NCBI GenBank assembly: GCA_016193585.1 | Contig: JACPRW010000002.1 | Location: forward strand, 1 to 61,982 | Direction: 5' to 3' | Length of the DNA: 61,982 nt | DNA from: Candidatus Aenigmatarchaeota archaeon | GTDB lineage: Archaea > Aenigmatarchaeota > Aenigmatarchaeia > GW2011-AR5 | Shown here: positions 1 to 61,982 of the stretch, piece by piece | Layout of the letters: each line of letters starts with the position of its first letter | How positions within the stretch are numbered: the first letter of the stretch is position 1 | The notes under the pieces: model-generated | The model's input: only the letters and a program-made list of their open reading frames with translations | What the model was told of the DNA's origin: nothing | Databases searched by the model: none | Made by a program: the position numbers and the translations under genes

Positions 1-225
1 TATGTCCTGATATTATTTGCAATTCACCTATAGAAAATTGCGCGTTATAGTGAAGCAAATAAATAATACCGATATTATACATTTGCTTCACATATAGCAA
101 ACAAGGAAGTAATACAAGGTGGATTCCATGAATCCACCTGTACAGGAGAATCTTCGATTCGCCTCGTATCGTGTTTATTTCCTTGTATTGCTATAATACG
201 ACATAAGCTGCGCAATTATCTATAA
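1..225. repeat. Composite hairpin-module repeat, family A. Contains a partial gtgaattgca module, an aattgcgcg module, the gtgaagcaaat...atttgcttcac hairpin, and the acaaggaag...ttccttgt hairpin carrying an inner 56-nt insert with ggtggattccatgaatccacc and ggagaatcttcgattc palindromes.
   Basis: Same modules recur at 8209-8304, 25288-25478, 30528-30706, 33526-33816 and 47236-47439. Each module is an inverted repeat bounded by TATAG/CTATA. Confidence 0.85.
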
Positions 226-462
226 CAGGCTCCCGACGTCTCGCTCGTGAACATGGCATCGTGCCTTCTGGTCGTTCAGGATTCTCCTTTGAGGTGTGGT
301 GGGCAGTGACGTCCGTGTGTTTGGTCCAACCCATTTTTCCACTTTATTGTATTCATGACTATTGAGGGGCAATAACTTGTGGAGTATGTCCACACCTCGC
401 AGACGCACTCGGTAATACGGAAGTATCCCAAGGGACCTCACGGCTTTAACGGCATACACTTT

Positions 463-560
463 ATAATAGTAAAGAACATTGATTTTGGAACATTTTACAA
501 TGTTCTTTCCCTATAGCAGATTGCGGCTAAAAGTTCCATTATTATTACAATCTGCTATAA
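463..560. repeat. Hairpin-module repeat (aagaacattg hairpin plus gcagattg hairpin)
   Basis: Near-identical copies at 13878-13973 and 25288-25478. Intergenic and AT-rich in a GC-rich genome. Confidence 0.85.
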
Positions 561-633
561 GAAGCGACCGGATGGCAGTCCGTTCCATGTCTGTTCTTTG
601 TTGGAAAAGCGAGATAGTGCATTCCTTCACCGA

Positions 634-1695
634 TTAATCAGTTCGCTCCCATGGCAGCGCCTCATTGCCAATAAAGCTCGTCTGTGCGATGCGGTCAAAA
701 AGCTCCGCATCACGCAAGCGATATGCTTGTGCAAGCCATTCGGGAGAAAGATTTGTGATATCATCTCGGCTTTTCCGCAGCACTACTCTGGCATTTTTCA
801 GGTCAGCGTTCCAGTTCATGGTGACGAGAGGGTGCTGCGCCCCCAGTGGATACGTAAGGGCTACGCTGTATTCATCTGCTCCATGCTGTACTGCTTTTCG
901 AGCGAGCGCGCGTGCCGCGACGAGCCCAGAAACTTCGGGTTTGCTGCCATCCTTTCCCCACGGTCCGCCGCCATAATGAGGAATGGCCTCGCCATATATG
1001 CCACGTTTGGTATTACTGGTTCCCTTGTCAACAACAGGGCCGCCATTGACGAATGGCTTGACGATGAGGTCGACATCCTCTGTGCCGATTGCCCCGCATA
1101 CCCATGGAAATAAATCTCGGCGGAGCTCTGCAGCAGTTACGCCCGGCTCATGCTGCACGGCGATGATAACCGTTGGTCTGCCGTCCGCATAGACGACCTG
1201 GACCTTTCCGTCAGGCCGCAGGTAGGGCAAAAGGCCTGCGTCGAGGCGGCCAGCAATCTGTTCCGCAGCAACAACGGCACGCGGCAAGAGTCTGCCTGTT
1301 TCATTGCAGGCGTAGCCGATGACTGTTCTAGTGTCGCCAGCGCCGCCGTATTCTGCGTTGTGTGTCAGCTCAGGCGACTGCGGCGTGAAGTTTGTAGCAA
1401 GTTCAAAGTCGTCAGGATTAAAGCCCGTTGCTGCTGTGTACCCACATCTTCGGGCACACACGCTCACTGCTTCGCGTGCTCGATCGTTCAATTGTCGTTG
1501 AGACAGGGTTGTAGCAACGTTGCCAGCAATGTATACAGAAGCACCCTTCTTTCCGCCAGCGAGCATCGCGTCGATGTCGGCGCGGGCTGCAGGATTTTCG
1601 GCGAGAAGGTACGAAACCATTTGTGTCGCTACGGCATTTGCAAGCCGGTCAGGATGCGCCCGTCGCGGGACTTCTGCATTCGTCGTGTGGTACAT
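634..1695 (-). CDS. metK: S-adenosylmethionine synthetase, bacterial/eukaryotic MetK type
   Basis: Motifs GYACNETG, LPYLRPDGKVQV, GGGPWGKDGSKPEVSG and a C-terminal LPWERTD align to the MetK GHPD, GYATNET, LPWLRPD and GGGAFSGKD blocks. Codon usage is GC3-rich like the host. Confidence 0.8.
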   Translation of the reverse strand: MYHTTNAEVPRRAHPDRLANAVATQMVSYLLAENPAARADIDAMLAGGKKGASVYIAGNVATTLSQRQLNDRAREAVSVCARRCGYTAATGFNPDDFELATNFTPQSPELTHNAEYGGAGDTRTVIGYACNETGRLLPRAVVAAEQIAGRLDAGLLPYLRPDGKVQVVYADGRPTVIIAVQHEPGVTAAELRRDLFPWVCGAIGTEDVDLIVKPFVNGGPVVDKGTSNTKRGIYGEAIPHYGGGPWGKDGSKPEVSGLVAARALARKAVQHGADEYSVALTYPLGAQHPLVTMNWNADLKNARVVLRKSRDDITNLSPEWLAQAYRLRDAELFDRIAQTSFIGNEALPWERTD

Positions 1696-1728
1696 GTGCT
1701 ATCACCGCATCAATCTCCACATGCGGCT

Positions 1729-1736
1729 ATTTATAT
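1729..1736 (-). promoter_or_regulatory. Putative archaeal TATA box (tttatata) about 30 nt upstream of the metK start
   Basis: AT-rich octamer at the expected distance from the metK ATG on the minus strand. Seen in sequence only. Confidence 0.3.
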
Positions 1737-1837
1737 GAGGCGGTTTTTTTCTATGCATTTCAGAATAAAAATGCACGCAACCGCTCATTTCTTGGTGCCC
1801 TAAATATGCATTTCTGCATAGGAAAAAAACATGCGCT

Positions 1838-1935
1838 TATAGTTCTACAAGGAAAGATTCTGGATATCATTTCCTTGTGAACTATAGGTGAACCCAGTCA
1901 TAACATATCCTGATTATTTACTGGGTTCACTATAA
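1838..1935. repeat. Hairpin-module repeat (acaaggaaag hairpin plus gtgaacccag hairpin)
   Basis: Copies at 37945-38038 and 38957-39043. Variants at 5538-5779. Confidence 0.8.
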
Positions 1936-2154
1936 ATGCAAACAACTGCACGTTAGCTCATGTCCTACAACCCGATGTTCCGCATCGGCGAGTGCACCGC
2001 GCAGTGGAGCGCGTTCAAGGTGCTTTGGCTGCAGAGCCGGAGGATAGAGGGCATGGGTGAACTATTTCGACGTTGTGCAAACAGAAGACAGGGTGCGCCT
2101 TGCCGATGAGCTGTCACGGCAAAGGGGCAGAGCCATTCCGCAGGCGATGGTTGA

Positions 2155-2604
2155 CTACAGCGCGCCTGCAAGCGCGTAGATGCCCGCGCCGATAACCACG
2201 CCGGCAATGGCGTCGCTCCAGTAGTGCTTCTTCAGGAAGACACGGGAGTACGTAACCAGAAAGGCAAGCGCGAGCAGGAAAACTGACAGCGCCGGATTGC
2301 CAAAGCGAAAGCCCAATGCCGCTGCGAGAAACGTCACGCGCACCGCGTGCACGCTGGGGAACGACGACGCCTCGAACTTTTCCCAAAATGATGCGTGCTT
2401 CATCCGCGTCGGCCGCTCCCTGAAGCGCAGGAACTTGAGCGGCACGCAGACGGCGTAGATGAGCAGCAGGCCTTTCGCGAGCGTGACAAACAGTGCGTCG
2501 TTCAGGACAAAGGCAACGGCGAGCAGCACGATGTGCGTGAAGATGCTGCCGAACAACGTCACGTTCTCCATGAGCTCATGGAAATAATAACTGACAACTT
2601 TCAT
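2155..2604 (-). CDS. PAP2-family membrane phosphatase
   Basis: PAP2 motifs KxxxxxxRP (KFLRFRERPTR), SFPSVHA and SRVFLKKHYWSD. Several TM segments. Confidence 0.75.
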   Translation of the reverse strand: MKVVSYYFHELMENVTLFGSIFTHIVLLAVAFVLNDALFVTLAKGLLLIYAVCVPLKFLRFRERPTRMKHASFWEKFEASSFPSVHAVRVTFLAAALGFRFGNPALSVFLLALAFLVTYSRVFLKKHYWSDAIAGVVIGAGIYALAGAL

Positions 2605-2657
2605 GCAATCGGTATGGTCGCGTATATTTAAATGCTCTGTATGATAATTCTCTGTTC

Positions 2658-4622
2658 ATGAGGAAAAAGGTGATACGGCTCACAGCTAAAAAAATAAAAA
2701 AGAGAACACGTGTTGCAAAGAAAGCAGCAAAGCAGCAAAAAAAGAGCAAAAATTTCTACATCACGACCGCTATTCCTTACGTCAACGCAGACCCGCACAT
2801 CGGGCATGCGCTCGAATTCATCCAGACGGACTGCATCAGGCGCTACTACCAGTTGTTAGGCTGCAAGACCTTTCTGACGACCGGTGCTGACGAGAATTCG
2901 CTCAAGAACGTGCAGGCGGCGGAGGCGAAGGGCGTGACGCCGCAGGAGCTCTGCGCAACCAATGCCGAAAAATTCAGGAGGCTCGCCATATCGCTCGGCA
3001 TGGAGTTTGATTCCTTTCTGCGCTCCTCTGTTCCAGAAGCGCACTTTCCCGGTTCGCAAAAACTCTGGAAGCGGTGCGCCAAGGACATCTACAAGAAGAA
3101 GTACAAGGGGCTGTACTGCGTCGGCTGCGAGGCGTTCTACACGGAAAGCGAGCTGAAGGAGGGCAGGTGCCCTGAGCACGACCGGAAGCCGGAAGAGGTC
3201 GAGGAGGAGAATTATTTCTTCAGGCTGTCGAAGTACCAGAAACAGCTTGAGCGGCTGATACGGACTAACGCTCTTCGCATCATCCCCGAAACGCGGAAGC
3301 ACGAGGTGCTCAGCTTCGTCAGAAGCGGGCTTGAGGATTTCTCGGTATCGCGAAGCACCAGCAGGGCGAAAGGCTGGGGCGTTCCGGTTCCCGGCGACGC
3401 GTCGCAGATCATGTACGTGTGGTTCGACGCGCTCAACATCTACCAGACTGCGGTCGGCTTCGGGACGAATGAGAAACTGTACAATCAGTGGTGGCCGTGC
3501 GATTGCCATGTCATCGGCAAGGGGATACTACGGTTCCATGCGGTGTACTGGCCGGCAATCCTGCTTTCTGCGGGTCTGCAGCCGCCGAAAAGCGTCTTCG
3601 TGCACGGCTACATCACCGTCGAGGGCAAGAAGATGTCCAAAAGCCTGGGCAACGTCGTCAACCCCGTGGAACTCATTGACCGGTGCGGTGCGGAGCGGCT
3701 GCGGTACTTCCTTCTTCACCTCCCGGCGTTTGACGACGGCGATTTCTCGGAGCGGGCGCTCGTGGAGCGGACGAACCACGAGCTCGTCGAGAATTTCTCA
3801 AACCTCTTTTACCGGATAACCTATTTCATCGAGAAGAACTTCGGAGGCACGGTGCCGAAGGGGAGGCCCGGGAAAAACGAAAAGGCGGTGCAGCGCCGGT
3901 TCACGGAGACGGCAGCGAAGAAATTCACGCCTGCCATGGAATCGTTCAGGCTGCACGAGGCGCTCGGGCATGTAATGGAGCTGTCCACCGAACTCAACAA
4001 GTATTTCCAGAATGCGAAGCCGTGGGAGCATCCTCGTGACGGCACGCCGCTGTACGTTTCAGTTAATCTGCTCAAGGACATATGCATACTCCTCTACCCG
4101 TTCCTGCCGCTCACGTCAGAGCGGGCGCTCAAGGCGCTCGGCTGCGGGCGCGACATCAATGCTATCGGTTCGCTTTCGCTCAAACCGGGCCACCGTATCA
4201 AGTCAGAGAAACTGTTCGAGAAGATCGAGCATAAGCCCGCGGCCATGGCAGCTGCGCCTACGGAAAAGGCTAAAAGCTCCGGAAAGGAAACAATACGCAT
4301 GGCGCGCGGGCTCATACCGTTCGAGGAGTTCGCCAAGCTTGACCTGCGCATCGGCACGATCACCGACGTGAAGGACCACCCCAACGCGGACAAGCTATAC
4401 GTCATGCAGGTTGATCTCGGAACTGAAAAAAAGCAGATCGTCAACGGCATGAAGGGCATCTATCGCAAGGACGAGCTTCAGAACAGGCAGGTCATCGTCG
4501 TCTGCAACATGGAGCCGAAAGACTTCAGGGGCGTCAGAAGCGATGCCATGCTCCTTGCCGCTGACGACGGAACGCTCCTCGTTCCGGTCAAGCCCCTCAT
4601 AAGCGGGATGAAGGTGCGGTAG
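2658..4622 (+). CDS. metG: Methionyl-tRNA synthetase with a C-terminal EMAP/Trbp111-like tRNA-binding domain and an unusual Lys-rich N-terminal extension
   Basis: HIGH-type motif PHIGHA, KMSKS motif, zinc knuckle CVGCEAFY...CPEH, and a C-terminal domain (LDLRIGTITDV...). There is no alternative in-frame start before the catalytic core. Confidence 0.9.
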   Translation: MRKKVIRLTAKKIKKRTRVAKKAAKQQKKSKNFYITTAIPYVNADPHIGHALEFIQTDCIRRYYQLLGCKTFLTTGADENSLKNVQAAEAKGVTPQELCATNAEKFRRLAISLGMEFDSFLRSSVPEAHFPGSQKLWKRCAKDIYKKKYKGLYCVGCEAFYTESELKEGRCPEHDRKPEEVEEENYFFRLSKYQKQLERLIRTNALRIIPETRKHEVLSFVRSGLEDFSVSRSTSRAKGWGVPVPGDASQIMYVWFDALNIYQTAVGFGTNEKLYNQWWPCDCHVIGKGILRFHAVYWPAILLSAGLQPPKSVFVHGYITVEGKKMSKSLGNVVNPVELIDRCGAERLRYFLLHLPAFDDGDFSERALVERTNHELVENFSNLFYRITYFIEKNFGGTVPKGRPGKNEKAVQRRFTETAAKKFTPAMESFRLHEALGHVMELSTELNKYFQNAKPWEHPRDGTPLYVSVNLLKDICILLYPFLPLTSERALKALGCGRDINAIGSLSLKPGHRIKSEKLFEKIEHKPAAMAAAPTEKAKSSGKETIRMARGLIPFEEFAKLDLRIGTITDVKDHPNADKLYVMQVDLGTEKKQIVNGMKGIYRKDELQNRQVIVVCNMEPKDFRGVRSDAMLLAADDGTLLVPVKPLISGMKVR

Positions 4623-4675
4623 TGCGCGAAGCGCAAGACTATATTTTAATAGATTACTTTTCATTACTCCACCAT

Positions 4676-4804
4676 GGGCCTGTAGCTCAGCCTGGTAGAG
4701 CGCCTGAACATGTGGCGAACCTCTTAATTTGGCTGAAGGTTTTTGATTGACCTTTTTCCAAAAAGGTCAGCAGGACGTCGCGAGTTCGAATCTCGTCGGG
4801 CCCA
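4676..4804 (+). tRNA. tRNA gene with a roughly 56-nt insert (intron). Anticodon not resolved by eye.
   Basis: Canonical acceptor stem GGGCCTG/CGGGCCC, D arm GCTCAGCCTGGTAGAGC, T arm GCGAG-TTCGAAT-CTCGT and discriminator A. The anticodon region is interrupted by an insert containing a perfect 10-bp hairpin, tgaccttttt-cc-aaaaaggtca. Confidence 0.75.
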
Positions 4805-4900
4805 TATGAAAAGGTTTAAATCTATGTAATACTTATTACATAGCATATGTTCCCTGCCATTGCTTCGGCAAGGGCAGGCTTATTTATTTCTTAATCAATA

Positions 4901-5449
4901 ATGTATTTTATGGACAGCAAAGAACGTGTTTGCATCTTCATAGATGGAAGCAACTTCTATCATTGTCTTCGAAAAGACTTCGGAGACGTGAATGTAGATT
5001 TTCAGAAACTTTCTCAGGAATTATGTGGTAAAGATAAGCGTCTTATAAGAACTTATTACTACAACGCTCCGCTTGATATGAGTCGCAACAAGGAGAAATA
5101 TAGGAAACAGCAACAGTTCTTTGAGATGCTAAGAAAGATGCCAAATTTCAAAGTAGTTCTTGTCAGACTACAAAAACGTAAGATCGATGGAAAGACTTAT
5201 TATGCCGTGAAAGGGGATGACATACATATAGCTGTCGATATGGTTATGTTGGCTCAGAATAACTCGTATGATACTGCAATATTAGTAACAGGTGATGGCG
5301 ACTTCGTACCTGCTGTAGAAGCAGTACAGAGCTTCGGCAAGCGTGTAGAAAATGCATACTTCAAAACAGGTCATTCTTGGCATCTAAGTCAAGCCTGTGA
5401 TGTATCGACACTAATTGACAAGAATTTCATACAAAAGTGCATCATTTAG
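4901..5449 (+). CDS. NYN-domain (LabA-like, PIN-related) protein
   Basis: CIFIDGSNFYH, VKGDDIHIAVDM and LVTGDGDFVPAV blocks typical of NYN/LabA. The gene is AT-rich with foreign codon usage and sits just 3' of the tRNA. Confidence 0.7.
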   Translation: MYFMDSKERVCIFIDGSNFYHCLRKDFGDVNVDFQKLSQELCGKDKRLIRTYYYNAPLDMSRNKEKYRKQQQFFEMLRKMPNFKVVLVRLQKRKIDGKTYYAVKGDDIHIAVDMVMLAQNNSYDTAILVTGDGDFVPAVEAVQSFGKRVENAYFKTGHSWHLSQACDVSTLIDKNFIQKCII

Positions 5450-5537
5450 CAAGAATAAATAATCTACCAACCATGGGAATCGTAGCAGTTCTATTCTGAA
5501 CTCGTCGGCTACAGGTGTCGGGCCCACTTTTAATTTT

Positions 5538-5779
5538 TTATAGCTCTACGAGGAAACAATCTGGGTACTACTTCCTTGTGAGCTATACATGGTGAAACAA
5601 CGTTTCACCTGTACAGGTAAAGCTTTGCTTTACCATGTATGTGAAACCAGTTTTATAGCTCTACAAGGAAATAAACACGATATTACTTCCTTGTGAGCTA
5701 TATGTGAACCCAGAAATCATATCCAGATTCTTTTCTGGGTTCACTATATATGTCCAGGTTATGTGCTGGTTTCACTATA
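5538..5779. repeat. Cluster of four hairpin modules (acaaggaa/ttccttgt variants, gtgaacccag, ggtgaaac)
   Basis: Modules are shared with 1838-1935 and 37945-38038. The cluster supplies the stop codon of the 5759-6460 gene. Confidence 0.8.
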
Positions 5780-6460
5780 AGGCTTCAAGCCGTGCAACAT
5801 GTTCAGGGTATCTTTGCCTGAATTCTTACCCCGCATTTCTGCATCTCTCCTGCTTTTCAACACGTAAGCTCCCCAGAGTTCTTCATACGTTTTTTCAGGA
5901 GGGATGGCGAATTCTTTTCTGAAACCTTCCATGAGCATTTCCTGGTATTCTCCTGCATCACGGCCATCGGGCAATGATACCCCGCTTTCAGAAGTGACCA
6001 GCGAGAGGCACCTGTATGCTGTATGCGGCGCCCGTGGAATTCTTCTCGTTCCCGGATATTTGTGTTCCCTGTCCACGTTCGCAGCGATCCAGAAATCCAC
6101 ATCACGCGGATCAGCGCCCTCTACAAGCGTTGTATATTTTGGGTCAAAATCGATCTTGACGACACTTGAATCATGCCTGACCAGCCAATTGCCAAGATTC
6201 TGGTCGGCATCTTGCATGCAATATTTTGAGAAAGTTGCAACCACCTGCCCCATGGTATAGCATGTTTGGAGCATGCCGCGGTGGTCTAGTCCTCCTGTCA
6301 TGAGGAGCGTTGATAGCCTTGGATAATCGATATGAGCAAATGTTACATCCGGTCCGTAAAACTCCCGGAGGTCATCATCTATCCTTTCTATTGGCGGTGT
6401 TATTCCCCTTTCGCCTGTATACAGCAAGACCGGCACTAATTTCGTGGGTATTCTGCCCAT
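5759..6460 (-). CDS. Hypothetical protein
   Basis: 233-aa ORF with host-like GC3 codon usage. No motif recognised. Confidence 0.5.
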   Translation of the reverse strand: MGRIPTKLVPVLLYTGERGITPPIERIDDDLREFYGPDVTFAHIDYPRLSTLLMTGGLDHRGMLQTCYTMGQVVATFSKYCMQDADQNLGNWLVRHDSSVVKIDFDPKYTTLVEGADPRDVDFWIAANVDREHKYPGTRRIPRAPHTAYRCLSLVTSESGVSLPDGRDAGEYQEMLMEGFRKEFAIPPEKTYEELWGAYVLKSRRDAEMRGKNSGKDTLNMLHGLKPYSETST

Positions 6461-6532
6461 TTTACGAGAATAGGCGCTGTTTATTTAAACCACTATGTCT
6501 GAAAACGTATGGCAGCGGCTGTAGGTGCACTC

Positions 6533-6712
6533 TTACAGAAACTCAACAATCCGCACCATGAGGGCGTACGCCGCGATGAAGACGAGCAGGGCGGCGGCTG
6601 CGCCAAGCACGTCCCTGATGTTGAGGAACACGAATACCGCAGCGGCAAGCGCAACGATGAACGAAACAACGAGCTTCCACATCTCGCCTGACTCGCCGCC
6701 GAGTGGCCACAT
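6533..6712 (-). CDS. Small hydrophobic membrane protein (59 aa). Not in the supplied ORF track.
   Basis: Translated by hand as MWPLGGESGEMWKLVVSFIVALAAAVFVFLNIRDVLGAAAALLVFIAAYALMVRIVEFL. GC3-rich. Downstream of rpl37e on the same strand. Confidence 0.35.
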   Translation of the reverse strand: MWPLGGESGEMWKLVVSFIVALAAAVFVFLNIRDVLGAAAALLVFIAAYALMVRIVEFL

Positions 6713-6741
6713 ACGTATAGTTGGTTACGAAGAAATAAATC

Positions 6742-6978
6742 TTACTTCCTCGGTTTCCCCAGCCGTGCCGTCTTGGGCTTCATGTGCTTAATCTTCAGGG
6801 CCTTGCGCCTCGAGCGGTTGAAGGTTTTCCAGCGCCACGCCTCGTTGCGTATCTTCGCCCGCGGATAGCCGCACGCGCTGCAGGACGATTTTCTGATATG
6901 ATACGAGTGGCGGCCGCACCGCTTGCAGCGTATGTGCGTTATGGACTGATGCCTGCCCATTGAAGGAGTTCCTTTCAT
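6742..6978 (-). CDS. rpl37e: Ribosomal protein L37e
   Basis: C4 zinc ribbon CKRCGRHSYH...CSACGY and basic composition typical of L37e. Confidence 0.85.
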   Translation of the reverse strand: MKGTPSMGRHQSITHIRCKRCGRHSYHIRKSSCSACGYPRAKIRNEAWRWKTFNRSRRKALKIKHMKPKTARLGKPRK

Positions 6979-6992
6979 TCATGACACCATAT

Positions 6993-7340
6993 TTAACGCT
7001 CGTAAACTACAACCGTGTAATTAGGCACTGGTTCCATTTCAATGCCACTCGGTTGTTTTACATACATGAACATTCCTGCTATCTGGTCGTCCATGCGGCT
7101 AGGACGTACTCCGACTCCGCATGGACCATCGATTCCAATATGTTTTCCAGACCTTTTTAGTGTTGCCCCAGCAGCTGACGTACTGGATTTAAAGCCAGGC
7201 CATTCGATATGAACACTTACACGTCTTCCAAGGTAAGGTTCGAGACGCCTCCTTACTTCTTCTCTTGGCATCTTCCTGTTACTCTGCAGGACAACAGTTT
7301 CCCTACCATAGAAAGCTATGCTCATGCCAGATTTCCTCAA
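6993..7340 (-). CDS. Hypothetical small protein, possibly an RNA-binding barrel
   Basis: 115-aa ORF between the Sm and L37e genes. No secure motif. Confidence 0.4.
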   Translation of the reverse strand: MRKSGMSIAFYGRETVVLQSNRKMPREEVRRRLEPYLGRRVSVHIEWPGFKSSTSAAGATLKRSGKHIGIDGPCGVGVRPSRMDDQIAGMFMYVKQPSGIEMEPVPNYTVVVYER

Positions 7341-7346
7341 AATCTT

Positions 7347-7595
7347 TCATTCGCCCTTCTCAGGGGACACGTAGATGATGTTGTCGCCGCGCACGAGCAC
7401 CGTGCCGAGCATTGTTTTCTTCTCGTCACTTATCTGCTCAGCGTTCTCAAGCCACATGTTGAGGTGCAGGTCCATCGCCTGCAAAATGCCTGATATCTCG
7501 GTCCCTTTCTTGAGCTTTATCAAAACACGTTTTCCTTTGGCGTTGTTCAATACATCGATAGGTCGTTCCACGCAAAAACCTCCAAATCTCGACAA
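7347..7595 (-). CDS. Archaeal Sm-like protein (SmAP/LSm)
   Basis: Sm1/Sm2 fold signature: KRVLIKLKKGTEISGILQAMDLHLNMWLENAE...GTVLVRGDNIIYV. Confidence 0.85.
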   Translation of the reverse strand: MSRFGGFCVERPIDVLNNAKGKRVLIKLKKGTEISGILQAMDLHLNMWLENAEQISDEKKTMLGTVLVRGDNIIYVSPEKGE

Positions 7596-7684
7596 AATGC
7601 TACCATTATGCAGAATACATTTAAATAGTTAGTTTCTGTAATAAGGGATACGATTCCTTCATAACAGGATACGAAGGTACGCAT

Positions 7685-8128
7685 ATGGCACAATGGCGAT
7701 TGCATTCGAAGCGGAAAGCGACCGGCGGGCTACTCAGGCGCCGCAGCAAGAAGAAGCGCTACCAGCGCGGCAGCGATTTTTTGCCTGCGCACATCGGCCC
7801 GGCGAAGGTGCGGGAACTGCGCACGCACGGAAACAACACGATGCTCAGGGTTCTTTCCGCCCAGACGGCAAACGTTTCGGTGAACGGGAAAGCCAGAAAG
7901 GCAGCGATTACGACCGTCGCCGAAAACCCCGCAGACTCGCAGTTTGTGCGCCGGAACATCATCACCAAAGGGGCAATCCTGCTCACGGAGCTCGGCAGGG
8001 CACGGGTCACCGGAAGGCCGGGACGGGACGGCGCTGTGAACGCGGTGATAATCGACCAGGCGCCGAAGGCGCCAGCCGGCCGCGAGGAAAAGGCGGCGAA
8101 GAAGAGTTATAGTGAACCAAGTAAATAA
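7685..8128 (+). CDS. rps8e: Ribosomal protein S8e
   Basis: N-terminal MAQWRLHSKRKATGG...RKKRKYQRG matches the S8e signature. The stop codon lies inside a hairpin-repeat module. Confidence 0.85.
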   Translation: MAQWRLHSKRKATGGLLRRRSKKKRYQRGSDFLPAHIGPAKVRELRTHGNNTMLRVLSAQTANVSVNGKARKAAITTVAENPADSQFVRRNIITKGAILLTELGRARVTGRPGRDGAVNAVIIDQAPKAPAGREEKAAKKSYSEPSK

Positions 8129-8135
8129 TCAGTTA
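8108..8135. repeat. Half hairpin module (tatagtgaaccaagtaaataatcag) overlapping the S8e stop codon
   Basis: Same module as 29110-29165 and 22830-22853. Confidence 0.6.
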
Positions 8136-8208
8136 TTCTTGTCGGTAATTTAACGAGGAAAACGACCGAATGCTCTTCATAGACCAAAACAAAAGCCGCT
8201 TGGAACTT

Positions 8209-8304
8209 TATAGTGAAGCAAATAAATAATACCGATATTATACATTTGCTTCACATATAGCAAACAAGGAAGTAATATCGTGTTTATTTCCTTGTATTGC
8301 TATA
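8209..8304. repeat. Family A repeat, uninterrupted reference copy (module 1 plus module 2)
   Basis: tatagtgaagcaaataaataataccgatattatacatttgcttcacatatagcaaacaaggaagtaatatcgtgtttatttccttgtattgctata. Confidence 0.85.
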
Positions 8305-8376
8305 AATGCATTTCTATCTTTCCTTCCCGATTAGTCCCTTTCCCATCTCATGCTTTAATATCTTTTTTTTCATTGT

Positions 8377-9447
8377 ATGCCCATGAAACTGACGGTTTTC
8401 GACAGGGGTTTCGGCTTTTTCGACCTGCTGCTCGTGTTCATACCCATTTCTATCGCCTTCGCGATGCTCAAGATGACCAATCTGCTGTTCATCGCGTCCA
8501 TACTCGCCATCATACCCCTTGCGCGGCTCATGGGCAGGGCCACGGAAGACCTGGCTGTACAAACGTCGCCCGTCATGGGGGCACTGCTCCTGGCGACGTT
8601 CGGCAACCTTATCGAGCTCATCATCGCGGTGCTTGCGCTGCGCGCCGGCCTCGATTCCGTCGTGAAAGCCTCCATCACTGGCTCGATAGTCGCGAATCTG
8701 CTCCTGCTCATCGGTCTGAGCATGTTCTTCGGCGGCCTCAAGTACAAGGAGCAGCGGTTCAACCGGGATTCTGCCAGCGTCTCGTCGACGATGCTCATCA
8801 TCGCCGTCACCGGTCTCGCGATACCGACCATCTACGCACTCACGACTGCTGGCAGGGAAATACAGCAGATCAGCACTATGGTGTCCGTGGTGCTCGCTGC
8901 CATCTACCTGCTTGGCATTGCATTCACGCTGTTCACCCACAAGCACCTCTTCGACCCAAGCGACCGCTACGTGGTCGAAAAGAAGGTGCGCTGGAGCAAG
9001 CGGTTCGCCCTTGCCGTCCTTTTCGGCGCAACCGTGCTGGTTGCGGCTGAGTCCGAGTTTCTTGTGAGCACCATCGTGTCGGCATCGAAAAGCTTCGGCA
9101 TATCCGAGCTGTTCATCGGACTCGTCATCGTCTCGATTATCACCAACATCGCGGAAAAAATGAGCGCCGTGGGCTACGCGATGCAGAACAAGGTCGACCT
9201 TTCGCTGGAAATAGGCACGTCGTCGGCAATCCAGATTGCGCTGTTCGTCGTTCCCGCACTTGTCCTCGCGAGCAACCTCCTCGGCAGGCCGCTCACGCTC
9301 GTCTTCACCATCTTCGAGCTCGCCGCCGTGCTGTTCGCCGTCATCATCACCAATTACCTGAGCGCCGACGGCAGGTGCAACTGGCTCGAGGGCGCGCAGC
9401 TGATAGCGGTCTATGCCATCATACTCATAGTTTTTTATTTCCTGTAG
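8377..9447 (+). CDS. Ca2+/H+ (CaCA family) antiporter
   Basis: Two alpha-repeat regions with GNLIELIIAVLAL and GIS.LFIGLVIVSIITNIAE motifs. About 10 TM segments. Confidence 0.8.
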   Translation: MPMKLTVFDRGFGFFDLLLVFIPISIAFAMLKMTNLLFIASILAIIPLARLMGRATEDLAVQTSPVMGALLLATFGNLIELIIAVLALRAGLDSVVKASITGSIVANLLLLIGLSMFFGGLKYKEQRFNRDSASVSSTMLIIAVTGLAIPTIYALTTAGREIQQISTMVSVVLAAIYLLGIAFTLFTHKHLFDPSDRYVVEKKVRWSKRFALAVLFGATVLVAAESEFLVSTIVSASKSFGISELFIGLVIVSIITNIAEKMSAVGYAMQNKVDLSLEIGTSSAIQIALFVVPALVLASNLLGRPLTLVFTIFELAAVLFAVIITNYLSADGRCNWLEGAQLIAVYAIILIVFYFL

Positions 9448-9468
9448 ACAAGAATAAGATGAGCACCA

Positions 9469-10404
9469 ATGGATTTCGCGAGCATCGCCCTCACTATCGC
9501 AGGGCTCATCCTGTTCGAGATAATCACGAGCATCGACAACGCGGTCATCAATGCCGACGTGCTCGCGACCATGTCCCAGCGGGCGCGGCGCTGGTTCCTG
9601 CTCTGGGGCATCTTCGTCGCCGTGTTCCTCATACGCGGCACCCTCCCCTTGCTCATCGTCTGGGCGGCGAACCCCTCGCTCGGCCCTGTGGGCGCGTTCA
9701 CCGCCATGTTCAGCGAGGACCCGGCGGTCGCGCACACCATCGAGCAATCATCGCCGGTGCTGCTCATCGGCGGCGGCGTGTTCCTCGTCCTTCTCTTCCT
9801 GCACTGGCTGTTCATGGAGCCAAAGCATTACGGCCTCCGCGGCGAGCGCTTCTTCCATTCGCAGGGGGTCTGGTTCTTCGCCGTGGCATCCCTGTTCCTC
9901 GCCGCCCTGGCGTGGTTCGCCATCAGCGAAAACCCGGCAATGGCGTTCGGCGCTGTCATCGGCTCCACCGCCTTCTTCATCGTGCACGGCTTCAAGCAGA
10001 ACGCGGAGAAGGCGGAGCAGGAGCTGCTCGACAAGTCGAAGACAAGCATGAGCGACTGGAGCAAGATACTGTACCTGGAGGTCATCGACGCGACCTTCTC
10101 GATAGACGGCGTCATCGGCGCGTTCGCCTTCACACTCCTCGTGCCGCTCATACTCATCGGCAACGGACTCGGCGCCATCGCCGTGAGGCAGATAACCGTG
10201 AGCAACATCGAGAACGTCAAGAAATACCGCTACCTCAAGAACGGCGCGATGTATTCCATACTCGTCCTTGGTTCCATCATGATCGCGGACAGCTTCGGCT
10301 TTGGCATCCCGGCATGGCTCTCGCCGCTCACGACCTTCGCCACCATTGGTTATTTCTTCTGGAAATCAAAGAGGGAAGTGAGCCTCCTGAAATCTGCGGC
10401 CTAA
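9469..10404 (+). CDS. TerC/DUF475-family integral membrane protein
   Basis: Multi-TM protein with an ITSIDNAVINA motif. Confidence 0.55.
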   Translation: MDFASIALTIAGLILFEIITSIDNAVINADVLATMSQRARRWFLLWGIFVAVFLIRGTLPLLIVWAANPSLGPVGAFTAMFSEDPAVAHTIEQSSPVLLIGGGVFLVLLFLHWLFMEPKHYGLRGERFFHSQGVWFFAVASLFLAALAWFAISENPAMAFGAVIGSTAFFIVHGFKQNAEKAEQELLDKSKTSMSDWSKILYLEVIDATFSIDGVIGAFAFTLLVPLILIGNGLGAIAVRQITVSNIENVKKYRYLKNGAMYSILVLGSIMIADSFGFGIPAWLSPLTTFATIGYFFWKSKREVSLLKSAA

Positions 10405-10438
10405 AAGACCGCAGTATTTATATCCGGCACGAAAATAG

Positions 10439-10726
10439 ATGATTATGCCGTCATTCGGTGAGGTGGTCATACATATCATCACCACCGTCATCTCGTCCAT
10501 CATCGACACGACGCTCGCGCTCGCGGCTGACGTCATGCTGCTCTTCCAGATCATCTCGGCAAACGTCGGCATCGCCCCCCTGCCCGTTATCATCGTAGCG
10601 ACCGCCGTGCTCGCCGCCATCATCTATTACCTGTTCCGGATGCTCAAGGGAGACCTGAAGCACCTCATCACCGCCATCGTCATCCTCGCCATCCTGCTGC
10701 TCCTCGCGCTCGTTTCTTCACGCTGA
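10439..10726 (+). CDS. Small membrane protein
   Basis: 95-aa hydrophobic ORF directly after the TerC-like gene. Confidence 0.4.
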   Translation: MIMPSFGEVVIHIITTVISSIIDTTLALAADVMLLFQIISANVGIAPLPVIIVATAVLAAIIYYLFRMLKGDLKHLITAIVILAILLLLALVSSR

Positions 10727-11103
10727 TTCGCGGGTTTTCATGGCTTTTCGAATTTTGTACTACTGTTTGCCTTTTGTTCCAAAAGCCTGATTATACAGGA
10801 AAGCGATTGATAGCGTATGCTGTCATGCATCGTCTGCGATGAAACGCGCGATGTGCTGCTCCAGAACATTAATGACGTGTGCATCAGCATCTGCAGCCTC
10901 CATGTTGTCCGGCAAGCCGCAGCTACATGAGCAGCACAATTGCAACGGGGTGTATCTCGATGGGCAGAAGAAAGAAACATGTCCGCCAACTCTCCTAGAT
11001 TCGGCAATTTCCTGGTGAGCCACGCAGCTTCCCTGGTGGGCGGGTGCGGTGCACGGCTTTGTCCTGCGCCTCCCTGCTCACCTTTTTATTTCTTCCCCGA
11101 CAC

Positions 11104-11502
11104 ATGGTATCTACTATGCGCCTTCAGAAGGAACACCTCGTCGCCATCGCCATCGTCGCTGCAAGCGTGCTCTACCTCGTTGTTATCGAGGACGTTTACG
11201 GCAAGCGCATAACCTTCAATATCGGCGGCCGCGACCTGCTGTTCAGCCCGTTTGACATCGTCCTCGTAACGACCAGCGTCATCGCATCGGCGCTCGTTGT
11301 CGTATCGTTCCTTGCGTACCAGCGGACAGCGGACAGAAAGCTGTTCGTGGTGTCGCTCGCGTTCATCTTCTTCACCATACGGAGCGTCCTCGACGTATTC
11401 GACAACTTCTTCCTCGCCGGCTACTCGTTTTTGAGCATCGCCAAGCGACTACTCGACCTCCTCATCGTGCTTGCCTTCCTGTTCGTCCTGTTCAGAAAGT
11501 GA
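11104..11502 (+). CDS. Membrane protein (4 TM)
   Basis: Hydrophobic ORF. The start is uncertain (M at 11104 or 11116). Confidence 0.5.
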   Translation: MVSTMRLQKEHLVAIAIVAASVLYLVVIEDVYGKRITFNIGGRDLLFSPFDIVLVTTSVIASALVVVSFLAYQRTADRKLFVVSLAFIFFTIRSVLDVFDNFFLAGYSFLSIAKRLLDLLIVLAFLFVLFRK

Positions 11503-11506
11503 TACG

Positions 11507-12025
11507 GTGGACCCGCTTGAGCTCGAGGTGCGGAAGAAGATATACGATTGCATAGTCAACTCGCCGGGCATTCACTTCCGCGAAATCCAGCGCCGCACCG
11601 GGACCGCGGTGGGCAACCTGGATTACCACCTGCATTTCCTCCGCAAGCGCGGCATCATACGGGCTGAGCAATCAGCAAAGCTGACGCGCTACTACCCGAT
11701 GACCAAGAACTGGAGCGAGGAGGAGAAGCAGATTCTCTCGCTGCTGCGCCAGCGTAACATCCGCCACATCGTGCTGCACCTGCTCACGCACCGGAAGGCC
11801 ATGCCGCGCAGCCTTGCGGAGGCTCTCGGCGTCTCGAACTCGACCATGTCGTGGTACCTGAAACAGATGACGGAGAAGAACGTCATCGCCTACACGAAAA
11901 AGGGGCGGTTCCGGACGTACCGGCTCACCGAGCCGGAGAAGATGGTGAATTACCTCGTCGTCTACCGCGCCAGCTTCCTCGACGAGCTTGTCGACAACTT
12001 CATCGACACTTGGGGGGAGAAGTAA
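11507..12025 (+). CDS. Tandem winged-helix transcriptional regulator
   Basis: Two wHTH units (GIHFREIQRRTGTAVGNLDYHLHFLRKRGII and AMPRSLAEALGVSNSTMSWYLKQMTEKNVI). Probable GTG start right after the upstream stop. Confidence 0.55.
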   Translation: MDPLELEVRKKIYDCIVNSPGIHFREIQRRTGTAVGNLDYHLHFLRKRGIIRAEQSAKLTRYYPMTKNWSEEEKQILSLLRQRNIRHIVLHLLTHRKAMPRSLAEALGVSNSTMSWYLKQMTEKNVIAYTKKGRFRTYRLTEPEKMVNYLVVYRASFLDELVDNFIDTWGEK

Positions 12026-12280
12026 TCACTTCTGGAGAAAGTACATGACCCCCACGATGAGCGAGATGAGGCCGGAGATGAGCGACAACGCCACAAAAAT
12101 CCATCCTACCATGATATATGGGCCGACAGCGCCTGCGATGGCTTCTCCTCCCGGAAGCGCGCCGAGCGCAGAAATGCCGGAACTGAGCTGGAGCATCACA
12201 TAGCCAAGTATGCCTGCCTGCAGCAGAAACAGGAGACCGGTGAACACGGAGCCGATGGCAGCGAACTTGTTGATGTCCAT
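12026..12280 (-). CDS. Small membrane protein (84 aa)
   Basis: MDINKFAAIGSVFTGLLFLLQAGILGY... Preceded by the conserved leader motif shared with pyk. Confidence 0.5.
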   Translation of the reverse strand: MDINKFAAIGSVFTGLLFLLQAGILGYVMLQLSSGISALGALPGGEAIAGAVGPYIMVGWIFVALSLISGLISLIVGVMYFLQK

Positions 12281-12399
12281 AATACCCCGCACTCCGTGCG
12301 TCGTGCGCAGAAAGCACGAGCTTTCTGGCACAGCAGAAGCGTTGCTTCTGTATGTGTCCCATTACTATTTAGGAATCCCCCTATATAAATGTACCTGAT

Positions 12400-13158
12400 A
12401 TGATCGACAGCCACTGCCATATCGAGACGATAGAGAAGCCGGAAGATATCCTTACTGAAGCACGCACGAGAGGCATGAAGGCAATCATAACGTCCTCACA
12501 GGACCCCGAGGAAGCCCGGCGTGCATTTGACCTGCAGGAAAAATGCCAGCACTTCCTTTTTGTCTGCCTCGGTTGGCATCCAACGAGGCTGAGAGACGCT
12601 CCGGAACAGCTCGGCGCGTACACGGACTTCATCCGGGCGAATCAGCACCGTGCGGTGGGAATCGGCGAAGTGGGTCTGGACTACTACTGGATGAAGGGCG
12701 AGAAGCAACGCCACGCAGCCCAACAGATTTTTGTGCGGTTCGTCACACTTGCCAAGGAACTTGACCTGCCACTGGTTATCCATTGCCGGGAAGCATACGA
12801 TGATGTCTTTGCACTGCTGGAGCAGCACGGCGCAGCGCGCGTCATGATGCACTGCTTCTCGGGCAGCAAGGAACGGCTGGCGCTTGCGCTGGAGAGGGGA
12901 TACATGATTTCCCTCGCCACGAACGTCTGTTATACGAAAAAACACCAGTTGCTTGCAGAAAAAACGCCGCTCAGCCAGATGCTTCTTGAGACGGATTCGC
13001 CGTGGCTCAATCCCTTTGACCCGAAAAAGCCGGAGAACAGACCGTGGCATATCGCTGAGTCCGCACGCGTCATTGGCGAGCTGCACAACCTGCCGCCGTC
13101 AGAGGTGCTTGCACGAACTGCAGCAAACGCCAGGCGGTTCTTCGGGCTGCGCATATAG
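12400..13158 (+). CDS. tatD: TatD-family metal-dependent hydrolase/DNase
   Basis: IDSHCHI N-terminus, a GLDYYW-type motif and an HCF block characteristic of TatD. Confidence 0.8.
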   Translation: MIDSHCHIETIEKPEDILTEARTRGMKAIITSSQDPEEARRAFDLQEKCQHFLFVCLGWHPTRLRDAPEQLGAYTDFIRANQHRAVGIGEVGLDYYWMKGEKQRHAAQQIFVRFVTLAKELDLPLVIHCREAYDDVFALLEQHGAARVMMHCFSGSKERLALALERGYMISLATNVCYTKKHQLLAEKTPLSQMLLETDSPWLNPFDPKKPENRPWHIAESARVIGELHNLPPSEVLARTAANARRFFGLRI

Positions 13159-13228
13159 ATGTCTGAAGCGCAAACCACTTTCTCTGTTGCCGTAGAAAAC
13201 TATTTATACAAGTGGGAACAAAAGTGGT

Positions 13229-13471
13229 ATGGGAATGTGCATGGGAAAAGAAACGGAACTCGAAGAACGAGGCAGAATTGTAATACCCAAAGACCTCAGG
13301 GAAGCATTGCACCTTAAACCAGGCCAAAAATTGCTCATTGAGCAACGAGGCAGAGAACTAGTGCTGAAACCGGCAGCCGATAAAGACCGTTTCCTTCGCG
13401 AACTGCAGGGATGCGTGAAAAAATCCGTGATAAAGCCGTTAGACGTCAAAAAAATCTGGGAAAAGGTATGA
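13229..13471 (+). CDS. vapB: AbrB/SpoVT-type antitoxin (VapB-like)
   Basis: GRIVIPKDLREALHLKPGQKL swapped-hairpin motif. Overlaps the downstream PIN gene by 3 nt. Confidence 0.7.
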   Translation: MGMCMGKETELEERGRIVIPKDLREALHLKPGQKLLIEQRGRELVLKPAADKDRFLRELQGCVKKSVIKPLDVKKIWEKV

Positions 13472-13896
13472 TTTTCATAGATTCCAATATGTGGTGCTAC
13501 TTCTTTGATGAATCCGCAAGAGAAAACAAGAAAGTCGTTGAATTCGTGAAAAGAATTTTAGAAAAAGAGGAAGTAGCCATAAATACTGCTGTAATTACAG
13601 AAATAGCGCATTTCCTTATCAAAAATCTTGGCCCGGTGAACGGGAAGAAAAAAATTGAAACGTTCCTCGAATTCCCGCTTGTGGTAAGAGACGTAACATA
13701 CGCCGATACCAAAGATTCTATTGAGCTACTGTGCCAGTATGCCCATGAAGGAATAGGTGGCAGGGATGCCACGCTGCTCAGCAGCATGAAAAAACTTGGC
13801 ATACAGAGAATTGCCACGCATGACGCGGCATTCAAAAAAGTAGAATGGGCAGATGTGATCGATCCGATACAAAATAATAATAGTAAAGAACATTGA
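13469..13896 (+). CDS. vapC: PIN-domain toxin (VapC-like)
   Basis: MIFIDSN start, acidic residues spaced as in PIN, IATHD motif. The stop codon lies inside a hairpin repeat. Confidence 0.7.
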
Positions 13897-13973
13897 TTTT
13901 GGAACATTTTACAATGTTCTTTCCATATAGCAGATTGTGGTAAAAGTTCCATTATTATTACAATCTGCTATAA
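13878..13973. repeat. Hairpin-module repeat lying exactly between convergent vapC and aspartate aminotransferase stop codons
   Basis: Copy of 463-560. Overlaps both stop codons. Confidence 0.85.
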
Positions 13974-15122
13974 CTAGCGCAGTCCTCTGAGCACCCGCTC
14001 CACCCGGTCCATGCCCGCTTCAATCGTCTTCATGCCCGTGGCATACGAGAGCCGCACATGCCTGTCCGAGCCGAAGTCCTTGCCGGGCACGACGGCGACG
14101 CGGGCTTTGTCGAGGAGCAAAGCGGCGAAAGCGGATGAACTCATCTTGTCCGGCACTTCAGGGAACACGTAGAATGCGCCTTCCGGAAGCCGGCAGGAAA
14201 GCCCCATCTTCTGCAGGCGCGTGGTCATGTACTTCCTCCGCCTGTCGAATTCGGCTATCATCGTGCGTACCGGCGACTGGTCTCCTGCCAGCGCTTCGAC
14301 GGCAGCCGCCTGCGCTATTGACGACGGGTTGGACGTCGTCTGGCTCTGGATATCGGCGACAGCCTTGACAATAGCTGCCGGTCCTGCGCAGTAGCCAATG
14401 CGCCAGCCGGTCATCGCGTACGTCTTCGAGACGCCGTTAACCACAATCGTGTTGTCATACGCGAACGATGCCGGGCCGCTCTGCTTCCTGCCGTCGTAGA
14501 CAAAATGCTCGTAAATCTCGTCCGAAATCAGCCAGACGCCGCGCTTTTCCGCAAGCGACGCCAGTTCCATGATCGTTTCCCTGCGCTCCACTGCACCGGT
14601 CGGGTTGCTCGGCGAGTTGACGACGATGGCCTTTGTCCTTTTCGTCAGCTTCGTCTTCACCTGCTTCGGCACTGCATGGAACTGCTTGTCCGTGGCGGCG
14701 AATACGGGCTTCCCTCCGGCCAGCCTGATCTGCTCGGGATAGCTTGTCCAGTACGGCGACGGCACGACGACCTCGTCGCCCCGGTTGAGCAGCGCCAGGA
14801 AAATATTGTAGAGGGAGTGCTTCGCGCCGCACGAAACCGCAACCTGCGACGCGCCGTAGGAGAGGCCGTTCTCCTTCTCCAGCTTCCTGCAGACAGCTTC
14901 TTTGAGTTCGGCGGTGCCTGCCGGCGCCGTGTACTTCGTGAAGCCCTGCTGTATCGCGCGTATGGCCGCCTGCTTGATGTGCTGCGGCGTGTCGAAATCG
15001 GGCTCGCCGATGCTGAAGTCCGCGACGTCGATGCCGGCCCTTCTGAGCTCTTTTGCCTTGTCGCTGATGGCCAGCGTCGCAGAAGGAGCGATTGCAGTTG
15101 CTCTCTGCGACAGCATAATCAC
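13974..15122 (-). CDS. Aspartate/aromatic aminotransferase (PLP-dependent, class I)
   Basis: NPSNPTG, SKTYAMTGWRIGY (Lys in the SKT motif). 382 aa. Confidence 0.85.
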   Translation of the reverse strand: MIMLSQRATAIAPSATLAISDKAKELRRAGIDVADFSIGEPDFDTPQHIKQAAIRAIQQGFTKYTAPAGTAELKEAVCRKLEKENGLSYGASQVAVSCGAKHSLYNIFLALLNRGDEVVVPSPYWTSYPEQIRLAGGKPVFAATDKQFHAVPKQVKTKLTKRTKAIVVNSPSNPTGAVERRETIMELASLAEKRGVWLISDEIYEHFVYDGRKQSGPASFAYDNTIVVNGVSKTYAMTGWRIGYCAGPAAIVKAVADIQSQTTSNPSSIAQAAAVEALAGDQSPVRTMIAEFDRRRKYMTTRLQKMGLSCRLPEGAFYVFPEVPDKMSSSAFAALLLDKARVAVVPGKDFGSDRHVRLSYATGMKTIEAGMDRVERVLRGLR

Positions 15123-15158
15123 GTATTGGCTGCAAGGTTTATATCTTTACTGACCAGT

Positions 15159-16625
15159 ATGTTTGCCATGGTACCGAGGACGATGTCCACCCAGCACCCC
15201 GACAATGTCCGGAACCCCTTCTTCGCAGCGAACGCCGTCCTCGAGGGCGACGACGAGATCAAGGAGGCATTTTACGCCTATTCGCATATCAAGTGCCAGG
15301 AACAGCTCTGGGACTGCGAAGGCAAGGAAGTGGACGACTACGTCGTCAAGAAGCTCCTGAGCAAATACGAGCCCTTCTTCAAGCGCAACAAGCTCGGCGA
15401 GGACATCCGCCTGACGCTGCGGGTGCCCAACCCCGAAATCGAGAAGGACGAAGCCAAGATACTCCTCGAGACGCTCGAATCGATACCGCGAAGCTTTGAC
15501 ATCGCGAAGGCGTTCTACTGCGAGGACGTTGCGCCCATATTCGAAGTCGCGCTGCCCATGACCATGTCCGCCGGCGCGCTGCTGCGGATAAAGGAATATT
15601 ATACGCGTTTTGTCGTCGGGAAGGCAGACCACAGCCTCGGCGGCATGAAGATCGCCGAATGGGTAGGCGACTTCAGGCCGAAGAGCATCAACGTCATCCC
15701 GCTGCTCGAGACGGTCGACAGCATGCTCGCCGCAGACAGCATCGTCGGGGAATACGTCAGCAAGGCGCGTGTCGAGGGCCAGCAGCGCGTCTGGCTTGCG
15801 CGTTCGGACACAGCGCTCAACTACGGTCTTGTTCCTGCTATTCTCATCAATATCCTGTCGCTCCAAAAACTCGAAACACTCGAGGAGCAGCTGTCCGCAG
15901 AGCTGTTGCCCATCATCGGCCTCGGCTCGGCGCCGTTCAGGGGCAACCTCACGCCGTCAAACCTCTCCTGCATCGGGGAGTTCCCGAGCGTGCAAACGTT
16001 TACGATACAGTCCGCGTTCAAGTACGACTACGACGAGCGCGACGTCGCTGACGCAGTGAAGCAGATGAACAGCTCGAAGCGGCACACGGCGCGGCACATC
16101 GACGAGCAGGAAGCGCGCGCCGTCATCGCCACGGCATCGGATGCCTACCGGAAGCAGGTCGCCGCGCTTGCAGAGACCATCAGCGCCGTTGCGAAGCACA
16201 TCCCGCAGCGCCGCCGGCGCAAGCTGCACATCGGCCTCTTCGGCTATTCGCGCGAGCAGGGCGGCATACGGCTGCCGCGGGCCATCACCTTCTGCGCATC
16301 CCTGTATTCCCTCGGCTTGCCGCCCGAGATTCTCGGCATGGACACACTTTCCCCGAAGGACATGGATTTCATCCGCGCCGCGTACACGAGCTTCGACCGC
16401 GACATGCAGGACGCGCTCCGGTACGTCAACGAGGACAACTTCCACTTCTTCCCCCAGGACGTCATCAAGGCGGTCAAGAAGAGCCTCGGCATGTTCGAGT
16501 ACGACGTTGATGAAAAGCACAAAAAGGTCACCGGCATTATATTAGATGATTTCAGGCGCAAGGACTTCGCGGTCATGGAAGAGAACATCATGCGCGCCGG
16601 AGCGCTGCGCGGTTTTCTTGGATGA
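15159..16625 (+). CDS. ppcA: Archaeal-type phosphoenolpyruvate carboxylase
   Basis: N-terminal VPRTMSTQHPDN signature of atPEPC. About 488 aa. The upstream part of ORF 14505-16625 is antisense to the aminotransferase and was discarded. Confidence 0.8.
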   Translation: MFAMVPRTMSTQHPDNVRNPFFAANAVLEGDDEIKEAFYAYSHIKCQEQLWDCEGKEVDDYVVKKLLSKYEPFFKRNKLGEDIRLTLRVPNPEIEKDEAKILLETLESIPRSFDIAKAFYCEDVAPIFEVALPMTMSAGALLRIKEYYTRFVVGKADHSLGGMKIAEWVGDFRPKSINVIPLLETVDSMLAADSIVGEYVSKARVEGQQRVWLARSDTALNYGLVPAILINILSLQKLETLEEQLSAELLPIIGLGSAPFRGNLTPSNLSCIGEFPSVQTFTIQSAFKYDYDERDVADAVKQMNSSKRHTARHIDEQEARAVIATASDAYRKQVAALAETISAVAKHIPQRRRRKLHIGLFGYSREQGGIRLPRAITFCASLYSLGLPPEILGMDTLSPKDMDFIRAAYTSFDRDMQDALRYVNEDNFHFFPQDVIKAVKKSLGMFEYDVDEKHKKVTGIILDDFRRKDFAVMEENIMRAGALRGFLG

Positions 16626-16743
16626 AAAAAGCAGGTGGTTCTGATGCACCGTAACAGGAGGTATCGGAACTGCGAATAACATGGGATACCCTGAAGAGCA
16701 AAGCTCTTCGGGGTGCTCAAAAACCAAAAGGTCTTTGGCATGC

Positions 16744-16859
16744 CAAAGAAGCTGAGCTTCTTTGAGCATGACAGAAAGCACATGCTTTCTGCGCACGACG
16801 CACGGAGTGCGGGGTCAAGGATTATAGCATGGGATACGACGCACGGAGTGCGGGGTATT
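16744..16859 (+). promoter_or_regulatory. Structured leader upstream of pyk. Two short hairpins, then a duplicated CGACGCACGGAGTGCGGGGT motif, the second copy abutting the ATG.
   Basis: A near-identical arrangement (minus strand, 12282-12350) precedes the 12026-12280 gene. Confidence 0.45.
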
Positions 16860-18245
16860 ATGAGGAGAAAAACGAAAATCATCGCAACCATCGGGCCTGC
16901 ATGCGCCGACGCAACGGTGCTCAGGGGCATGATGCTCGCCGGCATGGACATCGCGCGGCTCAACCTGTCCCACGGCACCCGGGAAAGCCACGGCCGGCAT
17001 GTCGAGATGCTACGCGCGGTCGCCGGGAAGCTCGGGAGGAGCGTGGGCATCCTGTTCGATCTGCAGGGGCCTGAGCTGCGCATAGAAAACCTTTCCGAAC
17101 CGATGCAGGTACGGAAGGGGGACACCATCATCTTTTCCGCGACGAACCCTTCGGGGCTCCGGCTCTCGATGGACATAGCGCCCTCGGTGCAGAAGGGCGA
17201 CATACTGTTCCTCGACGACGGCATGATACGCCTGCAGGTCGCCGGCGTCAAAGGCGGCGACGTTTCGTGCACCGTGCTCAACAGCGGCATCATCGGGCTG
17301 CGGAAACGGCTCAACATCCCGAACCCGCCGGCTCCCGGCAAGGCGGTCTCCAAGCGTACTGCAGAGGAGATACGGTTCGCGCTTGCCCACGATCCTGATT
17401 TTATTGCCCTTTCCTACGTTGACAGCAGGAAAGACGTCGACGACGCGCGGAAGCTCGTCGGCGGCAGCGACACGCTCCTCGTTTCCAAGCTGGAAACACA
17501 GCATGCAATTGCCAATCTCGACGGCATCATTGAGGCATCGGACGCTGTCATGGTCGCCCGCGGCGACCTCGGCATGCAGATTCCCATGGAGAAGCTGCCC
17601 ATCGTCCAGCACGCGGTCGTCAAGAAATGCAACTCGAAGGGCACGCCGGTCATCGTCGCGACGCACATGCTCAACTCGATGATTGAAAATCCGCTGCCGA
17701 CGCGGGCCGAGGTGAACGACGTGACGACCGCCGTCATCATGGGCGCCGACGCGGTCATGCTCTCCGGCGAGACCGCCGCAGGCAAGTACCCTGTCGAAAG
17801 CATACAGACCATGGGCAAGATAGCCTGCAACACCGAACAGGACGTGGACATCAGCCACGTCGCCGACAGCAAGATAGAAGTGGTGAGCACCGCCCAGATC
17901 ATGAGCAAGTCGCTTGCGCTGCTTGCCTACCACAAGAAGCCCGAGGCAATCATCATCGTCACCGAGGACAGCATCCTTGCGAAGATGCTCTCGAGGTACC
18001 GGCTCACCATACCCATCTACGTCTTCACCTCCACCGAGCACATCAGCCGCGAGATGTCACTCTATTGGGGAGTCTTTCCCTTCCTGCAGAAGATACCCAG
18101 CAATTACGACAGCTGCATCGCCGCGGTCATGGCCACGCTCAAGCGCAGCAAGCTCGTTTCGAAAGGGAACGACGTCATCGTCAGCATCCATGACGGCGTT
18201 GGGGAGCGCATGCACACCATCATGGACATACGGAAGGTGGAATAA
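16860..18245 (+). CDS. pyk: Pyruvate kinase
   Basis: KIIATIGPA, MVARGDLG and a C-terminal alpha/beta domain. 461 aa. Confidence 0.9.
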   Translation: MRRKTKIIATIGPACADATVLRGMMLAGMDIARLNLSHGTRESHGRHVEMLRAVAGKLGRSVGILFDLQGPELRIENLSEPMQVRKGDTIIFSATNPSGLRLSMDIAPSVQKGDILFLDDGMIRLQVAGVKGGDVSCTVLNSGIIGLRKRLNIPNPPAPGKAVSKRTAEEIRFALAHDPDFIALSYVDSRKDVDDARKLVGGSDTLLVSKLETQHAIANLDGIIEASDAVMVARGDLGMQIPMEKLPIVQHAVVKKCNSKGTPVIVATHMLNSMIENPLPTRAEVNDVTTAVIMGADAVMLSGETAAGKYPVESIQTMGKIACNTEQDVDISHVADSKIEVVSTAQIMSKSLALLAYHKKPEAIIIVTEDSILAKMLSRYRLTIPIYVFTSTEHISREMSLYWGVFPFLQKIPSNYDSCIAAVMATLKRSKLVSKGNDVIVSIHDGVGERMHTIMDIRKVE

Positions 18246-18274
18246 ATAACGGAAGACATGAGGCGCCTGAGTCC

Positions 18275-19120
18275 TCAGCGTCTTGATGCTTGAGGTTCTT
18301 TCACCATTTCAGCAGCCACAGCATCAGCGCTGAGCCCGATAAGAAATTCGAGCCTGCCGCCGGGCAGAAATTTTTTCATTTCCTGCACAAGCCTCCCTTT
18401 TGCCTCCTCGGAAAGAACGCCTCTGCCTTCTGAAAGGATCTTTACATTTTGCCTGTAGCGTTCGATGTACGCTTTCTGCCGGTCAAGTATTTCCTCATTT
18501 CCTGGTTCTCCATGACCTGGATACATTTTTGCGAATTTGCCGGACAGAGACTTCAGGCTGCTAATTGTCTCGAGCCATGCGGAGCTGTGCCCGTCGGCAA
18601 GGTATGCATGCACCCCGCCCAACACAATATCGCCTATAAAGGCGTGCATCACTCCATTGTATTCCATAACCCAGTAGGAATCGGCATGTGACTCGCCGGG
18701 TCCCATGTCGTGCACCGTGAACGTTACGCCGCCAAACACCACCGACTCCCCGTCTTTGAAAATCTTGCTGGGGAATGTCCGCCTGGATGGCCACTCGTCG
18801 CCAAAGACGGGCTTCCACTGCTTTTCCTTTGCGCCGTCGTATTCGCGGATAACCGTATCGACCGCAGCCGTCGCTATAATCGGGACATCCTTCCCCTCAA
18901 TGAGCTCTGTCACCCCATTGTAATGGTCGGGGTGCCCATGAGTCAGAAGCACTGCAAGCAGCTTCTTGCCGGTGTTTTTTACCATTTTGTTAAGTGCCTT
19001 TCCACCCGACACCGTCAGCGTTGCATCAATGGCGACAATTCCTTCAGAGGTCTCTATCAGGTATGCATTCGAGAATATCGAAGGCTCTCCCTGGCTGTAC
19101 GTGGTTATTTTGGGTTCCAT
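18275..19120 (-). CDS. MBL-fold metallo-hydrolase
   Basis: THGHPDHYNG motif. Start probably at MEPKITTY. Confidence 0.75.
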   Translation of the reverse strand: MEPKITTYSQGEPSIFSNAYLIETSEGIVAIDATLTVSGGKALNKMVKNTGKKLLAVLLTHGHPDHYNGVTELIEGKDVPIIATAAVDTVIREYDGAKEKQWKPVFGDEWPSRRTFPSKIFKDGESVVFGGVTFTVHDMGPGESHADSYWVMEYNGVMHAFIGDIVLGGVHAYLADGHSSAWLETISSLKSLSGKFAKMYPGHGEPGNEEILDRQKAYIERYRQNVKILSEGRGVLSEEAKGRLVQEMKKFLPGGRLEFLIGLSADAVAAEMVKEPQASRR

Positions 19121-19214
19121 AACAAGATGTGCTTGTAAAAGTATAAAAAAGTATACTGCCTCCTTGAGGTATGAAATCAGCACGTATAAATTCCGCAGAT
19201 TGCATATCTGTAGC

Positions 19215-20057
19215 ATGAAGGTCGTTTATTCCCCCAAGTGCCTGTCGTATCACCAGGAAGGGCACCCCGAAACGCCTGACCGGGTCAAGCAGGCGGCGCA
19301 TCACCTGAAAAACGATTTTGACGTCCGCGCTGCAGAGCCGTGCAAGGACGCGGACATCCTCCGTGCCCATGAGCAGCAGCTTTTTGACAGCGTCAGGGCA
19401 GGCACGTTCTTCGACCGGGATACTCCAAACTTGCCGCACATGTTTGCCCATGCCAAGCTCGCCGCCGGCGCGGCGATACAGGCAGCCGAGCTGTGCCTGA
19501 AAGGAGAAAAGGCGTTCTCGCTCATGCGCCCTCCCGGTCATCATGCAGGCCGCGCCTTCCTCGGCGGGTTCTGCTACTTCAACAGCATCGCCATCGCGGT
19601 GAAGAAGATTTTGCGCGACCTGGATAGAATAGCAATCCTCGACATCGACGGTCATCACGGCAACGGGACGCAGGACATCTTCCTCGGCTCGGAGGAGGTT
19701 CTTTTCGTTTCGCTGCACCAGCGGAGCGCGTTCCCGCTTTCCGGCTTCGTCTCTGAGCGGAACTGCATCAACTACCCGCTCGCCACCGCGACCGGCGGCA
19801 AACAGTACATGCAAACGCTCGAAGACGCGCTCGAAAAAATAGAGCCATTCAACCCCGATGTCATTGCCGTTTCTGCCGGCTTTGATACGTACAAAGACGA
19901 CCCGCTCCTGCAGCTGAATCTCGGAATAAACACATTCTTCGAAATCGGCGACGCGATACGGCAGCTGGAAAAGCCGTGCTTCGCCGTCCTCGAGGGCGGC
20001 TACAGCAAGGACCTGCCGCAGTGCGTGCACGCGTTCCTCAAGGGACTGGAGGATTAA
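19215..20057 (+). CDS. Histone deacetylase-family protein (AcuC/acetylpolyamine amidohydrolase-like)
   Basis: RPPGHHA, DIDGHHGNGTQ and FDTYKDDPL blocks. Confidence 0.8.
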   Translation: MKVVYSPKCLSYHQEGHPETPDRVKQAAHHLKNDFDVRAAEPCKDADILRAHEQQLFDSVRAGTFFDRDTPNLPHMFAHAKLAAGAAIQAAELCLKGEKAFSLMRPPGHHAGRAFLGGFCYFNSIAIAVKKILRDLDRIAILDIDGHHGNGTQDIFLGSEEVLFVSLHQRSAFPLSGFVSERNCINYPLATATGGKQYMQTLEDALEKIEPFNPDVIAVSAGFDTYKDDPLLQLNLGINTFFEIGDAIRQLEKPCFAVLEGGYSKDLPQCVHAFLKGLED

Positions 20058-20105
20058 TACAGAAACGTATTTAAATGATTATATCGATATAATCATAGTG
20101 GTGCT

Positions 20106-20327
20106 ATGGAAGGCATGGAAGCAAAGGTAAGAAAGTGGGGCAGATCAATAGGAATAGTTATACCAGTAGAAATCGCAGAGAAAGAAAAAATAAAGGTGAA
20201 CGACAACGTGGAAATTTTCATACGGAAGAAATCAAACGCAATACGAGAAACGTTCGGCACGCTCAGGCTTAAGGAACCTACCGAGAAAATTCTAAAAGAA
20301 ATAGACAAGGATTTGTGGCATGACTGA
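20106..20327 (+). CDS. vapB: AbrB/SpoVT-type antitoxin (VapB-like)
   Basis: GRSIGIVIPVEIAEKEKIKVND swapped-hairpin motif. Confidence 0.65.
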   Translation: MEGMEAKVRKWGRSIGIVIPVEIAEKEKIKVNDNVEIFIRKKSNAIRETFGTLRLKEPTEKILKEIDKDLWHD

Positions 20328-20682
20328 AACGGTATTTTTTGACACCTACGCATTCTTTGAGGTCATAAACGGGAATGCGAACTTCAAACGATTCGAAGAT
20401 GCCGATGTAGTGACAACTATTTTTAATCTCGTCGAACTTACTTATGGACTGAAGAAGAAAGAGAACAAAGCCGTAGCTGACAAGTATCTTGACAAGTACA
20501 AAAATCTTGCAGTTCCCATCGGGATAGAGGACATTAAAAATGCCACAGACATGAGACTCGCCTGTAAGGATATGTCATTTCCTGATGTCATAGGGTACGC
20601 CGTTGCCAAAAGGCTCGGTATAAAATTCGTAACAGGAGACTCCGATTTCGAAGGCATGGAAAACGTCGAACTTGTGAAATAA
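20320..20682 (+). CDS. vapC: PIN-domain toxin (VapC-like)
   Basis: FFDTYAFFE N-terminus. C-terminal TGDSDF motif. Confidence 0.65.
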   Translation: MTETVFFDTYAFFEVINGNANFKRFEDADVVTTIFNLVELTYGLKKKENKAVADKYLDKYKNLAVPIGIEDIKNATDMRLACKDMSFPDVIGYAVAKRLGIKFVTGDSDFEGMENVELVK

Positions 20683-20692
20683 CCGCTTTGAA

Positions 20693-20992
20693 CTAAAACC
20701 GCTTCATTTCACCAAAGAATTTTCTCGCTTTTTTCAACTGGCTTCTACCCTTCTGCGTAATGCTGTAGTACACCCTGTTGCCCTTGCTGGATTTCCGTAC
20801 ATAGCCGTCGTGATTCAGCAGGTAGAGCACCTTATACGCAGTCACGTTCCCTGCAAGGAAGCCGAAGCGTTCTTTAACGAGGTTTCGTATCTCATAACCG
20901 TACCGGTCGCGTTTCTCAAGCAGGTAGCAGACGAAGAACCACAAATTCTCCTTCTGCACCTTTTCTTTCAGCCTTTCTACCGGCGTCCGCAT
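20693..20992 (-). CDS. PadR-family transcriptional regulator
   Basis: YGYEIRNLVKE...NVTAYKVLYLLNHDGYV, a PadR wHTH. Confidence 0.75.
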   Translation of the reverse strand: MRTPVERLKEKVQKENLWFFVCYLLEKRDRYGYEIRNLVKERFGFLAGNVTAYKVLYLLNHDGYVRKSSKGNRVYYSITQKGRSQLKKARKFFGEMKRF

Positions 20993-21046
20993 GATGTTTT
21001 ACACCTGTAAAATACTTTAATAGATTTGCGAATATAAAGGTACTTC

Positions 21047-22120
21047 ATGGGAAAAGTAAGGGTGGCAATTGTCGGCGTCGGCAACTGCGCCTCCTCGCTG
21101 GTTCAGGGGGTTGAGTTCTACAAGGATGCGCATGACAACGTGCCGGGCATCATGCACACCAACCTCGGCGGTTACCGCGTCGGTGACGTGGAATTTTCTG
21201 CCGCGTTCGATATTGACAGGAACAAGGTCGGCAAGGATTTGAGCGAGGCTATCTTCACTGAACCAAACTGCACCATCAAGTTCTCCGACGTGCCCCATCT
21301 CGGCGTTCCGGTGCAGCGCGGCATGACGCACGACGGCCTGGGGAAATATCTGTCGCAAAAAATCCAGAAGCACGATTCTGCAACGGTTGACGTCGCCGAA
21401 GTCCTCAGGGAAACGAAAACGGACGTCGTTGTCAATTATCTTCCCGTCGGCAGCGAATTCGCCACGAAGTGGTATGTCGAAAAGGCACTGGAAGCAGGCT
21501 GCGGCTTCGTCAACTGCATCCCCGTATTCATCGCCAAGGAGCGGCGCTGGCAGGAACAATTCGAGAAGAAGAAGCTGCCGATCATCGGCGACGACATCAA
21601 GTCGCAGGTCGGCGCGACCATAGTTCATCGTGTTCTTGCAAATCTTTTCAGAGACAGGGGAGTGCGCCTCGACCGCACGATGCAGCTCAACGTTGGCGGC
21701 AATCATGATTTTTTGAACATGCTCGAGCGCGAGCGGCTGGAATCGAAAAAGATTTCAAAGACGAATGCGGTAACATCACAAATAGACTACCCGCTTGCAC
21801 CGGAAAACGTGCACATCGGGCCTTCGGACTACGTGCCGTGGCTCACCGACCGCAAGTGGGCGTACATACGACTGGAGGGCACTTCGTTCGGCAACGTGCC
21901 GCTGAACGTGGAACTGAAGCTGGAGGTGTGGGATTCGCCGAATTCCGCCGGCGTTGTCATTGATGCGATACGGTGCGCCAAGCTCGCGATGGACAGGGGC
22001 ATCGGCGGCGCGCTCGCCTCGCCGTCGGCGTACTTCATGAAATCGCCGCCGCAGCAGTTCACGGATGATGAAGCAAAAAAAATGGTCGAGGAATTTATGG
22101 AGGGGAAGCGGGAGCGATGA
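21047..22120 (+). CDS. ino1: myo-inositol-1-phosphate synthase (Ino1 family, NAD-dependent)
   Basis: [21 protein letters not shown] Rossmann motif characteristic of short prokaryotic MIPS. Confidence 0.8.
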
Positions 22121-22133
22121 TCAGAGGAAAATT

Positions 22134-22595
22134 TCAAAATGATTTTTCCATTTCTATCAAAACCATGTCTTTCTTCCCCTCGGGCAAGTAAATGTTTTTG
22201 ATTTTTGTAAACCCAAAGGACTCGTAAAATTTTCTTGCATAAAATGTTGACCATGCAACTATTTTTTCCAGCCCATCTTTTTCCGCTTCGTGCAATACCT
22301 TACTCAATAACTCTTTTCCTACGCCTTTTTTCTGATACGCGATATCTACGAATAATGTATGTACCTTGTAGTTATCGTAACCGCATACGCCGATTATTTT
22401 GCCATCGTCCAATGCCACATAATACGTGATGTTTTCCGACCTTTTGACCAGGCTGCCGGGTCTGTTCAACTCTATCTGCAACTGTATTCCTGACTTGGTA
22501 TGCCCTCCAATATCCAATTTAAGAAAGCAGTTCTTAACGATTTGACTTACTTCCTTAGCGTCTTCTTTTCTGAATTTTCTTATCTTGAATTTCAT
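22134..22595 (-). CDS. GNAT-family N-acetyltransferase
   Basis: VALDDGKIIGVCGY...VDIAYQKKGVGKELL acetyl-CoA motif A. AT-rich codon usage. Start taken at MKFKIRK. Confidence 0.75.
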   Translation of the reverse strand: MKFKIRKFRKEDAKEVSQIVKNCFLKLDIGGHTKSGIQLQIELNRPGSLVKRSENITYYVALDDGKIIGVCGYDNYKVHTLFVDIAYQKKGVGKELLSKVLHEAEKDGLEKIVAWSTFYARKFYESFGFTKIKNIYLPEGKKDMVLIEMEKSF

Positions 22596-22610
22596 AGTAC
22601 TGCGCCCGCT

Positions 22611-22853
22611 TATAGTGGACCAACAAAAGAATACCGACATAGTACTTTTGTTGTCCGCTACACGCGGAAAACAAGGTTTTCCGGTGCACCAAAAAGCTTT
22701 GCTTTTTGCGTGTAAGTGAACCAAGATATAGATAATTGCGCAGCTTATGTCGTATTAACGCGCAATTTTCTATAGGTGAATTGCAAATAATATCAGGACA
22801 TAACCAGTGCAATTCACCATATAATACCTGATTATTTACTTGGTTCACTATAA
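22611..22853. repeat. Composite hairpin-module repeat (about 240 bp), rearranged relative to 29045-29288
   Basis: Shares the aattgcgc, gtgaattgca and gtgaaccaag modules and a ggaaaacaaggttttcc hairpin. Track ORF 22555-22848 falls inside it and was rejected. Confidence 0.85.
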
Positions 22854-24098
22854 CTAGATATTGTACCGCAGTATCGCTCCCAGCCCGCCGAGGTGCTCGA
22901 ACTGCACACCCTCGCGCGTGTCTGACGTCACGACGACAACTGACGTGCCGTAGTCTGCCGCGCGCTCTTCGAGGTATTCGACGAGGTCCTTTTCTCCGAT
23001 GAGCATGCCTTCGACCTTCTCCGGCTTCCGCGGGTCCCAGAACACCTCTTTTTTCTCGTCGTTGACGAGGTATTCCCGCACCTTGAGCGGATTGTTCTCG
23101 TTCACGATGATTTGCTCGACCGCGCCCATCTCCAGCGCCTTCAGCACGTCGTCGAGCTTGTACAACGCCAGCCCGTGCGGCTTCTGCATCTCGGTGAGCA
23201 CACGCTGGATGACCTTCTTCTCCTTGAAGACGCTCGCTTCCTTTATAAGATTCTCGCCGCGCTGTATCGTTTCCTCAAGCCCCTGGTCGCCGGTGTAGCT
23301 CGTGTCGACGGTGCCGAGAATCTTTTTCTTCACGTCAGCGTGCAGGAAGTCCTCCTTGTACAGCATGTCCTTCACCGGGCCGGAGCCGGAAAGGAAGATG
23401 CCGATGACGTTCTTGTGCTCTTCAAAGAATTTGTTCGATGCTTCGGCGACATGCTTGAGCCAGTCGTTGAGCAGGCCCTCGCGGACGCGGCTGAAACGGG
23501 CGGAACTCTGCCCGCCCGCGCGCGTCTTTCCCGGCACGATGGATTCGAAATGCTGGAACGGTTCTATCTTCTTGCCGACCAGCAGCGCGATGTCCGCCTC
23601 GCTCCGGTCGAGACAGATAATTCCGTACACCTCCTTTTCCTCGACCATCTCCATGAGCGGCTCAAGGACGAATTTCTGGTCACACCAGTACATCTTGACC
23701 TTGACCGGTTCCGGCGGCTCGATTGCAATCAACCGGATGTCCGCCTCGCCTTCGCGCTGCGACACGTTGCCGCAGAACACCGCGAGCCCGTTGTCGGGCG
23801 TCTTCCTGTAGAGCTGCAGGTGGCGCATAATCTTCTCGAGCGCGCCGACGACGTTCTTCTTCACCTGCTTCGACTTGATGTTCTCTGCGGTGCTCTGTTC
23901 CGACCGCAGCTGGTTCATCATCTCGGCAAGGGGATAACTGACCGGCACGTACACGGTCACGAGCTCGGTGTGCCGTCCCTTGACCGCCCCAAGTTCCTTC
24001 GCGAGCTTCTTGAGGCGGAACTTTGATTTCAGCACTTCGGCGTGCTCTTCTTCAGGCATTTTCATCACGACCTTTTCCAAAGCACACGGGCGCAGCAA
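22854..24098 (-). CDS. prf1: Peptide chain release factor aRF1
   Basis: GGQ motif (TRAGGQSSARFSR) and NIKS-like region (ENIKSKQ). Alternative start at MKMPEEE (24065). Confidence 0.9.
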   Translation of the reverse strand: MLRPCALEKVVMKMPEEEHAEVLKSKFRLKKLAKELGAVKGRHTELVTVYVPVSYPLAEMMNQLRSEQSTAENIKSKQVKKNVVGALEKIMRHLQLYRKTPDNGLAVFCGNVSQREGEADIRLIAIEPPEPVKVKMYWCDQKFVLEPLMEMVEEKEVYGIICLDRSEADIALLVGKKIEPFQHFESIVPGKTRAGGQSSARFSRVREGLLNDWLKHVAEASNKFFEEHKNVIGIFLSGSGPVKDMLYKEDFLHADVKKKILGTVDTSYTGDQGLEETIQRGENLIKEASVFKEKKVIQRVLTEMQKPHGLALYKLDDVLKALEMGAVEQIIVNENNPLKVREYLVNDEKKEVFWDPRKPEKVEGMLIGEKDLVEYLEERAADYGTSVVVVTSDTREGVQFEHLGGLGAILRYNI

Positions 24099-24211
24099 CA
24101 GTCATACGTATCACCATAAGGACGGCAGAACAAGTCAAGCGCGTGCGGAAGCCATCGATATTACCGTAGACATATTTTTGCAGAAAGCTTTATATGCGGA
24201 CAATGGAATAG

Positions 24212-25189
24212 ATGCCCATGGCGCCGCCCAAGACTCCTGCTGCCGGTTTCTGGGTTGCCGTGCTGTTCATCACGCTTCTTTCGCTCTTCGCGGTATTCAG
24301 CCACGAGTTCATCGCATTCGGTGTCGCCGTCGGGCTCCTCATTGCAATCTACAAGCATTCGCCTGATGCGCAGCCGTTCCTGCGGAAGCTTATCCCTGCG
24401 GTAGTTGCCCTTGCCCTCATCGTCGAGAGCATCGTCATCATCGGCGCAGGCGAGCGCGGCGTCCTGCTCACGTTCGGGAAGGTCGAGGATGCGGTGTTCG
24501 GCGAAGGACTTCACTTCAAGATTCCGTACGTCCAGAGCGTTCCTGTCTTTAACGTGAAGACGCAGAAGTACGAGGCACTCGCTACCGCAGCCTCAAAAGA
24601 CCTGCAAGACGTGAAAACAACCGTCGCGCTTAACTTCAGGATTTCTTCCGACATGGTAAACAAGGTCTACCAGACGATCGGCATCGACTACGAAAACATC
24701 GTCATTGCCCCTGCTATCCAGGAATCGGTCAAGGCATCAACCGCCGGCTTCAATGCCGAGGAGCTCATCACCCAGCGGCCGGTCATCAAGCAGAAAATAG
24801 AAGAATCGCTCAAGGAGCGGCTCGGGGAACGGAACATCATCGTCGAAACCGTTTCGATAACCGATTTCCAGTTCTCGCCGGAGTTCTCCAAGGCAATCGA
24901 GCAGAAGCAGGTCGCCCAGCAGCTCGCGCTCAAGGCGGAGCGCGACCTGGATCGCATCAAGATCGAAGCGGAGCAGCTGCGGACGCAGGCGCTGGGAGAG
25001 GCTGACGCAAAGGTGACGCGCGCCAAGGCGGAGACTGAAGCGCTGAAACTGCAGCGCGACATCATCAACGAGCAGCTCCTCAGGCTGCGCGCCATCGAGA
25101 AATGGGACGGCATCCTGCCGAAAGTCACCGGCGCTGCGGTGCCGTTCATTGACGTGAGCACGCTTGGCGCCGTGAACAGCAGCGGCTAA
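24212..25189 (+). CDS. SPFH/Band-7 (stomatin/prohibitin-like) membrane protein
   Basis: N-terminal TM plus an SPFH core (GERGVLLTFGKV...) and a long coiled-coil tail. Confidence 0.8.
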   Translation: MPMAPPKTPAAGFWVAVLFITLLSLFAVFSHEFIAFGVAVGLLIAIYKHSPDAQPFLRKLIPAVVALALIVESIVIIGAGERGVLLTFGKVEDAVFGEGLHFKIPYVQSVPVFNVKTQKYEALATAASKDLQDVKTTVALNFRISSDMVNKVYQTIGIDYENIVIAPAIQESVKASTAGFNAEELITQRPVIKQKIEESLKERLGERNIIVETVSITDFQFSPEFSKAIEQKQVAQQLALKAERDLDRIKIEAEQLRTQALGEADAKVTRAKAETEALKLQRDIINEQLLRLRAIEKWDGILPKVTGAAVPFIDVSTLGAVNSSG

Positions 25190-25287
25190 TCAGTCATAGT
25201 AAGTTCAGTTGGTAATTAGACTTTACATGAACTTGCTATGAAGGAGATTTGGTAAACATAAAGTTCACTAATTTACCGAATCGACTA

Positions 25288-25478
25288 TCATAGTAAAGAA
25301 CATTGATTTTGGAACATTTTACAATGTTCTTTCCCTATAGCAGATTGTGGTTATAGTGAAGCAAATAAATAATACCGATATTATACATTTGCTTCACATA
25401 TAGCAAACAAGGAAGTAATATCGTGTTTATTTCCTTGTATTGCTATAAAAGTTCCATTATTATTACAATCTGCTATCA
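25288..25478. repeat. Nested hairpin repeat. The family A unit (modules 1 plus 2) is inserted into the loop of the gcagattg hairpin.
   Basis: Compare with the uninterrupted copies at 463-560 and 13878-13973. The insert equals 8209-8304. The last module overlaps the valS stop codon. Confidence 0.85.
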
Positions 25479-27875
25479 GAGCTCGATTTTCAGCGCATCC
25501 CCGTACAGTATTTTCTGCACCGCATGCGCTGCTACGATGTCCTGTTCCAGTTTCCTGAATTTCTCAGGAACAGTCAGTTTGCTGATTCCTGTCTTCAGGG
25601 AAAGCCCGCCATCCTTCTTCGTCTTCCATATCTCCTTGTTCAGCTCCATAAGTTCATCTGCGGCGAAGCCCGGCACAAACGTTTCCTTTACCGAAGGAAA
25701 ATGCTCCTCGTGCACGTTCTTTCCCCGCAGGTCATTGTATATCCGGTGCGTCATCATGGGAATGACCGGCGCCAGCAGCTTGAGCATGGTATCGAGGCAG
25801 TAATTGAGCGTGAATACGGCGCTGTTCTGCTCCTCTTTCGGAAACCTGCCCTCATGGTTGTACGCGCGGCTCTTCACGAGCTCGATGTAATGCGAAGCGA
25901 ACGTTTCCCAGATGAAATGCTTGAGCCTTGTCGCCGGCATGTGGAAGTCATACGCTTCGTACCGCCCGCGCGCATACGTGATGAGTTCGTTCATCTCCTG
26001 CATTATCCATTTATCCGTTTCTGTCAGGCGCACGGCTGCGGGCTGCATCCTGAACTGGGATACGAAACGCGCGACATTCCACAGCTTCGTGAGCGTTTTG
26101 CCCGCGCCCTCGATGCGCTCGAAGGAGCAGCGCAGGTCGCCCTCGGCAAGGTTGCCTTCCACGGCGCACCAGAACCTGAACGGCTCGGCGCCGTACTTGT
26201 CGAGTATTTCGGCAGGATTGATGACGTTGCCCAGGCTTTTCGACATCTTCTTGCCGTGCTCGTCGACGATGTGGTGGTGTATCCAGACGTCCCTGAATAT
26301 CGGCTTTTTCGCCAAGTGGTAGCAGCGGAGCAGCGTGTAGTAGAGCCACGTGCGGACGATTTCCTTGCCCTGCGGCCGCAGCGTGCATTGCTGGTGCTTT
26401 GTGAAAAACTCTTTCGGGTAGCCGAGGATGTAGAGCGGCGAAATCGATGAGTCAAACCACGTGTCGAAAACGCGCTCCTCGCCGCGGAACTCGGTGCTCC
26501 CGCACCGGCACTTTTCTACCGGAGGCTTTTCCTTCCATGGACGGTAGTACTTTCCCTTCGGCGGGACGATGACCGTTCCGCAGGAGATGCAGTACCAGAG
26601 CGGCATCTCGGTGGCATAGTAGCGCCTCCTCGATATGGCCCAGTCGATGCTCACCGCGTCAATCCAGTCGAGCAGGAACTGCCTGCTGTGCGGGGAAAAG
26701 AACTCAATATCGTTCGCAATTTTCCGTATCGCGTCCTTGAACTCTACCTGCTTCAGGTAATATTCCGGCATGGTGATGTATTCAATCGTGTGTTTGCTCC
26801 GCTCGCAGATGGGGATGCGGTGCATCACCTTTTCCTCCTTGACGAGCCAACCGCGCTCTCTCAGATGCCTGATCATCTTCTTCCGCGCCTCTTCGACTTT
26901 CATGCCTTTCAGGAATCCTGCTACTTCGTTCATCGCGCCTTCGGTGGTTATCGCCGAGAGCGGCTCGATATGCATCTCGCGCAGGAACCGTATGGCGTCC
27001 TGGTCTCCTGCCGAGCGCGACATGAACACCAGGCCGGTGCCGAACGCCGGGTCGGCAAAAGGGTGCGCCTGAATCGGCACCTCGATGTCGTAGATGGGTA
27101 TGACTGCTGTCTTGCCGTCGAGGCTCGCGTAGCGCTTGTCCTCAGGGTTGAAGATGACCATCGCCGCGGTGCAGAGCAGCTCGGGCCGCGTCGTCGCGAT
27201 GACCGCTTTGCCTCCCGTTTCCTTGACCGTCAGCACGACATGGCTGAGCTGCGTCGGGACTTCCTTGTGGTCGACTTCCTCGTCAGCGAGCGTCGTCTTG
27301 CACCCCGGGCAGTAATTGTTCAGGCGGCTGTCCTCGTAGACGAGACCCCGGTGCCACATGTCGATGAACGTCGCCTGCGTGAGCGCGCGGTATTCGACAG
27401 AATCGGTATAATAAGCATCGCCAACTTCAGTTCCCGCGTTCCACGCGTTGAACGATATGCCCAGGCGCAGGAACGACTCGATGCTCGCCTCGGACGAGGC
27501 TTCGAGCACCTGCTGGCACATTTCAAGAAATTTTTCCCTGCTCACGTCCCGCAGCGACACGCCGAACTTTTTCTCTGCGGCGATTTCAATCGGCAGGCCG
27601 TTCCGGTCGAGCCCGAGGGGGAAGAGCACGTTGTGGCCGGTCATCCGCCTGAACCGCGCGAAGAAATCCATCATGGTGTACGTTGTCGCGTGGCCGATGT
27701 GTATCGGCGTGTTGACGTACGGCGGCGGCGTGTCGATGCTGAACAGCGGCTTTGGGCTGTTCCTGTCGAAGGCGTAGGATTTCTTTTCTTTCCACTCGCT
27801 GTAGACCTGCTTCTCCAGATCTTTCGACCATGACTTCTCAACAAGCACCGGTTCAGGGGTTACCATAGCCATCAC
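25476..27875 (-). CDS. valS: Valyl-tRNA synthetase
   Basis: PPYVNTPIHIGHA, ATTRPELL (ValRS hallmark) and KMSKSLGN. Confidence 0.85.
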   Translation of the reverse strand: MMAMVTPEPVLVEKSWSKDLEKQVYSEWKEKKSYAFDRNSPKPLFSIDTPPPYVNTPIHIGHATTYTMMDFFARFRRMTGHNVLFPLGLDRNGLPIEIAAEKKFGVSLRDVSREKFLEMCQQVLEASSEASIESFLRLGISFNAWNAGTEVGDAYYTDSVEYRALTQATFIDMWHRGLVYEDSRLNNYCPGCKTTLADEEVDHKEVPTQLSHVVLTVKETGGKAVIATTRPELLCTAAMVIFNPEDKRYASLDGKTAVIPIYDIEVPIQAHPFADPAFGTGLVFMSRSAGDQDAIRFLREMHIEPLSAITTEGAMNEVAGFLKGMKVEEARKKMIRHLRERGWLVKEEKVMHRIPICERSKHTIEYITMPEYYLKQVEFKDAIRKIANDIEFFSPHSRQFLLDWIDAVSIDWAISRRRYYATEMPLWYCISCGTVIVPPKGKYYRPWKEKPPVEKCRCGSTEFRGEERVFDTWFDSSISPLYILGYPKEFFTKHQQCTLRPQGKEIVRTWLYYTLLRCYHLAKKPIFRDVWIHHHIVDEHGKKMSKSLGNVINPAEILDKYGAEPFRFWCAVEGNLAEGDLRCSFERIEGAGKTLTKLWNVARFVSQFRMQPAAVRLTETDKWIMQEMNELITYARGRYEAYDFHMPATRLKHFIWETFASHYIELVKSRAYNHEGRFPKEEQNSAVFTLNYCLDTMLKLLAPVIPMMTHRIYNDLRGKNVHEEHFPSVKETFVPGFAADELMELNKEIWKTKKDGGLSLKTGISKLTVPEKFRKLEQDIVAAHAVQKILYGDALKIEL

Positions 27876-27983
27876 TCGTAGGGATTGTATGAAACATAAT
27901 ACTTAAGAACAAAGCGTCAGCATACGGGTCTATCGCCGGTCATCGCCATCATCAGTACCTGTGCAGCAGCGTATTTAAAATGG

Positions 27984-28790
27984 TCACGTGCCTCGTGCCT
28001 CCATCCCGTCGAGGTTGATTTCCATGAAGTCCTCAGCCGCAATCGTCCGCACGCCTGTTTCCTTTTCAATGTGCTTCGCCTGCGCACGGACGTCGTTCCG
28101 CAGCATCAAAAACGAGAAGTGCTGGATGACCACAAGCTTCGGCTTCTGTCTCATCTTCCTTACCATGACGACCGCATCGTCAACGCCCATGTGCCAGTGC
28201 TTTTTCGCCTGCACGCCTTTCGGCACGAGCACGTTCAGAATGAGAACGTTACAGCCGTCGAAGCGCTTTTCCTGCCCTTTATAATAAGTGCCGTCGGCAG
28301 CATACCCTATCGACCTCGAGCCGTCTATCCTGAAACCGACCGTCGGGTCGTAGTGGTCTGTTTTGACAGCGGCAAGCGCAAGCGGACCAAGGGTTACTTT
28401 ATCCTTCGGGACTACAGCGTGGACTTCCTTTACCCTGTTCCGGTGGTACAGGCTGATGCAGGGGTAGTAGTCGTACTTCCTGCCCTGCCATTTTTTATTC
28501 TGAAGAACGCAGTGCTCCTCCGCGACAAGCACCGCCTCCTGCATGCCGTCAAGATAGACGTTCGCGTCGGTGGCGTGGTCTGGATGCAGGTGCGACAGGA
28601 GCAGCGCGTTCCAGCGCTCAGGGTGCAGCTTCAGCTTCCGTGCATTGACGAGCGAGCCGGGGCCGGGGTCGAGAATCATTTTCACGTTGTCAAGCTCGAT
28701 GTAGATGCCGCCCGTTTTCCTTGCCTGCGTGAACATCACGTTCTTGCCGCCGCCGGTGCCGAGGAAGACGAGGCGGTTGGTGGACTGCAT
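27984..28790 (-). CDS. MBL-fold metallo-hydrolase
   Basis: LSHLHPDHATD motif. Confidence 0.7.
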   Translation of the reverse strand: MQSTNRLVFLGTGGGKNVMFTQARKTGGIYIELDNVKMILDPGPGSLVNARKLKLHPERWNALLLSHLHPDHATDANVYLDGMQEAVLVAEEHCVLQNKKWQGRKYDYYPCISLYHRNRVKEVHAVVPKDKVTLGPLALAAVKTDHYDPTVGFRIDGSRSIGYAADGTYYKGQEKRFDGCNVLILNVLVPKGVQAKKHWHMGVDDAVVMVRKMRQKPKLVVIQHFSFLMLRNDVRAQAKHIEKETGVRTIAAEDFMEINLDGMEARGT

Positions 28791-29044
28791 AATAATTATT
28801 GCTTTCTTTTGTTATAAGCATATCTCAAATCCGGGCTTTGGGACAAAACTCCATATCTTGTAGAAAAGATTTCAGCCAACACAACATATCGGTTCAAATC
28901 TTCACTTCGGTATCGAAAAGAAGAAATACGAAGTAGAGAATTATCTGATTAGCTATCGACTACTTTTGTCTCAAAGCTTATTCACTGCACTCCGAGTAAT
29001 ACGTCGTACAATGCATCGAATGTTGCGGTATCCGTGAAAGCAAA

Positions 29045-29288
29045 TATAGATAATTGCGCAGCTTATGTCGTATTAACGCGCAATTTTCTATAGGTGAATT
29101 GCAAATAATATCAGGACATATAGTGAACCAAGTAAATAATCAGGTATTATATCTTGGTTCACTTACACGCAAAAAGCAAAGCTTTTTGGTGCACCGGAAA
29201 ACTTTGTTTTCCGCGTGTAGCGGACAACAAAAGTATTATGTCGGTATTCTTTTGTTGGTCCACTATAACCAGTGCAATTCACCATATA
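29045..29288. repeat. Composite hairpin-module repeat (about 240 bp), partner of 22611-22853
   Basis: Track ORF 29054-29329 lies inside it and shares its peptide with ORF 22555-22848, so it is a repeat artefact. Confidence 0.85.
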
Positions 29289-29368
29289 TGAACGCGAAAT
29301 GGGTCGAAGGGTTGTGGACAGTCCTGTAGTTTACTAGATTTATAAACCTTGATGGCGGTAATAATTAC

Positions 29369-29587
29369 ATGAAATCGAAAATGTTTACCGCAGTCCTGCG
29401 CAAGGAAGAAGATATGTATGTGGCGAAATGCGTAGAAGTAGGCACTGTAAGCCAAGGGAAGACAGTAGAACAAGCTTTGGCAAAACTCAAGGAAGCCACC
29501 GAGTTATATCTTGAAGAGTTTCCAATTAAGGAAGAATCAAAGCCATTGATGACCGTGTTCGAGGTGGCAGAAAGTGCCAAAGCTTAG
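29369..29587 (+). CDS. hicB: HicB-family antitoxin
   Basis: YVAKCVEVGTVSQGKTVEQALAKLKEATELYLEE matches the HicB/UPF0150 fold motif. Confidence 0.7.
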   Translation: MKSKMFTAVLRKEEDMYVAKCVEVGTVSQGKTVEQALAKLKEATELYLEEFPIKEESKPLMTVFEVAESAKA

Positions 29588-29816
29588 GAAAATCTCGGGC
29601 AAGGAGTGCATAAAGGCTCTTTATAAAATGGGTTTCAAGCCAGTAAGGCAGCGCGGAAGCCATGTCGTTTTGGTCAAATTAACGCCGGAAGGGAAAATAG
29701 GCACAGTGGTTCCACTTGACAAAGAACTCAAAATCGGACGCTCAAAGGAATCCTTGAGAAGGCCAAAGTGGACGAGGATGAATTTGCTAAGTTTATCTGA
29801 ACTTTTTGTTTTATAG
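29574..29816 (+). pseudogene. hicA: HicA-family toxin with a C-terminal frameshift (one missing base near 29740). Conserved TLKGILEKAKVDEDEFAKFI resumes in another frame.
   Basis: KALYKMGFKPVRQRGSHVVL is the HicA core. After ...ELKIG the canonical continuation is only readable at +2. Confidence 0.55.
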
Positions 29817-29929
29817 GAGCCGCTCGTACTTGGGCGTACATATTTTACGTGAAATTCTTCATAGTTGCTATTCGTGTTTTCTGCCTTAACCCTGATTAAG
29901 CTTAAAAACAGCCGCGCTATAATTCTGCA

Positions 29930-30508
29930 ATGGCTGCGAAAATTGTCATCGTCATCTCCGGCATGCCGGGCTGCGGCTCGACGACGACCGGCAAGCTGCT
30001 TGCCGACAAACTGAAGATGGAGTTCTTCTCCGTCGGCACGTACTTCAAGAACCTTGACGAGGATAAATGGATGGATGCGTACTATCGGGAGACGGCGACT
30101 TCAATTGAGCTGTGGAAGTCTGATATCGGTAAAAAAATCCAGTTCACTAAGGAAGGCTCGCTCAACAAATTAGAGCAGCTACAAATCGACAAAGCCAAGA
30201 AGGGCAGCATCGTCATCGAGAGCAAGCTGGGCATCCGCTTTCTGAAAGCATATGCGACGCTCACCGTGTGGCTGAAAGCGCCGCTGGAAACGCGCGTTAC
30301 GCGTTACGCGCAGCGCGAAGGTGTCACGCTGGAGGAAGCTGCACAGCTCCTCAGGGAGAAAGAAACGCTCGAACGGGAGAACTTCAAGAAAATATACGGC
30401 TTCGATTTCTTCGTGCAGGAGAAAGAAGCGGATGTCGTCATCGACACGTCTGACAAGGCACCCGGGGAAATCGTGGGCGCGATCCTGGCGCGCATGAAGA
30501 AAGCGTAG
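29930..30508 (+). CDS. cmk: Archaeal-type cytidylate kinase / P-loop nucleotide kinase
   Basis: ISGMPGCGSTTTGKLLA P-loop. Size and layout match archaeal CMP kinases. Confidence 0.6.
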   Translation: MAAKIVIVISGMPGCGSTTTGKLLADKLKMEFFSVGTYFKNLDEDKWMDAYYRETATSIELWKSDIGKKIQFTKEGSLNKLEQLQIDKAKKGSIVIESKLGIRFLKAYATLTVWLKAPLETRVTRYAQREGVTLEEAAQLLREKETLERENFKKIYGFDFFVQEKEADVVIDTSDKAPGEIVGAILARMKKA

Positions 30509-30527
30509 CGCGTTCACGAATGCTTTT

Positions 30528-30706
30528 TATAGTGAAGCAAATAAATAATACCGATATTATACATTTGCTTCACATATAGCAAACAAGGAAGTAATACAAG
30601 GTGGATTCCATGAATCCACCTGTACAGGAGAATCTTCGATTCTCCTCGTATCATGTTTATTTCCTTGTATTGCTATAATACGACATAAGCTGCGCAATTA
30701 TCTATA
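30528..30706. repeat. Family A repeat with inner insert, plus aattgcgc module
   Basis: Near-identical to 46-225. Confidence 0.85.
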
Positions 30707-30725
30707 TCTGGAATGTCATGCCTCA

Positions 30726-31454
30726 TTACTTTTTCGCTGCGTTCCACATGACGTTGAAATATTTCCGGTAGCCTTCAGCTATGGATTTGTTTTCGATGAC
30801 GATGGCCAGTGGCTCGTCCTCAGAAAAGAGAATGATCGCAACCTTGCTGCCGTAAATCCGCAGCGCCGCATGAGAGCTGAATTCGTCAGGCAGGAACCTG
30901 CATTCCAGCATCGGATTGGACGTATATCTCCTGTTGTGGGCGCTTTCGTTGTAGATAAGTTTCGGCTTGATATTTTTCTTCATCCTTCTTCTGACATACC
31001 CCGGCATGTAAAACCTGAGCACCTTTTCTATCTGCTCCCCCGGGCCGTAACCGGCATAATTTTCTCCGGCAGCAAGGATATCTTCGAATACGGTTTTGAT
31101 GCCCTCCCTTCCTTTGAAAACTTTTACGTCGCCGTGTTCCCTCCGATGGGGCTTCAATTTGTGTATCTCCTTCTCAAGCCTCCTTCTGCTTTCCTCAATG
31201 GACTTTTTCTGCTCTTCGACAATCTGAAGCAGCCGTTCAGGCTCGGTGGCGTGAAACAGTTTTCTGCTGTTCATGGTCACGAAGCTCACGAGGCCTTTCT
31301 GCATCAGCCGTTCCAGCGCGTCGTACACGTTCCTGCGGTGGATGCCCGTTGCCTCGGTGATGCGCCCTGCGCGTGAAGATCCAGACCGCAATAAATTCAG
31401 GTATATTTTCGCCTCATTTTTCGTCAGGCCGATTTCCCCCATGAGGTCCTGCAT
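30726..31454 (-). CDS. TrmB-family transcriptional regulator
   Basis: N-terminal wHTH LTKNEAKIYLNLLRSGSSRAGRITEATGIHRRNVYDALERLMQKGLV and a C-terminal TrmB effector domain. Confidence 0.75.
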   Translation of the reverse strand: MQDLMGEIGLTKNEAKIYLNLLRSGSSRAGRITEATGIHRRNVYDALERLMQKGLVSFVTMNSRKLFHATEPERLLQIVEEQKKSIEESRRRLEKEIHKLKPHRREHGDVKVFKGREGIKTVFEDILAAGENYAGYGPGEQIEKVLRFYMPGYVRRRMKKNIKPKLIYNESAHNRRYTSNPMLECRFLPDEFSSHAALRIYGSKVAIILFSEDEPLAIVIENKSIAEGYRKYFNVMWNAAKK

Positions 31455-31533
31455 ACAGCACATGATGCACGCAGGCTTTAATTTGTATGCGTGTGGTTGC
31501 CTTGGTAACCACACTGGTTAATATGTAACCGCG

Positions 31534-31839
31534 ATGAATAAAATGAAAAAGGAGGTGGAGAGAAGCATGACATACGTCGGAAGCAGGGAATCTGGTAGAT
31601 GGATATCACTGGCTGCTCGAAATGCTGCAAGCATCCAGGCGCTCTTACGGGAGCAAGTAGTCTTAGGCATTTACATAGATGCGTTGCGACGGGGAGATGC
31701 TGCGAGGGTTGCACAAGCCAGTGCACGGTTGCCGTATCCGGTGAGTGGCGTTGACGATGCCGAAGTGCGATTGGCGTACGCCCGCGATATCAGCGACTAT
31801 ACATTTCTGGCTATGCAACACGAACTGGGGAGTGGCTGA
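31534..31839 (+). CDS. Hypothetical protein
   Basis: 101-aa ORF upstream of the HK-like gene. No motif. Confidence 0.3.
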   Translation: MNKMKKEVERSMTYVGSRESGRWISLAARNAASIQALLREQVVLGIYIDALRRGDAARVAQASARLPYPVSGVDDAEVRLAYARDISDYTFLAMQHELGSG

Positions 31840-31893
31840 CATTTTTCATGAACGTGAAGTCATTGATGTTCCTGACGAAGGAGAGGTTTTCTG

Positions 31894-32856
31894 ATGGGAA
31901 GGCTACAGGAAATAATCACCCGTGAGTTTGGCGAGCGAATAATCCGAATGCCTGATCCATTGGGAGAGCTAACGCCTCCTGATGATGCACTCTATGACGC
32001 GTTAGGTTGCCATGTCGCTGACCCCTCCGTGCACGAGGCATTTGACGGGATTTTCGATGCAGTGCGGGCGATGGAAGCTGCTGCGCGCGCTGATTCGCCT
32101 GATGAGTACGACCGGCTGGCAGTGGGATTGCACGGTCATGACCTGAGGAATATGCATGCAGTTCTGGCATCAAGTTTCCGCCTGAGCAGATCACGGCCCG
32201 GCCTGCTGCGTGACAGAGAGTTTCTCGATACATTTTCAGCATATGAGCAGCTTTTCCGCCTCTTCGGTGCCACGATGGCGTATCTTTCATCAGCGGGTGA
32301 TGCACGCTATACGTTACCTGTCCCTTTTTCACGCGTGGGGTGGCTGCTGCAGGTACCGGCACGAGGCATAAAACTGACAGCGCTTGAGCATCCTCCTGTG
32401 GGGCATCTACAAAGTCCTGAGTATGTGGTGCTGCACCAGTTCGCTTCTAATGCCCCTGTTGGTTTTGGTGCTGTCATCGATGATGGCGGCGCGTACACAA
32501 CGCTCTCTGTCAGCGATAGAGGACCAGGTATTCGTGATGCCTGCGGGAGCCCGCTCCCGCCAGAACGATTCAGCGAGCTGTTTGGCGGTTTCACGACAAA
32601 GGAAAGAGGAAGAGGCCATGGCGGAGGATTGCAGATAGCCGACGGGTTGAGCCGCTTGCGAGGAGGCTATATCGATGTCAGGACAGGAACAGAGGCGCAT
32701 GAAATTCAGTATACGACGCGTGATGGCCGTTATTCCGTATCTCCTCCTAACGGTTTCCATGGGACCCGCTTCACGCTCCATGTCCCCCACTCCAACAGTT
32801 TCCATGGAAGAGGCGGTGACGCTATGGCCGGTTTCGGTGCAGCGCATTATGCGTGA
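31894..32856 (+). CDS. Histidine-kinase-like ATPase domain protein (soluble, no receiver or TM domain)
   Basis: H-box-like GLHGHDLRNMHAV. HATPase_c blocks VSDRGPGI and GRGHGGGLQIA. Codon usage less GC3-biased than neighbours. Confidence 0.55.
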   Translation: MGRLQEIITREFGERIIRMPDPLGELTPPDDALYDALGCHVADPSVHEAFDGIFDAVRAMEAAARADSPDEYDRLAVGLHGHDLRNMHAVLASSFRLSRSRPGLLRDREFLDTFSAYEQLFRLFGATMAYLSSAGDARYTLPVPFSRVGWLLQVPARGIKLTALEHPPVGHLQSPEYVVLHQFASNAPVGFGAVIDDGGAYTTLSVSDRGPGIRDACGSPLPPERFSELFGGFTTKERGRGHGGGLQIADGLSRLRGGYIDVRTGTEAHEIQYTTRDGRYSVSPPNGFHGTRFTLHVPHSNSFHGRGGDAMAGFGAAHYA

Positions 32857-32909
32857 ATGCCTCCGCTTTTGATAAAAGGTTTTAATAGACTGCTATCATT
32901 ATAGATAGT

Positions 32910-33443
32910 ATGATGCTTTTCCATCGGCTTTTCAGCGTCATGGACATGCTGCATCCAGCACGGGTTGCCTACGCCCACTGCGACATCCCGTGCGGCATCT
33001 ACGACCCTCACCTTGCCCAGCAGGCCGCGCATACGGTCATTCGCATGGTTATGCTTATCGAAGAAGCAACGGCAAAATTCAAGGCACTAGCAAACCCGAT
33101 AGCAGAGGACAGGCGCGAGTTTGTCACCAAGCTTGCCCGCTACACTGCAACGAAAGAGCAGCACGCCGAGCTGTGTAAACACGAAGTCCGCATCCTGTGG
33201 GGCGACTACTTCAAGCCTGAGCACATCCAGAAATACCCTGAACTGCACGAGCTGGTGTGGAAGGTTATGAAGCTGGGGTCCATCGCGCGGCAGTCGGTCG
33301 ATATGCAAACCGCTGAGGAGCTGCTCGAGGCCGCGAACCGCGTTGCCGAGATATTCTGGGAAACCAAGGGCATGGGCCACGCGCGCTACCCGGCGCCGAA
33401 CCCTACCGGCCGGCAAACCGTCTATCCGACGGGGAAGAAGTAA
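32910..33443 (+). CDS. sodN: Nickel-containing superoxide dismutase precursor
   Basis: Ni-hook HCDIPCGIYDP after a 22-aa propeptide. LWGDYFKPEH, YPELHELV and IFWETK blocks as in Streptomyces SodN. Confidence 0.85.
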   Translation: MMLFHRLFSVMDMLHPARVAYAHCDIPCGIYDPHLAQQAAHTVIRMVMLIEEATAKFKALANPIAEDRREFVTKLARYTATKEQHAELCKHEVRILWGDYFKPEHIQKYPELHELVWKVMKLGSIARQSVDMQTAEELLEAANRVAEIFWETKGMGHARYPAPNPTGRQTVYPTGKK

Positions 33444-33525
33444 TGCTCTGTTCTTAAAAGTTGTCGTCCAATAGACCTTTCATGGGGGATTCTGAAAACA
33501 AACAGATTTTGGGTGACTTTGCCAT

Positions 33526-33816
33526 TATATGGTGAATTGCACTGGTTATGTCCTGATATTATTTGCAATTCACCTATAGAAAATTGCGCGTTATAGTGAA
33601 GCAAATAAATAATACCGATATTATACATTTGCTTCACATATAGCAAACAAGGAAGTAATACAAGGTGATCGTGTTTATTTCCTTGTATTGCTATAATACG
33701 ACATAAGCTGCGCAATTATAGCTGACCAACTTAATATTCAGGTATTACACAAGTTGGTCACATATAGTGAACCAAGTTATAATATCCGGATTCTTTACTT
33801 GGTTAACTATATCTAT
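33526..33816. repeat. Composite hairpin-module repeat (gtgaattgca, aattgcgcg, family A with 8-nt footprint caaggtga, tgaccaactt and gtgaaccaag modules)
   Basis: Module 2 here carries only caaggtga where 97-213 carries the 56-nt insert. Confidence 0.85.
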
Positions 33817-33994
33817 AACAGTTGTCGCCATTATCATTTTCTTGCTCCCCTTCGTGCTGTACGAAGAAGGAAGCTTTTGGCGGGAGCGGAATATACAGAG
33901 GGGTACGATACTCGCTGCAATTACTTTCTTTCTCGGTGGTATATACGTGGCAGTTTACGCAAACCGGCACGAAAAAAAGAAACAGCCGCATTAG
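33767..33994 (+). CDS. Possible small 2-TM membrane protein. The start lies inside the repeat.
   Basis: Hydrophobic 75-aa ORF, but its first codons are repeat-derived. Confidence 0.2.
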   Translation: MNQVIISGFFTWLTISITVVAIIIFLLPFVLYEEGSFWRERNIQRGTILAAITFFLGGIYVAVYANRHEKKKQPH

Positions 33995-34362
33995 GAAAGC
34001 GTGTGGGATCTGTTCTTGAATCCCCGTTGAAATCTACATGAACACCGGGTTGTCCTGATACGTTTGACCGGCGGGCACCGTGGATTACGAAGGATTATAG
34101 AAGGGCTGCCGGCAGAAGCCCTTGTGGACAAAGAATGGGGCATCAGAAAAGCCTAATACCCAGGCGGCTTCTTGTGGACATAGCCGGGAGCGTCCTTGTT
34201 CGCGTACACCGGCGGGGCTGACGGCTGGCAGGTGAATCCTGCAGCTTCCTTGTGCCATCGCTCCCTGAGAAAATCAGGAATATAGTCAACGCCAGCCATG
34301 CAATTCATTTCTTTACCGCCTTTAAATGCCCACCTAAAGTTGTAGTTTTACAAGTGATTCGC

Positions 34363-35028
34363 ATGTCCCAAAGACCGAGTAGCGTTGTGACAGTTTCCGG
34401 AAATGAAATCAAAGGGCATCTAAGGCAACTGGAGAAACGTACCCACGACGGCCGTCATCATCTTCACACGGTAACATCACGATTGGAACAAGGCAGCCTC
34501 GTCAGCTTGTACGAAATAGACAACCCAGAAATATGTAGTAGATTAGGCTATTTTGCAGATGACGATTTTCCATACTGGAAGATCCATGGAGCCTTTAAAG
34601 GTCCTTGTATCACAGCTCTGTTACTAATGGAGTCTGGTGGGCATACAACAGGGGATGGAAGGAAATGTTTACCATTTTCTAAGGCATTTGATTACGATTT
34701 TGGAGAATGTTTAGAACGTGCTATTCTTACCCAGTTAATCGCCCAGCAAGCACCATATGCAACGGATAGTTTCTTGGTTTGTGGCTACGAACGAGGGCAG
34801 CATGCGTTTAACGTTGTCTACATGCCTGAACACCCGTATCTAGTTGATACCATGAATCCTTTGCGTGAGGAGGGAAAGGCACGTGAACCGTACATTGCAC
34901 CCCTTACTGGAATTGAAGTCGTGGTAACTTCGCTCTACAGTAACTATCCTCCGCTGGAATCAGATAGGTTTTTGGTCCCTCCCCAATGGGAACGGGGAAG
35001 GTCATACAAGCTTGATTGGTCTCTTTAA
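34363..35028 (+). CDS. Hypothetical protein
   Basis: 221-aa ORF. Moderately AT-rich. No motif recognised. Confidence 0.45.
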   Translation: MSQRPSSVVTVSGNEIKGHLRQLEKRTHDGRHHLHTVTSRLEQGSLVSLYEIDNPEICSRLGYFADDDFPYWKIHGAFKGPCITALLLMESGGHTTGDGRKCLPFSKAFDYDFGECLERAILTQLIAQQAPYATDSFLVCGYERGQHAFNVVYMPEHPYLVDTMNPLREEGKAREPYIAPLTGIEVVVTSLYSNYPPLESDRFLVPPQWERGRSYKLDWSL

Positions 35029-35185
35029 ATCAGTTCTGCCTGCGTGCTGTTCCTGGGGAGATTGTGTATTTGAAGAGCTTAAAAAATACACAGGAGTTTG
35101 CATAAGAAACTAGGGTAAATCCTGTGGATGCTTAATTTTTATCCCGAATTATCTTTCTATGGGGCTTGTAAAGATTAAATAATGC

Positions 35186-35560
35186 ATGAAATCTATATAT
35201 GTCTATTTAAATCTTGTCATCAATAGAATACAAGATTTTATGCAGAAAATAAAGGAAAGCGAGCTTGTTTCAGCGCGACTTAGCCCAAAAGAAATGGAAG
35301 CTATAGAGACCTTGGTAGAAGAAGGCTTCTATATGAACACGGCGGATTTCGTGAGAATGGCTGTACGGGAAAAGCTGGAGTCTATTAAAATAATAGACGT
35401 ACGCGACTTAAGCAAGGACAAGGCCAGGAAGGAAGTTATAGAATACATCAAGGATAACAAGCAAGCATATCCGAGCGATATATCTGATGCATTGAAAATT
35501 GATTTTGATATGGTTCTAGAAATAGTAAAAGAACTGGCGAAAGAGGGCAGAGTTAAATGA
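35186..35560 (+). CDS. Ribbon-helix-helix plus winged-helix transcriptional regulator
   Basis: RLSPKEMEAIETLVEEGFYMNTADFVRMAVREKL is a CopG/RHH motif. C-terminal wHTH. AT-rich. Start possibly at MQKIKES (35243). Confidence 0.55.
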   Translation: MKSIYVYLNLVINRIQDFMQKIKESELVSARLSPKEMEAIETLVEEGFYMNTADFVRMAVREKLESIKIIDVRDLSKDKARKEVIEYIKDNKQAYPSDISDALKIDFDMVLEIVKELAKEGRVK

Positions 35561-36018
35561 TACTTCGGGATTTGGGCGATGAAGTTCAGGGAGAGCAAAT
35601 TGTCTGCTTTTACAGGAAAAGAGACAGAGAAATATTGTTCCCCATGACGTCAGGTCACCGAGGCCTGAGAGTTAAGATAAAAGGCTTACCTGCACGTGCT
35701 GTCGTAGAAAAGCAAATTGAGTTTTTGAGATGAAATGCCCCTTGTTACTACCGGCTGATTCACGGAGAGCGGAGCTCTCCTGAATTCCTTGCAGAACCAA
35801 GTTCTGCGAGGTTTCAGAGAACTTTGTTCCCTGCAAATCTCAAGGGGCTTACAGAGGCCCTTTGCAGAAAAGTCCGTGGTTTCTTTGTGCAGAAAACTCT
35901 GAAAGAGTTTTCTGAAAACGTCAGAAAGCTTTTCTTTCTGCACGTTGTGCATTTCTTTCGAATTCATCCCCTCATCCGCTGACTGAAGCCAGCGGTTTTC
36001 GGGAGGATTCAAAATAAA

Positions 36019-36729
36019 TCAGAATTCGATTTTCTTGCTTTCTTTCGTCACCACAAACGTTTGTGTTTCTGCGCCGCAGTGCTTTCCGACAAGTGCCGCC
36101 AGCCCGTTCAGCGCCGCCTTCATGTCCTGTTCCGTCAGCGGCGGCAGCATCTCGATGACGAGCACTGCGCTCCTCGTTGCTTCGGTCAGCTTCGTGCGGT
36201 CGGACTCGCGCCAGTTCCATTTCCTGCAGAGCACTTCCCTGTTGTCTGTGTACACAACTTCTCCCTGAGCCGGATGCGTTACCTCTGAAGAGCCAAGAGC
36301 GACAAACGGCTCAGTCCCTTCAGCGAATTTCAGGCGTATGTCACCTGTAATTTTTTCCATGTCCTCGCCGCCAACCGGCGTTCTGTATTTGAGCGAGATG
36401 CAATTGTAGCAGTCGACCAGCGTGTTGATATGGCGGAGCGAACCGCCCTTCAGGACGCGCCGCATGAGCGCTTCATGTGACGCACGGTCATCCTTCTCGC
36501 CGAACTGCCTGTACGCCTGCCGCCAGTTCTGGATGAGCGGCGACTGCGCAAGCGTTTCGAGCTGCAGCTCATGCCGCACCTGCGCTTCCTGCTGCCGCAG
36601 CATCTGCATAACTTCCGCATTTTCCCCCTGGTTATTGATATCCCGTGCGACGGCAATGCCTATCACTGCGTCAGGGTACTTCCCGAAGATTGCATCGTCT
36701 ATGGCAAAACGCATCAAAAAATTTGTCAC
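36019..36729 (-). CDS. B3/4-domain protein (stand-alone homolog of the PheT B3/B4 tRNA-binding domain)
   Basis: LMRRVLKGGSLRHINTLVDCYNCISLKYRTPVGGED block. Confidence 0.65.
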   Translation of the reverse strand: MTNFLMRFAIDDAIFGKYPDAVIGIAVARDINNQGENAEVMQMLRQQEAQVRHELQLETLAQSPLIQNWRQAYRQFGEKDDRASHEALMRRVLKGGSLRHINTLVDCYNCISLKYRTPVGGEDMEKITGDIRLKFAEGTEPFVALGSSEVTHPAQGEVVYTDNREVLCRKWNWRESDRTKLTEATRSAVLVIEMLPPLTEQDMKAALNGLAALVGKHCGAETQTFVVTKESKKIEF

Positions 36730-36764
36730 CGTATCTTTAAAAATAGTGCCACCAAGTACTGTCT

Positions 36765-36941
36765 ATGCCGGCTGATTTGGAAAAAATACAAAAGGATCTC
36801 GCGGGGCTCAAAAGAGACATTGCGTTCATCAAGCATGTTCTTGTAGAGGAATACGAAATGAGCGGCTACGCAAAGAAAGCCCTGAAAAAGGCGAGGGAAA
36901 CGCCCAAATCAAAATACGTCAGCTTAGAAGAGCTTGGTTGA
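36765..36941 (+). CDS. Putative antitoxin (58 aa), partner of the disrupted relE-like gene. Not in the ORF track.
   Basis: MPADLEKIQKDLAGLKRDIAFIKHVLVEEYEMSGYAKKALKKARETPKSKYVSLEELG. Its stop overlaps the toxin ATG (TGAATG). Confidence 0.45.
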   Translation: MPADLEKIQKDLAGLKRDIAFIKHVLVEEYEMSGYAKKALKKARETPKSKYVSLEELG

Positions 36942-37503
36942 ATGGCATACGATGTCAGGCTACATCCTGCCGCAGATGATTTTTTAAAATGCTCCCGAAA
37001 CATGTTTCTGCGAGAATCAAGGAAAAATTAATAGTATGTTCTGTTGATTAGTGAACATTTCATCTTGAATGCCTTGAAAACTGCTACCTTCAGGCAGCAA
37101 ATGCAACAAGGCATTCGGGATCTTCAAAGAGCAGAGCTCTTTGAGATCTCAACTGCGGAAAGCTTCCACTTTCCGCAGTTGCAGATGCCATGCTCCACGG
37201 AAACCACCGACTGCAGTCGGTGGTATAGAGGAGCATATCATGCAGAACATACCCTATAGCAGGTTCAGGTGAAAAGTTTGGTTATTACGTGAACCTACTA
37301 TAATAAGAGCCATAAAGGAAAATCCATTCCATTATCTTGAGCTTTTGAAAGGAGAAAACGTTTACAAGCTGCGCATCGGCGGCTACAGGGAACTGATAGA
37401 CATCGATTTCAGGGAAAAAGTTCTTTACGTCCGTGTTCTCGGCCACAGAAAAAGAATTTGCAATGGTAGTTGGATATGCCCCTCCTCATGCGCTTCAAGG
37501 TAA
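36942..37503 (+). pseudogene. relE: RelE/ParE-family toxin gene split by a 260-bp MITE insertion. N-fragment 36942-37031, C-fragment 37303-37503.
   Basis: N-part MAYDVRLHPAADDFLK... C-part IKENPFHYLELLKGENVYKLRIGGYRELIDIDFREKVLYVRVLGHRK. The C-part is in a different frame. Confidence 0.6.
37040..37302. mobile_element. Composite MITE (family B) inserted in relE. Core atgccatgctccacggaaaccaccgactgcagtcggtggtatagaggagcatatcatgc...ctatagcaggttc-hairpin-tactata, plus three extra hairpins.
   Basis: Second copy of the about 115-bp core at 54161-54277. Non-coding and all-hairpin. Confidence 0.75.
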
Positions 37504-37757
37504 GAGACCGTAGCATGGAGCCAGCGCTCCGTGAGGGCGACTACGTGCTCGTGAGCAGCGTGCCGTTCATGGTCAGACGGCCTGCTGCAGGCGACATTGT
37601 TGTCGCACGGCACAAGGGAATGTTCGTCATCAAGCGGATACGGGAGACAGAAGGAGACGTGTACACGCTTCTCGGAGACAACCCGCATGGCAGCGGCTTC
37701 CGCGTGCCGAAAAAAGCCATTGTCGGCAAGGTTGTCCTGCACGTACGGAAAAAATAA
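37470..37757 (+). CDS. sodX: S26-family signal-peptidase-like protease, candidate NiSOD maturation peptidase SodX
   Basis: Catalytic Ser in RDRSMEPALREGDYVLV and Lys in FVIKRIRE. 95 aa. About 4 kb from sodN. Confidence 0.6.
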   Translation: MDMPLLMRFKVRDRSMEPALREGDYVLVSSVPFMVRRPAAGDIVVARHKGMFVIKRIRETEGDVYTLLGDNPHGSGFRVPKKAIVGKVVLHVRKK

Positions 37758-37944
37758 AAAGGGCGGCGCACAGATAGCTTTGGTGATTTGATGGGCGACG
37801 ACGACCGTCAGGAGTTCTTCGAGGGCAAGAAGCGGAAGAAGTACCGACGCATCTACAAGAAGGGTCACCAGCGCGTGTACAAATGACGCTCTGAGCACTT
37901 CCAGCATTCGGTGCACAGATTGCTTAAATACTTAGCGTCATGGT

Positions 37945-38038
37945 TATAGTGAACCCAGAAAAGAATCTGGATATGATTTCTGGTTCACATATAGCTCACA
38001 AGGAAGTAATATCCTGTTTATTTCCTTGTAGAGCTATA
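37945..38038. repeat. Hairpin-module repeat (gtgaacccag plus acaaggaag modules)
   Basis: Modules shared with 1838-1935. Confidence 0.8.
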
Positions 38039-38059
38039 ATGCTCAGAGGGACCACCTGC

Positions 38060-38668
38060 ATGACTAAAAAGATGAAAATACTCGCCGCGAGCGATTTCCA
38101 CCAGGACATCGAGGCGGTGAAGAAGCTTGCGAAGCAAGCGGACAAAGCGAAGGTTGATGTCGTTGTCATAGCCGGCGATCTGACGTACTTTGACGATGAC
38201 GTGTCCGGCATGGTAGGGCCATTCAGGCAGCGGCAGAGAGAGGTGCTTTTTGTTCCCGGCAACCACGACAGCCCTGCGACTGCGGATTTTGTCGTTGAGA
38301 AGTACAAGGCGCGAAACCTTCAATACTATGCCGTAGTCATCAGCGATGTCGGCTTCTTCGGCTGCGGCGGCGCCAACGTCGGCCCGCATTTCATCACCGA
38401 GAAGGAAATTGCCGACACGCTCAAGCGCGGCTTCACGTACGTGAAAGACGCTCCGAAAAAGGTCATGGTGACGCACATGCATCCTGCGAGCACGCTAGTT
38501 GAGAAATTCTCATTCAGGGGAAGCAAGGCAGTGCGCAAGGCCATCGAGGAGTTCAAGCCGGACGTGCACATCTCCGGCCACATCCATGAGACCGAAGGAC
38601 TCGTCGAAACAATCGGCAAAACCAAGACATACAGCATCGGCAAGAGCGGCCGGTTCATCAGCGTGTAG
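38060..38668 (+). CDS. Calcineurin-like metallophosphoesterase (MJ0936/YfcE type)
   Basis: ILAASDFHQD, VVIAGDLT, PGNHD and GHIHE motifs. Confidence 0.75.
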   Translation: MTKKMKILAASDFHQDIEAVKKLAKQADKAKVDVVVIAGDLTYFDDDVSGMVGPFRQRQREVLFVPGNHDSPATADFVVEKYKARNLQYYAVVISDVGFFGCGGANVGPHFITEKEIADTLKRGFTYVKDAPKKVMVTHMHPASTLVEKFSFRGSKAVRKAIEEFKPDVHISGHIHETEGLVETIGKTKTYSIGKSGRFISV

Positions 38669-38956
38669 CTGATTGTGCCGCTTCTCCAAGTGCCTGTCCG
38701 AAGGGGCGCTCGGAGCGCCGTATATGATGAAGCCTTTCTGATTCCCCCTCGTGATAGCAAGGTGGTTCCGCTGCTACCAATGGTCTGCCACCGCTCTATC
38801 CGTACCGGCACGTCCCGGCTGGTAACCTGCCGGTCACTCCGGCATGGCGTCATGTTATAGTTACTTTTCCGGTCAGGTCAGCATGAAAGTCCCGGTGGAG
38901 GCAATCCCCGTGGCAAAACTCCCCCATCCTGCCGGGGCGTGAAATACTCATGAAAT

Positions 38957-39043
38957 TATAGTTCTACAAGGAAAGATTTTGGATATTATTTCCTTGTGAA
39001 CTATAGGTGAACCCAGTCATAACATATCCTGATTATTTACTGG
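38957..39043. repeat. Hairpin-module repeat truncated by a poly-G tract
   Basis: Copy of 1838-1935 ends at gattatttactgg, then gatgggggaggggggggg. Confidence 0.8.
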
Positions 39044-39169
39044 ATGGGGGAGGGGGGGGGAGAGAATTTTGGAGAAGAACCACTTTTCTGGCTTTTGGTG
39101 TCATGCGAGGATTGGAGATAATCCTTCCGAAACACATTTATAACACCCAAAACCATAGTATGCATACGT

Positions 39170-42100
39170 ATGCTTCAATCTTCTCTGCAACCATCAGCAA
39201 GTGCCAAGCGCGTTCGCCGTACATGGTGCACCCTCTTCATACCCATTGCTGTCCTGCTTCTTGTAGCGAGTTTAAAGGCTACGCCTGCAGAAGCTGGATG
39301 CGTAACAGACGGTGGCTGGTCAGCAACGTGTAATTCTGGTAACATATACGGTGGAGGGGCCCCAAATACTAACCCATGCGTCAGAAGCGCAGGTGGATGC
39401 GGTATCGCATCAGTTGAATGCGAAAATGTTTGCTTGTTTTATAATAACAACTGCGGATTAGCTTCTGGTTGCTATTGCTCTGGGGGGAGTGTTTTGCAAC
39501 CATTCTGCGGGGGGCCGAACAAATGCTATAACCCAAAAGAACGCTATGGTAAAAGTGTTTGGTGCGGCAATGGAAAATATTGCGATCAGCAATGTGAGTG
39601 CGACAATTTATGCGGCGGCGCGCCGCCGCCGGGTAGCACGTGTTCAGCCGGCTGGAAATGCAAAAGCCCGACAACGAAAGGCTATCAGAGCAGCAACTGC
39701 GCATGGTCGCAGGAACAATACTGCAACTATGGCTGCTCCAATGGAAACTGCAATTCGGCTCCAGTGACGGCAAGCAATGACGCCGCTTTCGTAGAGCAAA
39801 CCGTGCCGTCAACGATGTGCGTCGGGCAGGTAGCGGCAGTAACCGTGAAAATGAGGAACACGGGAGGGTCGATATGGAATGCAGCTGACAATTACCGGCT
39901 TGGTGCGCAGAAGCCATCCCAAGACAGCGATCGGTGGGGCAATACAAGAGCTTATCTTGTGCCGTACATCAACTACTGGAACGGCGGTGTGGACACTGCG
40001 ACGTTCAACTCGCCGGGGTCAACGTGGAACGTGGTGCCCAATGCCGCGGGCACCTATGAGTTCCAGTGGCAGATGGTCAGGGATGGCGTTGGGTGGTTTG
40101 GCCAGAAGACGAATTCGGTGTCGGTGACCGTCCTTGCTGTGCCATCGTCGGCGCCGTCGCTGACGCAGCCTGCCTATAATCAAAAATTTCCCCCTGGCAC
40201 GTCGTCGGTGACGCTGAAGTGGAGCAGCGTCGACGGCGCGACCAGCTATGACGTGCGGGTCACCGATGATAACGATGCGGCGGATACGAGCAACATCGTC
40301 GGCGCAAATAGTAACTGTGCGCCAAGCTTAGACGTATGTTACGATGGCTGGACAAACAGAGAAATGACGATTACGGTGCAATCAGGCAAGCGGTACAAAT
40401 GGTGGGTGCACGCCAAAAACCAGTGCGGTTCTGGCGGCGGGTCGGCAAACTACGAATTTCTTGTCGATACCAACAGCCCGCCGGCGGCATCCATTGCTTC
40501 AGGCGCATCAGCCGGCTGCAGCGGCACTGCTTACACGTACGCCGCATCGGGCTCTGATGTGAACAGCAACCTCTACGATATAGCGCTCTATGTGTCTCCG
40601 ACATCCAGCAGGAGCGCGACATTGATGGGCGAATGCTCATTTGCGGACACGTCATCGTACAATTGCCAGAAGTCCTGGACACCGTCAGGAGCCGGCGCCT
40701 ATTACGTGTTCGTGAACGCGTGGGACCGGGCAGGCGGCCAGTGCTCTGGTAATCCATGGTGCGATTTCGATGGCGGCTCGCTCAGCTGCGACGCAGGCAG
40801 CAACTGCGTCTATTGTACGGGCTGGTCGCGCTGCGGGTCAAGCGACCGCACGACGGTCACCATTTCCAGCAATGAGTGCTCGGCAGCAGGCGTCATCGAA
40901 TGTTCCAGCAACCAGGCGCGCACCTGCGGCAGCAATTACGACGGCGATCCGTGCCTCGAATGGAGCTCGTACACGAGCTGCGGCAGCACGCAGTCGTGTG
41001 CATCAGGTTACAGCGGCTCCTGCGCCAATTCATGCAGCACAGCATCAGGTTGCGTCAGCTGTACGCTCACCTACACGGGAAGCTCGCCGACCTGCTGCGG
41101 CAATGACGGCACGAGCGTCGGCAGTAGCGGAACATGCTGTTCAAATCTTGTCAAGTGCGACGGCGTCTGCCGCAGCCGCAGTTCGTGCAGCTGCGACGAC
41201 GGCAATGCGTGCACCACCGGCGATACCATTCAGGCTGATGGCGTGTGCCGGGGGACAGCCTACGCGGCATCAGGAACGCCGTGCGGCACCACTGCATGCG
41301 GCTGGAACCAGGTCGGCAGCGGATGCACGCGGTACTGCAACGGCGCAGGAACCTGCAACAGCTGCCCGCCATCGTGCACGGCATCGTTTGGAACGTCCAT
41401 CGAATCGGTCTGCGTCAATAACGTGTGCAGCGGCGACGTGAGCGTGCCGACAACCGGCACCATTACGGCAGAGATTACCGTCAAAAACACTGGTGCCTTT
41501 TCCCAGGCGTGGTGGTTTGTCGGCGCCGAAGCCATGAGGGTCGGCAATTATAATGACCCCTATAACTCACGGTATGGCACGTCGCTCATCACGAAGTACT
41601 ACAACGGCAAAGACGATTACGGTGACTGCACGGTGAGCGACGCATCCGACATACCGTCAGGCGGAACACGGAAAATAACCTGCACCTTCCCTGCGGCGTC
41701 ATTTGGCGCAACGAGCGGCATCGAGCGCGTCATGTTCTGGGTGCATGAGCGGGACCTTGGCCAGGACAGGAACGGCGGCTGCGCGGTATGGGACGGGAGC
41801 AGTGATACGTACTACAAAACGTGCGGGAATGCAGTCAATTGTTACAGTGCCACTCCTGTCAGTTTATCGTGCGACCAACGCTATTATAGTCTCAGGAACG
41901 AGTTGCTGTCGCAGTACGGCCAGTGCTGGCAGTATGGTCAGAATGTGTGCAATGAACTCCAGGAATGGATAGAGTCTCTTGACAAATGCTATAGTCAGGC
42001 TGACTGCGATTTATTCAGAAATCATGCCCGGTATTCGTGCGACCCCAACCGCATCCCGATACCGAGTTACGTATGCGACAAGATGCAGCTGTACGACCAG

Positions 42101-44131
42101 AGATGTTACCGGAGCCGGTCGAATGGGTGCTGGGGCGGCTCGTGGTGGGACGACGCGCTCGCAACTGCAGCGCCTGCGGCGGTCAGGGTTTCGCTGATCG
42201 ACTGCACCGGTTCAGGCGGAGCGACTGGCCCCGGCGGTTACTGCTGCAGCGGCCTGACGAAATGCAGCGGCGACGTCTGCAGAAGCATCTGTACCGGCGA
42301 TTCCTGCAATGACGGCAGTCTGTGCACGTTCAATGACCGCATACAGGCTGACGGCTCGTGCAGGGGAACCATACACTCCTGCCCGGACGTGAAATGCGGG
42401 AGATTCGTGTGCGACGGCAACGGCGGGTGCACCGGCTCATACGTGAGCGTATGGTGCACCGACGACAATGCGTGCACCGCCGGCGATTTCTGCAGTGAAG
42501 GCTCCTGCCGGGCGACGGCCTACACCTGCCCTCCGCAGTCGTGCCCTGCTGATTCCTGCGCAAGCTCGACGTGGTACTCGACGTGGTACGATTACCCTGC
42601 GTCGTGCACGCGAAGCTGCCTCGGCAACGGCGCGTGCAGCGTCTGCGATTGCACGGCACAAACAACCGCGTGCACTGCCGGCAGCGGGTGCTGCGTTGCG
42701 CGGTGCTCAGCGGGCAGCGGGTGCTCGACAGCAGCAGGCTCGTGCGCTGATCTGTGCAGCGCGAATACGCTCACCATCGGACAAAGCTGCAGCGGGTGCG
42801 GGGCGAATGGCGCTGCAGGGAATTGTGGCGGCGGGACAAGTTATACGTGCGACGCGACATCGCATACGCTCTGTCAGCAATACTCATGCGGCGGCAGCAC
42901 GTACTCCTGCACGAATGCCGGCGGAAGCTGGTCGTGGAGAACAGCAACAGGCTGCAATGACAACAATGCATGCACGTACAACGACGCATGTGCAAGCGGC
43001 TCGTGCCGGGGAACGTCCTATGCGTGCAGCGACGTCTGCACCATGAACACGCTCACCATCGGCAGGGGATGCAACGGCGACGGCACGTGCGGCAGCGGCA
43101 CGTCCTATGCATGCGATGCCACAACGTACACGAGCGGCCAGCAGCTGACGTGTGGCGGTCTGCAGAAGTGCTGCACCTATGCCTCCGGCAGCTGGCAGTG
43201 GTCGTCATCGTGCGACAGCAATGCGCCATCCAGTGGCTGGACAGGCAGCAGCTTCGGGGCATATGATAATGACGGTACAGCATCAGCAACCGTATCATGC
43301 GCCGACAGCGGCAGCGGGCCGAAGGACGCGTGGGTCGCCAAAAAAGTCAATAATGCATGGCAGTACTACTGCGCTGACGGAACATGGCAGACGGACTCCG
43401 ACTGTAATAGCCACAATGGCATCGGCTTTTTATCATCCACGTATGCGTGCACCTCAACCGGCGCTGACGGACACCGTCTTCAATGTGCTGTCCGGTGCAG
43501 GGACAATGCGCTTAACGTTGATGCAAGCTGGGATTACACGACAGACTCATTAGTGGATACGTCTGCGCCAACATCTGGCTGGACAAGCAGCACCTTTGGG
43601 ACGTATGACACAGATGGCAGCGCTTCAGCTGTCACGTCGTGCAGTGATTCAGGAAGCGGAATCAGGGACGTATACGTAGCTTGGAGAGTCAATGGACTCT
43701 TTGCCAATTATGGTTATCAGGCATATCCCTATACCTGCACCTCAACCGGTTCTAATGGCCAGTATATTCAATGCGCTGTCCGGTGCAGGGACAATGCCGG
43801 CAATTTAGATGATAGCTGGGATTACACGGCTGGGACAATAGTGGACACTGCTCCTCCGTCCACCAGTTCTTCATCTTCCGTCACCGCCAACCAGTACAAC
43901 TGGTACACCTCGAACGTCGCGGTCACGCTGGCGTGCAGCGACACCGGCGGCAGCGGCTGCGGGGCGACGAAGTACTGCACCGATACGGCGGGCACGTGCA
44001 CGCCGACGACGACGTACAGCGCCGCGGTCACCATCAGCAGTCGAGAACCCTGCTCATCGACAAGACCGCGCCATCCGGCGTTTCGGTATCGAATACCAAC
44101 GGCTATTGGTCAGCAACAACCATACCCGTAA
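39170..44131 (+). CDS. Giant secreted Cys-rich adhesin-like protein, N-terminal 1,653 codons. Signal peptide, Cys-rich modules, CARDB/DUF11-like and FN3-like domains, four CxDxNxCT..D..C..G.CRG repeats, Ig-like repeats.
   Basis: Signal peptide MLQSSLQPSASAKRVRRTWCTLFIPIAVLLLVASLKATPAEA. About 150 Cys. The track frame ends in junk after AVTISS because of a frameshift at about 44040. Confidence 0.8.
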   Translation: MLQSSLQPSASAKRVRRTWCTLFIPIAVLLLVASLKATPAEAGCVTDGGWSATCNSGNIYGGGAPNTNPCVRSAGGCGIASVECENVCLFYNNNCGLASGCYCSGGSVLQPFCGGPNKCYNPKERYGKSVWCGNGKYCDQQCECDNLCGGAPPPGSTCSAGWKCKSPTTKGYQSSNCAWSQEQYCNYGCSNGNCNSAPVTASNDAAFVEQTVPSTMCVGQVAAVTVKMRNTGGSIWNAADNYRLGAQKPSQDSDRWGNTRAYLVPYINYWNGGVDTATFNSPGSTWNVVPNAAGTYEFQWQMVRDGVGWFGQKTNSVSVTVLAVPSSAPSLTQPAYNQKFPPGTSSVTLKWSSVDGATSYDVRVTDDNDAADTSNIVGANSNCAPSLDVCYDGWTNREMTITVQSGKRYKWWVHAKNQCGSGGGSANYEFLVDTNSPPAASIASGASAGCSGTAYTYAASGSDVNSNLYDIALYVSPTSSRSATLMGECSFADTSSYNCQKSWTPSGAGAYYVFVNAWDRAGGQCSGNPWCDFDGGSLSCDAGSNCVYCTGWSRCGSSDRTTVTISSNECSAAGVIECSSNQARTCGSNYDGDPCLEWSSYTSCGSTQSCASGYSGSCANSCSTASGCVSCTLTYTGSSPTCCGNDGTSVGSSGTCCSNLVKCDGVCRSRSSCSCDDGNACTTGDTIQADGVCRGTAYAASGTPCGTTACGWNQVGSGCTRYCNGAGTCNSCPPSCTASFGTSIESVCVNNVCSGDVSVPTTGTITAEITVKNTGAFSQAWWFVGAEAMRVGNYNDPYNSRYGTSLITKYYNGKDDYGDCTVSDASDIPSGGTRKITCTFPAASFGATSGIERVMFWVHERDLGQDRNGGCAVWDGSSDTYYKTCGNAVNCYSATPVSLSCDQRYYSLRNELLSQYGQCWQYGQNVCNELQEWIESLDKCYSQADCDLFRNHARYSCDPNRIPIPSYVCDKMQLYDQRCYRSRSNGCWGGSWWDDALATAAPAAVRVSLIDCTGSGGATGPGGYCCSGLTKCSGDVCRSICTGDSCNDGSLCTFNDRIQADGSCRGTIHSCPDVKCGRFVCDGNGGCTGSYVSVWCTDDNACTAGDFCSEGSCRATAYTCPPQSCPADSCASSTWYSTWYDYPASCTRSCLGNGACSVCDCTAQTTACTAGSGCCVARCSAGSGCSTAAGSCADLCSANTLTIGQSCSGCGANGAAGNCGGGTSYTCDATSHTLCQQYSCGGSTYSCTNAGGSWSWRTATGCNDNNACTYNDACASGSCRGTSYACSDVCTMNTLTIGRGCNGDGTCGSGTSYACDATTYTSGQQLTCGGLQKCCTYASGSWQWSSSCDSNAPSSGWTGSSFGAYDNDGTASATVSCADSGSGPKDAWVAKKVNNAWQYYCADGTWQTDSDCNSHNGIGFLSSTYACTSTGADGHRLQCAVRCRDNALNVDASWDYTTDSLVDTSAPTSGWTSSTFGTYDTDGSASAVTSCSDSGSGIRDVYVAWRVNGLFANYGYQAYPYTCTSTGSNGQYIQCAVRCRDNAGNLDDSWDYTAGTIVDTAPPSTSSSSSVTANQYNWYTSNVAVTLACSDTGGSGCGATKYCTDTAGTCTPTTTYSAAVTISSREPCSSTRPRHPAFRYRIPTAIGQQQPYP

Positions 44132-44600
44132 CGGTCAGCCGGGGCACCGACGCCCAGTCAGGCATGTCAGCAACCAATGCAGATTACCTCCTTGAGGTCG
44201 CCTCATCGGCACTGTCCGGAGGAACATGCCCCAGCTTTGGCGGCTATGCCGATGCCGGTGTCCCGGAAACAGCAGCTGCCACCAGCTACACCTATACCGG
44301 CACCTCGGGTAATTGTTATAAATTCCGCTACACCGTGGCGAATGCTGCGGGCTTGCCAATAACCTATACAGGAACCGATGTTACGAAAATCGACACGGCA
44401 GTTCCGGTAACTACGCCGTCGCTCTCTGGAACTGATGGCTGGAAAAGCTGGGGCGACTGGTACACCTCGAACGTCGCGGTCACGCTGGCGTGCAGCGACA
44501 CCGGCGGCAGCGGCTGCGGGGCGACGAAGTACTGCACCGATACGGCGGGCACGTGCACGCCGACGACGACGTACAGCGCCGCGGTCACCATCAGCAGTGC
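44042..44600 (+). CDS. Middle segment of the same giant gene, readable only in frame 1 (SRTLLIDKTAPSGVSVSNTNGYW ... YSAAVTISS)
   Basis: Part of track ORF 43933-44736. Bounded by two frameshifts at duplicated junctions. Confidence 0.6.
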
Positions 44601-46759
44601 AGTCGAGAACCCTGCTCATCGACAAGACCGCGCCGGTGTACCAGAGCTACGACGTGAGCGGCTGCGGTTACAAAACTGCCAACACGTGCTGGGTCAAGGC
44701 AGGCACCACGACGTACCACTATACCCGCCACACTGATGCCCACGCGACGCCCGCGTACCAGTACCTCACCTTCACCAAGGACGGCTGCGCGCCGAACAAC
44801 TGTGCTGCGAACAACGAAGTTAAATCCTACGTGTATGTCGACAGCGGCGCGCTCACCGACTGGATGGTGAACAATGCGTTCCTCGATATCACTGCCACAG
44901 CGTGCCAGACTGCCGGCGGCTGCACGGGCACCGACGTCACTGAGCAATGGTCGGTGTCAGCCGGCAATGCCGAAGGCGACTTCACCGTATGGACGTTCCT
45001 CTATGACGCCGCCGGGAACGGCATCGGCTACACCAACACCGGCTGGTCGTACAAGATTGACAGTACCCTGCCGTCAGCATCAATCAGCATCAACAATGGC
45101 AACGCACGGACGGTATCCTCGTCCGTGACGCTCACCCTCGCGTACGCCGACGCGCGCTCCGGCGTCAAGGACTGCCGGTACAGCAACGACGGTTCTGTAT
45201 GGAGTTCGTGGGAAAACTGTGGCACGACCAGGTCATGGACGCTCTCCGCAGGCGACGGCACGAGGGCGGTGTATTATCAGGTTCGCGATAATGCAGAAAA
45301 CGTGCAGCAAACGAGCGACACCATCGTGAAAGTGAGTTGCTCAGGCTACACCATCAATGGCGTGTGTGATAGGGATTGCGGCGGCCACGCCTCGTGCCAG
45401 GGCGACACGCCGGGGGCAAACCTCGTGCATTGTAACCTGGGAGCCAGGTCATATTTCGTTGACACGTGTACCGCCACCTGCCAGCCGGTTGACATGGATG
45501 CGGTGTGCAAAAGCGACTTGTCCCATGGCTCATGCACCGCGGACCGCAGCTGCGGCGGCATCACTGCAGGCCAGTGCGGTTCGTCGTCAATGTTATGCTC
45601 AAGCAGTTGCACCGCGGTATCGTGCCCGGGTGGCTGTTCCGGTGGCGTGTGCGCGGGCGGCGACGTGGTCTCGGCAATCACCGTGCCGTCGACGAGCACG
45701 TGGAAGCGAGAGAGCTTCACCGCCACGGCGACCGACACGCCTGTGGCATATCTCGCCACGAACACATGCCAGTACAGGGTCGAAAGCCTTGACGGGTCGG
45801 AAAACGTTGTTCATGATACGGGATGGCGCACCAGGTCCTGCAATGGCAACATCCCGTCCATAACATTGGGCGCTACCGGCGACTGCCGCGTCGAGGGCAG
45901 CGCCAGGTGCCGCGTCACGGTGCGGGCGAGCAACATCGCTGGCAGGCAGGGCACGGCGGACACGAAGACGTACAGCGTCGACTGGACAGCGCCAACGTAT
46001 GCAAGCTACGAGTTGTCAGGCTGCGACTACACGAGCGGCACCACCTGCTGGGTCAAGAGCGGCACGGTGACGACGCACACCATCCGCCACACCGATGACC
46101 GCGCCACGCCGTTGCAGCAGTACCTGTCGCTCGCATGGAATGGCTGCAATCCAATTTCATGCGCGGGGTGGGAAATCAGAAGTTATGTAAATGTTGACAC
46201 CGGCGCATTTGTTGATGATCCTCTATTGCAGAACAACAACTACCTCGACATCACAGGCACGACGTGCACCGAATCAGGCGGCTGCACGGGCACCGACGTC
46301 ACTGAGCGATGGTCGGTGTCAGCCGGCAATGCCGAAGGCGACTTCAAGGTCTGGACGAAGATGATTGACCACGCGGGGAACGGCGACACGTGGGCGGATA
46401 CGGGGAAGTGGCTCAAAGTCGATGCAGTAGCGCCCAGCCTGAGCACTGTGGTAACGCCTGAAAGGCTGTGGTACAACGGCCAGGTAACCATCGCACCGAC
46501 GGAATCAGACAGCCGTTCCGGCATCGCGTCGTGCCAGTACCAGGTGACGGATGGCATCAACGACGCGACCGACGGCATCTGGCGCACGCGCACCTGCGGC
46601 TCTCCGGTCGCCGTGAGCGTCGGCGCATCAGGCTTGTGCGCCGCCCAGGGCACCAACGCATGCACCGTCACGCTGCGTACGCTGGACAATGTGGGGAACA
46701 GCCAGCCGGTAACACGGAGCTTCAGTGTCGACTACACGGCACCGGCGTCGAGTTCGTAA
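44435..46759 (+). CDS. C-terminal 774 codons of the giant adhesin-like gene (meaningful from about 44598). Ig-like/Big-like repeats with Y..DxAGN motifs.
   Basis: RTLLIDKTAPVYQSYDVSGCGYK... Repeated about 100-aa modules ending in DxTxP. Same frame as 39170-44131. Confidence 0.75.
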   Translation: MAGKAGATGTPRTSRSRWRAATPAAAAAGRRSTAPIRRARARRRRRTAPRSPSAVQSRTLLIDKTAPVYQSYDVSGCGYKTANTCWVKAGTTTYHYTRHTDAHATPAYQYLTFTKDGCAPNNCAANNEVKSYVYVDSGALTDWMVNNAFLDITATACQTAGGCTGTDVTEQWSVSAGNAEGDFTVWTFLYDAAGNGIGYTNTGWSYKIDSTLPSASISINNGNARTVSSSVTLTLAYADARSGVKDCRYSNDGSVWSSWENCGTTRSWTLSAGDGTRAVYYQVRDNAENVQQTSDTIVKVSCSGYTINGVCDRDCGGHASCQGDTPGANLVHCNLGARSYFVDTCTATCQPVDMDAVCKSDLSHGSCTADRSCGGITAGQCGSSSMLCSSSCTAVSCPGGCSGGVCAGGDVVSAITVPSTSTWKRESFTATATDTPVAYLATNTCQYRVESLDGSENVVHDTGWRTRSCNGNIPSITLGATGDCRVEGSARCRVTVRASNIAGRQGTADTKTYSVDWTAPTYASYELSGCDYTSGTTCWVKSGTVTTHTIRHTDDRATPLQQYLSLAWNGCNPISCAGWEIRSYVNVDTGAFVDDPLLQNNNYLDITGTTCTESGGCTGTDVTERWSVSAGNAEGDFKVWTKMIDHAGNGDTWADTGKWLKVDAVAPSLSTVVTPERLWYNGQVTIAPTESDSRSGIASCQYQVTDGINDATDGIWRTRTCGSPVAVSVGASGLCAAQGTNACTVTLRTLDNVGNSQPVTRSFSVDYTAPASSS

Positions 46760-46866
46760 CCTGCGTGCGGCTGTTCAAATTCTGGGCGGCTCCGCGGGCC
46801 ATATTGAAAATTGTCCCATGCCGCGCTCTTTCGCCGTCGATGAATAAAAAGAAGTCCCGTAATGCC

Positions 46867-47187
46867 TCACGCCCTTACCCTCGCCTTCAGCTTCCCTTCG
46901 TCAAACGACTGCTTGAGCAGGAATTCCTCCAGCTTGAGGAGCGCCTGCACGCGCTCGTTCGCCGTATTGAGCGTGTAGAGCTGCACCCTGCCGATGGTTC
47001 GCGTCGGCCTCACGATGCCACTTTTGATCAGTCGCGGGAACGCCTTGTACAGTGTCGGCCGTGAAATGCCGCAGTTCCCGGCGATGTCCTTCTTCGTGTA
47101 GTCGATGCCTCTGCCTTCTATCAAAAAGTCGATGATTCTGTTTTCCACCGAGTCACCGATCACTTCCAAGAGCGTTGAATTCTCCAT
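46867..47187 (-). CDS. Winged-helix transcriptional regulator
   Basis: RIIDFLIEGRGIDYTKKDIAGNCGISRPTLYKAFPRLIKSGIV wHTH. Convergent with the adhesin gene. Confidence 0.6.
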   Translation of the reverse strand: MENSTLLEVIGDSVENRIIDFLIEGRGIDYTKKDIAGNCGISRPTLYKAFPRLIKSGIVRPTRTIGRVQLYTLNTANERVQALLKLEEFLLKQSFDEGKLKARVRA

Positions 47188-47235
47188 GATGAGCACCTTC
47201 CGCTGTTACCGTACCGTAACCATCATTACAATCAT

Positions 47236-47439
47236 TATAGTGAAACAAGAAAATAATACCGACATATTACTTCTTGTTTCACATATCCCCAGAAAGCAGA
47301 GCTTTCTGGGATCTCGAAGAACCTCTGTTCTTCGCAGATAGCAAACAAGGAAGTCATACAAGGTGGATTCCATGAATCCACCTGTACAGGAGAATCTTCG
47401 ATTCTCCTCGTATCGTGTTTATTTCCTTGTATTGCTATA
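47236..47439. repeat. Family A variant with two extra inserted hairpins (cagaaagcagagctttctgg, cgaagaacctctgttcttcg) and the 56-nt inner insert
   Basis: Shares module 1 and 2 ends with 8209-8304. Lies in the promoter region of the 46867-47187 gene. Confidence 0.8.
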
Positions 47440-47509
47440 ACATCAATATCAGCATCAGTATCAATAGCAGTGATTAATAGTATTTAAATCTTTACATTCA
47501 TGTAAAGAT

Positions 47510-47791
47510 GTGGATAACTACGTCATTCGTGCCAAAGTGCTCTACGCCTTGGCGCGAAAGCGGAAGTGGGGTGAAAGCCATACCGCGTTTGAGCACGTGC
47601 TGCGGCAGTTCAAGGCAGAGTCGTTGGGCAAAGCAGGCTTCAAGAATGCAAAGAACATTGCCGAGGACCTGATGCGAGAAGGGTTCATTATCAAAAAGCC
47701 GACAAGTTACGGCTTGCAGGTATCGCTTAATCCGGTGAGGGCGGCAGACATCAAGAGGCTGATACAGGAGCAGTTGGGGTTTGATGTATAA
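47510..47791 (+). CDS. Hypothetical small protein (GTG start)
   Basis: 93-aa ORF with host-like GC3 bias. Confidence 0.4.
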   Translation: MDNYVIRAKVLYALARKRKWGESHTAFEHVLRQFKAESLGKAGFKNAKNIAEDLMREGFIIKKPTSYGLQVSLNPVRAADIKRLIQEQLGFDV

Positions 47792-47972
47792 GGGTCTTCG
47801 TATGACACTCCCGGTTGAAGTATGGAGAAATGCGCAGCATATGTCCTTAGAGGCTGCGCATTTCTCATCTAGCGAATTGCGTTTTCACAGGTCATAAGCA
47901 ACGCAATTCTCTATAACAGTCTTTCAAAAATCCCCTAATTATGGCATTCAAGTTTCAAAAGCGATCATTGAT

Positions 47973-48335
47973 TTGGAGAAATACACTCCGCTCAAACGTA
48001 AAGACATTAACGAACAGACAGTAAGGATAGATGATAAAACGGACGAGAATTTGGTAGAATTAAGTCCACTGCAGTCCAAGCGTCAAGCAAGTATAAGCTT
48101 CTCTGATTCCAGCAATCAACAATGGCGTATCGATATCCAGATCCGCAACGATAATGAGGCACAACCTCCAGAGATTAATGTTGAATGTGTGGTCAGGTGT
48201 GGTGCAAGAAGAAGACCTTTCACCATTCCCAGGAGAGCATTGAAAACAGTGCATCGTACTACACAGCACGGCGGTATACTGGTTGGTCTGAGCTTCATGA
48301 ACAAATCCATTGCCATAGGAACAGAACTGCGCTAA
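47973..48335 (+). CDS. Hypothetical protein
   Basis: 120-aa ORF. No motif. Confidence 0.35.
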   Translation: MEKYTPLKRKDINEQTVRIDDKTDENLVELSPLQSKRQASISFSDSSNQQWRIDIQIRNDNEAQPPEINVECVVRCGARRRPFTIPRRALKTVHRTTQHGGILVGLSFMNKSIAIGTELR

Positions 48336-48745
48336 TATCTAAAGTGTCTTATTTGGAATAGATCGAACCAAATACACATTGACGCGTCTTGAACAGCCAC
48401 AATTCTTCACCCCACACCGAAATCCATATGAACTTCACCGGCGAATACATGAAGTACGTACGCTCCGCACGCCGGACGCCGCAGATATAACTTCTGTGCC
48501 GCCGCACGAGGCTCTGTTCAGATGCCCGTCGACGCTTTGTGAGCTTTTTATCCGTTCCGGGAACGAAAGTAGTATGGAGTATGTTTCGCGCCGCCTGCAG
48601 GCGCTTGTGCCGAACGCGGGCGCATATCAGGGGAGCGATGCTGTTCACTATGCTCCGGGTGGCATCGTCTATGGCAGCGCTGGCGGCCCGGCAAAGCCGT
48701 ACCCGGGAAAGGAGTCCGGCGAGTCCAGGAAATGCTGCTGACGTG

Positions 48746-48868
48746 ATGCACATGGACGAGCTGCTCTGCAACACCTGCGGGAAGCCGATGAAGACGCGCG
48801 TCATGAAGGCGTTCGGCAGCGAGATGGAAGTGCCGTACTGCCCGCGCTGCAGCGAGAGCAAGGATTGA
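48746..48868 (+). CDS. Possible zinc-ribbon mini-protein (40 aa)
   Basis: CNTCGKP...CPRCSE, a C-x2-C/C-x2-C pair. Confidence 0.25.
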   Translation: MHMDELLCNTCGKPMKTRVMKAFGSEMEVPYCPRCSESKD

Positions 48869-48924
48869 ACCAAGTGCATGCAGCAGGGCAAAAGCTTTAT
48901 GTTGTGCCATTATGAATACATAGC

Positions 48925-49308
48925 ATGAAACCCGGAAAGCCCGGAAGAGAAAGCATATGGCACTCAATTGCTCTGGCTCTTATTCTTGTACTGCTCGTTC
49001 TGGTCGGTGTATTCCTCATCAATCAAAATACCATGCCGGCTGCAGGTGGTCCGGACATTTCATGCGCTGCCGACGAAGACTGCAGGCTCGAAGTGCCGGA
49101 AGCCCTTCTGCAGTGCCTGCCGTGTGACCCCTACAATTGTGCATTCATCGATGCCGGCAGCGCTGCTGTCATCGCCGTGAATACTGCATGGGGACCTTCG
49201 TGCCCACCGCGTGAACCCCAAATGTGCATCCAGTGCATAGGCGGCATCGAGATGAACGGCTACACGGCGAAATGCGTGAATGGCCAGTGCGTCAAGCTGA
49301 AGGGATAG
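48925..49308 (+). CDS. Membrane-anchored Cys-rich small secreted protein
   Basis: N-terminal TM (IALALILVLLVLVGVFLI) and a 10-Cys ectodomain. Confidence 0.5.
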   Translation: MKPGKPGRESIWHSIALALILVLLVLVGVFLINQNTMPAAGGPDISCAADEDCRLEVPEALLQCLPCDPYNCAFIDAGSAAVIAVNTAWGPSCPPREPQMCIQCIGGIEMNGYTAKCVNGQCVKLKG

Positions 49309-49355
49309 ATAGCAGTGGTCTTAAGATTAAGAGCGTTTCCTCTGTAAAGTTCAGC

Positions 49356-49925
49356 ATGAGCAACGACACTACATGCCTGATAGTTTTTCTCAACGGCACC
49401 AGCAGCTCTGGCAAAACGACCATAGCCGGGGAGCTTGCAGAAAGGCTGCCTGATTTTGAGTACTTGGCGATAGATGCGTACTGGCAGCGTGACGAACGGC
49501 TGGCTGGACAGCTGCAACAGAACAACACAGAAGGCATTCTCTCAGCAGCCACTGACGTGGTCTATGCGTTTCACCGCTCGATTGCATCGCGTACCGCAGC
49601 AGGGCGGAGTACCATCGTCGACCATGTCCTTGATAATCCTGCGTTTGCTGAAGGCTGCGGAACGACGCTGGAGCCGTACAAAGTTTTGCTCGTCGGCGTC
49701 TATTGCCCGCTCGATGTAGCAGAGTCACGGGAAAGAGAACGCGGCGACCGGATCCCCGGTACAGCGCGCTACCTGTTTCCGCTTGTCCATGAAAGCAAAA
49801 CATACGATGTTACCGTTGACACGTCAGTCCTGTCGCCATCGCAGTGCGCAGGCCAGATAGCGTATGCAGTCGATAGAAAACTCTATGCAGATAGAACTAG
49901 CGCTGAAAAATTTGGCGTTCGGTAA
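49356..49925 (+). CDS. Chloramphenicol-phosphotransferase-like P-loop kinase (CPT family)
   Basis: LIVFLNGTSSSGKTTIAGELA P-loop typical of the CPT family. Confidence 0.65.
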   Translation: MSNDTTCLIVFLNGTSSSGKTTIAGELAERLPDFEYLAIDAYWQRDERLAGQLQQNNTEGILSAATDVVYAFHRSIASRTAAGRSTIVDHVLDNPAFAEGCGTTLEPYKVLLVGVYCPLDVAESRERERGDRIPGTARYLFPLVHESKTYDVTVDTSVLSPSQCAGQIAYAVDRKLYADRTSAEKFGVR

Positions 49926-49952
49926 TGTGCTTTTTTCTTTCTCAATAGCACA

Positions 49953-50495
49953 TTACGCCAGCACAGCAACAATAAACTGCCCTGCTGCGCCAAAAAGGAG
50001 CCAGTTGAACAGCACGTTCGTTAGTGCATAGGGCAGGAACCTGCTGAGGTTCTGCCTCCCGACCAGCAGGGTGAACATAATGTTAATGACATTCAACGCG
50101 AGCGTGACGGTGGTGCCGGCAGCCGCAATGCCGCCGCCGAGCGAGGGTGCGAGAAATCCTGCGATCACGTAGCCGGGAATGACCCACAGCACGTATTCGC
50201 CGATGAACTGCCCTGCGAGCACGTGAAATAGTATAAGCACCAGTCCCACCATTGCACCGGCGACAGGCCCGTGCGTGACGCCGGTAATGACCGTTGCGAA
50301 CGTGACGAGCTCGATGCCGACGCTCCGCACGCGGAGGAAGCTGATGACAGCGGAAACCGCGAAGCTGAGCAGCATGAGCACGCCGACAGCGACGAGGTTG
50401 CTGAGCGCAAGCACGACGAAGAGCAGCGCGCCGGCAAGTGCTACCAGCTTGAGCGAACTGCGCCCGGTGATGAACCGGTACAGGAAGCCTGCCAT
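49953..50495 (-). CDS. Multi-TM membrane protein
   Basis: 180 aa with 5-6 hydrophobic segments. Confidence 0.5.
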   Translation of the reverse strand: MAGFLYRFITGRSSLKLVALAGALLFVVLALSNLVAVGVLMLLSFAVSAVISFLRVRSVGIELVTFATVITGVTHGPVAGAMVGLVLILFHVLAGQFIGEYVLWVIPGYVIAGFLAPSLGGGIAAAGTTVTLALNVINIMFTLLVGRQNLSRFLPYALTNVLFNWLLFGAAGQFIVAVLA

Positions 50496-50529
50496 ACCCG
50501 TAGTTTGGAAGAAAAGCTTAAGAGCCCTG

Positions 50530-51129
50530 TCATTGCCCTTCTGTTTTCAATGCGCGACCGAACCCCTTAAGCGCGGTTCGCGCAGACTGTCTGCGGGCGG
50601 TTATCACCAGCTCGTTGCCGTCACGCACAATGCTCACCGATGCCGGTTGCAGCTGCGCTGCATACGGTCTGAACGCTTCGGTGAAGTCGTCGACAATGTC
50701 CGGCGTTTCATCTTCGAGAACCGGTATCCGCAGCTCATGTCCGTTGAGGCGCGGCGTTCCGAGGCGGTAGCCAGTGTCAACAACACGTTTTCCAAATAAC
50801 ATACCATATCCACCCGTACCGGGGCACAGCGTAGCAATGACCACCGGAAGCTCGATGCCGACGCTTCTGAAGACATCGCACGTGACTTCGTGCAGCCCCT
50901 CGCCGTACGCTCTCATCTGCAGTGGTGTGCCGCTGCGTGCTGCGTCGGTGAATGCCCTGTACGCATCTCCGACGGTGAGCGGACAGTGCTGGCCGTTCAA
51001 ATATCGGCAAATGACATTCCGCGCCCTGGTACCATGCGGGTGTGCTTCCCACGGAAGCTCTTGAAGATGGGTTCGTGACAGCTCATCGGTCGGCATATCG
51101 TGGACATACGCGTGCGGCATACCCGTCAT
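50530..51129 (-). CDS. Hypothetical protein
   Basis: 199-aa ORF with host codon usage. Confidence 0.45.
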   Translation of the reverse strand: MTGMPHAYVHDMPTDELSRTHLQELPWEAHPHGTRARNVICRYLNGQHCPLTVGDAYRAFTDAARSGTPLQMRAYGEGLHEVTCDVFRSVGIELPVVIATLCPGTGGYGMLFGKRVVDTGYRLGTPRLNGHELRIPVLEDETPDIVDDFTEAFRPYAAQLQPASVSIVRDGNELVITARRQSARTALKGFGRALKTEGQ

Positions 51130-51289
51130 TTACTATGCAACATATTAAAGATAGGAGGAGTATGAAGAGCTAAAACAATGTACGCATGCAGGGATGTGCG
51201 GTCGTGTCGCTCCCGCATGCGCTCCGTAGTACGCAAAAAGTACGATACCTTTATATAGAGCGCCAGGCAAGAGTAGATTGGGTGCAGCG

Positions 51290-52720
51290 ATGCATACACG
51301 AGCGGTACTTTTTGTCGTATTTGTGGCACTGTCTTCTCCTGTGTTCGCTTTTGACATGAACATTTCCTCCGAATCGGTCATCGTCCCGCTCGGCACCACG
51401 AAAGACGTCATGGTAACCGTCACCAGTTCTGTCGAGGACCGCTTCGTCCTCACGGTGCTCGGCGAGAAGCCATGGATGGTGCTTTCCAGCCAGCAGGTTA
51501 TGACGGAAGCCGGCGTTCCGGCAGCAGCGCGCGTGTATTTCACGCCGCGCGACCCCACCATGTTCGGCCTGTACAAGGTGCGACTCGTCGCGTTCTCGCT
51601 CACGACCGGGGAGAAGCAGGAAAAGGATGTCTATATCTCTGTTGTCCGCGGCGACGGCGTCTTTGCCGAGAAGGTCGTGCTCACCGGCGACTGGTACCCG
51701 ACCGGTACGCTGGACGCAGCAGTGCACGTGAAGAACTACGGCACGTCGCAGCTGCAGAACCTCAAGGTCGTGTACAAGGTCTACTCGCCATCCGGAACAC
51801 TGTACGCTTCCGAGCAGTCGCTCGAAAAGCTCGGACCCGAAGAGGCAGCTGTGGTGCGGATGGTATATTATATCCCTGAAAACACCGCGGCAGGCGACTA
51901 TACGGTCGACGCGACGCTCATGTACCAGAACCGGGAGTCGAAAGTGACCAGCACGTTCATGGTTGACGAAAAAGGCGTCGTCGTTGTTGCAGGGGAGGAT
52001 GCGCCCTATCCGCTCGGCTTCGGGAAACGCATCAGCGTGAGGAACAAAGGCAATGTCGTCGCGGAAACGACCGTCAGGGAACCGCTCACCAGATTCGACG
52101 GCTACTTCTTCCAGGGAACGCCGCCCTCGTACATGAGCGATACCATGTTCATATGGGAAGTCAAGAATCTGGTGCCCGGCGAGCAGCGCATCATAGCGTA
52201 CCACGTCGATTATTTGCCGTTCATCATCTTTCTCTTCTCGGTAGCGGCAGCAGGCTGGGTCGTGCTGTATAAATTGAAGACCGTCCGCATACGGAAGTAC
52301 ATCATCCAGAAGAAGCATATCGACGAGGGCGAGGAATTCACCGTCGGCATCGATGTCAAGAACTCGTCGGGGGCGGAAGCCAGGGAAATCGTCGTGAGGG
52401 ATTTCGTGCCTTCCATCTTCGAGGTGAAGGATTACGAGGGCCCGAAACCGCAGAAGAAGAAATCCGAGCACGGCACCGAGCTGACGTGGAAGATCGGCGA
52501 GATGTTCAACCGCGAGGAGCGCGTGCTCACGTACCGCATCGTGCCGGTGTTCGGCATCAACGGCGAGGTCAAGCTGCCGCCGGCGATGGCTCTATTCAGA
52601 ATCGGCACGCGCGATATCGAGAACCACTCCTTCCCGACCATGGTCGGCGTGCATGTCGGCAGGCACCCGACGCTCGAGGAAGCGTTCGAAACGGAGAAGA
52701 AAAGGAAGAGGAAGGGCTAA
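51290..52720 (+). CDS. CARDB/DUF11-domain surface protein with signal peptide and one TM near residue 300
   Basis: Signal MGAAMHTRAVLFVVFVALSSPVFA. Repeated V.V.N.G.. beta-sandwich motifs. TM YLPFIIFLFSVAAAGWVVLY. Confidence 0.6.
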   Translation: MHTRAVLFVVFVALSSPVFAFDMNISSESVIVPLGTTKDVMVTVTSSVEDRFVLTVLGEKPWMVLSSQQVMTEAGVPAAARVYFTPRDPTMFGLYKVRLVAFSLTTGEKQEKDVYISVVRGDGVFAEKVVLTGDWYPTGTLDAAVHVKNYGTSQLQNLKVVYKVYSPSGTLYASEQSLEKLGPEEAAVVRMVYYIPENTAAGDYTVDATLMYQNRESKVTSTFMVDEKGVVVVAGEDAPYPLGFGKRISVRNKGNVVAETTVREPLTRFDGYFFQGTPPSYMSDTMFIWEVKNLVPGEQRIIAYHVDYLPFIIFLFSVAAAGWVVLYKLKTVRIRKYIIQKKHIDEGEEFTVGIDVKNSSGAEAREIVVRDFVPSIFEVKDYEGPKPQKKKSEHGTELTWKIGEMFNREERVLTYRIVPVFGINGEVKLPPAMALFRIGTRDIENHSFPTMVGVHVGRHPTLEEAFETEKKRKRKG

Positions 52721-52861
52721 TTCTTGGAACGTTTCGGCCGCACGTGCACCATGTCGCCGTGCTTGCTGCCGCTACGGGATTTTCGTACCACTCGTTCGAG
52801 GCCATGTAAGAAAATTTCCATACTTCAAAGTAGGAAAAAGTTTAAATATACATTCATACAA

Positions 52862-53131
52862 AAGAGCAGTATGCACATCAAAAGGGCGGTTGGCGAAAAG
52901 GGGCAGGTCGTGGTGCCCAAGGACATACGGGAGCATCTAGGTCTCAGGCCCGGGACGAATGTGATATTCGAGGTCACAGGGAAGGACGTCGTCATCAAGG
53001 CGGAAAAAGACCCGAAAGATTTCGTGGAAGACTTTTGCAACGTCGTCCCGAAGAGCAAGCGGAAGAAGCTGGGCATAAAAAAAATCAAGCAGCTACTCGA
53101 TGAGCAATATGAAGAAGAGCTTATACGTTGA
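52862..53131 (+). CDS. vapB: AbrB/SpoVT-type antitoxin (VapB-like)
   Basis: GEKGQVVVPKDIREHLGLRPGTNV swapped-hairpin motif. Confidence 0.65.
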   Translation, partial: KSSMHIKRAVGEKGQVVVPKDIREHLGLRPGTNVIFEVTGKDVVIKAEKDPKDFVEDFCNVVPKSKRKKLGIKKIKQLLDEQYEEELIR

Positions 53132-53531
53132 CGCGAACGTGTTCATTGTCGCTGGCGTGTACCCCCAGGAAAGCCCCGAATTCAAAGCAGCGAAAAAACT
53201 GCTCTATGCGGTTTCCAGTGGCGAAGCCGAAGCTGCGACATCTCTGCTGACGTGGGATGAGCTTGTCTGGGTCGTCAGGCGAATGGCCGGCAATGAAGCA
53301 GCCGCGGAAGAAGGCAAACGGTTCCTTGAAATCCCGAACATGAAATTCCTTGGAGTGACTGAAAACATCATCCGGAAAGCGCAAAATATTACTGAGCGTT
53401 ACAACCTGAAACCCCGGGACGCTATCCACACGGCAAGCGCCATAGTGAACAATGCCGGCAGCATCGTCAGCGATGACGCTGACTTTGATGCCGTCAGGGG
53501 ACTGAAGCGAATTGCACTGGAGCGCGCGTAG
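53100..53531 (+). CDS. vapC: PIN-domain toxin (VapC-like)
   Basis: LYVDANVFIVAG N-terminus. Conserved D/E/D spacing. IVSDDADF. Confidence 0.65.
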   Translation: MSNMKKSLYVDANVFIVAGVYPQESPEFKAAKKLLYAVSSGEAEAATSLLTWDELVWVVRRMAGNEAAAEEGKRFLEIPNMKFLGVTENIIRKAQNITERYNLKPRDAIHTASAIVNNAGSIVSDDADFDAVRGLKRIALERA

Positions 53532-53534
53532 CAG

Positions 53535-54119
53535 CTATTTCTTCACATTCTGCCACACGCCGATGACGTTGCCCTCGGTGTCCATGACGCGCGCGTAGAG
53601 CCCGATGTCGCCCACCTGCATCTTCGGCATGACGACCTTGCCGCCAGCCTGCTGCACCTTCTTCAGTGCAGCGTCGAGGGAATTGACGTTCACCACGACT
53701 ACCGGCCCTTCCTTCGCCATGCGCTTCATCATGCCGCCGTTGATCGAGCCAGCCTCGACCGGCATGTTCTTTTTGTCCGTTGCAGTGGTGGTAATCAGAT
53801 AATATTCTGGTCCGGGCATCGGCGCCCTGCTTATCTGCCAGCTGAAGACGCTGCTGTAGAACTGCTGTGCACGAGCGACGTTGTCCGCAGGGATTTCGAA
53901 GTGCACGACCTTGTCAGGCTTTGCCGCTGCCGCGCTCATGGCAAGGAACCCGTCCATCTTCTTCGCCATCCGCTTCTTGTCCTCTTCGGTCATCTTACTG
54001 AGGAGCGCCTTGTGCGCCTTCGCTGCGTGGCTGAACATGGCTGTTTTTACCTCGTCTGCTGTAGTGCCGGTCGCTACAAAGTCGCATTTCCAGCCCAGAT
54101 CGCTGCATTGCAACTGCAT
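53535..54119 (-). CDS. DUF1059 metal-binding domain fused to a VOC/glyoxalase-like domain
   Basis: MQLQCSDLGWKCDF...HAAKAH (DUF1059), then a VOC core (VHFEIPADNVARAQQFY ... GNVIGVWQ). Confidence 0.55.
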   Translation of the reverse strand: MQLQCSDLGWKCDFVATGTTADEVKTAMFSHAAKAHKALLSKMTEEDKKRMAKKMDGFLAMSAAAAKPDKVVHFEIPADNVARAQQFYSSVFSWQISRAPMPGPEYYLITTTATDKKNMPVEAGSINGGMMKRMAKEGPVVVVNVNSLDAALKKVQQAGGKVVMPKMQVGDIGLYARVMDTEGNVIGVWQNVKK

Positions 54120-54160
54120 GGAAGTTCACCTCTCGTGTTGCAGAAAATTGAACGCGGAAC

Positions 54161-54277
54161 ATGCCATGCTCCACGGAAACCACGACTGCAGCCGGTGGTA
54201 TAGAGGAGCATATCATGCTGAACATACCGTATAGCAGGTTCGAACGAAAAGTTCCAGTAGTATTCGAACCTACTATA
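54161..54277. repeat. Second copy of the family B MITE core
   Basis: About 95% identical to 37179-37302 except for the terminal hairpin, which differs in sequence but not in structure. Confidence 0.75.
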
Positions 54278-54333
54278 AGTGATTATTCGTGTGCACTTTT
54301 AAATAATGCAGCACACTAGACATATGATTGATT

Positions 54334-54531
54334 CCCGCGATAGTTTGGATTCAGAAGGAATCCGAACTGCCGTGGGGCGAAAACCCGCGATAGTTTGGAT
54401 TCAGAAGGAATCCGAACTGCCGTGGGGCGAAAACCCGCGATAGTTTGGATTCAGAAGGAATCCGAACTGCCGTGGGGCGAAAACCCGCGATAGTTTGAGC
54501 TTGTGCTCGAACTGCCGGGAAGAGGCATTTT
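54334..54531 (+). repeat. Tandem array: three exact 50-bp units plus one degenerate 48-bp unit. Each begins with CCCGCGATAG, the first 10 nt of the downstream tRNA, and carries a ggattcagaaggaatcc hairpin.
   Basis: Unit cccgcgatagtttggattcagaaggaatccgaactgccgtggggcgaaaa at 54334, 54384 and 54434. Degenerate copy at 54484. No spacers. Confidence 0.8.
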
Positions 54532-54651
54532 CCCGCGATAGCTCAACGGTAGAGCACCTGGCTGTAGCCAAGCACCGACGGTGCTACGGAATCCAGCCTG
54601 TGCTTTCAAGCAGTCACCAGGGGGTTCTGAGTTCAAATCTCAGTCGCGGGA
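54532..54651 (+). tRNA. Intron-containing tRNA, probably tRNA-Tyr(GUA), with a roughly 48-nt intron at 37/38
   Basis: Acceptor CCCGCGA/TCGCGGG. D arm GCTCAACGGTAGAGC. Anticodon stem CCTGG/CCAGG with loop CT-GTA-G|intron|A. T arm CTGAG-TTCAAAT-CTCAG. Discriminator A. A 4-bp helix CTGT/GCAG flanks the putative splice bulges. Confidence 0.7.
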
Positions 54652-54712
54652 TGGGGAAGAAGGGTTCAGTTCTCCGACCTGTTATATAAAAGACGGGAAT
54701 GAGGAGGTGCAT

Positions 54713-56008
54713 ATGAACCAACCTGAGAAAATAGATGTCCACGGGTACGAAAGGCAGATAGAAATCCAGAGGAGTCTGCTGGAGAAAGCCCAAATAAAGG
54801 ATGACAACAGGCAGCTGATAAAGGACTTCATCAACTTCTGCGAGGTCGACCCTAAGGTAGGTCTGTCAAGGGTGCGTCTCTACTATTACACCCTCAGGCG
54901 TCTCGCCGAACTCACTGACAAAATTTTCAGGGAAATGGCCGAAGTGGACATAATTAACCTACTTGCCAAGCTTAAGGAGTACAAAACCTGCATCTGCAAG
55001 AAGAAGCAGAAAAACAGGGCTTCCTGCAAAGGCATGAAATGCCAAGGCAAAAGGTATTCTGAACAGTCTCTGCTAGACTTTAGGAAGGCCATAAGCAAAT
55101 TCTGGAGGTGGCTCTATTTTGACCAGTATTGCGGGCAAGCTCCGCCGCAAATAAGACGCATAAAGTGCGGTGCTCTCAGCAACAAGAAAGAACCTGATGT
55201 ATACAGCAAAGAGGAAATTAAGGCTCTCATAGACGGCATGACAACAATCAGGGACAAAGCCTTTTTCAGCTGCCTCTACGACCTGCAGTGCAGGGTATCT
55301 GAGCTTCTGTCACGGCAGATAAAGCATTTACGCTACACCGAAGGCGGAGACATCCAGATACTGATTGAAGCTGAAAAAACACAAATCAGCCATTGGGAAA
55401 CGCTCTTTGAGTCTGTTCCGCAGTTCGTGTCATGGCAGCGTCTTCATCCTATGCCATTCAATCCAAACGCACCCCTATGGACTGTAATGAAAAAATCAGG
55501 AAACATAGTCCCTCTCCACTATCCATTGGTTAGAAAGATATTCCTCAATGCGTGCAAAAGGCAGAATATAAGGCTGGGAAAGAGAAACAGCATACACATG
55601 ATACGCAAGAGCAAGGCTACTCACGACATGGCTGACGGTATACCTATAACCTTCATCGAGAGCAGGGGGAGCTGGACAAAAGGCAGCAGAGCACTCCAGA
55701 ATTGTTATCTTTCAGTTATCCAGAAGGACAAGGACAATGCATACAAAAAGAAGTACGGAATACCAGTAAACAACGGGCACGAAATTCCAATGGAACTCAA
55801 GACATGTACCCGATGCCACGTATACTTGGAAAACGCTGCGAAATTCTGCCATACGTGTGGGTTTCCCACAGACAGGTCTATAATGGCAAAGATGCAGGAA
55901 ATAAGCAAAGCTACAGCAGAACTGGTAGACAAAGACATGCTTTCAGAAATGATAAAGAAAATTGTCATGGCTGAACTGGAGAAGGATAAGGGTGCTAAAA
56001 GTGACTGA
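54713..56008 (+). CDS. Tyrosine recombinase/integrase with a C-terminal zinc ribbon
   Basis: Catalytic-box residues: R in LYDLQCRVSELLS, HMIRKSKATH, RGSW, Y in QNCYL. CTRCH...CHTCG ribbon. SD-like GAGGAGGTG before the ATG at 54713. Confidence 0.7.
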   Translation: MNQPEKIDVHGYERQIEIQRSLLEKAQIKDDNRQLIKDFINFCEVDPKVGLSRVRLYYYTLRRLAELTDKIFREMAEVDIINLLAKLKEYKTCICKKKQKNRASCKGMKCQGKRYSEQSLLDFRKAISKFWRWLYFDQYCGQAPPQIRRIKCGALSNKKEPDVYSKEEIKALIDGMTTIRDKAFFSCLYDLQCRVSELLSRQIKHLRYTEGGDIQILIEAEKTQISHWETLFESVPQFVSWQRLHPMPFNPNAPLWTVMKKSGNIVPLHYPLVRKIFLNACKRQNIRLGKRNSIHMIRKSKATHDMADGIPITFIESRGSWTKGSRALQNCYLSVIQKDKDNAYKKKYGIPVNNGHEIPMELKTCTRCHVYLENAAKFCHTCGFPTDRSIMAKMQEISKATAELVDKDMLSEMIKKIVMAELEKDKGAKSD

Positions 56009-56159
56009 AACCAAAAGAAGGCAAAGCCATCCGGAGCTTTACATACTGCTTTTTCTTGGAGTAAAGCCAAAGGTGCTGGAAAAGCATGGGTATAGCATGG
56101 CTACTATTTACAAGTACAATGGACAGATACCAAGAATTAAAGAAAAAATAAACAAGTTA

Positions 56160-57161
56160 CTATGTAGTAGTTGGTTCTTTTAGAAAATAGAGTTCATATG
56201 AAGTTCCAGTTCTTCTATCTTTGTAATCCCATTTTTCAACAGGGTTTTTTTTGATAAGTAACTTTCTCCAAAAGGTGTGAGCATTCTTTACAGTCGCTTC
56301 ACCGACTAATATTTCATTTTTATTAGCTACACTTTGAATTTTAGCTGCTATGTTTATGGTTTCCCCTATCAAATCCTTGTGCTTTTTTATTTTATCAGCA
56401 CCGACTGTAATTATTGTTGCCTCCCCAGAATCTAAGCCTATTCTAAAATTTAATTCCGGCAAGCCCTTTTCTTTTAGCATCGGATTTATACCATTGTATA
56501 TTAACAATTTCATTGAAGCTGCACAATCTAGTGCATTATCATTTTGTCCAATAAAATTAGGTTCTGGAAAATAAGCTATTATACCGTCACCCAAAAACTT
56601 TAATACGTAGCCATTAAATGCATGGATGAGCATTGCCATTTCCTTTAAAAATAACGAAATAATTTTTACATTTTCAGTACTGCTAAGGGTTTGACTCATT
56701 CGAGTTGAGTTGATTAGGTCTATTGATAGTATAACGAATTTTCTTTCTTCTTGCGGAAGAGTTTCTAAAAATTCCTCTGATACATCACTGAACTCATATT
56801 TGTTATCTTGAGTTCCATCGAGATGGTTTCTGATTTCTTGAATTCGTGACTTTATGTATTCTAGGGTGTCGTTAAATCTTCTTGGACTATAATAAAGTGG
56901 AGTGGGGCCACTTTTTTTAAAGGATTCTTCCATTGCTTTGAGAGGAATGAAAACATGATCAAACTTATCGTAAAAACCTTTCTCTCCATCGATTTCCTTT
57001 ATTTCGTATCTTTCTGGATCAGGTATAAGCTTTACTCTTAAAATTCTTTTTTCTTCGTCTACATTTACTATTTCCTGTATGAAATCCATTCTAATTGGCT
57101 CATCTTTTGTAGGCATAATAAAACCTCTACACATATGAAGATTAAAATTGAATAAAGTCAA
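56160..57161 (-). CDS. Class III nucleotidyl (adenylate/guanylate-type) cyclase with an N-terminal domain of unknown function (about 150 aa)
   Basis: Catalytic blocks ILSIDLINSTRMS (metal Asp), KFLGDGIIAYF (second Asp), RIGLDSGEATI, GETINIAAKIQS. Probable start at MPTKDEP (57116). Confidence 0.65.
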   Translation of the reverse strand: MTLFNFNLHMCRGFIMPTKDEPIRMDFIQEIVNVDEEKRILRVKLIPDPERYEIKEIDGEKGFYDKFDHVFIPLKAMEESFKKSGPTPLYYSPRRFNDTLEYIKSRIQEIRNHLDGTQDNKYEFSDVSEEFLETLPQEERKFVILSIDLINSTRMSQTLSSTENVKIISLFLKEMAMLIHAFNGYVLKFLGDGIIAYFPEPNFIGQNDNALDCAASMKLLIYNGINPMLKEKGLPELNFRIGLDSGEATIITVGADKIKKHKDLIGETINIAAKIQSVANKNEILVGEATVKNAHTFWRKLLIKKNPVEKWDYKDRRTGTSYELYFLKEPTTT

Positions 57162-57175
57162 ATATCTGCATCATT

Positions 57176-58294
57176 TCAAAAACTTTGTAGACTAATAAGT
57201 GTATCTTCGATAGCCTTATCTAAATCGACCTTGTAATGGCCTTTAATTTGGTTTTGGAATCTATTATCGATTCTCATATAATAAACCATAGTTTCTTCCC
57301 ATCTTGCCTCTCTATTACTGAGCCTTCTCAAAGAATCATTAACTAGCCATATTTTATCAGAAACCGAAATTAATGCATCCTTAAGTTTTTCTGTGCTTTT
57401 ACCCTTTATTGCATTGTCTAAACTTCTCACGTAGAAAGCAGAATTCAAATTTTTAATAGGATACTGTGGAATTATTAATGCTATTCTCTTACCTTTCTCT
57501 ATATCCCTCCTTTCGTTCATATGGAGCAATTCATCAAAGCCTCTTGAATCCCTTTGTATTCTTTCTACTTCTAATGCCAACGCATGTAAAAAATTTATTT
57601 GACACTCTGTATGTTTTCGTCTTCTATAGATTATATCCGCCAAAAGTACTATTAGAGGAATTAAAATTGCAATCCATATCGAGAGTAAGCTAGGAGACCT
57701 TGTTTCAAGTTCATATTTTGTAAAGACTCTATAGGAATATGCATTCGTTAATTCCCCATTTATATAAAAATTCGATGAGTAGCTTTCAGGAATTTCAGGC
57801 TCAATTACGTATAGGGTCGGTATTATTTCAAATCTTTTAGTTTCATTTAATAATGTTCCCGAACAATAATTTTCCTTATTGTTATTGTCCACATATTCCC
57901 ACGGCTTTTCAGGGCTTATTTGGTGAAATTCATAATAAGATTTAGGTGTCAGGTTATAATCTATCAAAATGCCATATGTATAAGGCGATGAGCAAAATAA
58001 GTGAGGACCGGGTCCAGCTCTGTCAAGCTGTATGCTGATTCTAGGTCTTACAAGGGTGCAGTTTCCCGTATTTAATATTCCTAGATTTTTTATAAAAAAT
58101 GAATCATCCTCACGTAGTTCTGGAGCTTGGTATAGAGATTTTTTACCTTCTGATATTGCTATAGTATCTAGGTATACATCAGCACTATAAACGCATTCGG
58201 CAAAGCTTATTGACGATATAGAAATCAAAAAAATCAATGCGTATAGAGTAGTTTTTGGAATTGTCATATTTTTACATATGTGGACTAACTTCAA
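57176..58294 (-). CDS. Single-pass membrane protein: signal peptide, about 200-aa extracellular domain, TM, about 150-aa cytoplasmic domain
   Basis: TM LLSIWIAILIPLIVLLADIIY. 14 bp upstream of the cyclase on the same strand. Confidence 0.5.
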   Translation of the reverse strand: MKLVHICKNMTIPKTTLYALIFLISISSISFAECVYSADVYLDTIAISEGKKSLYQAPELREDDSFFIKNLGILNTGNCTLVRPRISIQLDRAGPGPHLFCSSPYTYGILIDYNLTPKSYYEFHQISPEKPWEYVDNNNKENYCSGTLLNETKRFEIIPTLYVIEPEIPESYSSNFYINGELTNAYSYRVFTKYELETRSPSLLSIWIAILIPLIVLLADIIYRRRKHTECQINFLHALALEVERIQRDSRGFDELLHMNERRDIEKGKRIALIIPQYPIKNLNSAFYVRSLDNAIKGKSTEKLKDALISVSDKIWLVNDSLRRLSNREARWEETMVYYMRIDNRFQNQIKGHYKVDLDKAIEDTLISLQSF

Positions 58295-58412
58295 AAAACA
58301 ATAGCTTCCTTAGTAATAACTCTCTACCTGTATGTAAAAAAGGTCGTTTGAGCACTATGTTTTGATGAGACAATTATCTAATAAAAGGGTTTCTTACATA
58401 TGTAAAAAAGTC

Positions 58413-59126
58413 TTAATATTTACTTTTAATGAACTTCCTAAATTCTAAAACAGTCAGTACTATCAATGAAATAGTTGCTATGAATAAACTATTTCTGGAT
58501 ATTTCGATATTCAATTCTTCGTTACGTGACATGACTTCTATAGGTCTATCGAATGAGATATCACTTTTATCAACTGGAAATCTTTCAGTATTGCCTTTGA
58601 AAGAAGCCAATCTCATAAATATTTTAGTAGATGGGCGAGCTAATGTATTGTTGTAAAATACATTTCCACACGGGTATAAAGATGACTCTACACCTGCCGT
58701 GATATTTTCTATACCATTTTGCCAACAGCCCCATATAACTGTATCATCGCCGTAAGATGCCTGAATGCTAATGTCTATATTTGTATAGTTCCACACCATA
58801 GACCGAACTCCTACCTTGCAGGTTATGTTAGAAATGCTTGTGATAAATTGTGTGTTTGATTCACATGTAAGTTTAACAAAGGTATTTCCATTTACATCAA
58901 TTTCATTTGGCTCATAAATACCACTTTTTGTAAAGAATGGTGTCATGATTAATATATATGCAAAAACAGAAAACATCGATATCAAAGAAAACCAAAAAAC
59001 CTTACTTTTATTTCTCTTTAGCCATTTATTAATTAAATCTATACACATCATTCTTCTAATAAAAACAAAATTTATATAGATTCTTTGTAACCTTAACCAT
59101 CCTTTAACTTTGAAGCCAATATCCAC
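58413..59126 (-). CDS. Membrane protein with N- and C-terminal TM helices flanking an extracytoplasmic Cys-containing domain
   Basis: TMs FWFSLISMFSVFAYILIMTPFF and LFIATISLIVLTVLEF. Confidence 0.45.
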   Translation of the reverse strand: MDIGFKVKGWLRLQRIYINFVFIRRMMCIDLINKWLKRNKSKVFWFSLISMFSVFAYILIMTPFFTKSGIYEPNEIDVNGNTFVKLTCESNTQFITSISNITCKVGVRSMVWNYTNIDISIQASYGDDTVIWGCWQNGIENITAGVESSLYPCGNVFYNNTLARPSTKIFMRLASFKGNTERFPVDKSDISFDRPIEVMSRNEELNIEISRNSLFIATISLIVLTVLEFRKFIKSKY

Positions 59127-59311
59127 TGGTTCTGCCTACCTATCTTGAAATATTTGACTTTTCCGGCCTTCTCCAATCTGTGGAGATGCATCTGTGCAGT
59201 ATACCAAGCTAAACCTACATCTTTGGCTACCATCTCTGTTGTGGCAGAAAAAGGTATTCTTTTCAGATATGCCAGTATCTTTTCGTCTATTTCCTTCCAT
59301 GTTCGACGCAC
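59093..59311 (-). CDS. Small winged-helix DNA-binding protein
   Basis: ILAYLKRIPFSATTEMVAKDVGLAWYTAQMHLHRLEKAGKVKYF. Overlaps the downstream membrane-protein gene by 34 nt. Confidence 0.5.
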   Translation of the reverse strand: MRRTWKEIDEKILAYLKRIPFSATTEMVAKDVGLAWYTAQMHLHRLEKAGKVKYFKIGRQNQWILASKLKDG

Positions 59312-59396
59312 AAAATCACCTGAGATGTATTATAACAACATAGTATAACATATAGTCTTTTTAAGCATATCCTTTAAAGTTGTATGAGGGTGTAGT

Positions 59397-61016
59397 ATGG
59401 GTAATCAAATTCATAAAAACGCTCTAGTTTATTGTTTAGCGTTCCTTTTGTTTGCTAGTTTTCCAGTTTTAGCTGTTATAAACTTGCAATATTCTGTTTC
59501 CCCTTCAAGTAAAACTTTGTATTGGGATGAAACACTGACCGTAACTGCTTGGGTAAAAAATACGAATATGTTCACAGGAGGCTATTGCAGGGCTTCTGTT
59601 GTTGAAATACCATCCTCAGTTACTCAATGGATTTCTGTAGCTGCAGGACAATCTCAGAATATCTATTTGTACATACCGGCACCATCAACTGGACAGGCTA
59701 CAGTTCAGTACAATGTTAAAATAGAATGTTATGATAACGGCGACCCCACTATAGCTACAAAATACGGGACGGTAACTGTAACTTATCCTCCTATCGAACA
59801 ATTAGACGCCTATAACAGCCTAACATCGGCATCCGCTTTTGTTCAAGATGCTAACTCTGCAAAGACATCCGTACAATCCACCGTAAACGAGGCTGGTTCT
59901 TCTTGCACAAAAGCACAGACACAGTGGAACTCTGCAACTAACTATCTAAATACTGCTAATTCAAAATACTCGACAGCAAATAATGCCTACGCCTCCAAAA
60001 GCTTTAGCACTGCCCAATCAGATGCCAATAGTGCACAGCAGTCTGCTCTATCAGCTAAAAATAGTTTCAATACGGCATTAACAGAAGCAAATGCATGTCT
60101 GGGTCAAAAACAAGAGGCATCTGCAGCACTTACGAACACTAAAAACACGATAACAGAAGCCACAAATTCAAAAAATAGTGCTGAAAGCACTGTTAGTCAA
60201 GCCGGTTCTTCCTGCACATCAGCCCAGTCCAGCTGGACATCTGGAACAACTTTGATTGCAGACGCAGAGTCTAAATACTCAACCGCACAGAGCAATTACA
60301 ATTCTAATAACTACGAATCAGCCAAGACGAACGCCAACGCAGCTCAACAATCTGCTGTACAAGCGAAAAGTAATTTCAACGCTGCTTCAACATCAGCTTC
60401 AAGTTGTTTACAAGCCCAGAAGTCAGCAACTGGAAAAATTAGTTCTGCTCAAAATGCCATAAATCTAGCAGGCAGTCTTATAGAATCAGCTAAATCAATA
60501 GATGCTTCAGTTGAACAGTCAACGAAATATTTAGACTCTGCTAAAGAATATTTGGAACAAGCGAAGATTGCAGAAAGAAATAAAGATTCTGCTTCGTCCT
60601 CGAATAATGCGGATGCTGCATCTAGCAAAGCCATATTATCACAAAGCGAAGCCAAGAATTCTATAGCTAAAAGAGCACAAGAAATCATAGATAACTCAAA
60701 AGCAAAGCTTAGTGTGGTAGAAAGTACGGAAAGCAAATACAATGTTGATATACCAACCAGTTCCGTTAGTGAATCTATACAAAAAACAACAGACAGCTTA
60801 GCTTCTGGAGACTACTTTAAAGCTGCAGAAAACGCAAAGATTTTGTCGTCTCAAGCGGCTGAAGTAGAGGCTAGTGCAAACAAAATTACCGGACAAATAA
60901 CAGCGTCTAACACTACTTATCTTGCTGGGGGCATCGTGGCGGTTCTGCTAATCGGTGGCGGAATTTACTGGTTCAAATTCAGAAAAAAAGGAAAATCGAA
61001 GCCTAAGAGAGATTAA
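59397..61016 (+). CDS. Surface protein: signal peptide, CARDB-like N-domain, two about 100-aa Ser/Ala/Asn-rich tandem repeats, helical stalk, C-terminal TM anchor plus basic tail
   Basis: Repeat units begin ...VQSTVNEAGSSCTKAQTQWNSATNYLNTANSKYSTANNAY and ...STVSQAGSSCTSAQSSWTSGTTLIADAESKYSTAQSNY. C-terminus GGIVAVLLIGGGIYWFKFRKKGKSKPKRD. Confidence 0.6.
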   Translation: MGNQIHKNALVYCLAFLLFASFPVLAVINLQYSVSPSSKTLYWDETLTVTAWVKNTNMFTGGYCRASVVEIPSSVTQWISVAAGQSQNIYLYIPAPSTGQATVQYNVKIECYDNGDPTIATKYGTVTVTYPPIEQLDAYNSLTSASAFVQDANSAKTSVQSTVNEAGSSCTKAQTQWNSATNYLNTANSKYSTANNAYASKSFSTAQSDANSAQQSALSAKNSFNTALTEANACLGQKQEASAALTNTKNTITEATNSKNSAESTVSQAGSSCTSAQSSWTSGTTLIADAESKYSTAQSNYNSNNYESAKTNANAAQQSAVQAKSNFNAASTSASSCLQAQKSATGKISSAQNAINLAGSLIESAKSIDASVEQSTKYLDSAKEYLEQAKIAERNKDSASSSNNADAASSKAILSQSEAKNSIAKRAQEIIDNSKAKLSVVESTESKYNVDIPTSSVSESIQKTTDSLASGDYFKAAENAKILSSQAAEVEASANKITGQITASNTTYLAGGIVAVLLIGGGIYWFKFRKKGKSKPKRD

Positions 61017-61024
61017 TTATTACA

Positions 61025-61849
61025 ATGAAAAACTTATCATTGCTTGTAGCAATTCTTGTTTTCGCTTCGGGTTGTGTAACCAGCACACAGCCGTCAACTG
61101 TTAATCAGGCAAATACTTCTTTCATAGCAGATGCCAACAAGCAAAAAGCACTTGAGTCCATAAATAACGCTAAACTGTTGCACTCTACGCTTAAGAATTA
61201 TATATCAAATTTTGAAATCCAAGTATCTGAGGCAAATTTCAGAGGCGTCAATCTAACGGGCACTACAGGTAATGTGATTTCAATAAAAAATCAACTTGAT
61301 GACAATTTAAATTTGATAAATAAGGCAGAGAATGCATACGGCATTGGCTCTTATTCAACTTCTATTAATAATTCAGAACAGGCAATTGATAAATTTCAGT
61401 TTCTTAAACAAAAATTGCAAAACCTCACAGAAATTCTCCAACATGATTATCAAAGAACTATGGAGAAATACGCAAAATTAATCGAGGATTCTGAATTGAG
61501 TTATATGGAAGCAGAAGCATTTATAGTAACTGTAGAAGATTTTGGAATAAACGTTTATCAACCAAAGCTTATGTTAATGTCTCTGAATAATAGTCTGAAT
61601 GCTGCGAAAAGGTTTTTTAAGGAGAACCAATTTTCAAGCATCAATTTACAGCCAGATAGAATTAAAGCAGAAGCCGACAGCATAAAGAACGATGTAACAG
61701 ATTTGTATTTTGATTCAGCAATAACCGAAAAATTAAAAGATGCAGAAAAATACATAGAGACCAATGAAGCCAAAGAAATTCTTGCCGAGGCCGATTCTAA
61801 AAGGAGGGAAAAGAGACATTCTGAATCTGTGGATTTGATTAATTGTTAA
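61025..61849 (+). CDS. Secreted/lipoprotein-like helical protein
   Basis: Signal MKNLSLLVAILVFASGC. AT-rich. Confidence 0.5.
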   Translation: MKNLSLLVAILVFASGCVTSTQPSTVNQANTSFIADANKQKALESINNAKLLHSTLKNYISNFEIQVSEANFRGVNLTGTTGNVISIKNQLDDNLNLINKAENAYGIGSYSTSINNSEQAIDKFQFLKQKLQNLTEILQHDYQRTMEKYAKLIEDSELSYMEAEAFIVTVEDFGINVYQPKLMLMSLNNSLNAAKRFFKENQFSSINLQPDRIKAEADSIKNDVTDLYFDSAITEKLKDAEKYIETNEAKEILAEADSKRREKRHSESVDLINC

Positions 61850-61982
61850 CCGACAGCCCATACTGAGCCAGTCCTTTGTTTGGCTCTGAATACTTCTAGC
61901 GGAGTCATATACTTAAGGCTGCTGTGTGGCGTGTTGTTGTACTGCTTCTCGAACTGCTGTAGCAGTTCGTTCATGTGGTCAA
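61846..61982 (-). CDS. Partial DDE (rve-type, IS3/IS481-like) transposase, C-terminal 45 codons. The 5' part lies beyond the window end.
   Basis: Hand translation ...NELLQQFEKQYNNTPHSSLKYMTPLEVFRAKQRTGSVWAVG*. The HSSLxYxTPxE ending is typical of rve integrase cores. Confidence 0.5.
   Translation of the reverse strand, partial: DHMNELLQQFEKQYNNTPHSSLKYMTPLEVFRAKQRTGSVWAVG

Follow-up and report, generated by a model that had tools for sequence, protein, structure and literature searches.

Organization of the locus

The window analysed in this study is a whole contig of 61,982 bp from the metagenome-assembled genome (MAG) of a Candidatus Aenigmarchaeota archaeon, with a G+C content of 51.5%. 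The contig is chromosomal: Pfam searches with the window ORFs identified MetRS, a class I aaRS, aRF1, an archaeal PEP carboxylase, pyruvate kinase, SAM synthetase, ribosomal protein S8e and Ni-SOD. Two intron-bearing tRNAs were detected in the window by Rfam, while ARAGORN reported no tRNA.

The locus consists of a small intact ORF and, directly downstream in the same orientation, a disrupted gene of the RelE/ParE toxin superfamily (Table 1). A sequence-only reading of this DNA had described the small ORF as unannotated and as overlapping the toxin start. The ORF was confirmed with 58 amino acids on the plus strand; the public annotation lists it as HYY37_01170, a hypothetical protein from the MAG of a Candidatus Aenigmarchaeota archaeon, and its TGA (36939-36941) adjoins the ATG of the next gene (36942-36944) with no base in common. 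From this ATG a frame opening with MAYDVRLHPAADDFLK stops after 29 codons (36942-37031), as had been described, but only the first 16 codons encode toxin sequence and the other 13 are read out of frame. The non-coding, all-hairpin insert that follows had been placed at 37040-37302 with about 260 bp; its limits are 37031 and 37300, giving 270 nt and shifting the left edge by about 9 nt. Behind the insert the toxin resumes in another frame, with IKENPFHYLELLKGENVYKLRIGGYRELIDIDFREKVLYVRVLGHRK, and runs to the stop codon at 37501-37503, in agreement with the earlier description. Upstream of the small ORF, the motif TTTAAAAATA suggests a candidate archaeal promoter of a leaderless transcript that would carry both genes.

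Table 1. Coordinates of the features at the toxin locus and of related element copies in the window
Feature	Position	Strand	Basis or remark
TATA-box-like motif TTTAAAAATA	36736..36745	+	about 24 nt before the small-ORF ATG; read from sequence
Antitoxin-like gene HYY37_01170, 58 aa, intact	36765..36941	+	ORF; family alignment
Toxin pseudogene segment 1, codons 1-16 (MAYDVRLHPAADDFLK), original frame	36942..36989	+	ORFs; homologue alignment
T6A4 homopolymer tract with 1-nt deletion (frameshift)	36980..36989	+	sequence; homologues
Toxin pseudogene segment 2, (M)LPKHVSARIKEKL, +1 frame relative to segment 1	36990..37030	+	ORF 36989-37051; homologue alignment
TA target-site duplication, left copy	37029..37030	.	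sequence
Composite MITE, 270 nt, TIRs ATAGTATGTTC and GAACCTACTA	37031..37300	+	fold; unit comparison; covariance model
Extra hairpin modules, about 175 nt, nested in the hairpin 1 loop	37062..37236	+	boundaries approximate
Hairpin C, TATAGCAG-stem-AAAAGTT-stem-CTACTATA, conserved right-hand module	37255..37302	+	foot includes the right TA
TA target-site duplication, right copy	37301..37302	.	sequence
Toxin pseudogene segment 3, IRAIKENPF...GHRKRI and 14-residue tail CNGSWICPSSCASR	37303..37503	+	ORFs; Pfam; alignment
Further copies of the unit in the window, partial or whole	466-557, 13880-13970, 25290-25475, 54161-54275		BLAST; reading; covariance model

The toxin gene carries two lesions

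The first lesion is the deletion of one nucleotide in the T6A4 run, after codon 16 (K, 36987-36989). When one A was put back, the reading continued as ...DDFLKMLPKHV..., and in a four-sequence alignment the homologues carry L-(D/E/R)-(R/K)-L-(P/D)-(K/Q) at this site. The second lesion is the 270-nt insert between the duplicated TA. Addition of one A to the A-run together with removal of 272 nt (the 270 nt and one TA) yielded an ORF of 96 amino acids; the frame was likewise regained by removal of 275 nt, but not by removal of 270, 271, 273 or 274 nt.

The repaired toxin matched Pfam PF05016 (ParE_toxin) over profile positions 1-87 of 89 with E = 3.1e-5 and 24.9 bits, a score only just above the cut-off of 23 bits and obtained with a near-identical version of the repair. 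The C-terminal fragment alone reached 14.9 bits, below this cut-off, and the 29-codon ORF alone had no score in Pfam. In an index of 5.8 billion proteins the sole match to the repaired toxin was the intact 84-aa protein P0001, with 52% identity over residues 1-83 (BLASTP) and a single 2-residue gap that lies exactly at the join. Two more intact homologues, found by genomic context, share 38% and 56% identity with the repaired toxin and are colinear with it. All three intact homologues (P0001, L054 and L055) pass the PF05016 cut-off with 30-33 bits. End-to-end alignments, although weak, were also obtained with the RelE-type structures 2KHE (E = 0.0013), 1WMI and 3BPQ, the E values for these solved members ranging from 0.0013 to 0.04. 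NCBIfam held no model for the toxin.

Judged from these alignments, the two fragments represent adjoining parts of a single protein of the RelE/ParE family. With the frameshift at 36980-36989 and the insertion at 37031-37300 no intact ORF is left, and the gene is a pseudogene of the PF05016 family. Past ...HRKRI its C-terminal tail exceeds those of the homologues by 11-14 residues in the four-sequence alignment, possibly as a third lesion or as natural variation. Among the members of this superfamily, RelE is an mRNA interferase that acts by mRNA cleavage, and ParE is a gyrase poison.

The upstream ORF belongs to a conserved archaeal family

At E<=1e-3, homologues of the 58-aa protein fell into 92 representative clusters; most have 53-68 aa and align end to end. 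A profile search widened the family to 120 clusters, with Nanoarchaeota, Woesearchaeota, Thermoplasmatota, Hodarchaeales and Aenigmarchaeota as hosts. The family consensus reads ...H.DL..LK.D...IK..L.EE.ELS..AKK.L..AR.TP.S.Y. By these alignments, the small ORF is a member of a conserved, unnamed archaeal family of 54-65 aa, and since its length is normal for this family it is intact. Neither the single protein nor a 45-member profile had a match in Pfam, NCBIfam or the PDB, and no RHH, AbrB, Phd/YefM, HTH or RelB antitoxin or DNA-binding domain was recognisable in it.

In all three homologue contexts with a readable neighbour (L001, L054 and L055-57), a ParE_toxin-type gene follows next on the same strand; the contig of a further homologue, P0004, is too short to display its neighbour. 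The two genes overlap by 4 nt in L001 and by 1 nt in L054 and are separated by 2 nt in L055-57. The upstream ORF of L001 is 31% identical to the 58-aa protein of the window (E = 7e-9). This conserved pairing points to an antitoxin function of the 58-aa protein.

The insert is a composite of nested hairpins

The insert is non-coding and consists almost wholly of stem-loops. Its internal ORFs (71 and 48 aa) had no match in Pfam, and no RNA family was found in Rfam at gathering or permissive thresholds. The plus-strand RNA of 37025-37310 folded with -126.9 kcal/mol compared to -69.6 +/- 4.7 kcal/mol for 200 shuffled sequences (z = -12.2), and the minus strand with -131.3 kcal/mol (z = -12.6). A nearly equal fold of both strands is what DNA palindromes give.

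The ends of the insert are inverted repeats offset by an extra 5' A, with TAGTATGTTC (37032-37041) agreeing in 9 of 10 positions with the reverse complement of GAACCTACTA (37291-37300). The outer 31 nt on the left and the last 64 nt on the right correspond to a canonical 92-nt unit with two hairpins (26/31 and 48/64 identical positions), so that the shell of the insert is a copy of subfamily a of this unit. The covariance model of the unit matched both halves of the insert, at 37031-37116 and 37220-37300, and composite MITE is thus a fair description. Within the shell four stem-loops are nested, at 37062-37121, 37124-37144, 37150-37181 and 37185-37241. The last of these has a second copy at 54161-54217. 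The nested material of about 175 nt is absent from the 92-nt units of other genomes, and the other inner modules were found in no other fetched locus. BLAST of the insert against the window recovered its right 119 nt at 54161-54278 with 86.6% identity and its last hairpin at 503-560, where changes in the stem are compensated.

A family of 92-nt units in Aenigmarchaeota

The unit begins with ATAGTA and hairpin 1, which contains the motif GAACAT three times, and ends with hairpin C, composed of TATAGCAG-stem-AAAAGTT-stem-CTRCTA. The 62-kb contig holds five to six copies of the element; for the fourth of the further copies listed in Table 1 the covariance-model span is 54195-54275. The window also has several other 44-nt TAG...CTA hairpins with TA flanks, and elsewhere in it the nesting of hairpin elements goes three levels deep.

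The pattern of hairpin C had 17 archaeal matches with differing flanks in reference genomes. Their hosts are Aenigmatarchaeota and unclassified archaeal MAGs with 33-46% G+C in the fetched stretches. About 19 real matches, again with differing flanks, came from metagenome contigs, bringing the archaeal matches outside the window to about 36; viral contigs gave no match. Six reference matches from Clostridium sp., which lie in one conserved gene and are not hairpin elements, were rejected as a coding-sequence coincidence, as were two metagenome look-alikes. Many copies of the unit sit at contig ends.

Two subfamilies, a and b, can be distinguished among the units; they align column for column across 92 nt. 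Hairpin C comprises 10 pairs with 94% of cells paired, and two of the 10 pairs show compensatory double changes between the subfamilies. Conservation of the unit is 91-98% between genomes of 35-51% GC; the b-type copies of the window share 96-98% identity (loops included) with a copy from a metagenome contig of 35% G+C.

The literature searched gave no description of this family, which appears to be undescribed yet of a known kind. The 92-nt unit and its 44-nt TAG...CTA relatives might go beyond selfish MITEs and form a conserved functional module of Aenigmarchaeota genomes, for instance as a structured RNA, as a signal for transcription or as a DNA hairpin that proteins bind, and the copy in the toxin gene would then be the by-product of an element that its host tolerates or uses. 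The identity of 96-98% at 35% versus 51% G+C, the compensatory changes and the threefold GAACAT keep this reading in consideration. As the unit is nearly identical across such different base compositions, we reserve a small probability for a functional or recently exchanged module.

Target-site duplication and probable mobility of the element

A MITE is expected to be flanked by a duplicated target site. TA/TA flanks were found in 24 of the 25 whole units tabulated as well as at the insert in the toxin gene, and with TA almost invariant at both ends it can be read on most copies as part of the element itself. Three observations identify it as a target duplication. The window copy at 25290-25475 is flanked by TC/TC. 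In the hairpin C loop of this same copy lies a second type of element (TAG TGAAGC...TTGCTA; 25352-25448) with TA/TA flanks, and the empty site of the latter, GTGGTTAAAAGTT (GTGGT-TA-AAAGTT), is present in the uninterrupted copies of L035 and L037. Finally, the toxin frame is regained when 272 nt, the element and one TA, are taken out.

No transposase was found by Pfam among 40 window ORFs, and the fetched loci contained no transposase-like candidate for an autonomous element between paired ends. Mobility is thus deduced from the footprints of the element. The moving enzyme is probably a TA-duplicating DDE transposase of the IS630/Tc1-mariner type, to judge by the TA duplication of 2 bp together with the short inverted ends. 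IS630 elements are present in archaea (PMC13343696).

A different mode of transposition was considered in view of the structure of the element. Elements of the IS200/IS605 kind insert without target duplication and adjoin a fixed 4-5-nt motif on its 3' side. The insert could be such a hairpin-end element (PATE) or a REP/RAYT-like one, moved by a single-strand Y1 transposase: it is nearly all hairpins with conserved feet and loops, it contains GTAG within the right foot on the minus strand, no DDE transposase was found, and no IS family is more abundant in archaea than IS200/IS605 (PMC13343696). The slight chance that we allow for this origin reflects the 2-bp duplication, for which the copy flanked by TC/TC, the empty site of the nested element and the frame arithmetic speak, and also the short inverted ends and the failure to see a Y1 or TnpB gene.

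Independent assemblies of the locus

Three Logan contigs (L003-L005), which represent at least 12 samples or sequencing runs, encode a 58-aa protein identical to that of the window. They share with the window the T6A4 run and the left junction and break off 15-27 nt inside the insert; one diverges just after ...GTTGATTAG. Termination inside the insert is how repeats with many copies behave when short reads are assembled. The right junction was seen in the window contig only, and look-ups by the downstream proteins (an S24-like protein with two starts and a phosphoesterase with three starts) recovered it in no other assembly; a look-up with the B3/4 protein (GTG start) also gave nothing. An intact allele of the toxin locus was not found: every contig with the identical upstream gene also has the left junction, and the nearest intact toxin homologue is 56% identical.

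The contig stems from a metagenome bin, homopolymer runs are error-prone, and repeats of this family break assemblies, as seen in the many copies at contig ends. The interruption or the frameshift could therefore be an assembly or sequencing artefact of the MAG that conceals an intact gene. The same T6A4 run and left junction in assemblies from at least 12 runs, reaching 15-27 nt into the element, argue against an artefact of one assembly, and the right end of the element, the TA and the frame relation agree with one another. We consider an artefact very improbable and treat both lesions as real.

In archaeal bulge-helix-bulge introns both junctions lie in 3-nt bulges with a 4-bp helix between them. 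That the insert is such an intron or another functional structured RNA, spliced out so that the toxin is still made, is hardly credible despite its extremely stable fold (z = -12), the frame regained when 272 nt (with one TA) are taken out, and the hairpins kept through compensatory changes in a unit with 91-98% conservation at 35-51% GC, for the upstream frameshift at 36980-36989 still kills the protein, exact removal of any insertion regains the frame, both strands fold equally as DNA palindromes do, no Rfam family applies, other copies are intergenic with one itself interrupted, and inspection of the predicted fold places both junctions in unpaired tails beyond the closing stems and in no bulge-helix-bulge.

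Discussion

The locus is very probably a decayed type II toxin-antitoxin module in which the toxin has been lost through a frameshift and a MITE while the partner gene is intact. In the ancestral state, a 58-aa helical antitoxin-like gene would have formed an operon with a directly following RelE/ParE-superfamily toxin gene of 84-96 aa. One nucleotide has been deleted from the T6A4 run after codon 16 of the toxin, and a non-autonomous DNA transposon of 270 nt would have entered a TA at codon 30/31 and duplicated it. This MITE is best pictured as a nested composite, with a 92-nt shell of a family spread in Aenigmarchaeota (ends ATAGTA...CTRCTA) that holds about 175 nt of further hairpins in its first loop; a transposase encoded elsewhere would cut and paste it. 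A functional toxin can no longer be made, and the small upstream gene would be left as an orphan, as its intact state and normal family length beside a dead toxin imply.

The fragments of the toxin gene are colinear with intact homologues, both lesions are present, the insert is a repeat that has inverted ends and is flanked by a 2-bp duplication, and the pairing of the two genes is conserved. The antitoxin function of the small protein, the type of transposase and the existence of a once working toxin-antitoxin pair we infer from these observations.

The sequence-only reading had joined the two fragments into one RelE/ParE domain, which is borne out by the colinearity with three intact homologues and the end-to-end match to PF05016. 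It had also recognised a composite MITE, and the insert is indeed non-coding, bounded by TIRs and a TSD, and recurrent elsewhere. Its description as a clean case of toxin inactivation by MITE insertion does not hold: an independent 1-nt frameshift, missed in that reading and present in independent assemblies, lies upstream of the insertion. With this second lesion and the order of the two not fixed, the MITE cannot be called the inactivating event. Of the probably intact antitoxin proposed there, the intact gene and its conserved partnership with this type of toxin stand, and the antitoxin role follows from the pairing as a likely assignment.

The repaired toxin resembles the RelE/ParE superfamily (PF05016; aRelE of Pyrococcus horikoshii, 1WMI; RelE3 of Methanocaldococcus jannaschii, 3BPQ) in its size of about 85-95 aa, in the whole-domain profile match and in the way its gene immediately follows a small, co-oriented partner gene. 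The copy described here departs from them as a pseudogene that bears a frameshift and an insertion of 270 nt, and its similarity to the solved members is weak. Antitoxins of the archaeal aRelB type, which are small and helical, wrap round the toxin and thereby neutralise it. The 58-aa protein is likewise small, predicted to be helical and encoded directly upstream of a RelE/ParE-type gene (pairing in 3/3 contexts), but no sequence similarity to a Pfam family or a PDB chain could be detected for it. The putative antitoxin family to which it belongs appears to be undescribed and has no database name, yet it is of a known kind.

Toxin-antitoxin pairs frequently lose their toxin gene, and genes are frequent landing sites of MITEs; a toxin pseudogene with a MITE is ordinary gene decay. 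The element itself can be compared with the small bacterial MITEs Correia/NEMIS, RUP and ERIC, for which TA ends, target duplication, A+T-richness and stem-loop transcripts have been described (Delihas 2008, PMC2229807). MITEs of archaea, covered by the same list of properties, were reported by Redder et al. (2001, as cited in Delihas 2008, PMC2229807). The element of the window and these MITEs are alike in several ways: they stay below 300 bp, lack coding capacity and are richer in A+T than the host, and they have TIRs, TA ends, target duplication, long predicted stem-loop transcripts and insertions both between and within genes. Several properties set the element apart: its host is a DPANN archaeon, a pair of short hairpins, each of about 44 nt, makes up the basic unit, one unit nests in the loops of another over several levels, sequence conservation is 91-98% across very different G+C contents, and it has no known partner transposase. 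Correia ends start with TATAG(C/T)GGATTA, which is near TATAGCAGATTG of the element; we take this as a lead only.

With IS630/Tc1-mariner elements and Stowaway-like MITEs the element shares the 2-bp TA target duplication and short inverted ends. It departs from IS630/Tc1-mariner in that neither a transposase of the IS630 type nor a full-length element bearing its ends turned up, and in one TC duplication, which is unusual there.

For annotation, the unnamed archaeal family of 54-65 aa can now carry the label of a likely antitoxin partner to a subfamily of ParE/RelE, and the locus offers a natural orphan antitoxin for testing the persistence of such genes once the toxin is lost. The hairpin elements are very small, duplicate TA, nest in one another and are nearly unchanged across Aenigmarchaeota of very different base composition. 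Given its many copies at contig ends, the family breaks metagenome assemblies, and as a marker it could help to trace gene flow between these episymbiotic archaea. To the specialist, the near-identity of the 92-nt unit between genomes of very different base composition may be the one feature that looks odd.

Repeat families and solitary hairpins

Besides the two-hairpin MITE unit of 92 nt, the window contains isolated hairpins of 44 nt that follow the pattern TA-TAG...CTA-TA, the stems of which are unrelated in sequence. Ten TA-TAG...CTA-TA hairpins were counted in the window, compared with 0-3 in shuffled sequence, and this excess suggests a superfamily of ~44-nt mini-elements.

A second repeat family with the pattern TATAGTGAAGCAAATAAATAATACCGATATTATACATTTGCTTCACATATAGCAAACAAGG...CCTTGTATTGCTATAA is represented by 5-6 copies in the window and has relatives of ~75% identity in other Aenigmarchaeota loci. 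Some of the copies carry an additional nested insert, CAAGGTGGATTCCATGAATCCACCTGTACAGGAGAATCTTCGATTC.CCTCGTA, with TA/TA on either side, and some are themselves enclosed by an outer hairpin, TATAGAAAATTGCGCG...CGCAATTATCTATAA. In the copy at 33640-33700 just CAAGGTGA is left where the nested insert is located in some other copies, and this remnant resembles an excision footprint.

Within hairpin 1 of the 92-nt unit, the hexamer GAACAT/ATGTTC occurs three times, a set that may constitute a protein-binding array. The stem arms of this hairpin are exchanged between the two subfamilies of the unit (ATGTTCAG...CTGAACAT versus AGAACATTG...CAATGTTCT). Despite the swapped arms, the loop TTGATTTTRGAACATTTT has the same orientation in both.

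The MITE copy at 25290-25475 exactly abuts the stop codon of a class I aminoacyl-tRNA synthetase gene, and the junction includes the TC duplication of the copy. In the JACRMW01 contigs of another Aenigmatarchaeota MAG (loci L022-L025 and L028), many 92-nt units have their wider flanks in common, CAAAGAACTA...TAAAAGTTCTTTGGCGCATCAGAAAAC. The left and right flanks form an inverted repeat, so that in these loci the unit is enclosed in a hairpin element that is larger and itself repeated. The copies with the common flanks are mostly located at contig ends.

Coordinates of repeats and genes in the window
Feature	Position	Strand	Remark
Second repeat family	29-228, 8210-8306, 25353-25448, 30529-30706, 33575-33720, 47340-47440
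Solitary 44-nt hairpins	22729-22772, 29047-29090, 33765-33809, 47870-47913
Hairpin 1 with three hexamers	472-510, 13885-13923, 25295-25333		also in loci L008-L052 from other genomes or metagenomes
Class I aminoacyl-tRNA synthetase, stop codon	25476-25478	-	TCA on + strand
Nickel superoxide dismutase	32910-33443		Pfam Sod_Ni, E = 1.4e-43
S24/S26-type peptidase	37470-37757		93-95 aa; directly 3' of the RelE/ParE-type toxin pseudogene
RHH-domain gene and 58-codon ORF	35186-35560 and 35557-35733		4-nt overlap
MazE/AbrB-type gene and PIN gene	52724-53531
Lone PIN gene	13411-13896		stop inside MITE copy 13880-13970
Tandem 59-bp repeats, intron-bearing tRNA gene, integrase ORF	54330-54490 and 54532-54651, 54581-56008
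Large ORFs, no Pfam match	39170-44131, 44435-46759, 59397-61849

Gene content and tRNA-associated repeats

The window encodes a nickel superoxide dismutase and an S24/S26-type peptidase. The top NCBIfam match of the latter was the Ni-SOD maturation protease, with a score of 45.5 bits that lies under the cut-off of 63.25 bits. With its long tail, the toxin pseudogene overlaps the start of the peptidase gene.

Further toxin-antitoxin loci are likely present, comprising an RHH-domain gene with a 58-codon ORF, a MazE/AbrB-type gene with a PIN gene, and a lone PIN gene. Four ORFs had no Pfam match at E ≤ 0.001: two that are very large, of 1653 and 774 aa, and two others of 539 and 274 aa.

Three tandem repeats of 59 bp copy the 5' part of the neighbouring intron-bearing tRNA gene (CCCGCGATAG...). 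An ORF of 475 codons that encodes a Phage_integrase domain begins either inside this tRNA gene or immediately behind it. Together, the tRNA-copy repeats and the integrase ORF look as if a tRNA attachment site had served for integration more than once.

Follow-up and report, generated by a model that had tools for sequence, protein, structure and literature searches.

A giant surface-protein gene of an uncultured Aenigmarchaeota population split among three reading frames at two truncated copies of one module

Why does the sense of a giant surface-protein gene pass from frame 2 to frame 1 and back to frame 2 at two almost identical stretches of DNA? The gene lies in the window, the whole stretch of 61,982 nt analysed here, and the first-pass annotation had offered a pseudogene, a mis-assembly, or a phase-variable or recoding site as the cause. 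The first two of these are still live, and recoding fell away for want of signals and in view of relatives that use a single frame. Most likely, the split reflects a recent ordinary gene disruption or, less likely, an error of short-read assembly, and not programmed recoding. The features referred to below are as follows.

39170 to 46759, forward strand: conceptual single giant surface-protein gene, about 2,528 codons in three frame segments (ORFs, translations, single-ORF relatives)
39170 to 44041, forward strand: segment X, frame 2, 1,624 sensible codons (translation)
43899 to 44072, forward strand: R1, first copy of a truncated OmpL47-like module, 174 nt (100% identical to R2 bar 5 nt; core missing)
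44037 to 44041, forward strand: junction 1, one GCAGT unit, where sense passes from frame 2 to frame 1 at a deletion breakpoint (some 64 nt less than the 79-aa module of relatives)
44073 to 44455, forward strand: module U, frame 1 (51-54% amino acid identity to modules in giant proteins encoded on CPR and DPANN contigs)
44456 to 44634, forward strand: R2, second copy of the truncated module, 179 nt (repeat comparison; core missing)
44594 to 44603, forward strand: junction 2, GCAGTGCAGT, where sense passes from frame 1 to frame 2 at a deletion breakpoint (some 59 nt missing)
44603 to 46759, forward strand: segment Y, frame 2, 718 codons plus stop (translation, profile matches, homologues)

The repeat and the three reading frames

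Segment X contains an N-terminal signal/TM-like stretch, Cys-rich regions and Ig-like modules. Segment Y carries two Y-type Cys-containing modules, an intact OmpL47-type domain (a sub-threshold match) and a Cys-rich stretch. Searching the module sequences against Pfam and PDB yielded no usable hit. From its sequence, the product is best predicted to be a Cys-rich surface protein with Ig/OmpL47-like modules, either secreted or anchored by its N terminus. The NCBI annotation records two hypothetical proteins in its place, HYY37_01185 (P0001; 39764-44131) and HYY37_01190 (P0009; 44597-46759), the second of which starts at a GTG at 44597, inside junction 2.

A comparison of R1 and R2 showed that the number of GCAGT units, one at 44037-44041 and two at 44594-44603, is the sole difference between them. 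The long arm of the repeat (43899-44041 and 44456-44598) spans 143 nt and the short arm (44037-44072 and 44599-44634) 36 nt, both at 100% identity. No exact repeat in the window is longer than the long arm, and no other reaches 141 nt; it is far beyond what chance would give. The 142-bp block described earlier does recur, though its length is 143 nt with 31 more identical bases past the pentamer tract, and the reported 5-nt difference between the junctions corresponds to this one unit of GCAGT.

Translation of all three segments bore out the reported order of sense from frame 2 to frame 1 and back. R1 encodes WYTSNV...AVTISS, followed by the junction and (S)RTLLIDKTAP. Frame 2, open from 39170, reads sensibly to ...AVTISS and continues through 30 junk codons to a TAA at 44129-44131. 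Frame 1 carries the protein on from SRTLLIDKTAPSGVSV through the second WYTSNV...TISS before it too turns to junk and stops at 44734-44736; the frame 1 segment, U included, is open for 187 codons. Frame 2 then picks up again at SRTLLIDKTAPVYQSY and ends at 46759. The two shifts had been called compensating, and as arithmetic (-1, then +1) they are; frame 2 has stops between the junctions, so there is no real compensation.

To the left of the tract the sequence reads ...ATCAGCAGT / ACCATCAGCAGT, and the right-hand continuation is GCAGTCGAGAACC. Junction 1 leads into U through ATCAGCAGTCGAGAACC, 36 nt, and then the unique U sequence ATCCGGCG, while junction 2 leads into Y through ATCAGCAGTGCAGTCGAGAACC and the unique Y sequence GGTGTACC, again at a distance of 36 nt from junction to unique sequence. 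The tandem of junction 2 occurs once in the window. As read directly from the sequence, either junction would be in frame with three (or zero) GCAGT units. The variants of the tract can be told apart by what follows ACCATCAGCAGT, namely CGAGAACC (expected with U), GCAGTCGAGAACC (expected with Y) or GCAGTGCAGTCGAGAACC (the in-frame state).

The two R copies also stand out in codon usage. GC3 is 0.97 in both, 0.82-0.85 in Y, 0.53-0.60 in U and 0.42-0.60 in the last 650 nt of X, such that R1 forms a high-GC3 island between low-GC3 flanks.

The missing module core and the intact relatives

In relatives, the same modules sit together in single ORFs or proteins, 852-6,507 aa long. R-U or R-Y pairs in a single frame were found in L002 (a 3,998-aa ORF), L004 (a 6,507-aa ORF), P0080, P0081 and P0092, at 35-53% identity. 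Relatives encode R-U and U-R-Y in single giant ORFs, the module order X-R-U-R-Y of the window matches theirs, and in the CPR and DPANN contigs that encode U it lies directly 3' of an intact R-like module. Homologues of Y number thousands through the OmpL47-type domain; P0080 and P0081, both from an exhaustive HMMER search, match the Y module in that search, as does P0092. Word-index searches recovered the NCBI products themselves and relatives at 26-43% identity, each search missing one of the two NCBI products, and the loci that turned up in scans of GTDB genomes and JGI metagenomes were all at 35-44% identity. An orthologue with the same frameshifts fixed, which would have favoured recoding, was not seen among these relatives; those at 35-53% identity read the modules in one frame.

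Alignment to these proteins showed that both R copies lack 20-22 conserved core residues, EGTNYvRYrSTDNAGNqEsT. The missing block follows the pattern (P/D/N)EGTNY(V/I)RY(R/Y)STDNAGN.E.T, which includes the STDNAGN motif. It is the only gap relative to the closest R modules, those of P0080 and P0081 (49-53% identity to R1), and three paralogous modules elsewhere in the gene carry it, as do L002-L004. Measured from W to P, the window module spans 173 nt and that of the relatives 237 nt (79 aa), a loss of 64 nt. The junctions had been taken for pure frameshifts, a description that does not hold, as 20-22 conserved codons are gone from both copies at exactly those points; each junction is therefore a deletion breakpoint and not a shift site.

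Profile matches told the same story. Full-length comparators gave sub-threshold matches to NF047446.1, an OmpL47-type barrel profile of 68 positions, with E values of 4e-7 to 1e-4, all below the 40-bit cut-off. Among these, the R-like modules of L003 and L004 covered positions 1-60 and 3-59, and the Y paralogues 3-68 and 42-68. The window R, even when its frame was repaired, did not match NF047446.1 at E values up to 10. Thus the paralogous modules of the gene and the R-like modules of relatives resemble the OmpL47-type domain, below its curated cut-off, and share an architecture of many modules joined by D-x-T-A-P linkers, whereas both R copies differ in lacking the C-terminal third.

On either side of the gap, the residues (ISS to the left, QSRT to the right) have native counterparts in the alignment. 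Both GCAGT pentamers, A|GC AGT at the left edge and G CAG T|CG at the right, are therefore native codons, and the single-unit junction is the product expected from slippage between two native pentamers. These lie 64 nt apart, and slippage between them loses 21 codons plus 1 nt. Within this family, the two R-Y units of P0081 are much closer to each other than either is to the window R, which suggests, from sequence comparison, intragenic homogenisation in these surface-protein genes.

Recoding, separate genes and phase variation

Programmed ribosomal frameshifting, by -1 at junction 1 and +1 at junction 2, would give a full-length protein with the junction-spanning peptides TISS-(x)-SRTLLIDKTAPSG and TISSA-SRTLLIDKTAPVY. 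Its appeal is purely arithmetical, in that the two shifts sum to zero and each of the three segments is open and makes sense. The codons at the shift sites are ATC AGC AGT CGA and AGT GCA GTC GAG. No X XXY YYZ heptamer occurs in 43980-44060 or in 44540-44620 and no homopolymer of at least 5 in 43850-44700, and both sites are free of in-frame stops and of known +1 motifs. The sequence downstream of the two junctions is identical for only 31 nt, and its folding is no better than that of dinucleotide shuffles (MFE z -1.50 and +0.50). The shift points also coincide with the 20-22-codon deletion. Since neither a slippery site or homopolymer nor a significant structure is present, and the relatives (35-53% identical) use a single frame, recoding is not supported, and we regard it as hardly credible. 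Known examples of programmed frameshifting include dnaX, prfB, the IS3 transposases and the archaeal fucA1 of Saccharolobus solfataricus. The present locus resembles them in having adjacent segments of one protein in different frames, but it lacks a slippery sequence, a stimulatory structure and conservation, and codons are missing at the shift. Two separate functional genes, as called by NCBI, with U non-coding, are very improbable as well. The first product would end in 30 junk residues, and the second would begin at a GTG in mid-module, inside the junction, without a signal peptide; U is open in its 187-codon stretch of frame 1 and 51-54% identical to the modules of relatives, which fuse the same modules in one ORF.

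Phase variation deserves a little more weight, though it too is improbable. Here the (GCAGT)n tract at each truncated module would act as a hypermutable switch, with 0 or 3 units giving the full-length protein and 1 or 2 units the OFF or truncated state. In keeping with this, the number of units differs between two otherwise identical R copies, either junction is back in frame with three units or with none, and the remainder of this surface-protein gene is intact. Surface-protein genes of Haemophilus and Neisseria contain tetra- or pentanucleotide contingency tracts, and known contingency loci usually have at least 5-6 tandem units. The likeness to such loci is that a short tandem copy number sets the reading frame of a surface protein. 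The difference is that a long tandem tract is absent here: one and two units are far below the tract lengths with useful slippage rates in known contingency loci, and the two-unit tandem is found at one place in the window. The tract sits on a deletion scar in a damaged module, and because the core is missing from both R copies even an ON state would give a defective module. No ON state was found in the sequences observed, the relatives compared being protein sequences or distant DNA loci. If the switch were real, slippage at either copy would toggle the U and Y adhesin modules in a DPANN archaeon, and one gene would give short, medium and full-length surface proteins within an episymbiont population. 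Two further candidates were rejected. For a diversity-generating retroelement, the scan of 23 ORFs and gene segments against Pfam showed no reverse transcriptase, and the repeats are identical, not A-mutated; a MITE or insertion footprint is at odds with R being native coding sequence, homologous to the modules of relatives at the same position.

Disruption of the gene and errors of assembly

We consider it somewhat more probable than not that a single gene of about 2,530 codons was recently broken by a real microhomology deletion, which was copied to both modules and followed by a 5-nt slip. We infer the following order of events. First, the core of one R module would have been deleted by replication slippage between two GCAGT pentamers at a spacing of about 64 nt, or by some other event mediated by microhomology, and the loss of 21 codons plus 1 nt would have shifted the frame. 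Gene conversion or duplication within the gene may then have placed a copy of the deleted module at the other R position, which would account for the 100% identity and for codon usage like that of R2 and Y inside low-GC3 flanks. One of the R copies would later have gained or lost one GCAGT unit. As a result, translation from the start would end at 44131 with a truncated product of about 1,650 aa, in which U and Y are not expressed. This account takes the consensus to represent the real DNA of the dominant genotype.

The frame is broken relative to intact homologues, with premature stops in frame 2 and in frame 1, and conserved core residues are lost from both R copies. Against disruption, the other 7.6 kb or so of the gene are free of stops in the right frames and U shows good conservation; inactivation, if it took place, must be very recent. 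Further decay (extra stops or indels) was not seen elsewhere in the gene, where stretches of 1,624, 187 and 718 codons are open and make sense; either the disruption is very recent or it is not real. It also takes three rare events in the same place, a deletion, its copying and a 5-nt change. The locus resembles slipped-strand (microhomology) deletion alleles of repetitive surface-protein genes, in which a deletion between short direct repeats leaves one unit, frame is lost, a premature stop follows, and the modular adhesin-like family undergoes intragenic homogenisation. It differs in that the same lesion occurs in two 100% identical copies that differ by one unit, with no visible further decay, and in being known from an assembled consensus.

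A local error of assembly or scaffolding in a gene that is really intact is possible, though a good deal less probable. The artefact, whether of joining or of merging a heterogeneous population, would then lie in the GCAGT count or, with lower probability, in the absence of the core as a whole. The source is a short-read Aenigmarchaeota MAG contig, and the largest k of MEGAHIT by default is 141. The long arm, as the only exact repeat of at least 141 nt, reaches the probable largest k of the assembler, and the junction lies 2 nt past repeat position 141. A k=141 graph must break at the 143-nt arm, and contigs would therefore end within the first GCAGT, at position 141 of the repeat. The window contains no Ns, and contig joins were thus closed without gaps. 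A scaffolding join probably falls on the GCAGT tract, a coincidence of about 3% if the sequence is simply real. By our derivation, both junctions can be obtained from a two- or three-unit tract by trimming errors in multiples of 5. Both copies could have three units (an in-frame deletion of 18 codons), the next contig having been over-trimmed by 10 and 5 nt, or both could have two, with a single 5-nt over-trim; the latter would leave the gene broken. Elsewhere the gene is intact, and so are all other genes checked. Ten housekeeping genes of the contig show no sign of a frame break, and profile coverage runs from end to end in seven of these.

The junctions themselves argue for real mutation, since a perfect 5-nt tandem duplication and microhomology at a deletion junction are typical of it. 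A 5-nt repeat cannot be jumped across by a de Bruijn assembler, and blind trimming yields such junctions only if its errors are exact multiples of 5. Blind trimming of a full-length module, with the whole deletion as an artefact, was rejected because by our reasoning a clean GCAGT tandem would need a coincidence of about 1/1000. Chimeric re-pairing of the repeat exits was rejected too, as X-R(x2)-Y and the U-R(x1) cycle are also out of frame. Local errors are reported to be frequent in IDBA-UD output, including inside repeat-containing protein genes, and a wrong repeat number is among them (Chen et al., 2020; PMC7111523). As in those cases, the anomaly is confined to the only repeat larger than the probable largest k, in a coding gene with internal repeats. 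The groundwater study PRJNA640378 used MEGAHIT v1.2.9 with default parameters and then the scaffolding function of IDBA-UD, and we infer that the window MAG came from this pipeline. The difference is that the junctions here look mutational, with microhomology and a perfect 5-nt tandem, and not like arbitrary sequence.

Under disruption and artefact alike, the finding is ordinary, and its general significance is small. A real disruption would be a further example of a recently truncated allele, in a modular and fast-evolving surface-protein gene of an uncultured Aenigmarchaeota (DPANN) population. Were the split an artefact, the public annotation of two 'hypothetical proteins' would misrepresent a single protein of about 2,530 aa. 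For annotation, frame breaks at exact repeats near the k-mer limit of an assembler need a read check before they are given a biological reading. The population of the window is present in at least 10 sequencing runs. It was found in Logan assemblies of SRR121133xx-134xx, including SRR12113428, -431, -418 and -390, where contigs for neighbouring genes are 100% identical to the window and a predicted k=31 Logan contig boundary was confirmed, as a 5'-cut product from 46319, in 10 samples.

The duplicated module and the three reading frames

The giant surface-protein gene (39170-46759, forward strand) consists of modules in the order X-R1-U-R2-Y, and is read in three frame segments.

39170-44041, forward strand: X
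43899-44072, forward strand: R1, first copy of the duplicated module R
44037-44041, forward strand: junction 1, a single GCAGT
44073-44455, forward strand: U
44456-44634, forward strand: R2, second copy of R
44594-44603, forward strand: junction 2, two GCAGT units
44603-46759, forward strand: Y

No other exact repeat in the window is as long as a 143-nt direct repeat at 43899-44041 and 44456-44598, and none of the others reaches 141 nt. Each of its copies runs on into an identical stretch of 36 nt (44037-44072 and 44599-44634). The sole difference between R1 (174 nt) and R2 (179 nt) is the presence of one versus two GCAGT units. The frame-2 ORF from ATG 39170 makes sense up to ...YSAAVTISS at 44041, and 30 junk codons then lead to TAA 44129-44131. 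Sense is carried onward in frame 1 as SRTLLIDKTAPSGVSV..., across a second WYTSNV...TISS, after which this frame yields only junk up to a stop codon at 44734-44736; frame 2 regains sense as SRTLLIDKTAPVYQSY... and ends at 46759. The first-pass annotation had described a recurring block and a frame 2 to 1 to 2 reading, and both are confirmed, since the repeat arms, the unit difference and the translated frames all check out.

The three frame segments jointly span ~2,528 codons, with a signal/TM-like stretch at the N-terminus of the product, and are one gene. NCBI lists two proteins here: HYY37_01185, which begins at GTG 39764 in frame 2, and HYY37_01190 (MBI2971014.1), which begins at GTG 44597. 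They belong to a 'Candidatus Aenigmarchaeota archaeon' MAG contig that the window covers in full. Reading from ATG 39170 in the same frame adds 198 codons upstream of GTG 39764 (39170-39763). As the only signal/TM-like segment (RRTWCTLFIPIAVLLLVASLKATPAEA) lies within them, along with a Cys-rich region, the deposited HYY37_01185 protein is probably N-terminally truncated.

Relatives and the deletion breakpoints

Relatives carry the same modules, each in a single frame. An exhaustive HMMER search found one complete R-Y unit in P0080 (852 aa) and two in P0081 (1,429 aa). U-like, R-like and Y-like modules lie within one 3,998-aa ORF at locus L002, and at L003 and L004 (the latter a 6,507-aa ORF) an R-like module lies directly 5' of a U-like module with 51-54% identity to U.

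P0080 and P0081 have R modules with 49-53% identity to R1. When R1 and R2 were aligned with them, the sole gap was one block exactly at the junction, of 22 columns in R1 and 20 in R2, where (P/D/N)EGTNY(V/I)RY(R/Y)STDNAGN.E.T is missing; L002-L004 and three paralogues of the module within the giant gene retain this block. The relatives' module measures 79 aa (237 nt) from W to P as against 173 nt in R1, giving a loss of 64 nt in R1 and 59 nt in R2. On either side of the gap the residues (ISS to the left, QSRT to the right) align with native ones, so both pentamers, GCAGT on the left as A|GC AGT and on the right as G CAG T|CG, are native codons. Their codon phases differ by one, and zero or three GCAGT units would be in frame at either junction. 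These alignments indicate that the junctions are deletion breakpoints. All full-length comparator modules matched the OmpL47-type beta-barrel profile NF047446.1 below threshold (E 4e-7 to 1e-4), and the window's R did not match it even after in-frame repair.

Module U occurs at 44073-44455 in the window and at 10790-11110 and 12746-13090 (L001), 10001-10400 (L002), 1700-2030 (L003) and 10832-11190 (L004). Identity in U is 51-54% among this archaeon, a MAG of Candidatus Peribacteria (CPR) and further contigs from metagenomes, and outside U the proteins align at about 30%. Judged from these identities, U appears to be a well-conserved adhesin-type module common to episymbiotic bacterial and archaeal lineages.

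Origin of the lesion

Slippage between GCAGT pentamers 64 nt apart would remove 21 codons plus 1 nt and leave precisely the junction with one unit; the two-unit junction would be this product with one further GCAGT. R1 stands out from its surroundings by codon usage of the R2/Y type: GC3 reaches 0.97 in R1 and R2 alike, against 0.82-0.85 in Y and 0.42-0.60 in the tail of X (43250-43898) and U. Copying of R2 into the place of R1, through gene conversion or a duplication, would fit this pattern. The two R-Y units of P0081 are far closer to each other than either is to the window's R, suggesting that homogenisation is usual in the family. Elsewhere in the gene, GC3 is 0.35-0.50 at the N-terminus and 0.6-0.85 in the middle; this mosaic suggests assembly from modules with different histories.

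The gene thus contains a deletion scar in both copies of a duplicated module, and we lean towards a real, recent disruption. An assembly artefact that hides an intact gene or miscounts the GCAGT units is less likely yet a serious contender. The default k list of MEGAHIT ends at 141. The PRJNA640378 groundwater study, source of many Aenigmarchaeota MAGs with JACP/JACQ accessions, used MEGAHIT v1.2.9 with default parameters and then the scaffolding function of IDBA-UD, and we infer that this MAG and its SRR runs belong to it. If so, the 143-nt arm would necessarily interrupt a k=141 graph; contig ends would fall at repeat position 141, within the first GCAGT, and the scaffolder would have closed both joins without Ns (the window has none). 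Such pipelines have documented local assembly errors, also in repeat-bearing genes, and wrong repeat numbers (PMC7111523). Both junctions could derive from a true two- or three-unit tract if the next contig were over-trimmed by a multiple of 5 nt. An artefact is favoured by the nearness of the junction to repeat position 141 (put at about 3% by chance), by the perfectly intact remainder of the gene, and by the three rare events at one site that a real origin requires. Against an artefact, skipping 59 nt over a 5-nt repeat is impossible for a de Bruijn graph, a clean tandem from blind trimming of a full-length module would be about a 1/1000 coincidence, and microhomology and perfect tandem duplication typify real mutations.

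An unstable GCAGT tract or contingency switch is unlikely, and separate genes, as annotated by NCBI, are highly improbable. Least credible is programmed frameshifting to produce the full-length protein: neither junction has a slippery heptamer, a homopolymer of 5 or more, a stop or a known +1 motif, the downstream RNA folds no better than shuffles (z = -1.5 and +0.5), and the shift points coincide with 20-22 missing conserved codons, which argues against a recoding site. Among the explanations first offered for the frameshifts, recoding accordingly finds no support, and pseudogene and mis-assembly stand: the scar reflects either an ordinary inactivation of recent date or faulty local assembly at the sole repeat longer than the probable assembler k. 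The junctions are thereby explained and call for no new mechanism.

Contig context and other elements

Neighbouring genes are ordinary chromosomal ones and apparently intact, including Met- and Val/Ile-type tRNA synthetases, PEP carboxylase, pyruvate kinase, TatD, aRF1 and inositol-1-phosphate synthase. Logan assemblies of SRR12113431, -418, -390 and -428 contain contigs 100% identical to 47886-54215, showing that the same population was sequenced many times, and the 146-aa 3' end of the giant gene (from 46319) is present in those of 10 samples.

Intergenic hairpin-forming repeat families (TATAG...stem-loop...CTATA, 50-185 nt) are abundant on the contig, with some copies 98-100% identical. Copies flank the giant gene just upstream (38941-39043) and downstream (47289-47473), and the contig start falls inside one. 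Rfam gave no match to them; a REP/MITE-like element is one possibility, and a shared hairpin with a regulatory or terminator role is another.

Hairpin repeats and tRNA genes
45-229, 463-566, 1822-1924, 5536-5748, 8208-8306, 13877-13979, 22610-22852, 25287-25484, 29034-29268, 30527-30711, 33524-33775, 37208-37309, 37942-38040, 38941-39043, 47289-47473, 54183-54284: TATAG...CTATA hairpin repeats, in both orientations
4676-4804: second tRNA gene, 129 nt, Rfam only
54532-54651: intron-containing tRNA, Rfam, missed by ARAGORN

ARAGORN reported no tRNA anywhere in the window; the tRNA at 4676-4804 presumably has an intron, given its length. The tRNA at 54532-54651 is directly preceded by 3.3 copies of a perfect 50-nt tandem repeat (54334-54497) and runs into the start of a phage-integrase-family ORF (54581-56008); 54334-56008 may be an integrated element with a duplicated att-like sequence.

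What the first reader, a model, noticed from the sequence alone, without database searches (positions are those of the whole stretch)
54334..56008. Intron-containing tRNA preceded by a 4-unit 50-bp tandem array that copies its 5' end, followed by a tyrosine integrase
Each array unit starts with CCCGCGATAG, the first 10 nt of the tRNA, and contains its own ggattcagaaggaatcc hairpin. The fourth unit is degenerate and runs straight into the tRNA. An integrase gene with an SD-like sequence starts 62 nt after the tRNA, and an AT-rich island follows. Repeated partial tRNA 5' ends could be serial att-site scars, a recombination-generated array, or a processed RNA precursor. It is not a CRISPR, because there are no spacers. 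The tRNA appears to be Tyr(GUA) with a roughly 48-nt intron closed by a CTGT/GCAG 4-bp helix.
Basis: partly seen in the sequence, partly recalled or inferred. Interest (0 to 1): 0.7.

Follow-up and report, generated by a model that had tools for sequence, protein, structure and literature searches.

The report
Acceptor-mimic hairpin array before tRNA-Tyr

Summary
Three perfect 50-bp units and one diverged 48-bp unit (54334-54531) run into an intron-containing tRNA-Tyr(GUA) (54532-54651). A tyrosine integrase (54713-56008) and an AT-rich island with a Pycsar-like cyclase follow. The window is a whole Aenigmatarchaeota (DPANN) contig.

New findings:
- Each whole unit folds into a hairpin of about 18 bp. 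Its basal stem mimics the tRNA acceptor stem.
- The only good TATA box lies 28 nt upstream of unit 1, so the array is probably the pre-tRNA leader.
- Single hairpins of the same 43-nt build lie upstream of three other tRNA genes that carry the same integrase family, and a fourth carries a different 5'-copy hairpin. None was found at 12 tRNAs without an integrase.

The "serial att scars" reading fails. This integrase family recombines at the last 11 nt of the tRNA. Its real scars are 3'-end copies downstream of the island. The hairpins lie on the host side of the junction.

Best reading (about 0.4): tRNA-derived leader hairpins kept folded at the RNA level and amplified here by tandem duplication. 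Their origin and function are unresolved, and the copy number rests on a short-read assembly.

The parts
54298..54305 (+). Archaeal TATA-like box TTTAAATA, 28 nt upstream of unit 1. It is the only good promoter candidate for the array and the tRNA.
   Evidence: Consensus scan: 8/8 match, gap 28. The best box between the array and the tRNA scores 4/8. L026 and L020 show the same spacing, 27 nt, before their hairpins. Unit-less tRNAs show 24-33 nt before tRNA +1. This is inferred from consensus only.
54334..54483 (+). Units 1-3, three identical 50-nt units. Each is tRNA nt 1-10 (CCCGCGATAG), then a hairpin interior, then a G-rich closing strand CGTGGG, then the linker GCGAAAA.
   Evidence: TRF. 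Fold of about 18 bp, -27.7 kcal/mol, z -5.2. Covariance model R1 scores 49.6 bits each. The model was trained on these units, so this score is not independent.
54484..54531 (+). Unit 4, a diverged 48-nt unit. It has the same first 14 nt and the same CGAACTGCCG, a different apical stem (GAGC-TTGT-GCTC) and a different tail.
   Evidence: Sequence. Fold -21.6 kcal/mol, z -4.0. R1 scores 38.4 bits. The junction of unit 3 and unit 4 is present in independent Logan contigs L004 and L005.
54532..54651 (+). tRNA-Tyr(GUA) gene: exon 1 54532-54567, intron 54568-54615 (48 nt), exon 2 54616-54651. It has a C1-G72 pair and discriminator A, and no encoded CCA.
   Evidence: Rfam 58 bits. ARAGORN in intron mode. 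Coordinates by inspection.
54641..54651 (+). Presumed att core (attL), CAGTCGCGGGA, the last 11 nt of the tRNA.
   Evidence: By analogy. Homologous elements are flanked by exact 11-nt copies of their tRNA 3' end: L028 at 9929 and 15750, L035 at 7741 and 16363, L039 at 9936, 18367, 18809 and 19293. No downstream copy lies in the window; the contig ends at 61982.
54662..54675 (+). T-loop-like motif GGGTTCAGTTCTCC, conserved about 10-15 nt after the tRNA in all loci of this integrase family. It marks the left end of the element.
   Evidence: Comparison of integrase-upstream regions.
54678..54697 (+). Integrase promoter TATA (TTATATAAAA) enclosed by a short inverted repeat (CCTGT / GACGG). This arrangement is conserved across loci.
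   Evidence: Inspection. The function was not tested.
54713..56008 (+). Tyrosine integrase, 431 aa, with a C-terminal CxxC...CxxC zinc ribbon.
   Evidence: PF00589, E 7e-9. PHROG integrase families. 29 homologs at 44-60% identity, with invariant R194, H295, R298 and Y332. Nearest solved structure is XerA 4a8e, E 3e-4.
56009..61982 (.). AT-rich integrated island, cut by the contig end. It carries a PycC-like cyclase at 56160-57161 on the minus strand.
   Evidence: GC 0.32-0.41. PADLOC PycC, E 2e-24, and Pfam Guanylate_cyc.

Best explanation
The array is the 5' leader of a chromosomal tRNA-Tyr gene. It consists of four tandem copies of a 43-nt "acceptor-mimic" hairpin derived from the tRNA gene itself.

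Anatomy of each unit:
- It starts with an exact copy of tRNA nt 1-10: the 5' acceptor strand plus U8, A9 and G10.
- It continues into a hairpin.
- It closes on a G-rich strand that pairs back to that copy.

How it most likely works:
- Transcription starts at or just before unit 1, from the only TATA box.
- Hairpins and tRNA are therefore made as one precursor.
- Each hairpin folds as soon as it is made. This keeps the spare 5' acceptor strand from competing with the real one for the tRNA's 3' strand.
- The leader is then removed when the tRNA 5' end is matured, presumably by RNase P.
- One ancestral unit gave rise to the array. Unit 4 sits nearest the tRNA, and other genomes have a single unit. 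A second unit type was recently amplified to three identical copies by unequal recombination or slippage.

The integrase and the AT-rich Pycsar-type island are a separate, conventional insertion at the tRNA 3' end.

Shown: the anatomy, the recurrence in other genomes, the host-side location, and 3'-end att cores in relatives.
Inferred: transcription, processing, the sequestering role, and the origin by partial duplication.
For: Promoter position:
- The TATA box matches 8/8 and lies 28 nt before unit 1. No candidate lies between the array and the tRNA.
- The spacing is the same in L026 and L020, and matches TATA-to-tRNA spacing at tRNAs without hairpins.

Structure:
- Every unit folds as a long hairpin.
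- Five units from four different tRNA genes align at 43 nt with one consensus hairpin. 88.8% of cells pair, against 70% in shuffles (0 of 500 reach it).
- 10 of 16 pairs change on both sides. A U.G pair is invariant.

Strand:
- The sense strand folds 6.5-9.2 kcal/mol better than the antisense strand in 5 of 6 units.
- G.U pairs number 11 in sense against 3 in antisense.

Tracking of the local tRNA:
- The basal stem follows the local tRNA: CCCGCG, CCCTC, CUCCG, CACC.
- In L026 the copy equals the 5' strand, not the reverse complement of the 3' strand.

Location:
- L019 and L020 are 100% identical through promoter, hairpin and tRNA. They are 91-98% identical from 3 nt past the discriminator onward. 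The hairpin is therefore on the host side.

Amplification:
- Units 1-3 are identical. Unit 4 keeps the basal and central stem but has a different, still paired, tip.
Against: - There are no transcript data. Promoter and processing are inferred from consensus only.
- The hairpins were seen only at integrase-occupied tRNAs: 5 of 9 against 0 of 12. A pure leader model does not explain this. The controls are few, non-independent and mostly from other lineages.
- At thermodynamic equilibrium the sequestering idea is not supported. A swapped fold is predicted to be 1.2-3.3 kcal/mol more stable than the normal fold. In it, the unit's 5' copy pairs with the tRNA 3' strand. The model therefore needs co-transcriptional (kinetic) folding.
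- "Covariation" among hairpins of possibly independent origin shows a shared geometry. It does not show purifying selection.
- It is unknown whether this lineage has RNase P.
- No mechanism is shown for the founding duplication.
Confidence: 0.4

Rival explanations
1. DNA-level recombination relics. Each unit would be what is left of an integrase-mediated event at the 5' end of the tRNA gene. The 5' acceptor strand is a natural inverted pseudo-copy of the 3' att core. The inserted element would later be trimmed by deletions that restored promoter-tRNA proximity. The hairpin would come from a hairpin-type attP and would be kept folded only secondarily.
For: - Association with integrase-occupied tRNAs: 5 of 9 against 0 of 12, Fisher p about 0.006 by my own arithmetic.
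- An exact 9-12-nt identity block with unrelated flanks is the usual signature of a crossover core.
- Real attR sites of this family are preceded by hairpins (L039).
- Integrases in L034 and L024 abut bare acceptor-stem-like sequences.
- The family does leave serial scars (L039).
Against: - All demonstrable crossovers are at the tRNA 3' end, with copies downstream.
- The units copy the 5' strand (L026).
- The units are contiguous, with 7-15-nt linkers and no element remnants.
- The covariance model finds no unit-like hairpin at any attR or beside any integrase in 374 kb.
- No known pathway yields promoter-unit-linker-tRNA without an ad hoc precise deletion.
Confidence: 0.22
2. Trans-acting tRNA-mimic RNAs. 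Endonucleases such as RNase P and tRNase Z would cut the units out as hairpins of about 44 nt that resemble the acceptor stem. These would act as decoys or regulators, for example for tRNA-targeting toxins, the CCA-adding enzyme, TyrRS or the integrase. Higher copy number would give a higher dose.
For: - Sense-strand structure, an invariant U.G pair and a fixed 43-nt size across four tRNA genes.
- The basal stem keeps C1-G, and the next base is often A, like the discriminator.
- Amplification to four copies.
- A defence island lies next door.
Against: - There is no evidence that such RNAs accumulate.
- The helix of about 18 bp is longer than the 12-bp tRNA top half.
- The discriminator-equivalent base is G in units 1-3.
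- Nothing in Rfam resembles them; only sub-threshold plant miRNA hits appear.
Confidence: 0.12
3. Largely neutral tandem duplication of a leader segment. The copy number may be inflated or collapsed by assembly, and there is no function beyond being tolerated.
For: - Three units are 100% identical.
- Short-read contigs from other runs break in the repeat.
- The pattern is absent from the metagenome and viral collections.
Against: - Homologous single units exist at four other loci in different genomes, each with a maintained hairpin and a basal stem matching the local tRNA.
- The junction of unit 3 and unit 4 is reproduced in independent assemblies.
Confidence: 0.12
4. Folded single-strand or cruciform DNA site used by the integrase, as with integron attC sites, or by replication, as with iterons.
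For: - The structure is conserved while the sequence varies.
- The hairpin is strand-asymmetric.
- A tyrosine recombinase gene is adjacent.
Against: - There are no cassettes between the units.
- The array and the integrase are on opposite sides of the att junction.
- The integrase resembles archaeal virus integrases and XerA at 22-26% identity, not IntI.
- No Rep or Orc gene lies nearby.
Confidence: 0.05
5. Alternative 5' exon. The transcript's first copy of nt 1-10 would become the mature tRNA 5' end, in leaderless style. The rest of the array would be spliced out by the archaeal splicing endonuclease.
For: - Unit 1 starts where tRNA +1 would normally sit relative to the TATA box.
- The swapped fold is slightly favoured at equilibrium.
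Against: - No bulge-helix-bulge motif can form at the required sites.
- The central helix would have to be a self-complementary tetramer. CGCG in the window and UCGA in L026 qualify, but at different registers. No such tetramer exists in L019 or L023. The one in L015 (AGCU) would give the wrong exon end. Flanking helices are absent (inspection).
- In the swapped fold the splice points lie inside a helix.
Confidence: 0.03

Closest known systems
Genomic islands and proviruses integrated at the 3' end of tRNA genes by tyrosine integrases (integrase gene stays intact beside attL; archaeal pNOB8-type from my own knowledge)
   Same: - The integrase gene lies directly downstream of an intact tRNA and is followed by an AT-rich island.
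- Relatives are flanked by exact 11-nt direct repeats of the tRNA 3' end.
- Serial 3' scars exist in L039.
   Different: - The array copies the tRNA 5' end.
- It lies upstream, on the host side of the junction.
- Its units are contiguous.
- It is therefore not part of this standard att architecture.
tRNA acceptor/T-arm minihelices and structured pre-tRNA 5' leaders (RNase P substrates; from my own knowledge)
   Same: - A hairpin whose base reproduces the acceptor stem of the cognate tRNA, including the 1-72-type pair.
- It lies in the transcribed leader.
   Different: - The helix is about 18 bp, not 12.
- There is no T-loop.
- It is encoded as tandem genomic copies.
- Processing has not been shown.
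Partial tRNA gene fragments created by mobile-element integration (van der Gulik et al. 2023, PMC9897764)
   Same: tRNA-derived partial copies lie next to an integrase-occupied tRNA gene.
   Different: - The fragments described in that paper lie at the opposite end of an element 9-23 kb long.
- In this integrase family, real fragments are 3'-end copies downstream of the element.
- Here the copies are 10-nt 5' ends, 50 nt apart, upstream, and each is closed into a hairpin.
Integron attC arrays
   Same: - An array of imperfect hairpins with conserved structure and variable sequence.
- A tyrosine recombinase gene is nearby.
- The hairpins show a strand bias.
   Different: - There are no cassettes and no attI.
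- The gene order is different.
- The integrase is not IntI-like.
Type III toxin-antitoxin RNA repeats (ToxI-like)
   Same: Tandem short repeats that would be transcribed and could be cut into unit RNAs.
   Different: - The next genes are a tRNA and an integrase, not a ToxN-type endoribonuclease.
- The units here are simple hairpins that copy the tRNA 5' end, which is not a ToxI feature (from my own knowledge).
Leaderless, split or multi-intron tRNA genes of DPANN archaea (Nanoarchaeum equitans; from my own knowledge and PMC10100707)
   Same: - DPANN host.
- Fixed TATA-to-+1 spacing.
- Intron-rich tRNAs.
   Different: - The tRNA here is complete.
- No bulge-helix-bulge motif links the copies.

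Membership tests
Archaeal intron-containing tRNA-Tyr | Cloverleaf scoring above the Rfam tRNA threshold | tested here: met
   RF00005 scores 58 bits against a gathering score of 29.
Archaeal intron-containing tRNA-Tyr | Intron at the canonical 37/38 position, anticodon GUA | tested here: met
   ARAGORN in intron mode reports (gta), intron at position 38, 48 nt long.
Archaeal intron-containing tRNA-Tyr | Bulge-helix-bulge motif at the splice sites | tested here: inconclusive
   By inspection, the central helix CUGU/GCAG and two 3-nt bulges are present. The outer intron helix is not contiguous, so this is a relaxed hBH form. No dedicated tool was run.
Archaeal intron-containing tRNA-Tyr | C1-G72 pair and A73 (archaeal Tyr identity set; from my own knowledge) | tested here: met
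   The sequence reads CCCGCGA...TCGCGGG-A.
Tyrosine integrase with a tRNA attachment site | Catalytic domain with R...HxxR...Y | tested here: met
   PF00589, E 7e-9. R194, H295, R298 and Y332 are invariant in 29 homologs.
Tyrosine integrase with a tRNA attachment site | Direct repeat of the tRNA 3' end at the far end of the element | tested here: inconclusive
   None was found downstream in the window, and the contig ends 7.3 kb after the tRNA. The feature is met in relatives L028, L035 and L039.
Serial att-site scars (as the reading for the array) | The repeats are copies of the crossover core | tested here: not met
   The core is the last 11 nt of the tRNA. The units copy nt 1-10. In L026 the copy is the 5' strand CCCTCGA, not the reverse complement of the 3' strand.
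Serial att-site scars (as the reading for the array) | The repeats lie on the element side of the junction, separated by element remnants | tested here: not met
   The host/element boundary lies at the tRNA 3' end. The units are contiguous. True scars in L039 are 440-640 nt apart and downstream.
CRISPR array | Repeats separated by unique spacers | tested here: not met
   The units are head to tail and identical.
Type III toxin-antitoxin (ToxI/ToxN-like) | The repeat array is followed by an endoribonuclease toxin gene | tested here: not met
   The next genes are a tRNA and an integrase.
Integron | IntI-type integrase with attI and cassette-attC units | tested here: not met
   There are no ORFs between the hairpins. 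The nearest relatives of the integrase are archaeal virus integrases and XerA.
Transcribed pre-tRNA 5' leader | Promoter upstream of the leader and none between leader and tRNA | tested here: met
   The TATA scan gives 8/8 at gap 28 before unit 1, and 4/8 before the tRNA. This is consensus only.
Transcribed pre-tRNA 5' leader | Co-transcription and endonucleolytic removal | not testable with these tools
   This needs RNA data.
BHB-spliced alternative 5' exon | Bulge-helix-bulge motif joining the upstream copy to the tRNA body | tested here: not met
   Inspection and enforced folds find no conserved motif. The splice points fall inside a helix.

The most novel reading that the evidence does not exclude
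The hairpins are a previously undescribed class of genome-encoded tRNA acceptor-stem mimics. They would be transcribed from the tRNA promoter and released as discrete RNAs of about 44 nt. They would act in the conflict between Aenigmatarchaeota and their tRNA-targeting integrative elements or tRNA-directed toxins, for example as decoys or as a bistable leader that gates tRNA maturation. They would spread between tRNA genes by adapting their basal stem to the local tRNA.
Probability: 0.12. Interest if true: 0.8.

Novelty: new variant of a known kind. Interest (0 to 1): 0.5.

Why it matters
- If the hairpins are functional leader RNAs, they would add a new element to archaeal tRNA gene architecture. 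They would appear in a poorly known DPANN phylum whose tRNAs are already unusual, with many introns and fixed promoter spacing.
- Their apparent link with integrase-occupied tRNA genes would point to an interaction between tRNA expression and mobile elements.
- On the practical side, the work defines a phylum-specific integrase family and its 11-nt att core.
- It also shows what genuine serial att scars look like. This helps to delimit islands and avoid miscalling tRNA fragments.

Tried and rejected
Searches that found nothing or did not help:
- ARAGORN without intron mode found no tRNA. Intron mode and Rfam resolved this.
- The genome-contig scan with the tRNA 5' 24-mer returned only 7 other Aenigmatarchaeota tRNA-Tyr genes. 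None has a hairpin.
- The unit pattern gave no hit in the metagenome or viral collections.
- The integrase gave no hit in viral contigs.
- The empty-site test failed. The only full-length homolog of the upstream VOC/DUF1059 gene (P0037, L038) has no tRNA-Tyr nearby.
- Rfam returned only sub-threshold plant miRNA hits for the units.
- The literature searches found nothing describing such hairpins.

Ideas considered and dropped:
- Logan contig ends at 54215 first looked like a strain polymorphism. They are explained by a 125-nt repeat that also occurs at 37183-37305.
- The idea that the tRNA is carried by the element, with a 5' crossover, is rejected by the L019/L020 boundary.
- The idea that the units are inverted copies of the 3' core is rejected by L026.
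- Splicing between copies through a bulge-helix-bulge motif is rejected (inspection).
- Similarity of unit tails to the start of the element's left-end sequence is seen only in the window, so it is treated as chance.
- The shared GGAATCC between the intron and the units has p about 0.1 (my own estimate) and is treated as chance.
- Box C/D, box H/ACA, primer-binding-site and origin (ORB) readings find no matching motifs.
- The in-silico mutation test of the sequestering idea was uninformative. The swapped fold dominates at equilibrium with or without the closing strand.
Full report
**Observation**

The 50-bp array is real. TRF finds 54334-54497 with period 50, 3.3 copies and 100% identity. The 10-mer CCCGCGATAG occurs five times in the window, all at this locus, against 0.09 expected by chance. 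A fourth, diverged unit (54484-54531) abuts a tRNA.

Rfam scores the tRNA at 58 bits with a 51-nt insertion in the anticodon loop. ARAGORN in intron mode calls tRNA-Tyr(gta) with a 48-nt intron. Without intron mode it finds nothing.

The integrase (54713-56008) has a PF00589 domain. GC drops to 0.32-0.41 beyond 56 kb. That island encodes a PycC-like cyclase.

The window is an entire 61,982-bp contig of a Candidatus Aenigmatarchaeota MAG. Archaeal release factor aRF1 and an archaeal-type PEP carboxylase lie elsewhere in the window.

**Anatomy**

- CCCGCG.A.UAGUUUGGAUUC[AGAAG]GAAUCCGAACUG.C.CGUGGG
- -27.7 kcal/mol, z = -5.2

The 5' basal strand is the tRNA's own acceptor strand plus U8, A9 and G10. 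The closing strand is G-rich and uses G.U pairs. Unit 4 keeps the basal and central stem but has a different, still paired, tip.

A perfect TTTAAATA box lies 28 nt upstream of unit 1. Nothing comparable lies between the array and the tRNA. The array is therefore most simply the transcribed 5' leader of the tRNA. This is an inference from consensus only.

**Relatives: the integrase family**

The integrase has about 30 homologs at 44-60% identity. Every homolog that a source names is called Aenigmatarchaeota. I recovered about 20 further loci.

In nearly all of them the integrase lies 60-80 nt downstream of an intron-rich tRNA of varying identity. A T-loop-like motif and a TATA box enclosed in an inverted repeat lie between the tRNA and the integrase.

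The family's attachment core is the last 11 nt of the tRNA, repeated exactly downstream of the element:
- L028 at 9929 and 15750
- L035 at 7741 and 16363
- L039 at 9936, 18367, 18809 and 19293

Chance expects about 0.01 copies per locus. L039 shows what genuine serial scars look like in this family. They are 3'-end copies, downstream of the element and 440-640 nt apart.

**Relatives: the hairpins**

An upstream copy of at least 9 nt of the tRNA 5' end occurs at five of nine assessable integrase-adjacent tRNAs: the window, L026 (also tRNA-Tyr), L019/L020, L015 and L023. It occurs at none of 12 tRNAs without an integrase. These include seven Aenigmatarchaeota tRNA-Tyr genes whose first 24 nt are identical to the window's.

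In the window, L026, L019/L020 and L015 the copy opens a 43-nt hairpin of the same design:
- 16 consensus pairs, 88.8% of cells paired against 70% in shuffles
- 10 pairs changed on both sides
- an invariant U.G pair

The L023 copy opens a different hairpin. A promoter-like stretch lies between it and the tRNA (by eye), and model R1 does not detect it.

The basal stem tracks each local tRNA. In L026 the copy is CCCTCGA, which is the 5' strand. It is not CCCCCGA, the reverse complement of the 3' strand.

The sense strand folds 6.5-9.2 kcal/mol better than the antisense strand in five of six units. G.U pairs number 11 in sense against 3 in antisense.

A covariance model built from the units finds only those units in 374 kb. 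It finds none at any attR or beside any integrase.

**Which side of the junction**

L019 and L020 are 100% identical for 900 nt through promoter, hairpin and tRNA (the tRNA includes 222 nt of intron). They drop to 91-98% identity from 3 nt past the discriminator onward.

L013 and L014 share 86% identity from the tRNA 3' end into the integrase. Their host flanks share only 70%.

The hairpins and the tRNA are therefore chromosomal. The element begins at the tRNA 3' end.

**Interpretation**

The "serial att scars" reading fails on three defining points. The units copy the wrong end of the tRNA. They lie on the wrong side of the junction. They have no element remnants between them.

The evidence best fits tRNA-derived leader hairpins maintained at the RNA level. 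One unit is ancestral, and a second unit type was amplified here to three identical copies.

A plausible role is to fold at once and keep the spare 5' acceptor strand out of the way. Equilibrium folding does not support this. A swapped fold, in which the unit's copy pairs with the tRNA 3' strand, is predicted to be 1.2-3.3 kcal/mol more stable. The idea therefore depends on co-transcriptional kinetics, or the leader is bistable.

The apparent restriction to integrase-occupied tRNAs keeps a recombination-derived origin alive as the main rival. The controls are few and not independent.

Splicing of an upstream "5' exon" is rejected. So are the CRISPR, ToxI-like, integron and origin readings.

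**Limits**

- There are no RNA data.
- The copy number comes from a short-read MAG. Logan contigs break in the repeat, although the junction of unit 3 and unit 4 is reproduced.
- The island's far end lies beyond the contig.
- No empty site was found.
- The founding duplication mechanism is unknown.

**Novelty**

I found no description of such hairpins in Rfam or in the literature searches. The tRNA, its intron, the integrase and the island are ordinary. The recurrent acceptor-mimic leader hairpin is a new variant of known themes: tRNA-derived repeats and structured leaders. It is of moderate interest.

Noticed in passing
window 37183-37305 and 54159-54283: A repeat of about 125 nt with two hairpins, 95% identical over 82 nt. 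Its second hairpin differs by a compensatory G-C to A-T change. There is no Rfam hit. The second copy ends 50 nt before the array's TATA box. It explains why short-read contigs end at 54215.
   Followed up: partly
L039 18367, 18809, 19293 and 19932 (same in L040): True serial attR scars. Three exact copies and one 1-mismatch copy of the last 11 nt of tRNA-Cys lie downstream of an 8.4-kb element, 440-640 nt apart. Several are preceded by a conserved hairpin (GGGCTTTCGTAATGATTTACGAGAGTG). A ParE/MazE pair lies between two of them.
   Followed up: partly
window 56160-58294 (-): The island carries a PycC-like (Pycsar) nucleotide cyclase and an adjacent 372-aa protein with no family match, a possible effector. 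Three further ORFs also have no match.
   Followed up: partly
window 47028-47039 (+): An exact 12-nt copy of the tRNA-Tyr 3' end (TCAGTCGCGGGA) lies 7.6 kb upstream of the tRNA. It falls inside what reads as an HTH-type ORF on the minus strand. This is the wrong side for a normal attR, so it is probably chance (0.03 expected for the 11-mer).
   Followed up: partly
L024 2525-2649 (= L025): Two integrases of the family lie head to head, 125 nt apart, around TCCCGCGACTGCGGC. That sequence is the reverse complement of the tRNA-Tyr att core joined to another acceptor 3' strand, with no tRNA body between them.
   Followed up: no
window 54662-54697, and the equivalent region in all integrase loci: A conserved T-loop-like motif (GGTTCAnTTCyCC) follows the tRNA. 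The integrase TATA box sits in the loop of a short inverted repeat. These may be integrase-binding or regulatory sites.
   Followed up: partly
window 54713-56008; alignment A1: The integrase family has an invariant C-terminal CxxC...CxxC zinc ribbon after the catalytic domain. Its nearest known relatives are archaeal pleomorphic and halovirus integrases at 22-26% identity.
   Followed up: partly
window 4676-4804 (+): A second intron-containing tRNA, Trp(CCA). It has a TATA-like box 24 nt upstream and no upstream copy of its 5' end.
   Followed up: yes
L019/L020, L017, L035, L006-L011: Aenigmatarchaeota tRNAs carry long or multiple introns, for example 222 nt in L019. Some are in the D-loop and T-loop. 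L029 and L033 have a free-standing LAGLIDADG ORF just upstream of the integrase-adjacent tRNA.
   Followed up: no
window 35778-35819 (+): A weak hit of the unit covariance model (21 bits, E about 0.005), a generic-looking hairpin in an AT-rich stretch. A 22-nt tandem repeat lies nearby at 35892-35935.
   Followed up: no
window 52800-53531: A PIN (VapC-like) toxin gene at 53100-53531 (Pfam), about 0.8 kb upstream of the array. Gene calls on the matching Logan contig also show a MazE/AbrB-type antitoxin overlapping its 5' end.
   Followed up: no

Follow-up and report, generated by a model that had tools for sequence, protein, structure and literature searches.

What does the AT-rich end of this 61,982-nucleotide stretch of archaeal DNA (hereafter the window) encode: a Pycsar-type immune system, or a nucleotide cyclase that travels beside unrelated genes? 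A Pycsar system is by definition a cyclase with an adjacent effector that is activated by its cyclic nucleotide. A sequence-only reading had described four co-directional minus-strand genes, encoding a winged-helix (wHTH) regulator, two membrane proteins and a class III cyclase, as one candidate module of this type. The reading frames were reproduced and the cyclase was confirmed; the module was not supported. The interpretation that we favour, at somewhat better than even chances, is that the window carries a solo PycC-like cyclase as cargo of a mobile element.

The setting of the genes is that of an integrative element. The GC fraction is 0.32-0.37 over 56-60 kb versus about 0.55 elsewhere (Aenigmarchaeota MAG), and the border region contains a tRNA gene preceded by a perfect tandem repeat (Table 1). 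Every copy of the 50-bp repeat unit opens with the 10 nt that begin the tRNA, the anticodon of which was read by eye as GUA (Tyr). Misled by the intron, ARAGORN reported no tRNA at this position; Rfam detects the gene. Only 61 nt separate the end of the tRNA (54651) from the start of the integrase gene (54713), and this protein also matches XerA-like recombinases in NCBIfam (3.4e-16) and the PHROG integrase family (1.2e-13). The integrase and cyclase genes are convergent, with 151 nt between them. A tyrosine integrase at the 3' end of a tRNA gene and a break in composition, the features by which tRNA-targeting integrative elements are recognized, are thus both present, and the earlier claim of horizontally acquired DNA beside an integrase is supported. 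The intron-containing tRNA is probably the integration target. A second copy of its 3' end, as expected for an att repeat, was not found within the window, where the contig stops at 61982, inside the island. The gene of the 539-residue surface protein is divergent from the wHTH gene. Viral hallmark genes were absent from the island, and PHROG and NCBIfam scans of its proteins gave nothing specific. Interpretation as a provirus was abandoned in view of these scans and because 2.9 million viral contigs contained no full-length member of the cyclase family. On balance, the region can be described as part of an AT-rich integrative element, namely the end nearest the integrase, adjoining a tRNA gene in an Aenigmarchaeota genome, with the solo PycC-related cyclase as its conserved cargo.

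Table 1. Features of the island and its border, in window coordinates.
Feature	Position	Strand	Basis or remark
Perfect 50-bp tandem repeat, 3.3 copies	54334..54497	+	5' of tRNA; island border region
Intron-containing archaeal tRNA	54532..54651	+	Rfam RF00005, 58 bits
Tyrosine recombinase/integrase, 431 aa, C-terminal zinc-ribbon-like tail	54713..56008	+	PF00589, E = 9e-9
Solo PycC-like class III nucleotide cyclase, 318 aa	56160..57116	-	PF00211, PADLOC PycC
Membrane protein, 372 aa (363 aa in database)	57176..58294	-	Sequence and AF2 model
CTTTTTTACATA in two identical copies, 68 nt apart	58331..58410	-	Spacer upstream of 372-aa gene
Near-orphan ORF, 237 aa, N- and C-terminal TM, Cys-rich ectodomain	58413..59126	-	
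FaeA-like winged-helix DNA-binding protein, 72 aa	59093..59311	-	PF04703, 34.6 bits (cut-off 20.7), residues 10-59
Predicted surface protein, 539 aa: signal peptide, Ser/Ala/Asn-rich repeats, C-terminal TM	59397..61016	+	Sub-threshold family matches only
Lipoprotein-like coiled-coil protein of the island, 274 aa	61025..61849	+	

The cyclase scores above the curated cut-off of PF00211 (E = 2.8e-14) and contains the two metal-binding aspartates D133 and D177 (numbering of the 318-residue protein) and the Asn255/Lys259 pair, with the canonical spacing D-x6-N-x3-K. Judged by its sequence, it has every residue required for a homodimeric class III cyclase, as had been claimed. The catalytic residues that are invariant in the family are D133, K173, G176-D177-G178, R225, D229 and K259. 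The last of these replaces the transition-state arginine, a substitution shared with 8jsf, an active cytidylate cyclase; the canonical asparagine is a serine in one subclade of the family. The protein was modelled by AF2 with a pLDDT of 91.6. Its catalytic domain (residues ~124-290) follows an N-terminal domain of five β-strands and helices, with invariant residues D11, P34, R36 and Y37. The existence of such an extension had been recognized, but its length is about 120 residues rather than the 150 proposed. This β domain is strongly conserved in the family, unique to it, and lies outside every PADLOC model for PycC.

Comparison with characterized enzymes suggests a relationship to PycC combined with a different base preference. 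The PADLOC PycC model gave 84 bits, against 54 for the generic Pfam cyclase model, over residues 137-323 of the 333-residue ORF and profile positions 77-270 of 340. Among PDB entries, EaPycC (8jsf) gave the best profile match (E = 7.8e-22). In the structural comparison CyaB of P. aeruginosa (PDB 3r5g) ranked at the top, while EaPycC gave the longest alignment (224 residues vs 189 for CyaB). EaPycC and the window protein share the class III fold, both metal-binding aspartates, the lysine in place of the canonical transition-state arginine within an LA-K-Q motif, and the motifs GDGL-x-YF and DNA-L. In EaPycC, a clade E enzyme, CTP is specified by F100, R142 and Q144 (PMC11224242). These residues align with S131, K173 and L175 of the cyclase; clades B and D were compared by numbering only. 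The pyrimidine-specifying residues of the characterized PycC (cCMP synthase) are not conserved in the alignment of the cyclase family. The base-specifying pair is instead Lys173/Asp248, of the purine type, and the family retains Asp248, which EaPycC lacks. CyaB likewise has a complete catalytic core and a lysine at the adenine-contacting position; it differs in the transition-state residue, which is lysine in the cyclase, and in the N-terminal domain. The earlier comparison with Pycsar is supported by the best-matching models, and not by the CTP-specifying residues or the search for an effector.

The arrangement of the four genes is looser than it appeared. The overlaps and 14-bp spacing that had been noted are those of the longest reading frames, in which the cyclase ORF extends to 57161 (333 codons). 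The most likely start of the cyclase is the ATG at 57116, which is preceded by a GAGG motif, yields the family-wide MP.. N-terminus and agrees with the database protein P0001 (318 aa). The spacer to the 372-aa gene is then 59 nt; with the two genes co-directional, this distance is compatible with co-transcription. The 237-aa and 372-aa genes are 118 nt apart, or 145 nt if the database start is used for P0121, and the spacer between them includes the CTTTTTTACATA pair, which may be a promoter or operator. The 34-nt overlap of the wHTH and 237-aa genes hinges on a GTG start. The true start of the 237-aa gene is probably near 59051, at an in-frame ATGATG with a TATA-like box some 25 nt upstream, in which case a gap of about 40 nt separates it from the wHTH gene.

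Assignment of the smallest protein as a wHTH regulator is secure at the PF04703 score, and the description of its two neighbours as membrane proteins lacking a recognizable motif was also correct. Two transmembrane segments are predicted in each, and neither matched a Pfam, PADLOC, NCBIfam or PHROG family. The 372-aa protein consists of a signal or anchor helix, a CARDB-like β-sandwich ectodomain, one transmembrane helix and a cytoplasmic four-helix bundle. A cNMP-binding or known pore-forming fold was not found in its AF2 model or by fold search; the cytoplasmic part is a generic bundle and not a CNB β-barrel. Against viral structures the fold search returned only marginal β-sandwich matches. 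PADLOC, Pfam and an iterated search with two PycTM proteins revealed no PycTM, PycTIR or cNMP-binding domain in the window, in agreement with the earlier remark that the partners do not resemble these effectors.

The cyclase belongs to a family of proteins of roughly 315 residues, with 143 matching database clusters, most of them aligned over ~94% of the length. Members are scattered over more than 15 archaeal and bacterial phyla, with hosts that include Aenigmatarchaeota, Bathyarchaeia, Nitrososphaeria, Thermoplasmata, Omnitrophota, Cyanobacteria, Acidobacteriota and Planctomycetota. This patchy distribution across both domains is consistent with horizontal transfer. Among 99 non-redundant loci no neighbour was conserved, and no neighbouring protein matched when the additional domains of fused members P0092, P0099 and P0118 were used in a Rosetta-stone search. 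An integrase occurs within 7 kb of the cyclase in 15 of the 99 loci (14 of 58 when only loci of at least 6 kb are considered), and a gene of the restriction-modification methylase type is nearby in 11 of the 99. Among the neighbours are a type IIG enzyme, type I restriction-modification operons, single-gene defence candidates (SoFic, 2e-47; PDC-S33, 1e-100; PDC-S35, 3e-85), and ThsB-like TIR, RES, HD-CE and MADS components. In locus L013 a TIR protein encoded downstream of the cyclase was considered as a PycTIR, but it is a full-length PDC-S35 member that matches PycTIR at the level of the TIR domain only, and is therefore not evidence of a canonical Pycsar pair. Some loci lie among plainly housekeeping genes (KdtA/LpxK, CdvA, an epimerase, a tRNA synthetase), and many bacterial members, located in restriction-modification operons of the chromosome, have no integrase close by. 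In three islands of DPANN type (the window, L007 and L005) the cyclase lies 0.15-1.7 kb from a related integrase, the window enzyme being 25-28% identical to the other two, while the remaining cargo differs. These observations bear out the proposed mobile-island and defence-type setting, which the family shares with PycC. We regard it as reasonably probable that this is a distinct, widespread, uncharacterized and horizontally mobile family related to PycC.

In view of these data, three other explanations have to be weighed. A single Pycsar-type module, in which the cyclase product would activate the two membrane proteins as novel effectors, would account for the common strand, the short spacer between the 372-aa and cyclase genes, and the co-directional gene that also lies immediately upstream of the cyclase in its closest relatives. 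In clade F Pycsar systems the PycTM gene precedes that of PycC (PMC13069673), an order which the window resembles only superficially, since its membrane proteins are not homologues of PycTM and differ in architecture. The sequence-only reading had itself named a lack of co-occurrence among the observations that would count against a module, and the partners do not co-occur: the 372-aa family profile matched no other cyclase locus among 167 loci scanned, and this family is found without a cyclase in three other independent contexts (L003, L168 and L170). The 237-aa protein has a homologous neighbour pairing only with a 372-like gene (L003/L004). In L007 and L005, the loci of the closest cyclase relatives, the upstream genes are unrelated in sequence and architecture to those of the window. 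L005 has a wHTH homologue of 52% identity at a distance of 1.1 kb from its cyclase. Membrane proteins are not enriched beside the cyclase; they make up 28% of the neighbours at position -1, the same as at nearby positions. The 118-145-nt and ~40-nt spacers with promoter-like elements also speak against a tight operon, and together with the missing effector domains this makes a joint module highly improbable. What looks like a four-gene operon is probably separable cargo that came to lie together by chance. That the wHTH and membrane-protein genes are cargo in their own right, and not effectors of the cyclase, we hold with moderate confidence; they probably encode cell-surface proteins with their own regulator.

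If not part of a module, the cyclase could be an ordinary regulatory adenylate cyclase, horizontally acquired, with a ligand-sensing N-terminal domain, a function in cAMP signalling and no role in conflicts with viruses or other elements. The purine-type Lys173/Asp248 pair, the canonical spacing of the catalytic residues, the top structural rank of CyaB, the absence of a linked effector and the housekeeping contexts would all fit. Unlike CyaB, the family is found in mobile or defence islands and not in a stable regulatory locus, and the repeated placement in restriction-modification operons and beside integrases and single-gene defence systems, the patchy distribution in two domains and the higher score of the PycC models all point elsewhere. 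So do two distant bacterial loci (L037 and L029), where a family member is clustered with a second cyclase, which is PycC-like, and with a PycTM scoring above the cut-off of Pfam PF18967, an arrangement similar to two-gene Pycsar systems with PycTM except for the additional cyclase. We consider this explanation possible but unlikely. The cyclase might also serve the mobile element rather than its host, through host manipulation, counter-defence by making or mimicking a signal, or superinfection exclusion in concert with the surface proteins of the island. Retention of the cyclase near the integrase in the three DPANN islands, with other cargo varying, and the several surface proteins encoded here would agree with this. 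It conflicts with the lack of full-length members in viral contigs, of viral hallmark genes and PHROG matches in the island, and of integrases near the many bacterial members in chromosomal operons, and we judge it decidedly unlikely.

The favoured interpretation, a solo PycC-like cyclase as mobile-element cargo, suggests how the protein might act. The N-terminal domain would be a regulatory or sensing part, and a trigger, for example infection or stress, would cause the cyclase dimer to make a 3',5'-cyclic mononucleotide. Judged by Lys173/Asp248, the product would be a purine nucleotide, probably cAMP and not cCMP or cUMP. The signal could act on a receptor encoded elsewhere, or consumption of the nucleotide could itself be the effect; the benefit would go to the host of the element or to the element. 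A defence role is plausible on the raw counts of its neighbours. The canonical effector with a CNB-TM or CNB-TIR architecture is absent from the window and from about 97 of the 99 loci, PycTM being found in only two, and the cyclase-effector pairing that is conserved across genomes in Pycsar was not found for the window cyclase. More speculatively, and in our estimate with a rather small chance of being correct, the family could be a previously unrecognized, effector-less branch of cyclic-mononucleotide immunity that integrative elements and defence islands carry across the boundary between archaea and bacteria. Its N-terminal domain would sense infection, it would act via receptors in trans or via nucleotide consumption, and in a few bacteria it would have joined a Pycsar system with PycTM as a second cyclase that brings a sensor, making three genes in all.

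For annotation, the locus advises caution: a match to a Pycsar cyclase HMM together with membrane proteins on an island does not make a Pycsar system. If the family is immune-related, an almost always solo PycC-like cyclase would broaden what counts as cyclic-mononucleotide defence, and its N-terminal domain would be a candidate sensor domain. Second-messenger enzymes of DPANN archaea are essentially unknown (PMC10249747), and with such a role these organisms would gain a testable cyclase. Should the immune branch prove real, it would represent the first immune signalling based on a class III cyclase in DPANN archaea, possibly with a purine signal.

The four minus-strand ORFs lie exactly where the sequence-only reading had placed them (see the table), and its domain calls hold: PF00211 matches the product of the last gene, a class III cyclase, at 53.6 bits; the first gene encodes a regulator whose FaeA-like winged helix scores 34.6 bits, above the cut-off of 20.7; and each of the two middle proteins, described as lacking a known motif, has two predicted TM segments and zero family matches. 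The proposed spacing, with overlaps or a 14-bp gap, was right in part, since 118-145 nt separate the 237-aa and 372-aa genes. The cyclase most probably begins at ATG 57116, leaving 59 nt rather than 14 nt to the 372-aa gene; a GAGG motif precedes this start, the resulting N-terminus is the family-conserved 'MP..', and the product agrees with the database protein of 318 aa. The 237-aa gene contains an in-frame ATGATG preceded by a TATA-like box, and with a start at this position its overlap with the winged-helix gene disappears. The 62-kb window contains the 12-mer CTTTTTTACATA twice and no more, against 0.17 occurrences expected, at 58331-58342 and 58399-58410, 68 nt apart. Both copies fall in the 118-145-nt spacer upstream of the 372-aa gene and could represent an operator or the duplication of a promoter element.

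Features of the island and its left border
Feature	Position	Strand	Remarks
Perfect 50-bp tandem repeat	54334-54497		directly upstream of tRNA; 3.3 copies, 100% identity
Intron-containing archaeal tRNA	54532-54651		Rfam, 58 bits; left of the four ORFs
Tyrosine integrase	54713-56008		PF00589, E = 9e-9; also XerA-like and PHROG integrase matches
Class III cyclase	56160-57116	-	from the probable start; the ORF as first placed reaches 57161
372-aa protein	57176-58294	-
237-aa protein	58413-59126	-
Winged-helix protein	59093-59311	-
Two genes, 539 and 274 aa	59397-61849		transcribed divergently; envelope-protein look

The GC content is 0.32-0.37 across the four ORFs versus about 0.55 in the preceding 10 kb. 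The tRNA at the island border reads by eye as tRNA-Tyr (GUA), interrupted after position 37 by an intron of about 49 nt; a second intron-containing archaeal tRNA lies at 4676-4804, and Rfam detects both whereas ARAGORN detects neither. Each 50-bp repeat unit opens with the first 10 nt of the tRNA (CCCGCGATAG) and holds a GGATTC...GAATCC hairpin. Possible origins of the array are reiteration of 5' tRNA fragments, duplication of a leader or promoter, and recombination scars. Because the contig is as long as the window, the island runs off its end, and the tRNA 3' end is present only once in the window. A short ORF at the contig end (61846-61974, minus strand) carries …NNTPHSSLKYMTPLEVF… and by eye resembles the C-terminus of an rve-type catalytic domain from a transposase; if this reading holds, the putative transposase would explain the assembly break. 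Just outside the island, an overlapping pair of small genes (52724-53531) by eye resembles a VapBC-like system, with an antitoxin of AbrB/SpoVT type and a PIN-domain toxin.

The cyclase is not an orphan protein. It is matched by 143 database clusters, most of which align over about 94% of the protein and are about 305-320 aa long; in a 32-member family alignment the mean column identity is 53%. Invariant catalytic residues are D133, K173, G176-D177-G178, R225, D229, K259 and Q261. The first 120 residues are as constrained as the catalytic part (D11, P34, R36 and Y37 invariant), with motifs resembling PDPERYE and YFDKFD. The AlphaFold2 model built with the family alignment is confident (pLDDT 91.6, pTM 0.90) and places a five-stranded beta domain (residues 12-58) and three helices before the cyclase core. 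Every residue needed for catalysis is present on a single chain, so a homodimer working by the established class III mechanism would form two complete active sites. Members occur in archaea (Aenigmatarchaeota, Bathyarchaeia, Nitrososphaeria, Thermoplasmata, other Euryarchaeota) and in bacteria (Omnitrophota, Poribacteria, Ignavibacteria, Terriglobia, Lentisphaerae, Armatimonadota, Synechococcus/Cyanobium, Actinobacteria, KSB1, Scalindua, Elusimicrobiota, Planctomycetota), a spread best explained by horizontal transfer. The viral contigs scanned held no full-length member. Nitrosopumilus-type members (locus L012, 9995-11695; proteins P0092 and P0099) are extended at the C-terminus by a conserved segment of about 250 aa, which has zero Pfam matches and resembles no neighbour gene in the other loci.

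The relation to the Pycsar cyclases can be viewed from two sides. Among HMMs, those of PADLOC for PycC match the cyclase best (2.4e-24, 84 bits), above the generic Pfam model, and the cytidylate cyclase 8jsf is its best profile match among solved structures (7.8e-22) and has the unusual Lys-for-Arg 'LA-K-Q' motif in common with it. However, the PycC matches are confined to the catalytic domain, and F100, R142 and Q144, shown to specify CTP in EaPycC (PMC11224242), are replaced by S131, K173 and L175. Asp248, kept in the family seven residues before Asn255 and paired with the invariant Lys173, occupies the adenine-contacting Asp position of canonical adenylate cyclases. In class III cyclases, such a Lys/Asp pair is as a rule linked to adenine. 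Retention of Lys173 and Asp248 together with replacement of the CTP-specifying residues predicts, with low confidence, a purine cNMP as product, probably cAMP. Judged by sequence, the PycC comparison argues both ways, and assignment to Pycsar would not be a clean one.

Genomic context was compared for 28 full-length loci from species-representative genomes, 80 from metagenomes, L005 (one of the closest relatives) and the window; genes were called, all neighbours clustered and near-duplicates removed, leaving 99 loci. Clustering revealed no conserved neighbour of the cyclase among them and only two recurrent clusters, tyrosine integrases (15/99 loci, or 14/58 of those of at least 6 kb; nine within about 2.3 kb) and restriction-modification methylase-type genes (11/99). 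A type IIG enzyme lies directly upstream of the cyclase in L026 and L166, and in L032, L103 and L155 the cyclase sits between subunits of type I R-M operons, which resembles known insertions of extra defence genes there. In these bacterial loci the operon also holds a DUF3644/HepT-like (PDC-S19-like) gene. Further neighbours include full-length SoFic (2e-47), PDC-S33 (1e-100) and PDC-S35 (3e-85), a TIR resembling ThsB, one protein with a RES domain, one of HD-CE/HATPase type, and components of MADS. All of these neighbours, the R-M genes included, are defence genes or candidates independent of the cyclase rather than its partners. Some loci have housekeeping neighbours (KdtA/LpxK, CdvA, an epimerase, a tRNA synthetase). 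In three DPANN-type islands a related integrase (25-28% identity) lies 0.15-1.7 kb from the cyclase at the element border, which adjoins the tRNA in the window and an RNase P RNA gene in L005. In the latter (2791-4295) the island abuts this archaeal gene just after the 23S rRNA, which suggests that structured-RNA genes besides tRNAs serve as integration sites.

For the 372-aa protein a word-index search gave one homologue and exhaustive HMMER 41 representatives of the same layout. The AlphaFold2 model from their alignment is confident (pLDDT 91.5) and shows an anchor helix, an ectodomain folded as a beta-sandwich (residues 36-191), one TM helix continuing as a long helix, and an all-alpha cytoplasmic domain. 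Among all ORFs of 167 fetched loci, the family profile matched only in the window and in L003/L004; a 12.6-bit match in L097 was noise. L003/L004 have a 237-like gene (48% identity over 50 residues) followed by a 372-like gene (54% identity, TM and cytoplasmic part), and neither cyclase nor integrase is present. More distant 372-family genes in L168 and L170 also occur without any cyclase, and what lies upstream of them has no relation to the 237-aa protein. Among the closest relatives of the cyclase, the upstream gene encodes a soluble helical protein of 380 aa in L007 and, in L005, a 541-aa protein with Zn-ribbon, TM and beta-sandwich parts; both are unrelated to the proteins of the window. 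Membrane proteins at the -1 position (28%) are within the 17-38% range of other nearby positions. A 52%-identical homologue of the winged-helix protein lies 1.1 kb from the L005 cyclase, so this gene may be part of the element backbone rather than of a cyclase operon.

A connection to Pycsar does exist elsewhere. In L037 (Pseudovibrio sp., 10001-12217) a divergent full-length family member comes first, next an overlapping second cyclase (255 aa), and then a 180-aa protein scoring above the Pfam PycTM cut-off (37.7 vs 27.2 bits; PADLOC PycTM 1.7e-14). The same three components occur in L029 (Acidobacteriota, 8341-10909), with the family member divergent from the other two; the second cyclases (2e-46) and PycTM proteins (3e-42) are orthologous. 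The second cyclases are shorter and PycC-like. These clusters look like a two-cyclase Pycsar variant. Iterated searches with the second cyclase and PycTM found matches neither in the window nor in any other locus, so the Pycsar link is real in about 2% of sampled loci, with the family member as additional cyclase; otherwise it is solo.

The specific proposal of a new four-gene Pycsar variant should be given up, because the 372-family occurs without the cyclase and the upstream genes are not kept: the observation of four genes is real, yet the functional unit is not these four genes. The 539- and 274-aa proteins look like envelope proteins, with an N-terminus of signal or lipoprotein type, coiled-coil repeats rich in Ser/Ala/Asn and a TM segment at the C-terminus; one has a sub-threshold match to a surface-exclusion domain. 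With the 237- and 372-aa proteins, most of the visible cargo would be cell-surface protein by sequence. The winged-helix, 237-aa and 372-aa genes, like these two, are separable cargo, and the membrane and surface-type proteins among them are probably envelope proteins. The evidence best fits an integrative element with a solo PycC-like cyclase beside its integrase, a member of a distinct family whose neighbourhoods elsewhere mark it as mobile and associated with defence islands. The enzyme would be a regulated homodimeric cyclase with its N-terminal domain as sensor, and its probable purine cNMP could act on an unlinked receptor, or the effect could arise through nucleotide use. The family is uncharacterised, with no full-length model in PADLOC, Pfam or NCBIfam, and is thus a reasonable candidate for experimental testing.
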